A stretch of DNA of 63,258 nt, filler included, from Perkinsus chesapeaki ATCC PRA-425 (lineage: Eukaryota; Protista; Perkinsozoa): the NCBI GenBank assembly GCA_013115145.1. It is 9 parts of 9 records of this genome, joined end to end, with 100 filler letters (N's around TTAATTAATTAA, not from the genome) between each part and the next. Parts side by side here need not be neighbours in the genome. Positions count along the whole stretch, not along the records: positions 29,740 to 52,709 come from JAAPAO010000567.1; 8 more parts are not named here. One strand, 5' to 3'. Position numbers and translations under genes: made by a program. How positions within the stretch are numbered: position 1 is the first letter of the stretch; the number at the start of each line of letters is the position of its first letter. The notes beneath the pieces were generated by a model. It did not search any database. It was not told the origin of the DNA and saw nothing but the letters and a program-made list of their open reading frames with translations. Shown piece after piece: positions 1 to 63,258 of this stretch.

Positions 1-89
1 ACTAGTGCACATAGAATGATCTAGCCTACGCCAATAAATACTCCAACAGATACATATTGTCTACTCCTTTACATCTCGCCCCCCTGTTT
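1..89 (-). repeat. Element A polypurine tract (74-89) and start of 3' LTR (73 to 1, truncated)
   Basis: Minus strand reads AAACAGGGGGGCGAGA followed directly by TGTAAAGGAG, just downstream of the integrase stop. The partner LTR is not in the contig. Confidence 0.6.
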
Positions 90-114
90 GGGGTATCACC
101 AAACATAAACCATA

Positions 115-1360
115 CTATGGGAGAAGATATCCATGACTATCATATGAAGATTGTCGTGGATCACCACCAGGAATGAAGCGATTAGGTGGACGACGACAAC
201 GACGAGATATGACTGGAGTAGGTTGATGAGAAGGAAAAGCTTGATCTTCACAGTGATTATCCCTAATCGGAGAAGGAGGAGGTGATGCAGCTCGTTTGTC
301 ATCACATGAAGATGAATCAGAGATTACATCAAAATAAACTGGATCCATAAATAAATCAGAGAATGCTTGACTAGAGGTAGGAGGAGAAATCGGTACCGGA
401 ATCACAGATTCAAGAGGGAGTTGCTGTCGACATAATACTAATCTATCAACTGAAGCTGATACTTCCTTACCATGGCCATCATATCTCATAAGTTTATAAG
501 CATAAGGTGAACATTCAGTGATCACATATTGAAACGGAAAATATCTTTCACCTGCTCGTCTATCAGCTTGTGGTTTCAATAGCCACACTAGCTGACCTTT
601 TTGGAACGTAATCATATTAGCAGGGACTTCAGGACTAGGCACCTTGACAGGTATACAGAATCTAGTACGAATAGATCTACCAGATAAGCTTTCAGCAGGA
701 GATACACCATTAAGAGAAGAGTGTGGACATCTGTTGTAGGCATTAATAACAGTCTTAAGCCGATCAGATAGCAACAAATCCTTAGAAAGAGTAGCCAATC
801 TCAAGCGCAAAGTATAATGAAGACGCTCAACTATGCCATTAGCTTGAGGACGATGACCGGAGGTTAAAATCAAAAGTACACCAAGGTTTTTGAGCGGCTC
901 ACGCAGGCTAGTGAAGATACCACGATCACTGCGCAGATAAAGAGGGTAACCCAAAAAAGGAATCTCAAATATCTGCTGCAGGGCTTGCAGTGCAAGTACA
1001 GCACGTTCTTCACTTAAGATATACAGACAAGCAAAACGTGAGTATTCATCAATAACAGATAAAATAGGCAGTTTCTCATAGTGAAAGACATCACAAGCAA
1101 CACATACCCATTTACCAGTAGCAAGTCTTCGAGGTGAACTGGCTGTGAATGGTGAAACAGATGCTCGATTACATTCACAAGCATTATTGTCACAAGCAGA
1201 TATAACCCGTTTAATATCCTCAGTCATCCTTGGCCGCGAATAAAGCTTTTTGAGCATAACTTCAACATCCATTACACCACAATGTAACAAATCCTCATGC
1301 ACAGCCTTAATCATAAGATCTCTCAAAACTTCAGGCACATACAGTAATCCATTTGTGCCA
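115..1360 (-). pseudogene. Element A integrase (DDE), cut off from upstream pol by element B
   Basis: H-x5-H...C-x2-C zinc motif, ACDVF, SDRG, ANGIVERLH, and a GPY/F-like tail. The ORF-track N-terminus MLSISH is LTR sequence, not integrase. Confidence 0.85.
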
Positions 1361-1488
1361 TGACTGATGCTCAACAAGATATAGATGGTGGTTAGGAGTT
1401 ACACAACACGTAATTCCATGGACATTCCATGTTCGTGCGACACTAGGGAATCATGCAAGAGAGTAAGTGACCAAGGTATTGGTCAACA
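1361..1488 (-). repeat. Element B 3' LTR
   Basis: Exact copy of 6381-6508, preceded on the minus strand by PPT GGGAGGGGAGGA (1489-1500). Confidence 0.95.
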
Positions 1489-1624
1489 TCCTCCCCTCCC
1501 TAATGAAGTGTAAACTACAGGTGTGTTTCACATAATCACGATAAAATTCATCAGATAAACAGTAAATATGAACAACGTTTTGTGTTTTAGTCAATACAAA
1601 GGATGTGAATTAAAGAATAGAGAG

Positions 1625-3612
1625 TCAGTCATCATCAATCCTAATATCGTCATCATCAAATTCGTCATAATTATGTGGCAGATGCTTAATATTCTTGCTG
1701 TGAACATGTCGACCATCTGTAAGAAGAAGTCTGTTATCACCTAGAACTTCTTTAATCTCTATAGGGTCACTCCAGCGTGGTTGGTCTTTACGAGGTTGAT
1801 TTTCTCTGAGTAAAATTAGCATACCAGGTTGTAGTGGAACTTGTCGACGTGTAAGTGGTATTTGTGATAGTGAACGATCGAGTGCTTGTTGACGATGTTG
1901 ACGCCAGATAGTATCTTTGTCAGAGACATGAGGGTAACAAGTCAGAGAGACGAGATCATGAGTGGGGAAGCTGTATAACAAATCGCGTGCACAGAGACCG
2001 TGGGCAGATGGAATGACAAGTAAGTTGACACGCATAGTGGCCACTTGAACAAGATGAGTCCAATAGTGTGGATCAGGGCATGTGACGACCGGTGGAGTTG
2101 CTTGTAGAAAACCGAGACGTAGGAAACGAGCTAAATCACGATGTTTACGTTCAATCTGACCGTTCGACGCAGAAGCATAGGTAGGAGTAAATTCCCATGT
2201 CACATGAGTAAGTTGCGAAGCAGCCTTGTGAAAAATTTTACCATTGTCACTACGGATAGCAGTAGGTACAATACCATAGACACAAGTGATGTTGTTGAGA
2301 AGGTCGATGACATCGCTAGGTAATGGTGCAGTAGGCAATGCGCGGCATGTAAGATAAGTAGTGAGCTTACAAGTGCAGGTAAGGACATAGTACTTGCTGA
2401 AGTAAGGACCATGAACATCAAGGGCTAAGTGAGTGAAAGGCTCAGAAGGTAGGACTTGGGGTGAAGGTCGTTGCTTCCACGAGAGGTCACCAGCATGTGT
2501 TAATAGTTTCGCACATGAAAGGCATGACTTAGTAGTAGCTGAAACTTTATCTAGCATATTTGGCCAAGTGTATAATTTCTTGATTCGAGCATAGGTAGCA
2601 TAAATACCTTCATGATAAGTAGAGTGATACAAGTCAACCCACGTTTGTTGAAGGTTAGTATCAACAACTTGCTTGATACCATTGGAAGATCTGCAAGACG
2701 GCGAAGTAAGTCATCGGGAAGTCGTTTAAAGGCGTAGTCAATGAGACGAGTGCAAGGAATGTCATCGGTTGTCCTCGAAGTGGTAGCCGCAGGCGATGGT
2801 GTAGGAGAGGGCTGTACCTGTGGAGGAAGATCGTCAGTAGAACGTGAAGCGGGCAAAACTTGTCCATGAGGGTGGTGATTAGAAGGTATAGCAGGAGGCA
2901 ACTGAGCAGCAGAGTGGCGAAGCCGGACACGGCGGCCGATGCTATCATCATCAAAAGCATCTGTACGCTTACGCACAGGAAAAGCAGTTAGACTGGAGGT
3001 AGACTGCTTGGTGTCAACTGAGTCGTACTTCTCACGAACAGAAAGGATATCATCAACCAGAGTAGAACGAGTACCAGAGTCAGCGTAGTTGGCGTGACCA
3101 TTGATATGTGTGTAAGTAACTTGACGAGTACCTGGAATAGCAAGGATTAGTTCGAGATACTTGCGAGTAAGAGCTTCATGTAGACCACCGGGGACTCGCC
3201 TATCGCGAGCGATAGCTACAGCTGTGAGAGAGTCACAGTACACACGGACGTCAGTGAACTTCATGCGAGTGTCGAACTCAAGTAAACGGATTCGAGCAAG
3301 GGCGTAGTAGATACCGAGGAGCTCAAGGGCATTGATGTGTAAATTACGCTGGGACTTGGTCAGAGTGAGTTGAGCACGGAGAACAGGGCGATCGAACTGA
3401 CGGGCTTCATAAGCAACCATGGTTTTGGAGGCGTCAACGTAGATGTCGAGGGCATGATCAGTGTGAATACGACGCGGGATAGCTTGTGGTGGGTGTTCAC
3501 GTAAGAAGTCGACCCAAGCTCGGATAAGGGCCTGAACATCAGTAGGTATAGGAGTGCTCCATGTGTGATGAAGGACCGCGTGAGCCTTGCTAATAAGTCC
3601 AACAAGTAAAGT
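1625..3612 (-). pseudogene. Element B RNase H + integrase, with a frameshift near 2690
   Basis: RH motifs LDIYVDAS, HINALEL, VYCDS, NYADSGTR are in frame with RT after a TAG. Integrase (YHSTYH...CLSC, ALDV, RSDNG, SNGQIERKH) is in a shifted frame. Confidence 0.85.
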
Positions 3613-6381
3613 CTAAGCCGGAATGATGTGGAAGTTGAAGAAGTCTGGTTCCTGCAAGAGGATGCCAAGGAGACCGAGTGAATCGCTGTATGTGAGCGGT
3701 GAGTCAAGGGACTTGTTGAGGATAGAGTCGACAGGTTTAGAAGGATACCGCAAAGACTCCCCGTTGTCGATGACTTCGATACCAAGGACCGGGATAGGAT
3801 TCGCAGCAGAAGCTTCAGTTAGAGCTTGAGACTTCAGAGGCAAGTCGTACTCGTCGTACTTATTAGGCAAGACATCAGCAGGTGTGTTATCAGCACGAAA
3901 GTCGAGGATGTCGTCCATGAAAGAGCATTGATCGGGCTCGAGCTCAGCGACGTCAAGAAGCTGGTCGAGGAGAAGGTCGAGGTTACCATCATCAGTGAGG
4001 ACCGGAGGAGGTGGGAGGTTGTCGGGAGTAGGGACCAAGCCGTGCTCGACGTGGCTCATGCCACCTTCGAGGCACGACGGAGCAATGCTGCTGCCGTAGA
4101 TCATTCTGGTGAACTGAAACCAGCGCTTTCTCCAGTACACCTGGAAGAAGCTCCCGAGGGCAGGAGACACCCTAAATTTCATAAAGGCGTCAGATACATC
4201 GTGGATAGTGACAGTGGTAGCCAACCGTAGACGAGAAATACATGTGCGGAGCTTGTGCTGCTGGTTAGGGATAGGATCGGCCTTCATAAGGGCGCGGAGA
4301 TAGGCATTAGTCGCAATAAGGGGCAAGACAGGACGCCAGCGTTTACGACCACGGACACCATAGAAGTTAGTAGTGTACTGGGAGGCTTCCGAGTCGGGTA
4401 TAGGACGTAGTTGGCCAGTATCTACAAAGGCCTGAAGCTTAGCTTCACAGTCGGCGCGTCCATCAGCAGGACACTTGACCCACTTGTAGTGAACTTTGCG
4501 ACAAGCTGGGGGTTGTAGTGTCTGAGCGAAGGAGTGAGCTTGTTGAGATATGTCGACGTAAAAGAATGATGTACCAGTAGTAGTGCGAATCAGAGACAGA
4601 CGCAGCCAACGTGTCTGAAAGACCACACTCTCGAGAGACCAATCGACGGGTAGTGGATGAAAAGTAGGATCCACAGCGAGTATGTCGCGTGAGGCCACAG
4701 GGTCGACGAAGTCAAGAGGTGGAGGCTTAGAAGTTTGTGGGACGGCTTGTAATGAAGTTGGAGCTAAAGATACCGAAGTTGCAGTATCACCAAGAGTGCA
4801 CAGAAGGGTTGACGCAGGGACCGGACCAGTAGATGTAGTGACTACCAGAGAACAATCGGGACCGAAGCCAATAATGTCACGACCAAGGAGTCCGTCGGAG
4901 GAACCAGCCAGAGGACTATGAGTAACATATGGTGACCAAGCAACGTGGTGGGGGTTACCAGAGCTGTCGTAGACAGTGAGGGTCGTGTGCAGTAGACAGT
5001 GACTGATGAGGCCGCCTTCGTGACTAGCAGTATCAAAAGCAACCGGATCGACCAAAGTGAGAGTAGAAGTCGGTAAATGACGTTGAAAGTGAAGGGCGGC
5101 GGTATGAGTAATGACGGAACGGGTACAACCAGTATCAACTTCAAGCTTGAGTGCACCGAAAACTGGACAGCGCAAGGTGCAATGACCAGGGGTAGGGCTT
5201 GGAGACGAAGTAGTACAAGACTTGGCAGTCTGCGGTGGTGGGGCGTTGGTGTCAGACTGAGGTGGTTTCTCGTGCTTATAAGGGCAATCTGGACGGCGGC
5301 AGATGCCATGGGCGACATAGTACATGCAGACGTTGTTGGCAAGGCAGAAGTCTCGGAGGGTTGGACTCAGCGGTGGGCCACGAGTGAGGGCACGAGAGGA
5401 ACCATCAGTATCGGCAGATTTGACCGCTGTAGAGTCAGTAGACGTGGTAGCAGAAGTTCGTGAAGCTGTACCGTGGGACTTAGAGTTCTTGTTGAAATCA
5501 GGGTTCTGGCGTAAATGACGGTGAAGTCTGTTGGCCAAGTCGTCGACGGTGTCGCAACCAGCATAGATGGTAGAGGCTAAAGTGCGGAGACGGGGATAAA
5601 GGGAGCGACGGTAGACACGCAAAAGCTGAGCATCGGTCACAGAGTAGCCAACCGAGTCAGCTTCGTACTTGAGTAGAGAAAGACGATCAGCAAGGGCTAA
5701 GACAGTTTCACCAAAGCGCTGCTTGAAGTCATCGAACTTGTCGTCAAGATTGTCGTGGGAATTAGATACACGGTACTCTTGCTCGGCCCATGAAGCACCG
5801 TCGCGAACCATAGCGGCATAATCTTTCATCCATAGACCACGGGGTAGACATGAGCGTTGAACGGCTTGTCGGAGGGATGTCTTGGCGGGCTCGTCGAACG
5901 CGCGTAGTAGAAGGAGCCAAGCTTGACGTTCCGAGAGATCGGCCTGGACAACTTCTTGGTAGAGGTTGTTGAGGAAAGAAGTGATACTACGGTCGTCAGT
6001 ACGGCCACGATAGGGGGTGTTGTTAGGTAGGGTAATGCAGCGAACAACATCAAGATACTTAGTGGAGGTGGTGTCGTGCGCAGAGTCAGTACCCGAAAGG
6101 CTTAGGTTGTCGGTGACAAGTAGACTAGGGGTCTGGGGTTGCCCAGGGGTGCTGAGGGGGACCTGTGGGGGGTGTGTGATGGTGGAAGGGGCCGCCGAAA
6201 CACACGGGGCGGGCTTGTAGTAAGCGTGGAAAAGTTTGCGCATCTTGGCTCTGGTCGCAGGCAAAGCTTCTTTGGCGCGGAACTGGTCATCTAGGTCGGA
6301 AGTCGTGAGATATTGAAGAGCGTCGATAGAGTCAAGGCCGAGGAACTCGAGAAGAGGCCCGGGTTCTCCACCATGCGCCAT
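3613..6381 (-). CDS. Element B Gag-protease-RT ORF (922 aa)
   Basis: Gag-like helical region, CCCH finger (5272-5328), protease LEVDTG...LLGRD, RT DVSDAF / MIYG...P / FMDD. Ends in TAG, with the same frame continuing into RH. Confidence 0.9.
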   Translation of the reverse strand: MAHGGEPGPLLEFLGLDSIDALQYLTTSDLDDQFRAKEALPATRAKMRKLFHAYYKPAPCVSAAPSTITHPPQVPLSTPGQPQTPSLLVTDNLSLSGTDSAHDTTSTKYLDVVRCITLPNNTPYRGRTDDRSITSFLNNLYQEVVQADLSERQAWLLLLRAFDEPAKTSLRQAVQRSCLPRGLWMKDYAAMVRDGASWAEQEYRVSNSHDNLDDKFDDFKQRFGETVLALADRLSLLKYEADSVGYSVTDAQLLRVYRRSLYPRLRTLASTIYAGCDTVDDLANRLHRHLRQNPDFNKNSKSHGTASRTSATTSTDSTAVKSADTDGSSRALTRGPPLSPTLRDFCLANNVCMYYVAHGICRRPDCPYKHEKPPQSDTNAPPPQTAKSCTTSSPSPTPGHCTLRCPVFGALKLEVDTGCTRSVITHTAALHFQRHLPTSTLTLVDPVAFDTASHEGGLISHCLLHTTLTVYDSSGNPHHVAWSPYVTHSPLAGSSDGLLGRDIIGFGPDCSLVVTTSTGPVPASTLLCTLGDTATSVSLAPTSLQAVPQTSKPPPLDFVDPVASRDILAVDPTFHPLPVDWSLESVVFQTRWLRLSLIRTTTGTSFFYVDISQQAHSFAQTLQPPACRKVHYKWVKCPADGRADCEAKLQAFVDTGQLRPIPDSEASQYTTNFYGVRGRKRWRPVLPLIATNAYLRALMKADPIPNQQHKLRTCISRLRLATTVTIHDVSDAFMKFRVSPALGSFFQVYWRKRWFQFTRMIYGSSIAPSCLEGGMSHVEHGLVPTPDNLPPPPVLTDDGNLDLLLDQLLDVAELEPDQCSFMDDILDFRADNTPADVLPNKYDEYDLPLKSQALTEASAANPIPVLGIEVIDNGESLRYPSKPVDSILNKSLDSPLTYSDSLGLLGILLQEPDFFNFHIIPA
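6368..6380 (-). promoter_or_regulatory. Element B primer-binding site (tRNA not assigned)
   Basis: TGGCGCATGGTGG directly abuts the 5' LTR end; TGG is the complement of tRNA CCA. Confidence 0.6.
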
Positions 6382-6508
6382 GACTGATGCTCAACAAGAT
6401 ATAGATGGTGGTTAGGAGTTACACAACACGTAATTCCATGGACATTCCATGTTCGTGCGACACTAGGGAATCATGCAAGAGAGTAAGTGACCAAGGTATT
6501 GGTCAACA
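6381..6508 (-). repeat. Element B 5' LTR
   Basis: Exact copy of 1361-1488. Confidence 0.95.
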
Positions 6509-8098
6509 CCATTATACCATAAGAAACCTTCCACATCTTCAGTAACTCCTTTATCAATAAATGGTCTCATAAGACTAGAATTAGCAGCTAGTAACTCATC
6601 AGAAGAAGGAAAACGACATCGATGATCTTCGCCCCCCCAGCTGCAAAGCAGCAGCCAGAGAGATGAATGAAGAACTATCTAACGGACATCGAATACCAGG
6701 TATAGAAATTAATCTAGTAAGGCGATCTGCCAAGTTAGTCGATGAAGAAGTCCAACTACATGTGACTTCTAGGTCATTTTCCACTATCATCGAACGCACG
6801 ATGTACAATCTACGCACTACAAGGCATCTATATAATCCCTGAGGATTAACTTTTTGAAAAGATAGTAAACGATTTAACCAGCCAACAACGCTTTTAGAAT
6901 CACTGAATAACTGAATAGTACGACAGTTTATAATCTAAACAGCGTTGTAAAGCAAATATAACAGAGTCTAGCTCACTAATATTAATACGTAAACTAGGAC
7001 GAGAGCTGTGATCTACAGTTGCAACATCCGCAGGTCTTGAATGACAATCGTCTTCGATAATATTATTATTACAGTCAGTAATCACAAAACCCATCGCAAG
7101 ATCAGAAGAGTCTACATAACAATACAGCTTATCATTATAATCAGGGATTTCCTAGACACCATGTGCTGGATCACCCAACTTAGAAAGGAGCTTACAAATA
7201 TAACGACCGGTCGGAGCCAATCCAGAATAGGTAGATGGCCAACTAGTACTCCTAGCCATGACCCACAATCACGAAAAGTAAGAGGGTCACCAGACGTCAA
7301 TCGATCCTGAAAAGACAACAATTGAGAGAGATCGATACGTCGGCGCCAACAAAGGACACCTTCAGTAGACTAATATAATTGTAAGCCTAGACAACGAGAC
7401 TCAGAGACTAGAGTTGGGTCCTTAGTATCCAGACCCTCGTTTTTCAACAAACAACGAATAGAACTGACACGTGCCTGATGCTGCTCTGAAGACTCATAAG
7501 GATAATGCGGTATAAACACATCATCAAAATACTTACATAAGTTTTGATTTACTAATATATAATCACATACCATTTTTAACAGTCGAGGACTGGAAGACTG
7601 GCCGAAACCACATCTTAATAATCTATAATACTTATGGTTTAAAGACTGACACGCTGATTCACCAGACCCACAATTCTGAAGACTATCACTTATTTTTATA
7701 CATTGAAACCACGTAAGATCCTCCCGAACAGACAAAGACAAGTAAGCACGACGAATATCAAGTATGCTACCCTTTTCATATCGCCGCCACTCGCGTAATG
7801 AAGCCCCACATGAAGGTGCAGCTCCATCGTTAGCAAGCACACTGCGACTATTAATAAAGGAATAATCGAAGCAAGGGCGGGTCTTAGTGGTCTTATGGGG
7901 AGACATAGATATAACAAGAGGCAATATGCATTTAATATGCTCATACTCCTGAGGAAGGATTGGAACCAGCCAGCCTTGATCAACCCATGAAATTAATTCA
8001 TCACGAAGTGAACACAACTGCGAGTCATCGAGTTTATCAATATTGTTATACATAGAAATATAGGCTGGTGTTTCCCCATCCTTCCAATGCCAAGCAAC
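6509..8098 (-). pseudogene. Element A RT-RNase H remnant
   Basis: PCFDY, ILDIRRAY, CGFGQSSSP, YFDD, LYCYVDSS, INISEL, LFSDS, NLADRLTR are spread over several frames. Confidence 0.85.
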
Positions 8099-8502
8099 TG
8101 TTGATCGCTTCTCATAGGTGTCTATTGTGTCGATATTATTGACCCACTAATAGATAACCAAAGGCTTTGATAATAGTTACCGACAATAATTATATGGATA
8201 GGGATAATACCACTCTACCCACAGTAGATATATTGTAATCTTTACGTTTACTTAACGTTTACTTATATATGTAATCACTAGTGTAACTGCCCACGCTAGT
8301 GACACAATTACGTATCCTTGCGTGTCCCAATTGACGCGCATGATACATAAGGAAAATGGGGACAGAAATATACAATCACCTTATTATACACAATAAGGCG
8401 CAACAACACCCCACGTCGAGGTAACAATAGACCTCAACAATAATTAGTAAGCAACAATGATAGAGCAGGAATAAACAACAACCCACAAAAAATAGATAAT
8501 TA

Positions 8503-9159
8503 CTAACTACGAAGAATTCTGATGATTTCTCTCAAGTTCTTCACTTCTTCTTTAAGACTATTAACCTGTTCTTGTAGAGAACCTTCATCATTATTATTTT
8601 CCACTTCTCCACTATCTTCTTCGGTAATAGATCTATAATTTGAACATTCTGCTCTATTATAATTATAGTAGGACATATCCTCTTTCTTAATAGGGGATAA
8701 ATTATCATCCACAAATGACTCAAAAACCTTACCAACAATCGGTTTATCATTATCATTATAAAAATCAGATAAAGATACAGCCACAGTATAAGTAACTTCA
8801 CCTTTAATAGCAGAGTCATAATAAGATGGACCAATCATCTCCTTAAGTTTACTCCATACATTAGGGTTCACTGAGTTAATCATTTTCTTAATCTCAGGGC
8901 CCACATATTTCTTCCATCTTGGATCATTTAAGGCATAATTATTGCATAGCAGAGTTGGTCTATTCTCTAAATATAATTGCTCTTCACTTCGATTACCAGG
9001 AAATCTCCACACATTGTGCTTGCACTGGTGGTAATGTTGAGGAGTCCGTTTAGAACAATACCCACCCTTGCAGTGTTCATCAATTTTGCACGGTAGAAAG
9101 GCTTTCTTCCACGGACACATCAAACACTTACAACCACCAGTGGTGGTCCACCACACCAT
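8503..9159 (-). CDS. Element C accessory ORF: Cys/His-rich N-terminus, C-terminal coiled coil
   Basis: 218-aa ORF overlapping the end of the integrase ORF; CKCLMC...C...C...C...HYHQCKH cluster and heptad-like LQEQVNSLKEEVKNLREII. Confidence 0.55.
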   Translation of the reverse strand: MVWWTTTGGCKCLMCPWKKAFLPCKIDEHCKGGYCSKRTPQHYHQCKHNVWRFPGNRSEEQLYLENRPTLLCNNYALNDPRWKKYVGPEIKKMINSVNPNVWSKLKEMIGPSYYDSAIKGEVTYTVAVSLSDFYNDNDKPIVGKVFESFVDDNLSPIKKEDMSYYNYNRAECSNYRSITEEDSGEVENNNDEGSLQEQVNSLKEEVKNLREIIRILRS

Positions 9160-11672
9160 ACTTTATGAAAGCCTCTGCTAAGGACCAGCTTATTATTAGC
9201 ATTTAAGACCCACTCTGATTCTCTCATATTATTAAGATCCAGTTCATAGACCATTCTACAACCTTCCACAATAGATTGTAATATCCCAAAGAAACACCCA
9301 CTATGTCCATAGTTAATCAGTGTTTTAACATTATCATAATGTTCATCAGAAGTACCATGGTCATTATAATAACTACCAACCCATGCGGATACCCACTGAT
9401 GGCCTTCACCGTCGGCATATACATACGGAGGAGAACACATACAATGGCCAGAAGCAATAAAATCACAACACTCATTCAATTTAGATAAAGCATCAAATGG
9501 TGTCATACCATAACAAACCACCAACCCTATAGTAGCCATAACTATAGCGGGTTCAATAATAGGACTTAAGGCTTCATAACGGCGGGTTGTTGAAGTTGTA
9601 TCCATATATTGTCCATTTAATCCATTTTTTCTTAATAAGGCCACACATTTCGGTATCACTTTTTCATGTTCCCAGAAATACTCTGTAACATCTACTTCAT
9701 CCTTAAAATCAAAATACTCTTTAATATTATCAGTGAATCCTTCCCACTCATTAAGTAGGCTATAATGGTCGATAACAGATAGATGCTTATTTTCAGTTGT
9801 GAATTTCACACATTCTTCCCACAATTTGATAACTTCATTCTTATCAGGCTGTTCACTAGTTAGAATAATAGTAGCATTAGAAGTACCACCATTCTCATCT
9901 TCAGCTTGATGAGACGAATAGGAAGTTTGCATAAGGGCAATGGAGAGAACAACCCACCTTGAAGGCAACATACTCTTTTGACAATTTTCTTCATCTCTTC
10001 TAATCATACACTCATAAGGCGCTCTCAAGGAACTTTTGGGCACTATAGGCTCAATAGAAGTTCTTATATAGCTTTCAATATAACAACAATCTCTTGTTAA
10101 AGGGGGCGTAACCTTCACTTGGTCTTCTTGCAATTCTTGCTGTTCCTCAACTTCTAACACGCATGCACTTAGTTCCCTCTTCTCAATCCAGTTATTCAAT
10201 ATATTAACTGATCTTCTAGTTAGGTAACCATCACTTCTCACGTTCAATATACAATATTTATCATCACGATCTTGTTGAGGATGTCCACGTTTCGGCAGGA
10301 AGCAGTGTGATCTTAGTAGAGGTACTAACTTGTCACCATTTTCATCTTGTAGAGGATCTTCACTAACACACCCCACGCTGATTTTTGTGCGGTTAAAATC
10401 TGAACCACTGATAGGAATACCCATTATTTTACCATTTTTAGGGTCCCAATATAACTTCTGTACATAATAAGCTGTTGAGTAATGTGGTACTACTTTTAAC
10501 ATTTGTAGTAGAGTATCCGTACCATTAGATTGTATAACCAATCCTAATTCAGCATTATCAAATAAAACCACCGTACCATATGGTAGGCCTTTTCTTGTTG
10601 ATGTTAACTTTAACGGCTTCTCCACCTTTAAAATATTGTCATAAGAATCCACTATAGTGTGATTCTCATCTACTCTCAAAGTAACTTTAATACCATTTAT
10701 ATCTTCTATCTTATAAGGGCCTCGCCATGGTAAATCTAACTTATGGGATTTCTTCTTAAATATCCACGCATAATCACCAACATTTAGTTGTTTTGGGGAA
10801 GTTTTAGAAGCTTTATTGATCAAGGTTTCTCTCGATCTTTCCCTCATAGCTTCCCACACTGGACGAAATCGATCTTGTAATTGATCACGAGCCTTCTTTC
10901 TTATTTCATCAACCTTTATCGGAGATGGGGGTATGCACACATCCTTAGATTTTGCTTGTAGTAAATGTTCAGGTAACACACCACTTCTTGGTCTTCTTAC
11001 CATCATAAGTTCAAATGGAGTAATTGAACCATACTTCTTATAATGTAAGGGTCTTGTATTAATAATCCACAATATATCATCTAAATAATCTTTCCATTCT
11101 TTAGTATGGCTCCCTTCACATAATAAGCTTGTTAAGCCACGATGTAAGATCTGATGAGGACGTTCATAACCGCCACCCATATTAGGTGAATATCTGGGAA
11201 TGAATCTATGTATAATATTATTATTCATACAGAATTCATTGAACTTCTTGCTGGTAAACTGTACACCATTGTCTGATATCACCATAATAGGTTTATCATA
11301 TATAGAACATATTTTAGTAAAGACTTTTAATACAATATCTGTGGTCATATCTTTCATAGCTTCAACCACCATATATCTTGTATATAAACATGTACACGTC
11401 AATAAATATTTATAACCTTCTGTAGATTCCACATATGGACAAGTTATATCTATACCAACTAAATACCATGGTTGGGGTTCTGCATACATTACGCCGGGTT
11501 CAGACTGGTGTGTTTGACCACGCACCAACTGACATATGTAGCAACCATCAATATATTGGCGTACATGTTTTTGTATACCTTTCCACCATACATCTTTCAG
11601 TAATGCGTGTAGGGTATCACTAAAACCACTATGAGCTCGTTGTGAATGATATTTCTCAATTAAAGCATTCCA
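9120..11672 (-). CDS. Element C integrase with about 500-aa C-terminal extension
   Basis: The frame is open from 11672: YHSQRAH...CYIC, GIDI, ISDNG, YERPH, WRGPYKI (GPY/F), then unrecognised sequence. Confidence 0.85.
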   Translation of the reverse strand, partial: WNALIEKYHSQRAHSGFSDTLHALLKDVWWKGIQKHVRQYIDGCYICQLVRGQTHQSEPGVMYAEPQPWYLVGIDITCPYVESTEGYKYLLTCTCLYTRYMVVEAMKDMTTDIVLKVFTKICSIYDKPIMVISDNGVQFTSKKFNEFCMNNNIIHRFIPRYSPNMGGGYERPHQILHRGLTSLLCEGSHTKEWKDYLDDILWIINTRPLHYKKYGSITPFELMMVRRPRSGVLPEHLLQAKSKDVCIPPSPIKVDEIRKKARDQLQDRFRPVWEAMRERSRETLINKASKTSPKQLNVGDYAWIFKKKSHKLDLPWRGPYKIEDINGIKVTLRVDENHTIVDSYDNILKVEKPLKLTSTRKGLPYGTVVLFDNAELGLVIQSNGTDTLLQMLKVVPHYSTAYYVQKLYWDPKNGKIMGIPISGSDFNRTKISVGCVSEDPLQDENGDKLVPLLRSHCFLPKRGHPQQDRDDKYCILNVRSDGYLTRRSVNILNNWIEKRELSACVLEVEEQQELQEDQVKVTPPLTRDCCYIESYIRTSIEPIVPKSSLRAPYECMIRRDEENCQKSMLPSRWVVLSIALMQTSYSSHQAEDENGGTSNATIILTSEQPDKNEVIKLWEECVKFTTENKHLSVIDHYSLLNEWEGFTDNIKEYFDFKDEVDVTEYFWEHEKVIPKCVALLRKNGLNGQYMDTTSTTRRYEALSPIIEPAIVMATIGLVVCYGMTPFDALSKLNECCDFIASGHCMCSPPYVYADGEGHQWVSAWVGSYYNDHGTSDEHYDNVKTLINYGHSGCFFGILQSIVEGCRMVYELDLNNMRESEWVLNANNKLVLSRGFHKVWCGGPPLVVVSV

Positions 11673-13494
11673 TCATACCCAAATTAGCATGAGAATAACC
11701 ACCATTTATATCATTAGACCACAATTGAGAGTAACTTCTTATAAAAGTTTCATAATTCTTCTTATCCAATTCATTAGAAAAGTACTCACCCATTCTCGTA
11801 ACCAATTGGTCGAACTTGATATCACGAGGAAACTTCGACCGTATAAACTGTATATCTGCTTCTGGTAATGCTCCACGCATTCTAGTCATCTTAGTAGAAT
11901 CAACCATACATTGGCCAGTTTCTACTTCTACATTAAAGAAAGCTGACTGTAGTCTACGCATGAACTCAGGGAAGGACTCTTTGTCACTCTTCTTCAAATT
12001 TTGCATCTTATCACTTTCAGCTTCAGGCGCAAAATCGGACCGAAACATTTCATCAAACATGTTCCATACAGTGTATAATAATTCCACTTGATCTGCATCA
12101 CGATAACCATTAGGACCAAGTCGTTGATTAATAGATTGGCTCAAATCTTGAGTCACACAGTCCAATAAGTAATCCACATGCACCTTTGCAATGTCCAAGC
12201 ACGATCGATTGAGGTTGTTCACGATCTCCCTTTCCACAGTATGCCAACTTCGGGAATCATCTGATCCACTATATGGACCATCCTTCAAGGGATGGACTTG
12301 GGACACCAATTGTGCCGCAGCTTGATCAACACGTCTCTTGAGAAATTTCAAGATACCACTATTGATCTGTGAGTCCTCACCCATTATAGGAATTCCATCT
12401 GGTCTTTCTTTTTGCCATTGAGGGGGCAATAACCAAAATGATTCTAAATATCCACCAACCGGCATACGATAACCCATATTAATGCGAACCTTAGCCTTCT
12501 TCTCATTGTAAGTAGCTACGTCTTTTAGGGACGAACTCACAGAAATAACTGTAGGAGCATTATCTCCAGTCCCATCCTTAGTGGGAGTCACATATTTATC
12601 AGTACCCATCATAGGGGTATTAGCCATTTTAACCATAGTAGGTTCTATCAGTTTGGACATATCATTACCAAATTTTTGACCCATTTGTAACCACTCTTGG
12701 CGTTGAACGGAATCATCTCGTTGCAAACCAACACCAAAAGAAGGGGCATCAAAATTGTCCTTACGGTTAACGTCGTCCATATCAGCTATCTTCTCACTCA
12801 TAGGGGTAAACATGAAACCACCATGTACAGGGGTCTCAACTTTACGACGCATAGTAACCTTATCATCCATATACGGAACATTAGCTCTCTTAATATCCAA
12901 TTGTAATTGATTAAAAGAGTTCATCAAGGCATCCACCTTAGATTCCAACTTAGTGCTGATAGATACACTTGATGCATTCAACTTATCCACATGCTTATAT
13001 ATGCCATCTACAATAACCTCAAAGTCTCGAGTTTGCTCATTTACTTTTTTACATAATTCTTCATGTCTCATCATTTGTTGAGTGAACATATCCGTAATAT
13101 GTAGTTTAAACTCACTCAGCTTACTATCAATACAACCATCATCTACAATATCATTGGCAATCTCTTCAGGATCTACCTCATCATTATTGTCAATAATCTC
13201 ATTGTCAGCCTTCTGGGTTTCACCCACAATTTCCTGCGACCGCCTTTGGACTTCAATAGGATCGGTTTGGAAGCCTTTACGATATGCGAACTTATATAAT
13301 TCATATTCAGTATCATTAAAAACAGTGGAGCCATTCTCCATAATATAAGAAACCAGTTCACTCTTCGCACTAGGGCAACCACGCCATCCACGTCCAATAA
13401 ATATACTTTCCAGCTGAGTACGGTCAAGTTGTTGAAGTAGAAAGTCAGTCCAATCAACCACCGGGCCAGAAATAGAACAAGGAGCTGCTACCAT
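11656..13494 (-). CDS. Element C Gag-like protein
   Basis: Long ORF right after the 5' LTR, with a retrotransposon-gag-like segment (KMQNLKKSDKESFPEFMRRL). The first ATG outside the LTR is at 13494. Confidence 0.75.
   Translation of the reverse strand: MVAAPCSISGPVVDWTDFLLQQLDRTQLESIFIGRGWRGCPSAKSELVSYIMENGSTVFNDTEYELYKFAYRKGFQTDPIEVQRRSQEIVGETQKADNEIIDNNDEVDPEEIANDIVDDGCIDSKLSEFKLHITDMFTQQMMRHEELCKKVNEQTRDFEVIVDGIYKHVDKLNASSVSISTKLESKVDALMNSFNQLQLDIKRANVPYMDDKVTMRRKVETPVHGGFMFTPMSEKIADMDDVNRKDNFDAPSFGVGLQRDDSVQRQEWLQMGQKFGNDMSKLIEPTMVKMANTPMMGTDKYVTPTKDGTGDNAPTVISVSSSLKDVATYNEKKAKVRINMGYRMPVGGYLESFWLLPPQWQKERPDGIPIMGEDSQINSGILKFLKRRVDQAAAQLVSQVHPLKDGPYSGSDDSRSWHTVEREIVNNLNRSCLDIAKVHVDYLLDCVTQDLSQSINQRLGPNGYRDADQVELLYTVWNMFDEMFRSDFAPEAESDKMQNLKKSDKESFPEFMRRLQSAFFNVEVETGQCMVDSTKMTRMRGALPEADIQFIRSKFPRDIKFDQLVTRMGEYFSNELDKKNYETFIRSYSQLWSNDINGGYSHANLGMMECFN
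13481..13493 (-). promoter_or_regulatory. Element C PBS, initiator tRNA-Met type
   Basis: TGGTAGCAGC 2 nt after the LTR is complementary to the 3' end of AGCAGC-type initiator tRNA (established pattern); the exact match to this species' tRNA is unchecked. Confidence 0.7.
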
Positions 13495-14438
13495 TTGTTG
13501 ATCGCTTCTCATAGGTGTCTATTGTGTCGATATTATTGACCCACTAATAGATAACCAAAGGCTTTGATAATAGTTACCGACAATAATTATATGGATAGGG
13601 ATAATACCACTCTACCCACAGTAGATATATTGTAATCTTTACGTTTACTTAACGTTTACTTATATATGTAATCACTAGTGTAACTGCCCACGCTAGTGAC
13701 ACAATTACGTATCCTTGCGTGTCCCAATTGACGCGCATGATACAAGGAAAATGGGGACAGAAATACACAATCACCTTATTATACACAATAAGGCGCAACA
13801 CAACTTCCCAGGAGTACTGCGAACTATCGCTCCCCACACAGGACCGCTTATAACGCACAGCAGTACAATCCGGAGCCTCTAATGAGACAAATACAGGATC
13901 TTGCTCCGGTGCTACACGACCTTCAACAACATTACATGATGGCATATGATGCCGAGTATACATCAATTCACGACTAGGCCAGTTTAACCCAACTCCACCA
14001 AGGGCCATAAAAATGTGCAAAAGCACAAGGGGGCACTAGGCAATAGTTAGTCCGGACATCCCCACTTCTGAAGTGGCACTTCATGGGGCCTCTGTCCGGA
14101 CTGGATCAGTATATCAGAATGGGTCTCATACCAGAGATGGTCTTACTAGGAGTTGCATGAGCCGGAATCTTGTCATCAACACTGACACTGTCGACAGCGT
14201 TATAATGTATTGCCTTCAAGGCTTGAAGTTCGAGCACATTTCTGCATGCCCGAAAAGTTTGCCACGGAACAGCCGTTGAAAGTAGTCGCTCGTTTCAGTG
14301 CTCAACTACTCAATTGCGAAGGGGACAGGAGGCGCGGAGACAGCGTGTTATCGGGTTCGGTTAACTAGTTAGTTGATGTAGGACTAGAGGCTCAGATGCG
14401 TTAACACAACAGGAGGGACCTTGAGGGATAGTTAGCTT

Positions 14439-14538
14439 NNNNNNNNNNNNNNNNNNNNNNNNNNNNNNNNNNNNNNNNNNNNTTAATTAATTAANNNNNN
14501 NNNNNNNNNNNNNNNNNNNNNNNNNNNNNNNNNNNNNN
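14439..14538. other. Artificial contig linker
   Basis: N44-TTAATTAATTAA-N44 with stops in all six frames; the same linker occurs at 18016, 25384, 29640, 52710, 53824, 60681 and 62054. Confidence 0.98.
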
Positions 14539-15048
14539 GCGCGAGTAATGATGATATTTCACCAACTGTGAAGTCTCGACTCGCCTGGCTGCGATGCTAT
14601 CTGATGCTTCGGATTGGAGTTGGAGTCTCTAACTTTAACTCAAGCTCCGATTTGAAGGGCCCTGGCAGTTGCGGGAGCTCACTTGATCCAGTCGACAAAG
14701 ATGATCCTTTTAAAGTCCGCAGCATTTATGGTGACAGTATTCACACTCGAGCTTTTCTTAACGGTCTTGCTTATGTCCTCCAGTCATCACCATTATTGTG
14801 TTCAATGCAAAAACAGTGCATGTAATGACATGCTGAATCTGTCCCTCCTGTTGTTCTATCTATCCTGCGTATGTATTGCGTTCTACTTTAATTTGAATTC
14901 TAGAAATAATCCTCTAATCCGGGTATGTCCCTTTCTATGCATGTTGCTATTATCTAACGCTTTGCCCATATTTTGTCACTATGACTGTATCTCACACTCC
15001 AGCTTCAGTCTGACTCTCATGTGCCGCCGTAGGTCTCTGTTTGTTGTT

Positions 15049-16170
15049 ATGGCAGACTTCAGCCGACAGTCCGCCTCACCTGAGCCCTCCGAAGAAGTCG
15101 AACTGACTGCCTTGCAACGGCGCAATGTTGGCTCATTCGAAGCTTCTCCTACCTCATCGGTCCTCCGCCCTAGTTCCCTCCTTGGCAGTGGCCTCTGCAT
15201 CTTGTCGGCGTTCTTCTTCTCGCTCATGCAAGTCTGTGCCCATATCGCCAGCGATACCTTTTCAAGTTCACAGTTGATGCTGGTCCGATCAATGATACAG
15301 TTAGCAGTTTGCCTGATGGCATGTCTCTACGGGCGTGTTAATCCACTTGGCCCTCCTGGTCTTCGTTCATTTTGCCTTCTCCGAGGCTTTCTCGGAGCAT
15401 TCGCAAACTTTCTCCTTTACTATGCGATAAGTGCGATGCCTGTAGCCGACGCCAACGCTATATTTTTCACTAACCCTCTCTTCACCATGTTATACGCTAT
15501 ATGCTTGCTAAAAGAGCCATCGACTAAGCTCGAGATATTCTCGCTTGTCATCGGCTTTGTTGGAGTCATTTTTGTCGCCCGTCCAAGCTTCTTGTTCGGA
15601 ATTTCCGACGTCGCTGAGGGAGCCAAAGATACTGCTATTTCGGCTGTTTTTGCTACATTACTCGGAGCTCTGGTCGGCGGCTTCGTTCCCATTGTCGTTC
15701 GATATATAGGATCTGCTGTCCACCACTACGTGCTTGTCTTTTATTGGGGTATCACTGCCTTCGGTATGAGTCTCGTTATAGCAATGGCATCCTCTACTTC
15801 TTGGTTTAGCTTGCCTCCTTTTACTAGCGAGTTCAGTGCATATACACTCGGCATTGTGGCGGGCATCTTTGGCGTCACGACACAATTTTTATACAACAGG
15901 GCAATGCAAATCGAGAAGCCCCAAACCTGCTCAATCCTTCGGCAACTCGAGGTCGTGTTCGCCTTTTTTTGGCAACATTTAGCAACTCATTCACCGGTTA
16001 AAGCGCTGAGTGTCGGAGGCGCTATACTCATTGTTGTATCAACGCTACTCTTGTTATTACAGAAGATCATGGGATGGAAACGTGTCTCGGTGGAGAACCA
16101 AGTGATGATGCCCACTCGACCGGCAATCAGCGACAACGGAGTGCCTCCGATCATCTTGGGGAAAGAATGA
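15049..16170 (+). CDS. EamA/DMT-family (SLC35G-like) membrane transporter, copy 1
   Basis: About 10 hydrophobic helices; motifs LLRGFLG, YYAISAMPVADANAIFFTNPLFT, RAMQIEK. Start placed at MADF (inference). Confidence 0.85.
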   Translation: MADFSRQSASPEPSEEVELTALQRRNVGSFEASPTSSVLRPSSLLGSGLCILSAFFFSLMQVCAHIASDTFSSSQLMLVRSMIQLAVCLMACLYGRVNPLGPPGLRSFCLLRGFLGAFANFLLYYAISAMPVADANAIFFTNPLFTMLYAICLLKEPSTKLEIFSLVIGFVGVIFVARPSFLFGISDVAEGAKDTAISAVFATLLGALVGGFVPIVVRYIGSAVHHYVLVFYWGITAFGMSLVIAMASSTSWFSLPPFTSEFSAYTLGIVAGIFGVTTQFLYNRAMQIEKPQTCSILRQLEVVFAFFWQHLATHSPVKALSVGGAILIVVSTLLLLLQKIMGWKRVSVENQVMMPTRPAISDNGVPPIILGKE

Positions 16171-16412
16171 GAATGTTATCATGATTTCTTGAATCGACGA
16201 CAACCTTCATATCGGTTACGTTGGGCACCTATGCCGCTGACTCGGGATACTATACTTCAAGGAAGTACTGTTCACATTTTACTCCATTTTACTCCTCGTT
16301 TTTGTGTTGTACAATAATGCCTCCATCACCTTGTAACCAGGAGAAAGAGTACTTGGCGAGATTATGTGGAGTGTACTAGAGATGGTTTGTCCATCAGCTT
16401 TTGTTACATCTC

Positions 16413-17477
16413 ATGTCAGCATCAGGACGGTCTTCCTATCCGATCGACCAACCAGTCGATGTAGAATTGACAGTGCAACGAAAGATTCCGAAAGCTGGTC
16501 ATGAAGAAGCAGATGAGATCTCCTTAAAAGGGAGTTCTCTGTGTACGTTGTCGGCATTTCTATTTTCAATAATGCAGCTATGCGCTCATCTCGCCAGCGA
16601 TAGCTTTTCAAGCTCCGAGATAATGTTCGCCCGGTGTGTGGTACAGACAGTTGTGTCTGCTAGTGTTGCGATGTGTATTGAAGTTAATCCCTTCGGTCCC
16701 GACGGCCGCCGTGCTGTATGCCTTTTACGTGGTTCCCTCGGCGCCCTTTCCAACTTCGCCCTCTTTTATGCAGTAACACACATGCCGGTTGGCGATGCTA
16801 ATGCCATTTTCTTCACCAGTCCATTATTCACGAGCCTCGGTGCTTCTCTACTGCTCCATGAGCCTTTTACTAAAATAGAGTGTGCTGCATTGTTCTCCGG
16901 CTTGACCGGCGCTTTGCTCGTTGCACGACCCTCATTCCTCTTTGGGTCATCGAATGAGGCATCTGAGCATCCAACCTTAGCTGTTATTTTCGCTATGTGC
17001 GGTGCTCTCGTGAGTAGCTCTGTGCCGCTCGTCGTAAGATGGATACGTGAATCGGTGCACTACGTTTGTCTGGTATTCTACTTCGGTGCCTGCGGAACTC
17101 TCATGAGTCTCGGAGTTATGCTCTCCGGTCTGCAGCCAGTAAACCTTCCCCGCTTTGCTGATGACTCTAAAGGTTACCTTCTACTATTAATGGTTAGCTT
17201 ATTAGGAGTTACTGCACAGTTTGCGTTCAATCGAAGCATGCAAATAGAGAAGCCTCAAAACTGCGCCATTCTGCGTCAGCTCGATGTGGCGTTTACATTC
17301 CTGTGGCAGCATTTGTTTGCCTCTGCAGTCAATCCACTGAGCCTGCTGGGAGCCATTATGGTATTGGGATCGAGTTCGGCGATATTTCTGAGCAAGATCT
17401 TCGCTTCCCGGTCGAGCAATTCTGCCACCTCCATGCAAACTACAACAGTTATGCCTCAAATGATAGGAAAAGAATAA
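16413..17477 (+). CDS. EamA/DMT-family transporter, tandem copy 2
   Basis: Same motifs as copy 1 (LLRGSLG, MPVGDANAIFFTSPLFT, RSMQIEK); both proteins end in GKE. Confidence 0.85.
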   Translation: MSASGRSSYPIDQPVDVELTVQRKIPKAGHEEADEISLKGSSLCTLSAFLFSIMQLCAHLASDSFSSSEIMFARCVVQTVVSASVAMCIEVNPFGPDGRRAVCLLRGSLGALSNFALFYAVTHMPVGDANAIFFTSPLFTSLGASLLLHEPFTKIECAALFSGLTGALLVARPSFLFGSSNEASEHPTLAVIFAMCGALVSSSVPLVVRWIRESVHYVCLVFYFGACGTLMSLGVMLSGLQPVNLPRFADDSKGYLLLLMVSLLGVTAQFAFNRSMQIEKPQNCAILRQLDVAFTFLWQHLFASAVNPLSLLGAIMVLGSSSAIFLSKIFASRSSNSATSMQTTTVMPQMIGKE

Positions 17478-17896
17478 TACGTATATGTTGAGCGAATGAC
17501 TGGTTGCCGCCTTGAATTGGATATTTTGATTGGACCTGTCCAGATTAATGCTGGTAGTGCTTGTGATATGTATTACTTGCTGCTCAATGTTCTAGACCAG
17601 TCTATACCATCTAATGCCCATTCGATTTTTTTGTGCTTGATGTTTTGTTTGTTGAGTTCGTGAGCCAGTGATCATTCATTAAGCTGTGGGAGTTTTGAAC
17701 TTGAAGTTCGCTAAGAAGGCCATGTCTTGCACGAAATTCTAGTATGCTCGTAAACGATAGCCGAACCTCTGTTAATATATCACGTGGTTTCAAGGTCAAA
17801 CGTCAATTAGCGGGGATCGGTTTCCCCTTTCACGTAACAACATCATATAATGACTATAGTCAGTGGCCTATATTTAACCCTTGAGGCCTCAATAGG

Positions 17897-17918
17897 GGTG
17901 GCTGAGCCACCGTGGCTC
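17897..17918. repeat. 22-bp 8-mer scar, X=GGTGGCTC
   Basis: ggtggct-gagccacc-gtggctc, perfect. Confidence 0.85.
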
Positions 17919-18015
17919 CAGTGGAGTTAAGATTCTACTCTTCACCTTTTCAACGCCTATTTCGACAATAGTAACTTCTATTTCGACAGGCGAGCGAAAT
18001 TTATGTTAAGATTCT

Positions 18016-18115
18016 NNNNNNNNNNNNNNNNNNNNNNNNNNNNNNNNNNNNNNNNNNNNTTAATTAATTAANNNNNNNNNNNNNNNNNNNNNNNNNNNNN
18101 NNNNNNNNNNNNNNN
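18016..18115. other. Artificial contig linker
   Basis: N44-TTAATTAATTAA-N44. Confidence 0.98.
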
Positions 18116-18839
18116 GTGCGCATAGTGCGCCACCGTTGTGCTGAACACAGTGCCTCTCCGAGGTTCATCATATCCGACTCGAGGATCAGTGATCTGCGTC
18201 GTTCTGAGTTTATGGGAATTTCCCCTAAGAGTGAATCATTTTTAAACGATAATAAAGTTGTTTCGACCCCGCGAAGCATGGACTTCTGAGGCCCAGCTGG
18301 CGCCTATTTCTCCACGAAACAGCGCCGCACATCGTTTCTTGGTATTAGAGGCATTCAACTGCAAAGCAGGCTCGGAGTTACGTTTAGTCATCTAATGGAG
18401 CTGCCATGAGATATTTGCTCGGGATTATCTTCGTGAACAATGGCAGCCTACAAAATAACGATAAATAATATGTCTGGGCAATCTCGAGGCCGGCGGTAAC
18501 AATGTCGAGGTCACTGGCTCCGTGTCACCACATTCCCGTGACCACAAAACCATTATATAAATGACTAAGCACGAAGCAGTTGAGAAAACAGCCTACATAA
18601 GGTGGCATATCTGGAGCTGTGACTTGGCCAGGATAATAAGAGGTCACCAGGAGCCCTTCAGAGCATGGATTCGGCAAGGGGACCATCCGACAGCTTGCAC
18701 GCATGAGCAACGGATGCAGGCGCAGCTGTCCCGATTGAATTAAGCGAATTACCCTTGTTTTATCCACCTGACCGATCTATCAATACAACGCTGCAGCTAC
18801 CTGTTCGAAGGCCTCATCTTTGCCCTGTGCATCCAGGGC

Positions 18840-19643
18840 ATGAGCGCTCTAGATGATTCCTCCGGTGAGCCTCTAGACTACTTGGCTGTACCGGAATACA
18901 CTCCGATGTTGGAGAGAGTGGTAATGAACTTGGATCCTCTCGATGGTGACTCCAATGGTGACTCCAATGGTGACTCCGATGGTGACTCCGATGTCGACTT
19001 TGGTATATATCTCGGACTAGACCGTAGACATAGGAGACATAGGAGGGGATGTGAGAGATGTGTGCATCGACATGTCGAATCGGCATTGCACCGCGCTGAA
19101 GAAGAGGCTCATAAGAGATGTGAACATCCCAAGTGTCCTTATATGGAGGAAGCCTGCGAAGAAGCCTTAAAAAACAAGAAGGCCTTACGTGGGTATTTAT
19201 TCGTCAAGCTACGAGCTGGTGCAGTAGCTGAAGCCTATTGTACTGGGGCCCAACGCTGCCATGAAAGACAGCACGCGGATCTCAAGGACTCAAGCTTTGA
19301 CACGACTCCGGCGATTACCGCGGACGATCTCATGGACGTCCTGGGTTCTGCTTCAGACGTCCTTGGTTCTGAGGCAGCCCTTAGGGACACACAACGCCCT
19401 CGTCCAACTGCCCGTCCTAGACCCGGGCCGGAACCCAGTCTTAAGTGCATTACCAAGGAGACTAAGAAGCTTTTCTCTAGGGTTCAGGAGAGGCTCGACG
19501 AGATGTGTGACCACCCAGAAAGTCATAAGTTCGAAAGGTTCTGCGAATTTCGTCATGAGGAACCGCAAGAAGCCGCTGGTATGGTTTACGCCTATGTGGA
19601 GCCTTATAAATATGCTATGGGTTACTGTATGGCTGCGAAGTAA
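18840..19643 (+). CDS. Two-domain Cys-rich protein, paralog 1 (signal-peptide ATG mutated to ATA at 18783)
   Basis: Clear paralog of 24000-24902; 4 x GGTGACTCC(A/G)AT repeats. Confidence 0.75.
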   Translation: MSALDDSSGEPLDYLAVPEYTPMLERVVMNLDPLDGDSNGDSNGDSDGDSDVDFGIYLGLDRRHRRHRRGCERCVHRHVESALHRAEEEAHKRCEHPKCPYMEEACEEALKNKKALRGYLFVKLRAGAVAEAYCTGAQRCHERQHADLKDSSFDTTPAITADDLMDVLGSASDVLGSEAALRDTQRPRPTARPRPGPEPSLKCITKETKKLFSRVQERLDEMCDHPESHKFERFCEFRHEEPQEAAGMVYAYVEPYKYAMGYCMAAK

Positions 19644-19819
19644 AACACCTCTGAAAGAGGTTCTGTCGAGTTATTCGACCGGTTGGATGTTTTAGATACA
19701 TGTCTACATTGTATACATTTTTAACATCATCTCCTCTATTTTCACCCTAAGCGGTATTCGATCTCGTCATGGTCTATAGTCTATTATGACCGAGCTATTC
19801 AATACTTTTATTTTTTATA

Positions 19820-19841
19820 GTGTATCTGATACACTGTATCA
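19820..19841. repeat. 22-bp 8-mer scar, X=GTGTATCA
   Basis: gtgtatc-tgatacac-tgtatca, perfect. Confidence 0.85.
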
Positions 19842-21764
19842 TCTCTGAGAATTCACCACAGTCAGGATGACAGCATCTGCTTGGTGATGGCCGGCGGCAA
19901 AGGTTGTGATATCAGAGCTTGTTTGGTCGAGATTGTGTGTTCTGTACAGTGTACAGTACGTAACTATTTTTATATGAGGTATACGGCAACGATGATAGTT
20001 TTAGTCAATCGTGCCTCGGACTAGGGCTCTTAATCTCCTTACAAAAATACACCTGGCTCCTTAATGGACAATAGCGTCTCATTAATAAAGGGTTATTTGA
20101 GTTTGTAACAAAAATATGTACAACCGAGCTCAGAGTAAAACTTGATGGGTGCTGACTCTTTGGTGTGGAGCTAGTCCAACGCCTAAAACGGCTCAGACTA
20201 TCCATTCTGTGATCTGCTTCAGAGAGGGTTCAAACTGGATTTCCACTGAATGGTTCACGGATTCAATCCTGGACAAACAAGACTGTAAGTGCTGTAATAA
20301 GTACCGGTTACAGGGTAGGCGCGTTTAGTTGCGGGACATGGAACATTTGTGTGATTTTGTGTGCGACGGTCAGCGCTAGTCAGAGCACCCGTTATCGACT
20401 TAAGTGGTGCAATATGGGTTCTCCGAGCAACCTTTACATCTTCCACAGTTAAGTTGACATTTTTTATACTTGTGTTGGAGGTCTCTGCGCAGCAGCGCTC
20501 GGGATCTCGGTGCTGTCACACCTTTGTCCAGCGGAGCATTCACCGGTTCATTAACTGCTAAGTGAATGTTATTGGCCCCGCTGGTCTCAGGTGTACACAT
20601 CACCCTACCAGTAACCCAATCTTCACAAGTATGATCTGTTCCGTCAACTAAGAGCTCATTCCTCAGAGCACAATGCACTTACGCAACCAAGGGCCAGTGT
20701 ACCACTACCAAACCACAATGACTGCCTTTTTGGGACCTCAGCTCGAGAAGGATAATGTCCAGTGGTTGCGAATGTTACTTGTGTTCCGTCCGCTCGTCAA
20801 TCGTATCAGCGACATGAGGTGGATACTCCACCGTGGAGCATTACTTCAGTTCAACGCTCCCTCAAACCGATCTGGTCAATTGCTGTACTCGCGACCCTCA
20901 CCCTTTCACACCTCAGACTGCTCCCTTAGGGTCAGCTTCTGACCGTCTCGCAAGGGTAAATCATCTTTTCTAAGGAGACCGCCGCTTTTCCAAAGAGATT
21001 TCTCGCTGAAGCTCTTTCATCATTAAGGACATGTCCTCGATCGTGGTGACTTATGCGGGTTAGCCTGTATAACACATCATCTTGGCAGGGCACCGCCTTT
21101 TCCCGTGGGTATATAATCGACAGGTGCCACTGTCGGATGAGTTCCCCGGATGTTAAAGAAAATCAATAGCAGTTCTTAATCCTGGAGCTCCGTGGGAATC
21201 GTACAGTACAGTATTGTGACTTAATTTTTCTTCGTCTTGTGCAGCCCGTCCCCTTCGACCAGGCTGCTGATTATAGCCAGTATAGGGGTATCGCTGTGGT
21301 AGCGGGTTGAGGTAGTTGTCATAATCTGCTGAGCCCTGGTAAAATTCCGAGCACACATGTTACGATGGGTGACCGGCGGCAATGCCCCTGGGCGACATAA
21401 TTAATCGAAAAAGTTGCTTCAAAGTGGTGAAGTTCAAACGAGTACATCTATTTGCATCATCCTCAGAGTGTAACGGTTTTATCAGTCGTCTAGTGGCTAC
21501 TTTACTTGCAACATGCAGGAATGGTTCGCTGAAGTATTCCCAGCGGTATTTGTTGATCTGTCTTCTTCATGGTTAGAATAGTCTAGCTGGCTAATATGTT
21601 AAGCCGAATATCCTGTGACTCGGGTTCGATCCCTGGATGCTATCCCTTTTAGCAAATCATTGTCTACCTGTCATACTTGTATATACTGTCCCACTTTAAT
21701 CGCTTACGCTATGTAAGAGTCGTGATGCTGTATACTGTTTTTGATATACTCTCTCTGTAATCCA

Positions 21765-30386: not shown

Positions 30387-32963
30387 CTAGTGCACCCACC
30401 AGAGGACAGAGATGGTCACCATAAGACCGACCTGCACAAAGGACCCGCGAGCAGAAAAGCTCGTATGCTTCTTGATGAGGTGATAGGCTGGGCAGTCGCC
30501 AGAGTCTCCGAACTGGGGATTCGCTTTTAAACTATCCCAGCTCTTAAACTCGATGATAGCCTCATGGATGCTGCTCCGCTCCGACAAATTGCGAGCCCAC
30601 ATATTCAAATGCTTGTGACCAGGAATCTTGTAGAACTGGCGGGGCATTGAGTCTGGCCCTAGCTGACTGGCCAGCAGAATGTTCCAAGTGTATGATGCTG
30701 TAGCCGGGGTGGGGAAAGGCATAGGCTTGTTCACCCACGACTCTCTGGTAATCTGAGACCACTCAGATCTGTCGAAGGTAGCCCAGTTAGCCAGATGACC
30801 CGCCATGTTGAGCGAAGGTAGAATATCGTCATAAGCGAGAACGTTACCTCCCCCGAAAGAGGCGACGTCCATAGGTTGATCAGCGAGGGAACCAAATGTG
30901 AAGGCAGTCGCTGCACCAGATAGTTGGAGAACTTGGGCGAATATAGAACATGCTGATCCACAATTACCATCCGTCACGAAAGAAACTTCAGACCAATACT
31001 CCCTATCGTAGCTCGGAGGGACAATTTTCGGCATCCTTTTCATCACAAGTTGACATTCAGCATACATACATGGCGTCGAGTAGTTAGAAGGTGTACCCCA
31101 ATGGCGCAGGTTAACATTCTGGTACTGCGTGAGAGGAGGGACGAACTGTTTACCAGTGGTTCGGTTGAATATTTCTTTATTATCGAAAAGGTACCAACCG
31201 TATTGTGGAGCAAGCTGTCGGCCTATCGAAGTCGATCTGTTCAGGAAAAGTCTTTCTTTCAGAAACTCCATGAAAGCAGTTGCCCTCCTAGTCGTCGAAC
31301 TCTCGGAGAGTATCTTCTCTTCAATGCCTCGCAACCTCGGAAGCTCACGTGCCTCATCGAGCTGCACACCCAAGTATTGCTTACCATACCGTAACAAGTC
31401 ATACAGCATCTCAAACCTTTCTTGGATGAAACTCTTATTTCCACCGAGGAGAGGATTCTCATAAAAGAATTTCTCAATTGTTTGATTGTAGTTCACGCCG
31501 AAAGAAGAAACCCATGTTTGCCAGTTCTCTGTCATGTGCCTGACTACAGGAGTGCATATCTGCTCCTTGGAGCCGACCAAATACCACAATAAAGCATAAA
31601 CCGATATACCATAGCCCCCGCCGTTGGAGGAGACATCGAAGAGCAGCCGAGTTACACCATGCTGACGTGCGTATTCTTGAACTCGAGGGAATCCCACGAA
31701 GAGTGCTGAAGCTCGGTCACTATTCAGCTCCTCGACTGGCTTGAAACTGGGGACGGATACGACAACCGCGTCACCGATGATAGAGTAACGGTAGCCGACA
31801 CCTAGGACCCAGCCGTCTGCAGCAGCACTTTGGACTTTCAGTTCTCCGAGAGGATTATCGCTCGCACCATCTTGATGACTTGAATCATATATGGTTTTGA
31901 CAAGTTTGGCATCTTCCTCATCCATTGGTGGCATGGATGCTCTCATGGCACTCCAGAGGGTTTCAAGCCGTTTCGGATACAACTTCACCTCGAACTCGAG
32001 TGCTTCATCGAAAGCCGGATTAGAATTGGTAATTATATTATAAGCCCGACTATTCACGATATCTCTTCCAGCTCTCTTGCTGTAGTCGGTGAGCCTTCCC
32101 AACCAATGAATAGTCTCAGTGGATCCATCGCTGAAGGTGATCTCAAGAGGTCCAGTTGGAGGAGGACTAATCGCTGCCGGACGGTCCACATAATCTTTAA
32201 CAAAGAAACGAGTATTCAGTCTTTGCAACATACCCTGCAATTCTCCAGCATCGGGCCCATCGTTAGAGACCATGTCCTGCATCCACTGGAGAACAGGTTT
32301 ACCATCAATCTCCGTAACGATATCACCATCTTTATGGAGGATACGAGAATTATACACCACCTCGTAGAGCGAGGCATAGTTGACAAGTTCGAGTGTTATA
32401 ACCTGCTTGTCGCCATCCATACGAGAGTTGAAGCGTATCGGCAGAACGTAGTAGAACGCCTGGAAAGGTGTGGTATACCTCGTATGAGCATCATTAAGAC
32501 GATTGAACTCATGCAGTAGGCCAAAGTGGAAGGGAGCTGCCTGCATATCTTGATTGAGGATATTCAACTGCTCATCAGTTGATAGCGGATCCAGCACGAC
32601 AGAGAACTGTCTTATCTGGGCATCAATAAGACCTTTGAGGTCGACATCGAGCTCGTGAAGTTGAAACCCACAGGTGTTGCTTTCAATAGAATTGTTCAGA
32701 CCATTGGCGATGTCGGTGAAGGCATATGACTCCGACACACCATATTTCAAGTTGTGGAGTGTAAACAGGGCGTTGAACTTGGTAATAGTAAGGCTGTTGA
32801 GGCAGTCACTCAAGTCATCAGCTCTCCCCCACAGGATATCATCTGATGCCCGCTCTTGCAGAATTGTACGGTCGCCAAAGCGGCTCAGACGCGCGCAAAG
32901 GTCGTCGTCAACCACCTGGGCTTGGCTGCCCGACAAGGCCAAAAGTAATAACCAGAAGTTCAT
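30387..32963 (-). CDS. Peptidase S41-like secreted/GPI-anchored protein, paralog P1 (858 aa)
   Basis: Signal peptide; LLFDVSSNGGG (S41 DLRxNxGG-like) and VTDGNCGSACS (catalytic-Ser-like) motifs; hydrophobic C-terminus; intronless. Confidence 0.8.
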   Translation of the reverse strand: MNFWLLLLALSGSQAQVVDDDLCARLSRFGDRTILQERASDDILWGRADDLSDCLNSLTITKFNALFTLHNLKYGVSESYAFTDIANGLNNSIESNTCGFQLHELDVDLKGLIDAQIRQFSVVLDPLSTDEQLNILNQDMQAAPFHFGLLHEFNRLNDAHTRYTTPFQAFYYVLPIRFNSRMDGDKQVITLELVNYASLYEVVYNSRILHKDGDIVTEIDGKPVLQWMQDMVSNDGPDAGELQGMLQRLNTRFFVKDYVDRPAAISPPPTGPLEITFSDGSTETIHWLGRLTDYSKRAGRDIVNSRAYNIITNSNPAFDEALEFEVKLYPKRLETLWSAMRASMPPMDEEDAKLVKTIYDSSHQDGASDNPLGELKVQSAAADGWVLGVGYRYSIIGDAVVVSVPSFKPVEELNSDRASALFVGFPRVQEYARQHGVTRLLFDVSSNGGGYGISVYALLWYLVGSKEQICTPVVRHMTENWQTWVSSFGVNYNQTIEKFFYENPLLGGNKSFIQERFEMLYDLLRYGKQYLGVQLDEARELPRLRGIEEKILSESSTTRRATAFMEFLKERLFLNRSTSIGRQLAPQYGWYLFDNKEIFNRTTGKQFVPPLTQYQNVNLRHWGTPSNYSTPCMYAECQLVMKRMPKIVPPSYDREYWSEVSFVTDGNCGSACSIFAQVLQLSGAATAFTFGSLADQPMDVASFGGGNVLAYDDILPSLNMAGHLANWATFDRSEWSQITRESWVNKPMPFPTPATASYTWNILLASQLGPDSMPRQFYKIPGHKHLNMWARNLSERSSIHEAIIEFKSWDSLKANPQFGDSGDCPAYHLIKKHTSFSARGSFVQVGLMVTISVLWWVH

Positions 32964-35363
32964 AGATAACCAGCGCTGAACAGTATCAAGATAATGGAAC
33001 TGAGGCGTGCGTACGTGCGTGTAAAACCCACGTAGAACACGCAGCGTGTTCTACGGGTTTCGCTATGAACCACGGGCATGATTCATGCAGCATGAACCCC
33101 TTATCATCTTACGGCAGACACCTGGGTGTTCTGCCTTGCCGAAAGCTTCAGTCCAGGAAGCGAGACCTCCGCGCGCTCCGGCGTACGAGGAGTCAGGGTG
33201 ATGACACGCTCACGCAATACTCCCGAGAAGCCATCGATAGCACGCGCCACAGCGCATATTGCATTTGCACGCTGCAACACCCGAGCTTCCCGACTTGGAT
33301 TGAATCCCTTAGGAGCTTACTTCATAGTGATGAGTTTCCGAATGCACACCCAAACACTATGCACCATCCTCCACATCGTATGGCAATCGCTCTAAGTGTA
33401 CGGATTTCGCTGAATCGCTGTTAACCCTAATGTCTCCTCCTGGCAAGCCCGAGCGGAGAAGCACGATACTAGTGACAAAGTGGACTCTTCTGGTGCAGAC
33501 TGGGATGCACGGGATCAGCATCGACTAGCACCCTCAGTCGCAGCTACACTGATATTTTCTTCCGCTGGTCTTCGATTTGTGGTCCAGCTGGGATCGAACA
33601 AGCTTACCGTCACTTGAAACTGTGTTATCGCGTGCATTTTTGTATTTACTCCAGAAGCCGCTGCTCGGAGATGACTTGCCCCGATTCCCTTGCAGACTGC
33701 ACTTAGGAGCTGCTTTTGTAATTTTCAGCGATTCGTGCGTGACGCATATTATGCGTCGCCTATCTGTTAGCGAGTTCCTGCTTCAAGACTGGAGAATATG
33801 TCTGCCAGAATAGACTGGGCTAACCTGAGAGTTTTTGGAACCACACCCTTGTTACAGCCTTCTCTGAGTCTAGTATACTCCTTCCTTTGAGACCCTTGTT
33901 GTCGACCCAGAGCTGGCTACCGGAGTTTGCAACCTCCAACCAAGCCTGGTACGCTCAGCGTGCTGCTATCGCCCCTATAACCGAAGTGACGAGAGAAATG
34001 GGTTATCTATTCTTTATCTTTCAGATTAGATTCCCAGCATGAAAAACTCGAGCCTTTAGCGGGTCGAAATTATCGACGGCATGTTGCCGAGTGAAGTAGT
34101 CCGGTTAATAGTTTTTCGGAGAAACTTTTTTTCCTGTATAAACTTTGTCCGCGTGTTGTGGGCAGGAAGAGGGTGAAACAAAGGTTCCTGAATCTTTTTT
34201 TAAGAATGACCATCTTAGAAATTCGGCCCAAAGACACTTCAGGGAATTTTTGCCGGAAGTTCTACCCAATAGATTTTCAGTCACCCTGTTGCGGTTCGAG
34301 TTAGCAGTCGTGCACGCCCTATCGAGAACCTATTTCCCCGCTGAGTACCCCCACCAGGTAGGGCCCCGATCTGCTGCAATAAATCGAGAAAAGTTGTGGA
34401 AGAAGTGCGAAGGGTCTATCTTGTCAAGTAGCTAGTTTGGTCAGCCTCACCCTTCCTATTCTCATACCGACCTTACAGACTCCGATTGAGAGTGAGGGTC
34501 TGCATAAACTGTCAACTCGTGAGGGATAAACCCTGTGCACTAAGCCGAACTTGGACTTTAACGATCCGTTGAAGCTCACAAGTTCGTTAATAACGAACTT
34601 GTGACTCAGAAGTTGTGAGCCACAAGTTGACACAGGGGAGCTCATTCATTGATGGCTCTATCCGATCCGAATCCAGGACCGACACTATATTATGAGAAAT
34701 TGTCGTTGATACTAATATGCAGACTAACTCCCCCCAATCTGGGGGCCCCGGATGTTTGATGTTACAGCAACTCCCTAGCTTGTCCCACTCAAGGTAACCT
34801 ACCGGACCATATGATACAGCTTGATGTGTCACCACTGCTATATTATCAGGCAGTCAGTCTCAGACTGACAGTCTAGTATAGTCTAGCTGCCTCAAATTCG
34901 TCAGCTAATAAGCCCGCTAAGAGTTAGGGGGCGCATTGCACCCACTTGGTCCGATGAACTCAGACCCTCAGAAACAGAACGTTGAAGTTGGGTAGTCTAA
35001 GAAAGATCCCCTCAGTATGCCATTGGAGGAATGTTGTATATGTACACTCTACACTGTAGAGTCCCAGCGAATATGGGAAACTCTAACCCGCCGCCAAAAC
35101 CTTTGTCCATCTGGATAACCTAGATGTGAATTGGGCTTCTGATATGCTCAGCCTGCATCGCAGGCGAACATCACACGAATCGTGACCTGCGAGTCCGACT
35201 GCGCCATGGGAAGGTACCAAGTTGAAGCAAGAACATCGCTTCAAACGAGGTATGAAAGAAATACCGTCTCAATGCCGAGTTCCTACGGTATATTTAGTAA
35301 ATATTATTTACAGCTTTTTTCAACCCACCCGAATCGGGCGGCCCGATAACAAGCCGTGCGTAC

Positions 35364-35385
35364 AAGCCGAATCGGCTTAGCCGAT
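35364..35385. repeat. 22-bp 8-mer scar, X=AAGCCGAT
   Basis: aagccga-atcggctt-agccgat, perfect. Confidence 0.85.
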
Positions 35386-36125
35386 TACGTGAACGAAGCC
35401 GCGCTAAGAGAAATCTCCGGAGCATAAGACTCACACCGTGAGTGTGCTCTAATCTGCTGCCAATAGCTAACCATCCTTTCGATTCACCTTTATTTGTCCT
35501 TCCTTTTTTCATCGGGTTTTCACTACAAGTATTGCTCGTAAAACCCATGCTGCTAAACATTATGCGAAAAGGTACCGTACGATGTGCATGCAAGACACCT
35601 CGTAGTAATGCTCGATAGCATTGAGTCAATGTCGCTGGCGATCGCCTACGAGCAGGTTCTACTCGTAGGGCAGTTTCCGCCGAGGACTTCTCAGGTAACA
35701 GAAACCGGATTCTCGGCCGAAGGTGGTACACCGCGACGGCGAGTGGAAAATTTTGCAGAACGCTTGGCAGGCTCAGTCTTTGTCCTAGCCCAATATAATG
35801 TGCCAACATTCCACTCGTCAACTCGACACACAGTTATTATGAGAACCAAATAAAAGACTGCTAGCAGATCGTCTGTGACAGAGGACGATAAGAAAAGGGA
35901 GTCATCTAACCATACTGAAAAAAGTATCTCCTACCCAGATACGATAGGAAGCAAGGCTCGTACATTCCTAAACTGAGAGATAACATCAAAGAAATTCCCT
36001 CCGGAACACCTCTGTGACTCTCCGATTGAGGACAGCTATGTACAAGACTGGACAATTCGTAAAGGGCGCAGCGATGCTAACCCGACAAAAAATAAATAAA
36101 TCTTAGGGACTTAACAAAAGTTGTC

Positions 36126-38716
36126 TTAGCTCACCCACCACAGAATTAGGGCTACCACCATGGTAACTAAGTGCACAAGAGTCCCGCGAGCAGAGAAGCT
36201 CGCATGCTCCTTGGTAAGGCGATAGGCTGGGCAGTCGCCAAAGTCTCGGAACTGGGGATTCGCTTTCAAACTATCCCAGCTCTTAAACCCGACTATAGCC
36301 TCATGGATGCTGCTCCGCTCCGCCAAATTACGAGCCCACATATTCAAATGCTTATGACCGGGGATCTTGTAGAACTGGCGGGGCATTGAGTCTGGCCCTA
36401 GCTGACTGGCCAGCAGAATGTTCGAAGTGTATGATGCTGTAGCCGAGGTGGGGAATGGCATAGGCTTGTTCACCCACGACTCTCTGGTAATCTGAGACCA
36501 CTCAGATCTTCCAAAGGTAGCCCAGTGACCCAGATGACCCGCCGTGTTGAGTAAAGGTGAAACTTCGTCATAAGCGAGAACGTTGCCTCCCCCGAAAGAG
36601 GCGACGTCCATAGGTTGATTAGCGAGGGAACCAAATGTGAAGGCAGTCGCTGCGCCAGATAGTTGGAGAACTTGAGTGAATATAGAACATGCTGATCCAC
36701 AATTACCATCCGTCACGAAAGAAACCTCAGACCAATACTCCCTATCGTAGCTCGAAGGGACAATGTTCGGCATCATCTCCATTACAAATGCACATTCAGC
36801 AGGCATACCCGGCGTCGAGTAATTGGAAGGTGTACCCCAATGGCGCAGGTCAACATTTTGGTACTGTGAGAGAGGAGGGACGAATTGTCCACCAGTAGTT
36901 CGGTTGATTATACCTGTGTTATCGAAGAGAAACCAACCGTACTGTGGGGCAAGCTGTTGGCCGATCCCAGTCGACCTGTCCAGGAAAAGTCTCTCTTTCA
37001 AAAACTGCTTGAAAGCAGCTGCTCTTCTAGTCACCGACCTCATGGAAAGTATTCTATCTTCGATGTCATGCAACCTCGAAAGCTCACGTGCCTCATCGAA
37101 TCGTATACCTATCTGCTGCTGACCATACCGTAACAAGTCATACAGCATCTCGAACCTTTCATGAATGAAGCCCTTGTCCCCACCGAGTAGAGGATTTTCA
37201 CAGAAGAACTCATCGATCGTCTGATTGTATTTCACGCCGAAAGAAGAAACCCATGTTTGCCAGGTCTGTGTCATGCGCCGGACTGTAAGCGGGCGTATTT
37301 GCTCTTTGGAGCCGACAAAATACCCCAATAATGCAAAAACTGATAAACCATAGCCTTCTCTATTGGAAGAGACATCGAAGAGCAGCCGAGTTACACCTTC
37401 ATGCTGACGTGCAAAGTCTTGGACGTCAGTAAACCCAGCATAGAGTAGCGATGGTAGGGATTGCCCAGTCGCAAACAAAGTTGGTGTGAAATGGAAGAGG
37501 ACCACGACAACCGCGTTTCCGATAATAGAATAACGGTAACCAGCGCCTAAGACCCAACCATCTACAGCAGCACTTCGAAGGTTGAAGTGTTCTTGGGAGT
37601 CGTCTCTTATACCAGCGTGAGGCCTCGAGTCATGCATGGCCTTGATAAGTTCGGCATCTTCCTTATCCATTGGTGGTATGGATGCTCTCATGGTATTCCA
37701 GAGAGTTTCAAGTCTCCTCGGATAAAACTTCACCTCGAACTTGAGTGCTTCATCGAACTTCGGATTACTACTCGCCAGTCTACTGAGAGCCGACGTACTC
37801 ACGAGATCTCTTCCAACTATGTTGCTGTGGTCGGTGAGCCTGCCCAACCAATGGATGGTCTCAGTGGATCCGTCGCTGAAGGTGATCTCGAGAGGCCCAG
37901 TTGGTGGAAGATTCTCCAGCGGTAAACGAACCAAATATGGGTTCACAAAAAAGCGAACGTTGAGCCTCTGTAGCATACCCTGCAACTCCCCACCGTCATC
38001 GTTGGAGACCATGTCTTGCATCCACTGGAGCACGGGTTTACCACCAAGCTCGGTCACGATATCACCATCTTTGTGGAGGATAGTGGAATTATACACCGGC
38101 TCATAGTATGAAGCATGGGCGACAAGTTCGAGTTTAATAACCTGGTTGCTGCCATCCATACGAGAGTTGAAGCGTATCGGTAACACATAGAAGAATGGAT
38201 CAAAGGGTGCGATATACCTCGTATGAGCATCATTGAGACGATTGAATTCACGCAGCAGGCCAAAGTGAAAGGGAGCTGCCTTCATATCTTCTTTAAGGAC
38301 ATTTAACTGCTCATCAATTGTCAGAGGATCCAGTATATCTGAGGACTCTTTTATCTGAGCATCAATAAAACCCTTAAGGTCGACGTCGAGGTCGTGAAGC
38401 TTGAAACCGCACGTGTTGTTCTGGATGGAGCGGTTCAGACCGCTAGCCATGTCGGTGAAGGCATACGATTCCGCTACGCCATATTTCAAGTTGTGGAGAG
38501 TAAACAGAGCACTTAACTTGCTCATAGTGAGGCTGTTGAGGCAATCGCTCAATTCATCAGCTCTCCTCCACAGAAAGTAGATCCCTGCGGCCTGTTGCAC
38601 AACTGTACGCGGCGTACAGTACGCCCACCAGAGCGGTTTAAGCGTGCGCAGAGGTCATCGTCAGCCACCTGGGATTCGATGCCAAGAAAGTTTAAGATTA
38701 ACAGCCACAAAGCCAT
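36126..38716 (-). pseudogene. Peptidase S41-like paralog P2, frameshifted by a 14-bp insertion
   Basis: The signal peptide (MALWLL, ATG 38716) is in one frame and the body in another. Removing 14 bp at 38604-38625 restores GRTVVQQAAG, matching P1/P3 DRTILQE. Confidence 0.85.
38604..38625. repeat. 22-bp 8-mer scar inside P2, X=TGTACGCC
   Basis: tgtacgc-ggcgtaca-gtacgcc, perfect; P1 and P3 have a single-copy site. Confidence 0.9.
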
Positions 38717-39415
38717 AGACCCCCAAATATGCAGTTGCCAAGTAATACTGAGGGAACGGGGCCGACAAATGTGCACGCATGCGTGCCCTGGAGCCGTCAT
38801 AGTCTGACCTGGCTCAGTGTAAATCGTTCGCTGGAGGTGAGGCATTGATACTAGACTCCCGGATTCGTGCTTTTTAGAACCACTACGGTACTTGAAGAAT
38901 CCCCTTGGGACATTTTTTCCGTTATGAATTATAAAAGACACAAAACAGCTGTTACAAGTTCACCTTTTCAGCGGCAGAGCTAAGAAATGTCTACCCGCGT
39001 CACTTGCAATGTAAGTCTCGCATACCCTGGTCTAGCATCAAATTATTCCAAGCTACTCTCATCTGAAAGCTCAACCTTTGCATAGTATACTTCCCGCCTT
39101 AACATTTGCGAAGAAAGTTGATATTAGAACGAAGGTAGGCTACCAGAACTCGCCACTTTCTGACAAGAGTGCTAGGCATTCTGTCTCCTCTACAACTGGC
39201 AAAATGAGGCAATAATACTGTATTGGGGCCTACTAGAGAACTTCTCGGCATGCTCAGATAGGTTGACGCGTCCAGTTAAGTGGTGGCGGTGGCTAGATTG
39301 GGTAGTCGCGCAAAGTCCTGTTGAGAGTCTGTTCTCTCGCAGAGTCCGGCCGTCACGGACTGCTCTGATTTGGGCAGGGGCGCCAACGTTGCTTACCGAG
39401 CTCAGAGTGCTTACC

Positions 39416-40308
39416 AGAAAACTTCACGCAAAAATACCCAGTGCGAGAGGATATCTTGTCACGCAGAGTGCTTATAGTGTGCTGGTGAATTAGTGGGCAA
39501 GGTTCTATTTTTGTAACGCTGATAGCAGCACTAATCGGGCCATAGGGCTATGGTGTGTGGGAGACTTCGTACAACTTCCGCAATACTGAATGAAGAGAAT
39601 CATTTGCATGAAGGTATTGATCATGTACTACTTAGACTGGGATATCAGTTTGATAAATTATTTATTTGCAAGTTGTTACGGTGACTGTCTGAAAAGTGCT
39701 GATTGTCTGTCGGAGACTAGGATAATATGTGAGGCTCGCATTGTGAGCCGTTAGGTGTTTGAGTATTCCGGTGTCACTTAGGGCTCCTTGAAGCTAAGCT
39801 CGTCGAGAGTTATATAATATGCGGACTTCTCAGGGGAACATTGACTTGGCTTCGCAACGGACTTGTGGACTCATGTACTCGTGAGTTCGGCGATTCAATT
39901 GGTATTCAGTGCCGAGGAGATACTTCAACACAAAATGTGACTCATGGAAAAAGTCGTCTGAGAAACTGAGAGGAATGATATACAGGGAGGAACAGTCTCA
40001 AGAAAAGCGCAAACCCCTGGTGTTTCAACATCTGGTGTTGTTCTCCCAAAAGCTGAAGCCGATCACCGACTGGACACCCAGCACGAAGGTCCGATAAAGA
40101 GAGGGGCGTCCGTAGGCGGAGTTGCCCCAATAAAATCGAGTACAGTGTCAATAGCTAACTCATATATCAGCATTGCTCATAACCAACACCCAACTCCGAC
40201 ACTTATCATGCAATCCATCACTGAAGATGGTTATGTGTTCAAATGCATGGAGAGCAAGCTGCGGCCTAACTTCGAGCTTTCTCGGTTATCCTCTTTAGTC
40301 TCCTCCGC
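39416..40308 (+). repeat. About 0.9-kb intergenic segment, copy 1 (duplicate at 44511-45515)
   Basis: Long collinear identity blocks with 44511-45515. Confidence 0.9.
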
Positions 40309-40694
40309 AGTGCGTCACCCGGCGACTTAAACCACTTGTCTCTTCTCAGTTATACTAGCCCAATATTATGTGCCGACATTCCACTCATCTACTCAACACA
40401 CAGTTCTTATGACAATCAGATAAGAGACTGATAACAGGCGAGAATCAAGAATGGCGATTCAGCCTCACAGAAATGAGTTTCTTGGGTTTGCGAAGTACGG
40501 AGGTACAAGGGTACATTGAACTACAAATAAGTCCCTTGACCAGAAGCGTAACATCAAAACCACTCCTTCCGGAACCATCTGATGTTTCTCTATCATACCT
40601 TGGTCAACAACATGGCCAAACAAGACGGGACAATCCTTAAGTACACAGACAAACGACAAAAAAGAAAAAGTATTATGGACCTAACCAAGTTATC

Positions 40695-43277
40695 TTAGTG
40701 CACCGACCAGAGGACTAAGACGACAGCCATGGTAACAAAGTGCCCAAGAGTCCCGCGAGCAGAGAAGCTCGCATGCTCCTTGGTAAGGTGATAGGCTGGG
40801 CAGTCGCCAGAGTCCCCAAACTGGGGATTTGCTTTTAAACTATCCCAGCTCTTAAACTCGATGATAGCCTCATGGATGCTGCTCCGCTCCGACAAATTGC
40901 GAGCCCACATATTCAAATGCTTGTGACCAGGAATCTTGTAGAACTGGCGGGGCATTGAGTTCGGCCCCAGCTGACTGGCCAACAGAATGTTCCAAGTGTA
41001 TGACGCTCGAGCCGACGTAGGAAAAGGCATAGGCTTGTTCACCCACGACTCTTTGGTAATCTGAGACCACTCAGATTTTCCAAAGGTAGCCCAGTTACCC
41101 AGATGACCCGCCATGTTGAGCGAAGGTAGAATATCATCATAAGCGAGAATGTTGCCTCCCCCGAAAGAGGCGACGTCCATAGGTTGATCAGCGAGGGAAC
41201 CAAATGTGAAGGCAGTGGCCGCGCCAGATAGTTGGAGAACTTGGGTGAATATAGAACATGCTGATCCACAATTACCATCCGTCACGAAAGAAACCTCAGA
41301 CCAATACTCCTTAACGTAGCTCGAAGGGACAATGTTCGGCATCGTCTCCATTACAAATGCACATCCAGCATCCATACCTGGCGTCGAGTAATTGGAAGGT
41401 GTACCCCAATGGCGCAGGTCAACATTTTGGTACTGTGAGAGAGGAGGGACGAATTGTTCACCAGTAGTTCGGTTGATTATGCCTGTGTTATCGAAAAGAA
41501 ACCAACCGTACTGTGGGGCAAGCTGTTGGCCGATCCCAGTCGACCTGTCCAGGAAAAGTCTCTCTTCCAGGAACTGCTTGAAAGCAGCTGCTCTTCTAGT
41601 CACCGGCCTCTTGGAGAGTATTCTATCTTCGATGTCATGCAACCTCGAAAGCTCACGTTCCTCATCGAATTGCACGCCCAAGTGCTGCTTACCATACCGT
41701 AACAAGTCATACAGCATCTCAAACCTTTCTTCAATGAAATTCTTATTTCCACCGAGTAGAGGATTCTCATAAAAGAATTTCTCAATTGTTTGATTGTAGT
41801 TCACGCCAAAAGAGGAAACCCATGTTCGCCAGGTCTCTGTCATGTGCCTGACTACAGGAGAGCATATCTGCTCCTTGGAGCCGACCAAATACCAAGATAA
41901 AGCATAAACCGATATACCATAGCCCCCGCCGTTGGAGGAGACATCGAAGAGCAGCCGAGTTACACCATGCTGACGTGCGTATTCTTGAACTCGAGGGAAT
42001 CCAACGAAGAGTGCTAAAGCTAAGGATCGATCGCTATTCAGCGCCTCAACTGGCACGAAACTGGGGACGGACACGACAACCGCGTCACCGATGATAGTGT
42101 AACGGTAGCCAACATCTTGGACCCAGCCGTCTGCAGCAGCACTTTGGACTTCCAGTTCTCCGAGAGGATCGTCGCTCGTACCATCTTGATGACTTGAATC
42201 ATATATGGTTTTGACAAGTTTGGCATCTTCCTCATCCATTGGTGGCATGGATGCTCTCATGGCACTCCAGAGGGTTTCAAGCCGTTTCGGATACAACTTC
42301 ACCTCGAACTCGAGTGCTTCATCGAAAGCCGGATTAGAATTGGTAATTATATTATAAGTCCGACTATTCACGATATCTCTTCCAACACTCTTGCTGTAGT
42401 CGGTGAGCCTTCCCAACCAATGAATAGTCTCAGTGGATCCGTCGCTGAATGTGATCTCAAGAGGTCCAGTTGGGGGAGGACTAATCGCCGTCGGACGGTC
42501 CACATAATCTTTAACAAAGAAACGAGTATTTAGTCTTTGCAACATACCCTGCAACACTCCAGCGTCGGGCCCATCGTTAGAGACCATGTCCTGCATCCAC
42601 TGGAGGACAGGTTCACCATCAATCTCCGTAACGATATCACCATCTTTATGGAGTATACTAGAGTTATACACCACCTCGTAGAGCGAGGCATAGTTGACAA
42701 GTTCGAGTGTTATAACCTGCTTGTCGCCATCCATACGAGAGTTGAAGCGTATCGGCAGAACGTAGTAGAAAGCCTGGAAAGGTGTGATGTACCTCGTATG
42801 AGCATCATTAAGACGATTGAACTCGTGCAGTAGGCCAAAGTGGAAGGGAGCTGCCTGCATATCTTGATTGAGGATATTCAACTGCTCATCAGTTGATAGC
42901 GGATCCAGCACGACAGAGAACTGTCCTATCTGGGCATCAATAAAACCCTTGAGGTCGACATCGAGCTCGTGAAGTTGAAACCCACAGGTGTTGCTTTCAA
43001 TAGAATTGTTCAGACCATTGGCGATGTCGGCGAAGGCATATGACTCCGCCACACCATATTTCAAGTTGTGGAGTGTAAACAGGGCGTTGAACTTTGTAGT
43101 AGTAAGGCTGTTGAGGCAGTCACTTAAGTCGTCAGCTCTCCCCCACAGGAAATCCACTGATGCCTGCTCTTGCAGAATTGTACGGTCGCCGAAGCGGCTC
43201 AGACGCGCGCAGAGGTCATCGTCAACCACCTGGGCTTCGCCGCCCTGGAAGGACAGAAATAACAACCAGAAAACCAT
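40695..43277 (-). CDS. Peptidase S41-like paralog P3 (860 aa)
   Basis: Same motifs as P1; intact, intronless. Confidence 0.8.
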   Translation of the reverse strand: MVFWLLFLSFQGGEAQVVDDDLCARLSRFGDRTILQEQASVDFLWGRADDLSDCLNSLTTTKFNALFTLHNLKYGVAESYAFADIANGLNNSIESNTCGFQLHELDVDLKGFIDAQIGQFSVVLDPLSTDEQLNILNQDMQAAPFHFGLLHEFNRLNDAHTRYITPFQAFYYVLPIRFNSRMDGDKQVITLELVNYASLYEVVYNSSILHKDGDIVTEIDGEPVLQWMQDMVSNDGPDAGVLQGMLQRLNTRFFVKDYVDRPTAISPPPTGPLEITFSDGSTETIHWLGRLTDYSKSVGRDIVNSRTYNIITNSNPAFDEALEFEVKLYPKRLETLWSAMRASMPPMDEEDAKLVKTIYDSSHQDGTSDDPLGELEVQSAAADGWVQDVGYRYTIIGDAVVVSVPSFVPVEALNSDRSLALALFVGFPRVQEYARQHGVTRLLFDVSSNGGGYGISVYALSWYLVGSKEQICSPVVRHMTETWRTWVSSFGVNYNQTIEKFFYENPLLGGNKNFIEERFEMLYDLLRYGKQHLGVQFDEERELSRLHDIEDRILSKRPVTRRAAAFKQFLEERLFLDRSTGIGQQLAPQYGWFLFDNTGIINRTTGEQFVPPLSQYQNVDLRHWGTPSNYSTPGMDAGCAFVMETMPNIVPSSYVKEYWSEVSFVTDGNCGSACSIFTQVLQLSGAATAFTFGSLADQPMDVASFGGGNILAYDDILPSLNMAGHLGNWATFGKSEWSQITKESWVNKPMPFPTSARASYTWNILLASQLGPNSMPRQFYKIPGHKHLNMWARNLSERSSIHEAIIEFKSWDSLKANPQFGDSGDCPAYHLTKEHASFSARGTLGHFVTMAVVLVLWSVH

Positions 43278-44542
43278 AGGTATCCGAGAAAGTGATGGGG
43301 GCGGGTGAAGTTAGGGTGATGGGGCTGATTCAGCGCCACTTTCCAGAGTGAATACGCATGCGTGCCCTGGGGCTGGTGTAGCCCGACTTAGTTCTGTGTA
43401 ACTGCATGCTTTGAGGGCGGGCAATTAATGTAGTATATCCTAACTCCATCTTTGAGGATAAGCTAGAACACGAGGAAGTGTTTTTGAAGGTTTCATCGCG
43501 AGCGTGCCCACAACAGTGTTCACGAACTCGAATTTTGTGCGCCAGAGCTGGAAAGAATGTATGCCAACGCGATCTGCGTAACACTATTCGTGAGCTATGC
43601 TATAATAGAGACTCTATCTGACAGTAGTATGTATGTCGTCCCATAATGCGGGTATACTCATGCCGACGTATGCATGCAACGGCAAATCGAAACTGGACCT
43701 TACCGCTGACCAGCGGCCAGTCTGCAGTCTCTCCAAATAAAGGGAGCACTGCGCCCTAAGCCTTCTATCTTCTCCGGAAACGACTGCTTGCATAGCCAAG
43801 TCTGGCAATAACTCCAGTATAAGATCCCCAGAATGACCCCTGCCTGAGGAGCACGAACAACGCTGTATTGGCAGGCTCCGAGCCTAGGGCGCCATGGACT
43901 AGCGCGGTAGCGCCGTAATGGCGCCGTGAGCTCTGTAGGGACTACGAACCGAAGACTACGGCCTGTAGTTAGACAATGCTCGGTTTACAGAGGCACTGGC
44001 GGCCGTCAACCACTGTCAGCAACTATATCCATGCGTTCTGTAGGAGAGGATCTCCCTGCAGGCACGAATCGACTTTCACACGCCTTCTGCGACCCCCATT
44101 CCTTAGGGGAAGCTCTATCCGTGGCCAAGAATCTGGGGTTTTAAGGATGTTTTGATGTACAACGCAAACACCAGATGAACAGGGAGGTCCGACTTCCGGA
44201 ACTGTCAAGCTCACGTGAAAGCCAGAAATTCAGGACAGCTAGCTGCTGTTGTGAGAGCTAAACAACAATGGAACTTAAGCTCAGCTTGACGCTAGTACTA
44301 ATGATAGTGTGGTAAGTTATGTATAGATTCTTGCCTCCCTTTGGTATCTTGGGTTCCCTGATGATTAACAGTAACCAACTGAATCCTCTCTGATAGGAGT
44401 TGCTGAGAACCGTTAAGAGTGTACAGATAATCGAAGAATAAGAGAAGTGAAAGCTTGCCTCGCAGATCCCGATAGTCGTTCCGTTGCTTAACGAACCCAG
44501 AAGGCATACGAGAAAACTTCACGCAAAAATACCCAGTGCGAG

Positions 44543-44564
44543 AGGGTATCATACCCTGGGTATG
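44543..44564. repeat. 22-bp 8-mer scar, X=AGGGTATG
   Basis: agggtat-cataccct-gggtatg, perfect; single-copy site at 39448-39455. Confidence 0.9.
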
Positions 44565-45108
44565 TTATCTCGCAGAGTGCTTATAGTGTGCTGGTGAATT
44601 AGTGGGCAAGGTTCTATTTTTGTAACGCTGATAGCAGCACTAATCGGGCCATAGGGCTATGGTGTGTGGGAGACGTCGTACAACGTCCGCAATACTGAAT
44701 CGAGAGAATCATTTGCATGAAGGTATTGATCATGTACTACTTAGACTGGGAGATCAGTTTGATAAATTATTTATTTGCAAGTTGTTACGGTGACTGTGTG
44801 AAAAGCGCTGATTGCCTGTCGAAGACTAGGATAATATGTGAGCCGCTATGCGTTTGAGTATTCTGGCTTCACTGAGGGCGTTCCTTGAAGCCAGGCTCGT
44901 CAAGCTGCGTTCGAATTAACGAGCATCACTAGTTATGGTTAGCGGATATACGTCGACAGTTATATAATATACGGACTTCTCAGGGGGCTCGCCTGAGTGG
45001 AGCATCGCGATGGCTTCACAACGGACTTGTGGACTCATGTACTCGTGATTTGGACGATTCAATCAGAATTGAGTACCGAGGAGATACTTCAACACAAAAT
45101 GTGACTCA

Positions 45109-45130
45109 TGGAAAACTTTTCCAGGAAAAG
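45109..45130. repeat. 22-bp 8-mer scar, X=TGGAAAAG
   Basis: tggaaaa-cttttcca-ggaaaag, perfect; single-copy site at 39945-39953. Confidence 0.9.
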
Positions 45131-45944
45131 CCGTCTAATAAACTGAGAAAATGATATACAGGGATGAATAGCCCCAAGAAAAGCGCAAGCGGTTTGCGGC
45201 AAGCCCCTGGTGTTTCAACATCTGATGTTGTTCTTTCAAAAGCTGAAACCGATCATCGACTGGACACCTAGCACGAAGGTCAGATAAAGAGAAGAGCGTC
45301 CGTAGCTGGAGCTGCCGCAATAAAATCGAGTACAGTGTCAACAGCTAACTCAAATATATGAGTCTCATACATCAGCATTGCTCATACCAATACCCAACTC
45401 CGACACTTATCATGCAATCCATCACTGAAGAAGGTTATGTGTTCAAATACATGGAGAGCGAGCTGCAGACTAACTCGCAGTTCACTCGCTTATCCTCTCA
45501 AGTCCCCTCCTCCGCTGTTTGTAGTTCCCCCTGCAGTTCGTGTAGTGTATATATTCCTCATCGTATTCCAACTAAATCACCATATATCTACTCGCATCAG
45601 CCAACACAGTCTGCTAATTATGGCTAATGCCAAGCCTAGATTGCAAATGGATCATGTTTATCCTTGTATGGGGACATAGCGCAATACCGCTGAACATGTC
45701 GTAAAGACGAATAACAGATCCATCGAATGCCAGGCAAACGCACCCATGAGTGTTCGGGACGAATCTCCACAGTGTCTTCTTTCTCCGAATGAGTGGCGTT
45801 TCTCGAATTTTATTAGTATTCGACCACCAAACGTAAGGCTTGCCGCCTCGAGTGAAAAGCACGGCTGCAGGCCCAGATCGCCTAAAGGGCCCAATAGCAA
45901 TGCTATTATAGCTTCTTGGAACCTATCGCCGTAACACAAAGTGT

Positions 45945-45966
45945 GTACAGACTCTGTACTACAGAG
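45945..45966. repeat. 22-bp 8-mer scar, X=GTACAGAG
   Basis: gtacaga-ctctgtac-tacagag, perfect. Confidence 0.85.
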
Positions 45967-46591
45967 ATAAGGCCATCCTGGTCAGGTTCCCGCAAGAAAC
46001 CTTATAGAACAGCTATTGGGGAACGGTGGGAGATACGACCAGACATCCATGGCAATATCGTCGTTTGCCCCTTTATGAGATATACACTTTAAACGAAGCG
46101 TAAGAATCCCAGAGTTAGGCATTGGAGAGCGAACTTCCAAAGTGAAGCCGAACTAAACAGTAACAACGCCGTGCGGAACCCCACAGTAGAAGTTCGGCGC
46201 GCTGACAGCATTGAACACACTCAACAAAATCAGCATCAGTGCTGGACAATATTGAAACACTTTTAGTTCTCAGCATCTTGAGCTGTTTCGGTGAACACCG
46301 GAGCTGGTCTTTTTCTTAACGTCGAGCCCTCCTCTTCATCTCCCTCTGGCTTGCTATCCTCGATTGACGTACTCATCTATACGAGAAGATGAAATTTCGC
46401 CCAGATTGCGCAGATGCAAGAAAATAATGATTAATATTCAACGAATACGCGAGAAAGGTCACAAATTCGCGCTTCGAGCTGTTGCCTAAAATACACTATC
46501 GACTCCGAGATGTATTTCGGATCAACGTGATACATCTAGGCCCCTCGCTATTGCGAACCATACCTGCCGCGATGCGGACAGAGGAAAATGT

Positions 46592-47344
46592 TTACATTCC
46601 TTTCAACACTGCTTTCAAATGCCTACGGTTGAAATTTGGGGGAATCGAATCTCTTCGGGTTTCGATGTAGGCTTGCTCCGCTGACAAGAGAGCCAGAGCA
46701 CCACGGAGACTCACATCTTCAAGCTCGTCTGGCTCCTCCTCCGCCTTGCGTGTTTCCTCCTCCAACTTCTCCTTGTAACGTCTCATCTCCACAGCCTCCT
46801 GACGAGCCTTCTCTCGAGCTCTCATACGAGCGTTCCTGAGATAGTAACGGCCTTGGACTGGAGTGGGGGAATAATTGTATCCAGCTATCAGTGGATGCAG
46901 TCTGGGCAAACAACGAGAGAACATTTCATGCGATTAAGGAACACAATTTCGTGTCTCATTAGATTCTTGTCAAACCTTCCATCATATCTCCGCACTAGAA
47001 GAATTCTTTACCCTCGGGAGCAGTTGACGCTGATGAGCGCAAATTGAACATAAATAGACGTTTAGAGAAACGAACAAGTCCACAGCCTCGGGGCCACTTG
47101 TCGAAGGGCTTACTTGGCGATGAGATCCGCCTTCTCGTCGCGGACTATGAAAAGAATGGCCTCGACGAACAGTGTGAGAACACAGCAGAATCCACCAAAT
47201 AGGTATCTCTGAAAGTTAGGCTGTTAACGGAAGGGACGGTATTAGCTCACGTAAGTTGGGTCCCAATACTCCCTGAACACCCTGATAAAATAGTAACCAA
47301 AAGCATAGGAGCCAATGAAGGCCATAATGAAGTGAAGGGCCGTG
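46592..47344 (-). CDS. Partial multi-exon gene, two-TM protein resembling Vma12/TMEM199
   Basis: GT-AG exons 47251-47344, 47114-47208 and 46592-46835 splice in frame: ALHFIMAFIGSYAFGYYF...RYLFGGFCCVLTLFVEAILFIVRDEK...coiled coil. The family call is from memory of the motif only. Confidence 0.45.
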
Positions 47345-47883
47345 CTGAAGAGGACAGAGACTGTTCAACAAATGATAAGAGCTTCAGTAGCAGACATGGC
47401 AAAGTTACAAAGAGCGTGGACGTGCTCAGCATTGCTCGTGCCTAGATATAATAGCTATCCAGTTCTTATGGAAATTGAAGTCGTTTCTTCGAAATGGAAC
47501 CCACTGTCGTACTGCTCGGCACTACCATGCGTTCGGGCACACTTATTCCCGAGTGAGCCGAGGAGCCGTACTTCGAAGAGGCTCATTTATTTGCTCTATA
47601 ATAGTCCTTATACACATGATATTCAACAGCTATTGAGATGCATTCGCCATATATATTCAATTAATAGTCTACCTCCCCTGTTCAGATATGACCCTTAAAA
47701 CCCGCGCAGGTTCGAACCCCAGCCCTACCTAATATTCTCACTCACACCCTTAACCTCCTCAGCCACTGAGGACTCTCCCTGCTTTCTATGAGCCGCTGCC
47801 ACGAAATTGAGCTTTCTCGCGCCCTTCAAATCGGCGCCAATCGATCTCTGGTACCTTCCAAACAACTATCATTTGAAGTATCA

Positions 47884-48064
47884 TTGACAATCATTATATG
47901 ATAGGACCGATTAAGTTATTATTGAAAGCGTTGACAGTCGTTATATGATAGGACCGATTAAGTTATTATTGAAAGCGTTGACAGTCGTTACATGATAGGA
48001 CCGATTAAGTTATTATTGAAAGCGTTGACAGTCGCTATATGAGGAGAGATCAAGTTATTATTGA
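47884..48064. repeat. Minisatellite, about 3.9 x 47 bp
   Basis: Units start at 47884, 47931, 47978 and 48025; head-to-tail, no spacers. Confidence 0.95.
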
Positions 48065-48077
48065 TTCCAGTGGCCAC

Positions 48078-48780
48078 CTACTTGCGCTCCGCAGCCTCGG
48101 CTCTCATACGTTCCAATGGAGTCAACTTGGAAAGCTGAGCAGAGGGTGAATCCAGACGACCAATTCCAGACGCCTCATAGTACAATCTCCGCATCATTAT
48201 TAAGGCGAGCAACAACTTGGCAGTTTCTAGTGACGTCGGCGAGATTGAAGGAACTCCGCTTGTCGTTGTTGACCTGCACAGAGAGACAGTGAAAACTAGA
48301 TAACCTCTGCCAACGTAAAAACTGACCAGCACAAGCGACAGGAAACTGAGATATCGCTCAACGGCCTCCCGTGGATTCTGCAAGGTGGACTGTATACACA
48401 AATCAACTGATATAAGTATAATTTAATTATAGGTCTACAAGTACCAATTCTTATTATTGAAGCCCAGTCTGCAAATTCCGAAGCGAACAGCTATCAAGCG
48501 AGGATCGACCGGAACTGGAAAGACGAAGGCACTTCGAAGGGGTAACAGGATAGCATTTCTCCAATAGGAACACATATTCTATTTTATCATCTCCGCACAA
48601 GTAGCACTCCACCTCAAAGCCAAGTAGACAAGCCCAGTAGTAGTATTACTCTTTTGTTATGCTCATCGATCATCTTGCACAGATCATCCAAATCGATCGA
48701 CTCCCGATGCCTATATACCTTACGTATCGGTGCTGGCTGGGCGTTCAGGAAATAGCGAACCTCGTCGCTCATCGATACCA
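48078..48780 (-). CDS. Possible multi-exon hypothetical gene
   Basis: Coding-like segments (SMSDEVRYFLNAQPAPIRKVYRH...; LLLALIMMRRLYYE...) with nearby GT/AG; exon structure not resolved. Confidence 0.3.
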
Positions 48781-49152
48781 GCACTTGAGTTGGCATATAT
48801 GAAAAAGAATAGGGACAGTAACTAATCCGTAAAACCGGGTTTTCGGGTTTCGGGTTTTCACTTCTGGACACAAAACCTTCAATAAAGATAGAAATAATAC
48901 AACATGGTTCATGGTGTAACATCAGCCGTCAATCGAAATGGACCTGTGACAAAAATCTGGCCATTATTAAAGTCGGTGCGCAACGGGCAGGATGCCCATT
49001 GATTTAGGTCCCAATTAAGTGAATGATGACTTGCTAAAAACAAGTTGTACAGTATAGAAAATAATATAACCTGTTAATTTCTATAATACTAAAATTACTG
49101 CAGCTAAGAACGGAGACAGCACGCGTGCACAACCCAATACACCAAAGTGTAT

Positions 49153-52100
49153 TCATTTCATGACAATACTATACGACATTGTGCCGATGATCGATTCCAC
49201 ATGCCCCCTTGCTACTTGTGATGGCACCCACTCAGGTTTGTACTCGGACTCCTCCGCTCTCGGATTGAACACCTTCCCTTCGCCGGCTGCCAGCCAAAGA
49301 CGGAAGAGCAAATTCGATGACCGCTCCGTCAGCAGTAGGCTTCCATAATACTTGAAGAAATACCGTTGCCAGGGATCGAACCTGGATCGTTGCAGGCCTA
49401 CCTCAGCATTGGCCCAAGTCGGGAAAATTCGCCTGAATCCTCCAGACCTCCTTTCCTCATCATACCAGTCCATTATCAAGGACCAGTCTGCCCCTGTTAG
49501 CGACGACAATGGTCGTTTCCGTGAGCGCTTTTGAGCCAGATTTTCCAACTCCAACAGAAGTGAAGCTCTCGAACCTACGGCGAAGTACTTCCCAAACCGG
49601 GCAGCCTATCCCGGCTCGAATACTCTTTGGACGCCAAGGGGACATCCCCTCTAGTCAGAGAAAGCTATTCTCAGAAATTCCTCTGTGACTGCGCGCCGCA
49701 ATTTAAAAACAGAATTCGAGCTCGATACGATCTGTGTAACGTATTGTAATCCAGGCAATAGCTTCAACATTATTCACCTTGTCCCTACTTCTTTGAGAAC
49801 CAACTTTTGGCGACCACTGGCCTTCACATACAGCTTGCATCTTACCATTAGGGCCTTTACAGAACGGCCAGAAACCTGATATCATCGACTCTCCAGACTG
49901 GCTCCACTGGAGACTCCAGTGGAGCCCAAATCATTGCAAGCGAGGCGATTAAAGCATGCATGATGACTGCTAGAGCCTCGGTCTCGCGAAGTCTTGAAAG
50001 ATTTCTGTCGAAAACCACACAGTAGTATTTTATTCCAGTTTTATATTAGAAAATTGCACAAGTTGTAACTGGGCCCAAAGACCATCTGTGCCCAGTCCGC
50101 CAACAGTCGCGGACCCTCAAAAACGGATTCGCGCATCAGCTCCATGGTGACAAGTATAACACTTAACCTCAATCGCAGTGCCCACAAAATAGCTGCTGCT
50201 GCCTTAGAGGGAGCGCTGCCTCCCTATTATATCCGTATCCCAACCAGACTACTACCTATCAACGTGAAGGCATCTGCCATGAGCTGCGATTTAATCCTTT
50301 TATCCAACGGGCTCGAGCTGGAGAACGACGGGCATACATTAACCTCTAGCAACCATGGTCTTAGATTGGCATCAACGATAATATCAAAACCGTATATCTG
50401 ATGGATACCCGGGTTCGATCCCGGCACCCGGTCTTTTTACCTCGAAAATATTCTGATGTACCGGCGCTCCCATCTCCTGGCAAGAACTGTAGTTGGTCGA
50501 CCGATGGAGATTCGTCGCCATCTGTGGCTCTGCCGAGATGACCGTCTGTAACAAAACCCGTCCAAGTTCCTCCCCTCGACCAGAACAGCACCTTGATGAT
50601 AACGTCCTCGATGTCGGCCATCATACGATCGAAGTCGAGCTAGAAGAAGAGGGAACACCTTTGGAGTGAAAAGCTCCATTAGGGCACTCTTCGAGACTTA
50701 CATCTCTATCAGACATGTAGCTTTTAAGCTCATCAAATGACCACTTATTGCTCATATTGCTGCTAACGGAGGGAGCTGTCCCCGGTCGAAATGAACCTCA
50801 GATGCAGTAGACAAGTAGGAAGATGGACTTTAGTAACGTTGATGACGGATACCAATAAGGGGAAAGCGACTTAGGGGCTTTAACTTATAATTCGTATTAT
50901 GGCCACTTTTACATACTTATTAATATACTAATTTATGAAGTTGGCAAAAGACGTAGAAGTGGACCAATAATATATATAATATTCGAACATAGATGGGAAA
51001 AGTAAATTCCGGCAGACCTGAGCCCCTCACCGCTTAAGAATGTCAAATAGGCGAAGATAAGAGCTTAACTTGGGAGAGGTAACAGACAACAGTGTGACAG
51101 GAGAACCGAATCGTCCATTTGCAGTCGACCTAAGAAGACTTAGTTTTTGCTACTAGCAGCGTAAGATGCCAACAAGAAGCTTTCACTAGACGAGCTATGT
51201 GTCAACTAACCTACTTGATAGAGGTAGCTCTATCATCGAGGTCAATACGAATATAGACCTATGAAAGAAGGGTACCACAAAAGACCTCTCTGGTAGAACA
51301 AGGGGGATCGAATGATTTGCGAAAGCACATATAAGCAAGTAGCCTGTCTAGAAACTTTCCTTCGTCGAGAGGGTATACAGAAGCACGAGCAACCGCGCCG
51401 GTCAGGCTGAGCACACAGAAGCGGTATAATATCTCGCAAAGAACCTTTATGCGATATAATTTATACCACTCTCCTCCCAATTACCAATGCTATTACCTTT
51501 ATCGTTCTCCTCAAACCGCTTATCCTCATTCTTAACGAAGGTCGAGTTCCGCTTGTTAACACTGTAGTTCGTCAGATGCATGAATCGAGACTTAGATTTC
51601 CCCCGATGAACATAAGGCTGCGTGGCGATTCGCACCAGACCTTCGTCATACAAGTAAATCTTGAGAGGATCCACCGACGTCACCAACACATACAGCCGAA
51701 GGTCGCACTTTAGACCGTTCAAGAGCAGGGGGTTGCCGATGTACCTTTGAATGATCCCCGATTTTTTTGCGTATTTTTTCAAGGCTCCAGAGCCCATGCT
51801 ATTCCGAAGAAGCTTGATGCCTCTACCGCAACTGGAGCTTCTAGGCTTGTAAATCCACATGGTGCCGGGCCTCGCCTTTAGCCTGTCCATGTCCCACCGA
51901 GGGAACTCCTTGGGAAGTATGTAAGTAGGCGGAACTATACTGCGGGAATTGGGGCCGATTCGACGCTGAAGCCGATCGATGTTGAGACATAAGGAATCTT
52001 TCCAGCCCATCTGGAAGGAACCGGGGAAGTGATTGGTTTTTTGAAGGGTATGCATCTTCTTAAGCGACTCTGGTTTGTTATTAGCGTCCCACCTAAGAGA

Positions 52101-52583
52101 CCATTTCGGGTCATCCCAAGCTCCATCTGGGACAGCGACGCCTCCGTTACGGTCCAAGGTGTTGATGACACAGTTATACCGATGAACAGCAGATGAATGA
52201 TGGTAATAGAAGCGCATGCTAGGAGTAGGGGAAGCTCGAGTGGAATATGGCCGGCCAGGGTCGGGGGGCACTACACAGCGGAATAAAATTACTGATGGTC
52301 TCGCCTCACCAAAAACCGACAGTAGAAGGTTGCGTTCAACGGTAAGATGAGAAGCCTCGCTGTTGGCGGTAGCCGATGACCACGAGCTGGCCCTGGCTTC
52401 ACGGACGCCAAGGAGGCGGTCCCTGGCCCAGTCCTCTGCAGTGGACGAATCAGAGGAATCGATCTCCAGTTGCGAAGGGCGGGCAGGCTCCTCGATTGAA
52501 CCGGCAGCTTCGTCGTTAGATAGTTCTAAGTCGCTCTGGATGTGTGAGGTTGTTGGTGATAGAGATGATTTATGAAGGGTCAT
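49153..52583 (-). CDS. Tubulin-tyrosine-ligase-like polyglutamylase (TTLL4/5-like), multi-exon
   Basis: WIYKP.SSSCGRGI, IQRYI.NPLL, DLRLYVLVTS, HLTNYSVNK (exon ending 51497). Exons 50592-50639, 50441-50545 and 50256-50397 give IIK/TVISAE...IFE/IYGFDIIVD.NLRPWLLEVN. Also GFRRIFP near 49430. Confidence 0.9.
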
Positions 52584-52709
52584 GTTGGAGTGGAAGACGC
52601 TACGGTAAGCTTTTCAGCACAACTTTGCAGGCCCACCGGTCCCAACCTGTGCGCATTCCGGTCCGAACGTGTGCAAGCCCATAGGGGACTTGTTTTATAG
52701 TTAAAACGC

Positions 52710-52809
52710 NNNNNNNNNNNNNNNNNNNNNNNNNNNNNNNNNNNNNNNNNNNNTTAATTAATTAANNNNNNNNNNNNNNNNNNNNNNNNNNNNNNNNNNN
52801 NNNNNNNNN
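52710..52809. other. Artificial contig linker
   Basis: N44-TTAATTAATTAA-N44. Confidence 0.98.

Positions 52810-63258: not shown

What the first reader, a model, noticed from the sequence alone, without database searches (positions are those of the whole stretch)
39416..45515. Duplicated 1-kb segment polarises five scars: nearly all short indels between the copies are scars
Copy 1 has a scar at 39727-39748 (X=ATGTGAGC, 1 mismatch) where copy 2 has single X (44836-44843). Copy 2 has scars at 44543, 45109, 45184 (X=CGCAAGCC, 1 mismatch) and 45348-45370 (X=ACTCATAT, +1 variant) where copy 1 has single X-like sites (39448, 39945, 40008, 40158). This shows directly that the scars are insertions of 13-15 bp onto a single 8-mer. 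They arose independently in both copies after duplication, at about 5 events per 2 kb of non-coding DNA.
Basis: seen in the sequence. Interest (0 to 1): 0.85.

Follow-up and report, generated by a model that had tools for sequence, protein, structure and literature searches.

The report
hAT-type transposon excision scars in Perkinsus
The 13-15-bp differences between two copies of a duplicated intergenic kilobase in the shellfish parasite Perkinsus chesapeaki are real, uniform 22-bp scars (an 8-mer, its reverse complement, then the 8-mer again); they have the geometry and target preference of footprints left when a hAT-type cut-and-paste transposon leaves, and they are common in three Perkinsus species, where some of them break genes.

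Summary
The piece is a complete 22,970-bp contig of Perkinsus chesapeaki. The two about 1-kb copies are 89.5% identical. Every 13-15-bp indel inside their homology is a scar of the form X(1-7)+revcomp(X)+X(2-8). There are six of them, not five.

The same 22-mer occurs 82 times (30 exact) in 212 kb from P. chesapeaki, P. marinus and P. olseni. It occurs 0 times in shuffles and essentially 0 times in an oomycete control. Only the 7+8+7 geometry with an 8-mer is found.

Outgroup paralogs show that three such events are derived insertions.

Four features point to excision footprints of a hAT-like transposon:
- an 8-bp target duplication;
- odd palindromes centred on the complement of the terminal duplicated base;
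- T at position 2 and A at position 7 of the target (45% against 26%, p=5e-8);
- rarer "un-annealed" variants that keep two inverted copies plus inverted flank bases.

I infer that the two flank hairpins are opened far from their tips and joined by annealing of the inverted 8-mer.

What is missing: no resident element or transposase was found, and short classical footprints are absent.

Verdict: a new variant of a known kind, confidence about 0.75.

The parts
39380..40330 (.). Copy 1 of the duplicated intergenic segment (downstream of gene 3, upstream of gene 2)
   Evidence: Alignments; 89.5% identity to copy 2
44475..45520 (.). Copy 2 of the duplicated intergenic segment (upstream of gene 3)
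39727..39748 (.). Scar, X=ATGTGAGC, 1 mismatch; only in copy 1 (copy 2 has single X at 44836-44843)
44543..44564 (.). Scar, X=AGGGTATG, exact; only in copy 2 (copy 1 site 39448-39455)
   Evidence: present in reads-derived contigs
44981..45002 (.).
45109..45130 (.). Scar, X=TGGAAAAG, exact; only in copy 2 (copy 1 site 39945-39952)
45184..45205 (.). Scar, X=CGCAAGCC, 1 mismatch; only in copy 2 (copy 1 site 40008-40015)
45348..45370 (.). Decayed scar, X=ACTCATAT, one extra base and substitutions; 15-bp indel against copy 1 site 40158-40165
45893..45914 (.). Scar just beyond the duplicated part, X=AATAGCAT, 1 mismatch
45945..45966 (.). Scar, X=GTACAGAG, exact
38604..38625 (.). Exact scar (X=TGTACGCC on +, GGCGTACA on -) inside the 5' coding part of gene 2, about 95 nt after the conserved ATG; shifts the frame; absent from three paralogs
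39002..39023 (.). Scar, X=ACTTGCAT, 2 mismatches
33075..35385 (.). Cluster of nine scars with at most 2 mismatches in the intergenic region upstream of gene 1 (starts 33075, 33742, 34598, 34731, 34854, 35040, 35290, 35326, 35364). It includes a compound, nested palindromic structure at 34574-34640.
30387..32963 (-). Gene 1 of a three-copy tandem array (858 aa; sources name the family 'tail specific protease domain-containing')
36126..38716 (-). Gene 2 of the array; its reading frame is interrupted by the scar at 38604
40695..43277 (-). Gene 3 of the array (860 aa)

Best explanation
Each scar is the footprint of one insertion and later excision of a cut-and-paste transposon that works like a hAT element.

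Proposed steps:
1. Insertion duplicates an 8-bp target X.
2. At excision the transposase nicks one nucleotide into each flank and closes each flank into a covalent hairpin. The left flank then reads X1-7 followed by the complement of X8 and onward. The right flank is its mirror image.
3. In Perkinsus the hairpins are opened well away from the tip. Each end therefore carries a 3' tail holding an inverted copy of X.
4. The two tails are complementary over those 8 nt. They anneal, flaps are trimmed and gaps are filled. The product is X1-7 + rc(X) + X2-8.
5. The scar is inherited and then decays by ordinary mutation.

Shown here: the geometry, the target preference, the insertion polarity, the inheritance and decay, and the variants with two inverted copies plus inverted flank bases.

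Inferred: the identity of the enzyme and element, and the repair route (nicking far from the tip followed by microhomology annealing).
For: 1. Fixed 8-mer and 7+8+7 only: 6 exact in the piece, 30 exact and 82 with at most 2 mismatches in 212 kb of three Perkinsus species, 0 in shuffles. A Pythium control locus has 0 hits with at most 1 mismatch.

2. Both halves of a scar are odd palindromes centred on the complement of the terminal target base. This is what is described for Ac/Ds footprints (PMC5873905). Perfect odd palindromes with arms of 7 or more number 130 against 19 even ones (shuffles 14 and 11). With arms of 10 or more the counts are 14 against 1.

3. Target logo: T at X2 and A at X7 in 74 of 164 half-sites (45% against 25.6%, p=5e-8). 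All other positions are flat. This matches the Hermes preference nTnnnnAn (PMC10368747).

4. Eight 'un-annealed' footprints of the form X1-7 rcX spacer rcX X2-8 were found against 0 in shuffles. Their spacers begin with the reverse complement of the left flank, or end with that of the right flank. At L002 1779 the spacer GGCA is 3 nt from each side overlapping by GC. At L006 7184, 9 nt come from the right flank.

5. Outgroups show insertion polarity.

6. Mismatch classes 0, 1 and 2 are about equal (30/26/26). The deviant base falls equally in the left, middle and right parts (63/56/66). This fits steady production and decay after formation.

7. Density is 0.76 per kb in intergenic DNA and 0.19 per kb in gene spans, and scars come in clusters.
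Against: No resident element with terminal inverted repeats and an 8-bp duplication was found in about 190-212 kb. No transposase could be searched for, because I had no query sequence from any tool.

Classical hAT footprints with short (1-4 nt) palindromic tracts are not enriched. The uniform product differs from everything reported for Ac/Ds, Hermes or TcBuster.

The density (up to 9-15 scars in 2-3 kb) requires very high or very long-lasting activity.

No presence/absence polymorphism of a scar was seen (the two P. olseni assemblies compared are virtually identical).

The loci sampled are biased towards one gene family.
Confidence: 0.75

Rival explanations
1. The scars are made by a hAT-like enzyme, but without a standing population of mobile elements. 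This could be a domesticated transposase, or a very low-copy element that integrates and re-excises almost at once ('hit and run'). It would act as an endogenous mutator of open, intergenic DNA.
For: 82 scars but no resident element in 212 kb. Scars cluster strongly in gene-upstream regions. The product is uniform, which suggests a stereotyped reaction.
Against: Scars accumulate over time while resident copies are at a steady state. A few tens of active copies per genome would therefore give the same picture. Both flanks must already carry X, so something must have sat between two copies of X.
Confidence: 0.12
2. Replication template switching: the polymerase copies X, switches to the complementary strand and copies back through X, then returns. 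This would be a miniature version of inverted triplications.
For: The topology is duplication-inversion-duplication, as in the small inverted triplications of PMC13334657. Perfect palindromes without a loop can arise by inter-strand switching.
Against: The unit is always exactly 8 with a one-base offset. No k=6, 7, 9 or 10 occurs. The described events average about 150 bp with spacers. A T2/A7 target bias and inverted flank bases in the spacers of double-copy variants are not predicted by this model.
Confidence: 0.05
3. For the focal pair only: some 22-mers predate the duplication, and the single 8-mer in the other copy arose by precise deletion between the flanking direct repeats of the scar.
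For: A scar contains 6-7-nt direct repeats around a hairpin, an ideal substrate for slippage. PMC13334657 reports precise loss of inverted triplications. The focal scars carry 8 mismatches in six scars, rather many for a per-lineage divergence of about 5%.
Against: No scar is shared by both copies. All three events that could be polarised with outgroups are gains. The 22-mers must in any case have arisen by insertion.
Confidence: 0.1
4. Assembly or sequencing artefact.
For: None found.
Against: Scars are present in the Sanger-era P. marinus assembly, in P. olseni and P. chesapeaki assemblies, and in contigs of four runs from two studies. Decayed copies exist.
Confidence: 0.01

Closest known systems
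Excision footprints of hAT transposons (Ac/Ds, Hermes, hobo, TcBuster)
   Same: 8-bp target duplication. Flank hairpins that give palindromic nucleotides centred on the complement of the base next to the element (PMC5873905). nTnnnnAn target preference (PMC10368747). Microhomology use at the joint.
   Different: Known footprints are heterogeneous, mostly with 1-3 nt palindromic tracts and small deletions; arms reach 20 nt in yeast. Here one product dominates, with a complete inverted copy of the 8-mer shared by the two ends. Short-tract forms are not detectable, and the scars are dense enough to be the main 13-15-bp indel class. No element or transposase has been identified yet.
P nucleotides at V(D)J coding joints; Transib and MULE (Muta1) flank hairpins
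   Same: Covalent hairpins on flanking DNA are opened off-centre, which creates inverted repeats of the flank.
   Different: Those enzymes nick at the boundary: Muta1 gives a 43+43 nt hairpin (PMC5499845). They therefore predict even palindromes and an 8+8+8 product. Neither is seen here. Transib and RAG duplicate 5 bp.
Small inverted triplications and origin-dependent inverted-repeat amplification (template switching)
   Same: Duplication-inversion-duplication topology.
   Different: Those are about 150 bp on average, variable in length and with spacers (PMC13334657). Here the unit is fixed at 8 nt with a one-base offset and a sequence preference at the target.
Introner-like elements with inverted and direct repeats in Amoebophrya (PMC7789003)
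   Same: A related alveolate lineage, with short inverted plus direct repeats that can sit inside genes.
   Different: Those are introns of defined families, with 3-5-nt direct repeats and their own sequence. Scars contain nothing but the local 8-mer, and they shift the frame.

Membership tests
hAT-superfamily excision footprint | 8-bp target-site duplication | tested here: met
   Only k=8 gives hits. k=6, 7, 9 and 10 give 0 exact hits.
hAT-superfamily excision footprint | Palindromic nucleotides centred on the complement of the duplicated base that abutted the element (a nick one nucleotide into the flank, hence odd palindromes) | tested here: met
   The geometry is 7+8+7 and never 8+8+8. Odd against even perfect palindromes: 130 against 19 with arms of 7 or more, and 14 against 1 with arms of 10 or more. 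The feature is described for Ac/Ds in PMC5873905.
hAT-superfamily excision footprint | Target preference nTnnnnAn (Ac/Hermes/hobo type) | tested here: met
   T2/A7 in 74 of 164 half-sites, p=5e-8; other positions flat. The preference is cited in PMC10368747.
hAT-superfamily excision footprint | Both flanks pass through hairpins, so inverted flank bases beyond the duplication can appear at the joint | tested here: met
   Eight X1-7 rcX spacer rcX X2-8 sites against 0 in shuffles. Spacers match the reverse complement of the left and/or right flank.
hAT-superfamily excision footprint | Resident elements with terminal inverted repeats and 8-bp duplications in the same genome | tested here: inconclusive
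   None convincing in about 190-212 kb. The sample is far too small to exclude tens or hundreds of copies per genome.
hAT-superfamily excision footprint | A hAT transposase (DDE/RNase H-like core, hAT dimerisation domain, BED finger) encoded in the genome | not testable with these tools
   No tool gave me a hAT query sequence and the Perkinsus proteomes cannot be searched by domain name. Unannotated ORFs in the loci gave only tyrosine-recombinase hits.
hAT-superfamily excision footprint | Heterogeneous joints with short (1-4 nt) palindromic tracts and small deletions, as in plants, yeasts and animals | tested here: not met
   Forms with a+b<8 are at shuffle level; only a+b=8 is enriched. Paralog alignments show no 6-10-bp indel class of that kind.
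MULE / Transib / RAG-type flank hairpin footprint | Nick at the element boundary, giving even palindromes, with an 8-10 or 5-bp duplication | tested here: not met
   0 hits for 8+8+8 or 9+9+9. Even palindromes are not enriched.
Template-switch small inverted triplication | Variable unit length, spacers, no target motif | tested here: not met
   Fixed 8-nt unit and a T2/A7 bias. Compare with PMC13334657.

The most novel reading that the evidence does not exclude
Perkinsus may carry an endogenous, hAT-like 'hit-and-run' mutator: a domesticated or extremely low-copy transposase whose transient insertions are almost always reversed. Together with an unusual hairpin-processing and annealing repair route, every event would become the same 22-bp palindromic scar. 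The scars would then be the dominant small-insertion process of the genus and a countable fossil record of tens of thousands of events. They would not be the debris of ordinary transposon families.
Probability: 0.15. Interest if true: 0.85.

Novelty: new variant of a known kind. Interest (0 to 1): 0.66.

Why it matters
If the reading is right, Perkinsus genomes record each past insertion-and-excision event as a uniform, machine-readable 22-mer. Rates, ages, target choice and local hopping of a DNA transposon could then be measured directly from sequence. That is not possible where footprints are a few ambiguous bases.

It also points to an unusual way of resolving DNA hairpins and joining ends in a perkinsid: no short palindromic tracts, and joints made by annealing an 8-nt inverted copy.

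In practice, scars add 14 bp. They frameshift genes (gene 2 of this array and the P0013 gene in L004) and have led annotators to call spurious introns. Gene models in all Perkinsus assemblies should therefore be checked against the motif.

In the sampled non-coding paralog pairs, scars are the main class of 13-15-bp indels, at roughly one per 16-32 substitutions.

Tried and rejected
- No third copy of the duplicated kilobase exists on the contig, so the five focal scars could not be polarised directly.
- Reads were available only as assembled contigs. The single 14-bp 'left out' signal is cross-mapped copy 1, not a polymorphism.
- The P. olseni orthologous locus from a second assembly differs by 2 bases in 22.7 kb, so it gave no presence/absence data.
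- Three scans for resident elements (8-bp duplication plus inverted termini) found only chance-level or tandem-gene hits.
- The larger indels between paralogs are a tandem duplication or remain unresolved; they are not elements.
- The two tyrosine-recombinase ORFs in the P. marinus locus were considered as the agent. I rejected them on geometry: such enzymes cut with 6-8-nt staggers, excise precisely and do not duplicate the target by fill-in.
- Programmed elimination with scars remade in every generation was rejected, because the middle part of a scar mutates as often as the outer parts.
- Rfam gave no match anywhere in the piece. Folding of single scars is unremarkable.
- Literature searches for Perkinsus footprints, hAT in Perkinsus, or a duplication-inverted copy-duplication footprint found no prior description. 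The non-homologous end-joining status of Perkinsus was not found either.
- A dinoflagellate control locus could not be fetched.


Full report
**What the piece is.** The 22,970-bp piece is a whole contig of Perkinsus chesapeaki. Its proteins match FOL47 entries of that species at 100%. It carries three tandem paralogs on the minus strand (30387-32963, 36126-38716, 40695-43277). Sources name the family 'tail specific protease domain-containing'. A tubulin-tyrosine-ligase gene lies at 51447-52583. The two copies in the finding are the intergenic stretches upstream of gene 2 and gene 3.

**The observation.** A global alignment of 39380-40330 with 44475-45520 has 824 matches and 97 mismatches. The indels within the homology are 1, 1, 2 and 53 bp, plus six of 13-15 bp. 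Each of the six is a scar.
- The sixth is at 44981-45002 and has three mismatches.
- One scar is in copy 1 and five are in copy 2. None is shared.

The exact anatomy is X1-7, then the full reverse complement of X, then X2-8. That is 22 nt in place of 8.

**More than chance, and one geometry only.** The piece holds 6 exact, 7 one-mismatch and 4 two-mismatch 22-mers. Shuffles give 0, 0 and 0.03. Other designs give no exact hit: units of 6, 7, 9 or 10, and 8+8+8, 8+8+7 or 6+8+6.

**Elsewhere.** I fetched loci around paralogs and around a second gene. They come from P. chesapeaki (L001, L004, L005, L007), P. marinus (L002, L009) and P. olseni (L003, L006, L011).
- In 212 kb there are 82 non-overlapping scars: 30 exact, 26 with one mismatch and 26 with two. 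Shuffles give none.
- A Pythium locus has no hit with at most one mismatch.
- The P. marinus assembly is an older, independent project. Contigs of four runs from two studies reproduce the scars of copy 2. An artefact is therefore excluded.
- Density is 0.76 per kb between genes and 0.19 per kb within gene spans.

**Polarity.** The contig has no third copy of the focal kilobase, but other scars can be polarised.
- L001 is the closest paralog of unit B (93% identity). The exact scar at 38604-38625 is absent from L001, which has the identical single 8-mer. It is also absent from genes 1 and 3.
- The exact scar at L001 2507 is absent from units B and C.
- In L001, two further 14-bp indels between internal duplicates are both scars, one in each copy.
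- Scars in coding sequence interrupt conserved frames. At L004 10789, paralog proteins read straight across the scar in two different frames, and the deposited model hides this with a 107-nt 'intron'.

Scars are therefore derived 14-bp insertions. Pooled over three non-coding paralog pairs there are 10 scars per 325 substitutions. In the focal pair there are 6 per 97.

**Inheritance and age.** Mismatch classes 0, 1 and 2 are about equally populated, as expected for steady production followed by decay. The deviant base lies in the left, middle or right part equally often (63, 56, 66). Scars are thus made perfect, inherited, and then mutate. This also rules out scars that are remade in every generation.

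**Mechanism: four independent pointers to a hAT-like transposase.**
1. The unit is 8 bp, the target duplication of hAT elements.
2. Each scar is two overlapping 15-nt odd palindromes whose centres are the complements of X8 and X1. [quoted passage not shown] Boundary-nicking enzymes such as the MULE Muta1 make even hairpins (PMC5499845) and would predict 8+8+8, which is absent. Across the Perkinsus loci, perfect odd palindromes outnumber even ones 130 to 19 with arms of 7 or more, and 14 to 1 with arms of 10 or more. Shuffles give equal, low numbers.
3. The target logo is flat except for T at position 2 and A at position 7: 74 of 164 half-sites, p=5e-8. This is the Hermes preference nTnnnnAn (PMC10368747).
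4. Eight sites have the form X1-7, rcX, spacer, rcX, X2-8, against none in shuffles. Their spacers are what two separately opened hairpins would contribute. At L002 1779 the 4-nt spacer is three inverted bases of the left flank and three of the right flank, overlapping by two. At L006 20804 it is two inverted left-flank bases. At L006 7184, nine inverted right-flank bases. At L006 18585, three inverted left-flank bases. One such event, in-frame, sits in the coding sequence of the L001 gene and is absent from the three window paralogs.

**How the common scar forms (inference).** After excision each flank ends in a hairpin that contains an inverted copy of X. If both are nicked several nucleotides from the tip, the two 3' tails are complementary over the inverted 8-mer. 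Annealing, flap removal and fill-in then give exactly 7+8+7. Joints without annealing give the two-copy variants. Joints using short tracts would give 16-20-nt footprints, but those are at chance level. Hairpin opening in Perkinsus therefore seems to occur far from the tip, and annealing dominates. I could not establish which repair genes Perkinsus has.

**What is missing.**
- No resident element with inverted termini and an 8-bp duplication was found in the loci.
- I could not search for a hAT transposase.
- No scar polymorphism was seen.

Because scars accumulate while resident copies are at a steady state, a small active family is compatible with these numbers. A transposon-poor 'hit-and-run' process is not excluded.

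Template switching has the right topology (PMC13334657). It predicts neither a fixed 8-nt unit, nor the T2/A7 bias, nor inverted flank bases.

**Known or new.** Ten literature searches found no description of such scars in Perkinsus or of a uniform duplication-inverted copy-duplication footprint. I classify the scars as a new variant of a known kind. The chemistry is that of hAT excision, but the product is uniform and the abundance exceptional. Extrapolating 0.39 per kb to a genome of tens of megabases gives tens of thousands of scars. That figure comes from a biased sample and is only an order of magnitude.

Noticed in passing
L002 5719-6903 (+) and L002 21093-22286 (-): Two unannotated ORFs of 395 and 398 aa in the P. 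marinus locus match the Phage_integrase (tyrosine recombinase) family (E 1e-4 and 2e-6). Direct repeats lie nearby (6962-7112/7765-7915 and 19309-19909/20172-20769). They look like Crypton- or DIRS-like elements and are probably unrelated to the scars.
   Followed up: partly
L004 10775-10881: The deposited gene model for P0013 calls a 107-nt intron that covers an exact scar at 10789-10810. Paralog proteins align across the scar in two frames, so the gene is frameshifted (or one haplotype is) and the intron is probably spurious.
   Followed up: partly
window 36126-38716 (-): Gene 2 of the tandem array is interrupted by an exact scar about 95 nt after the conserved start codon. The deposited protein (799 aa) starts downstream of it.
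   Followed up: yes
L001 3725-3762: A compound two-copy footprint plus CTG-repeat expansion adds 42 nt in frame to the coding sequence of the P0003 gene. It is absent from the three window paralogs.
   Followed up: partly
window 34574-34640; L009 4556-4645; L006 7170-7240; L009 23981-24039: Nested or long perfect odd palindromes with arms of 13-29 nt lie next to scars. Some collapse partly when scars are removed step by step, which suggests repeated events at one site. Others are not decoded.
   Followed up: partly
window 30131-30331 and 47884-48064: There are tandem arrays of a 23-bp unit (8.7 copies, next to a 100-N gap) and of a 47-bp unit (3.9 copies). The 23-bp array is shared with L001 downstream of the paralog.
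   Followed up: no
window 40695-52583: A deposited protein (P0001, 1387 aa) fuses gene 3 with the distant tubulin-tyrosine-ligase gene. This is probably a mis-joined gene model.
   Followed up: no
L003 versus L010: Two P. olseni assemblies (GCA_013115115 and GCA_013115125) differ by only 2 substitutions and one 3-bp repeat change over 22.7 kb. They represent essentially the same genome.
   Followed up: yes
window 43271 to 40727: Contigs of all four runs contain a junction that goes back 2,545 bases across gene 3. It most likely comes from a cross-mapping paralog or from copy-number variation of the tandem array.
   Followed up: no
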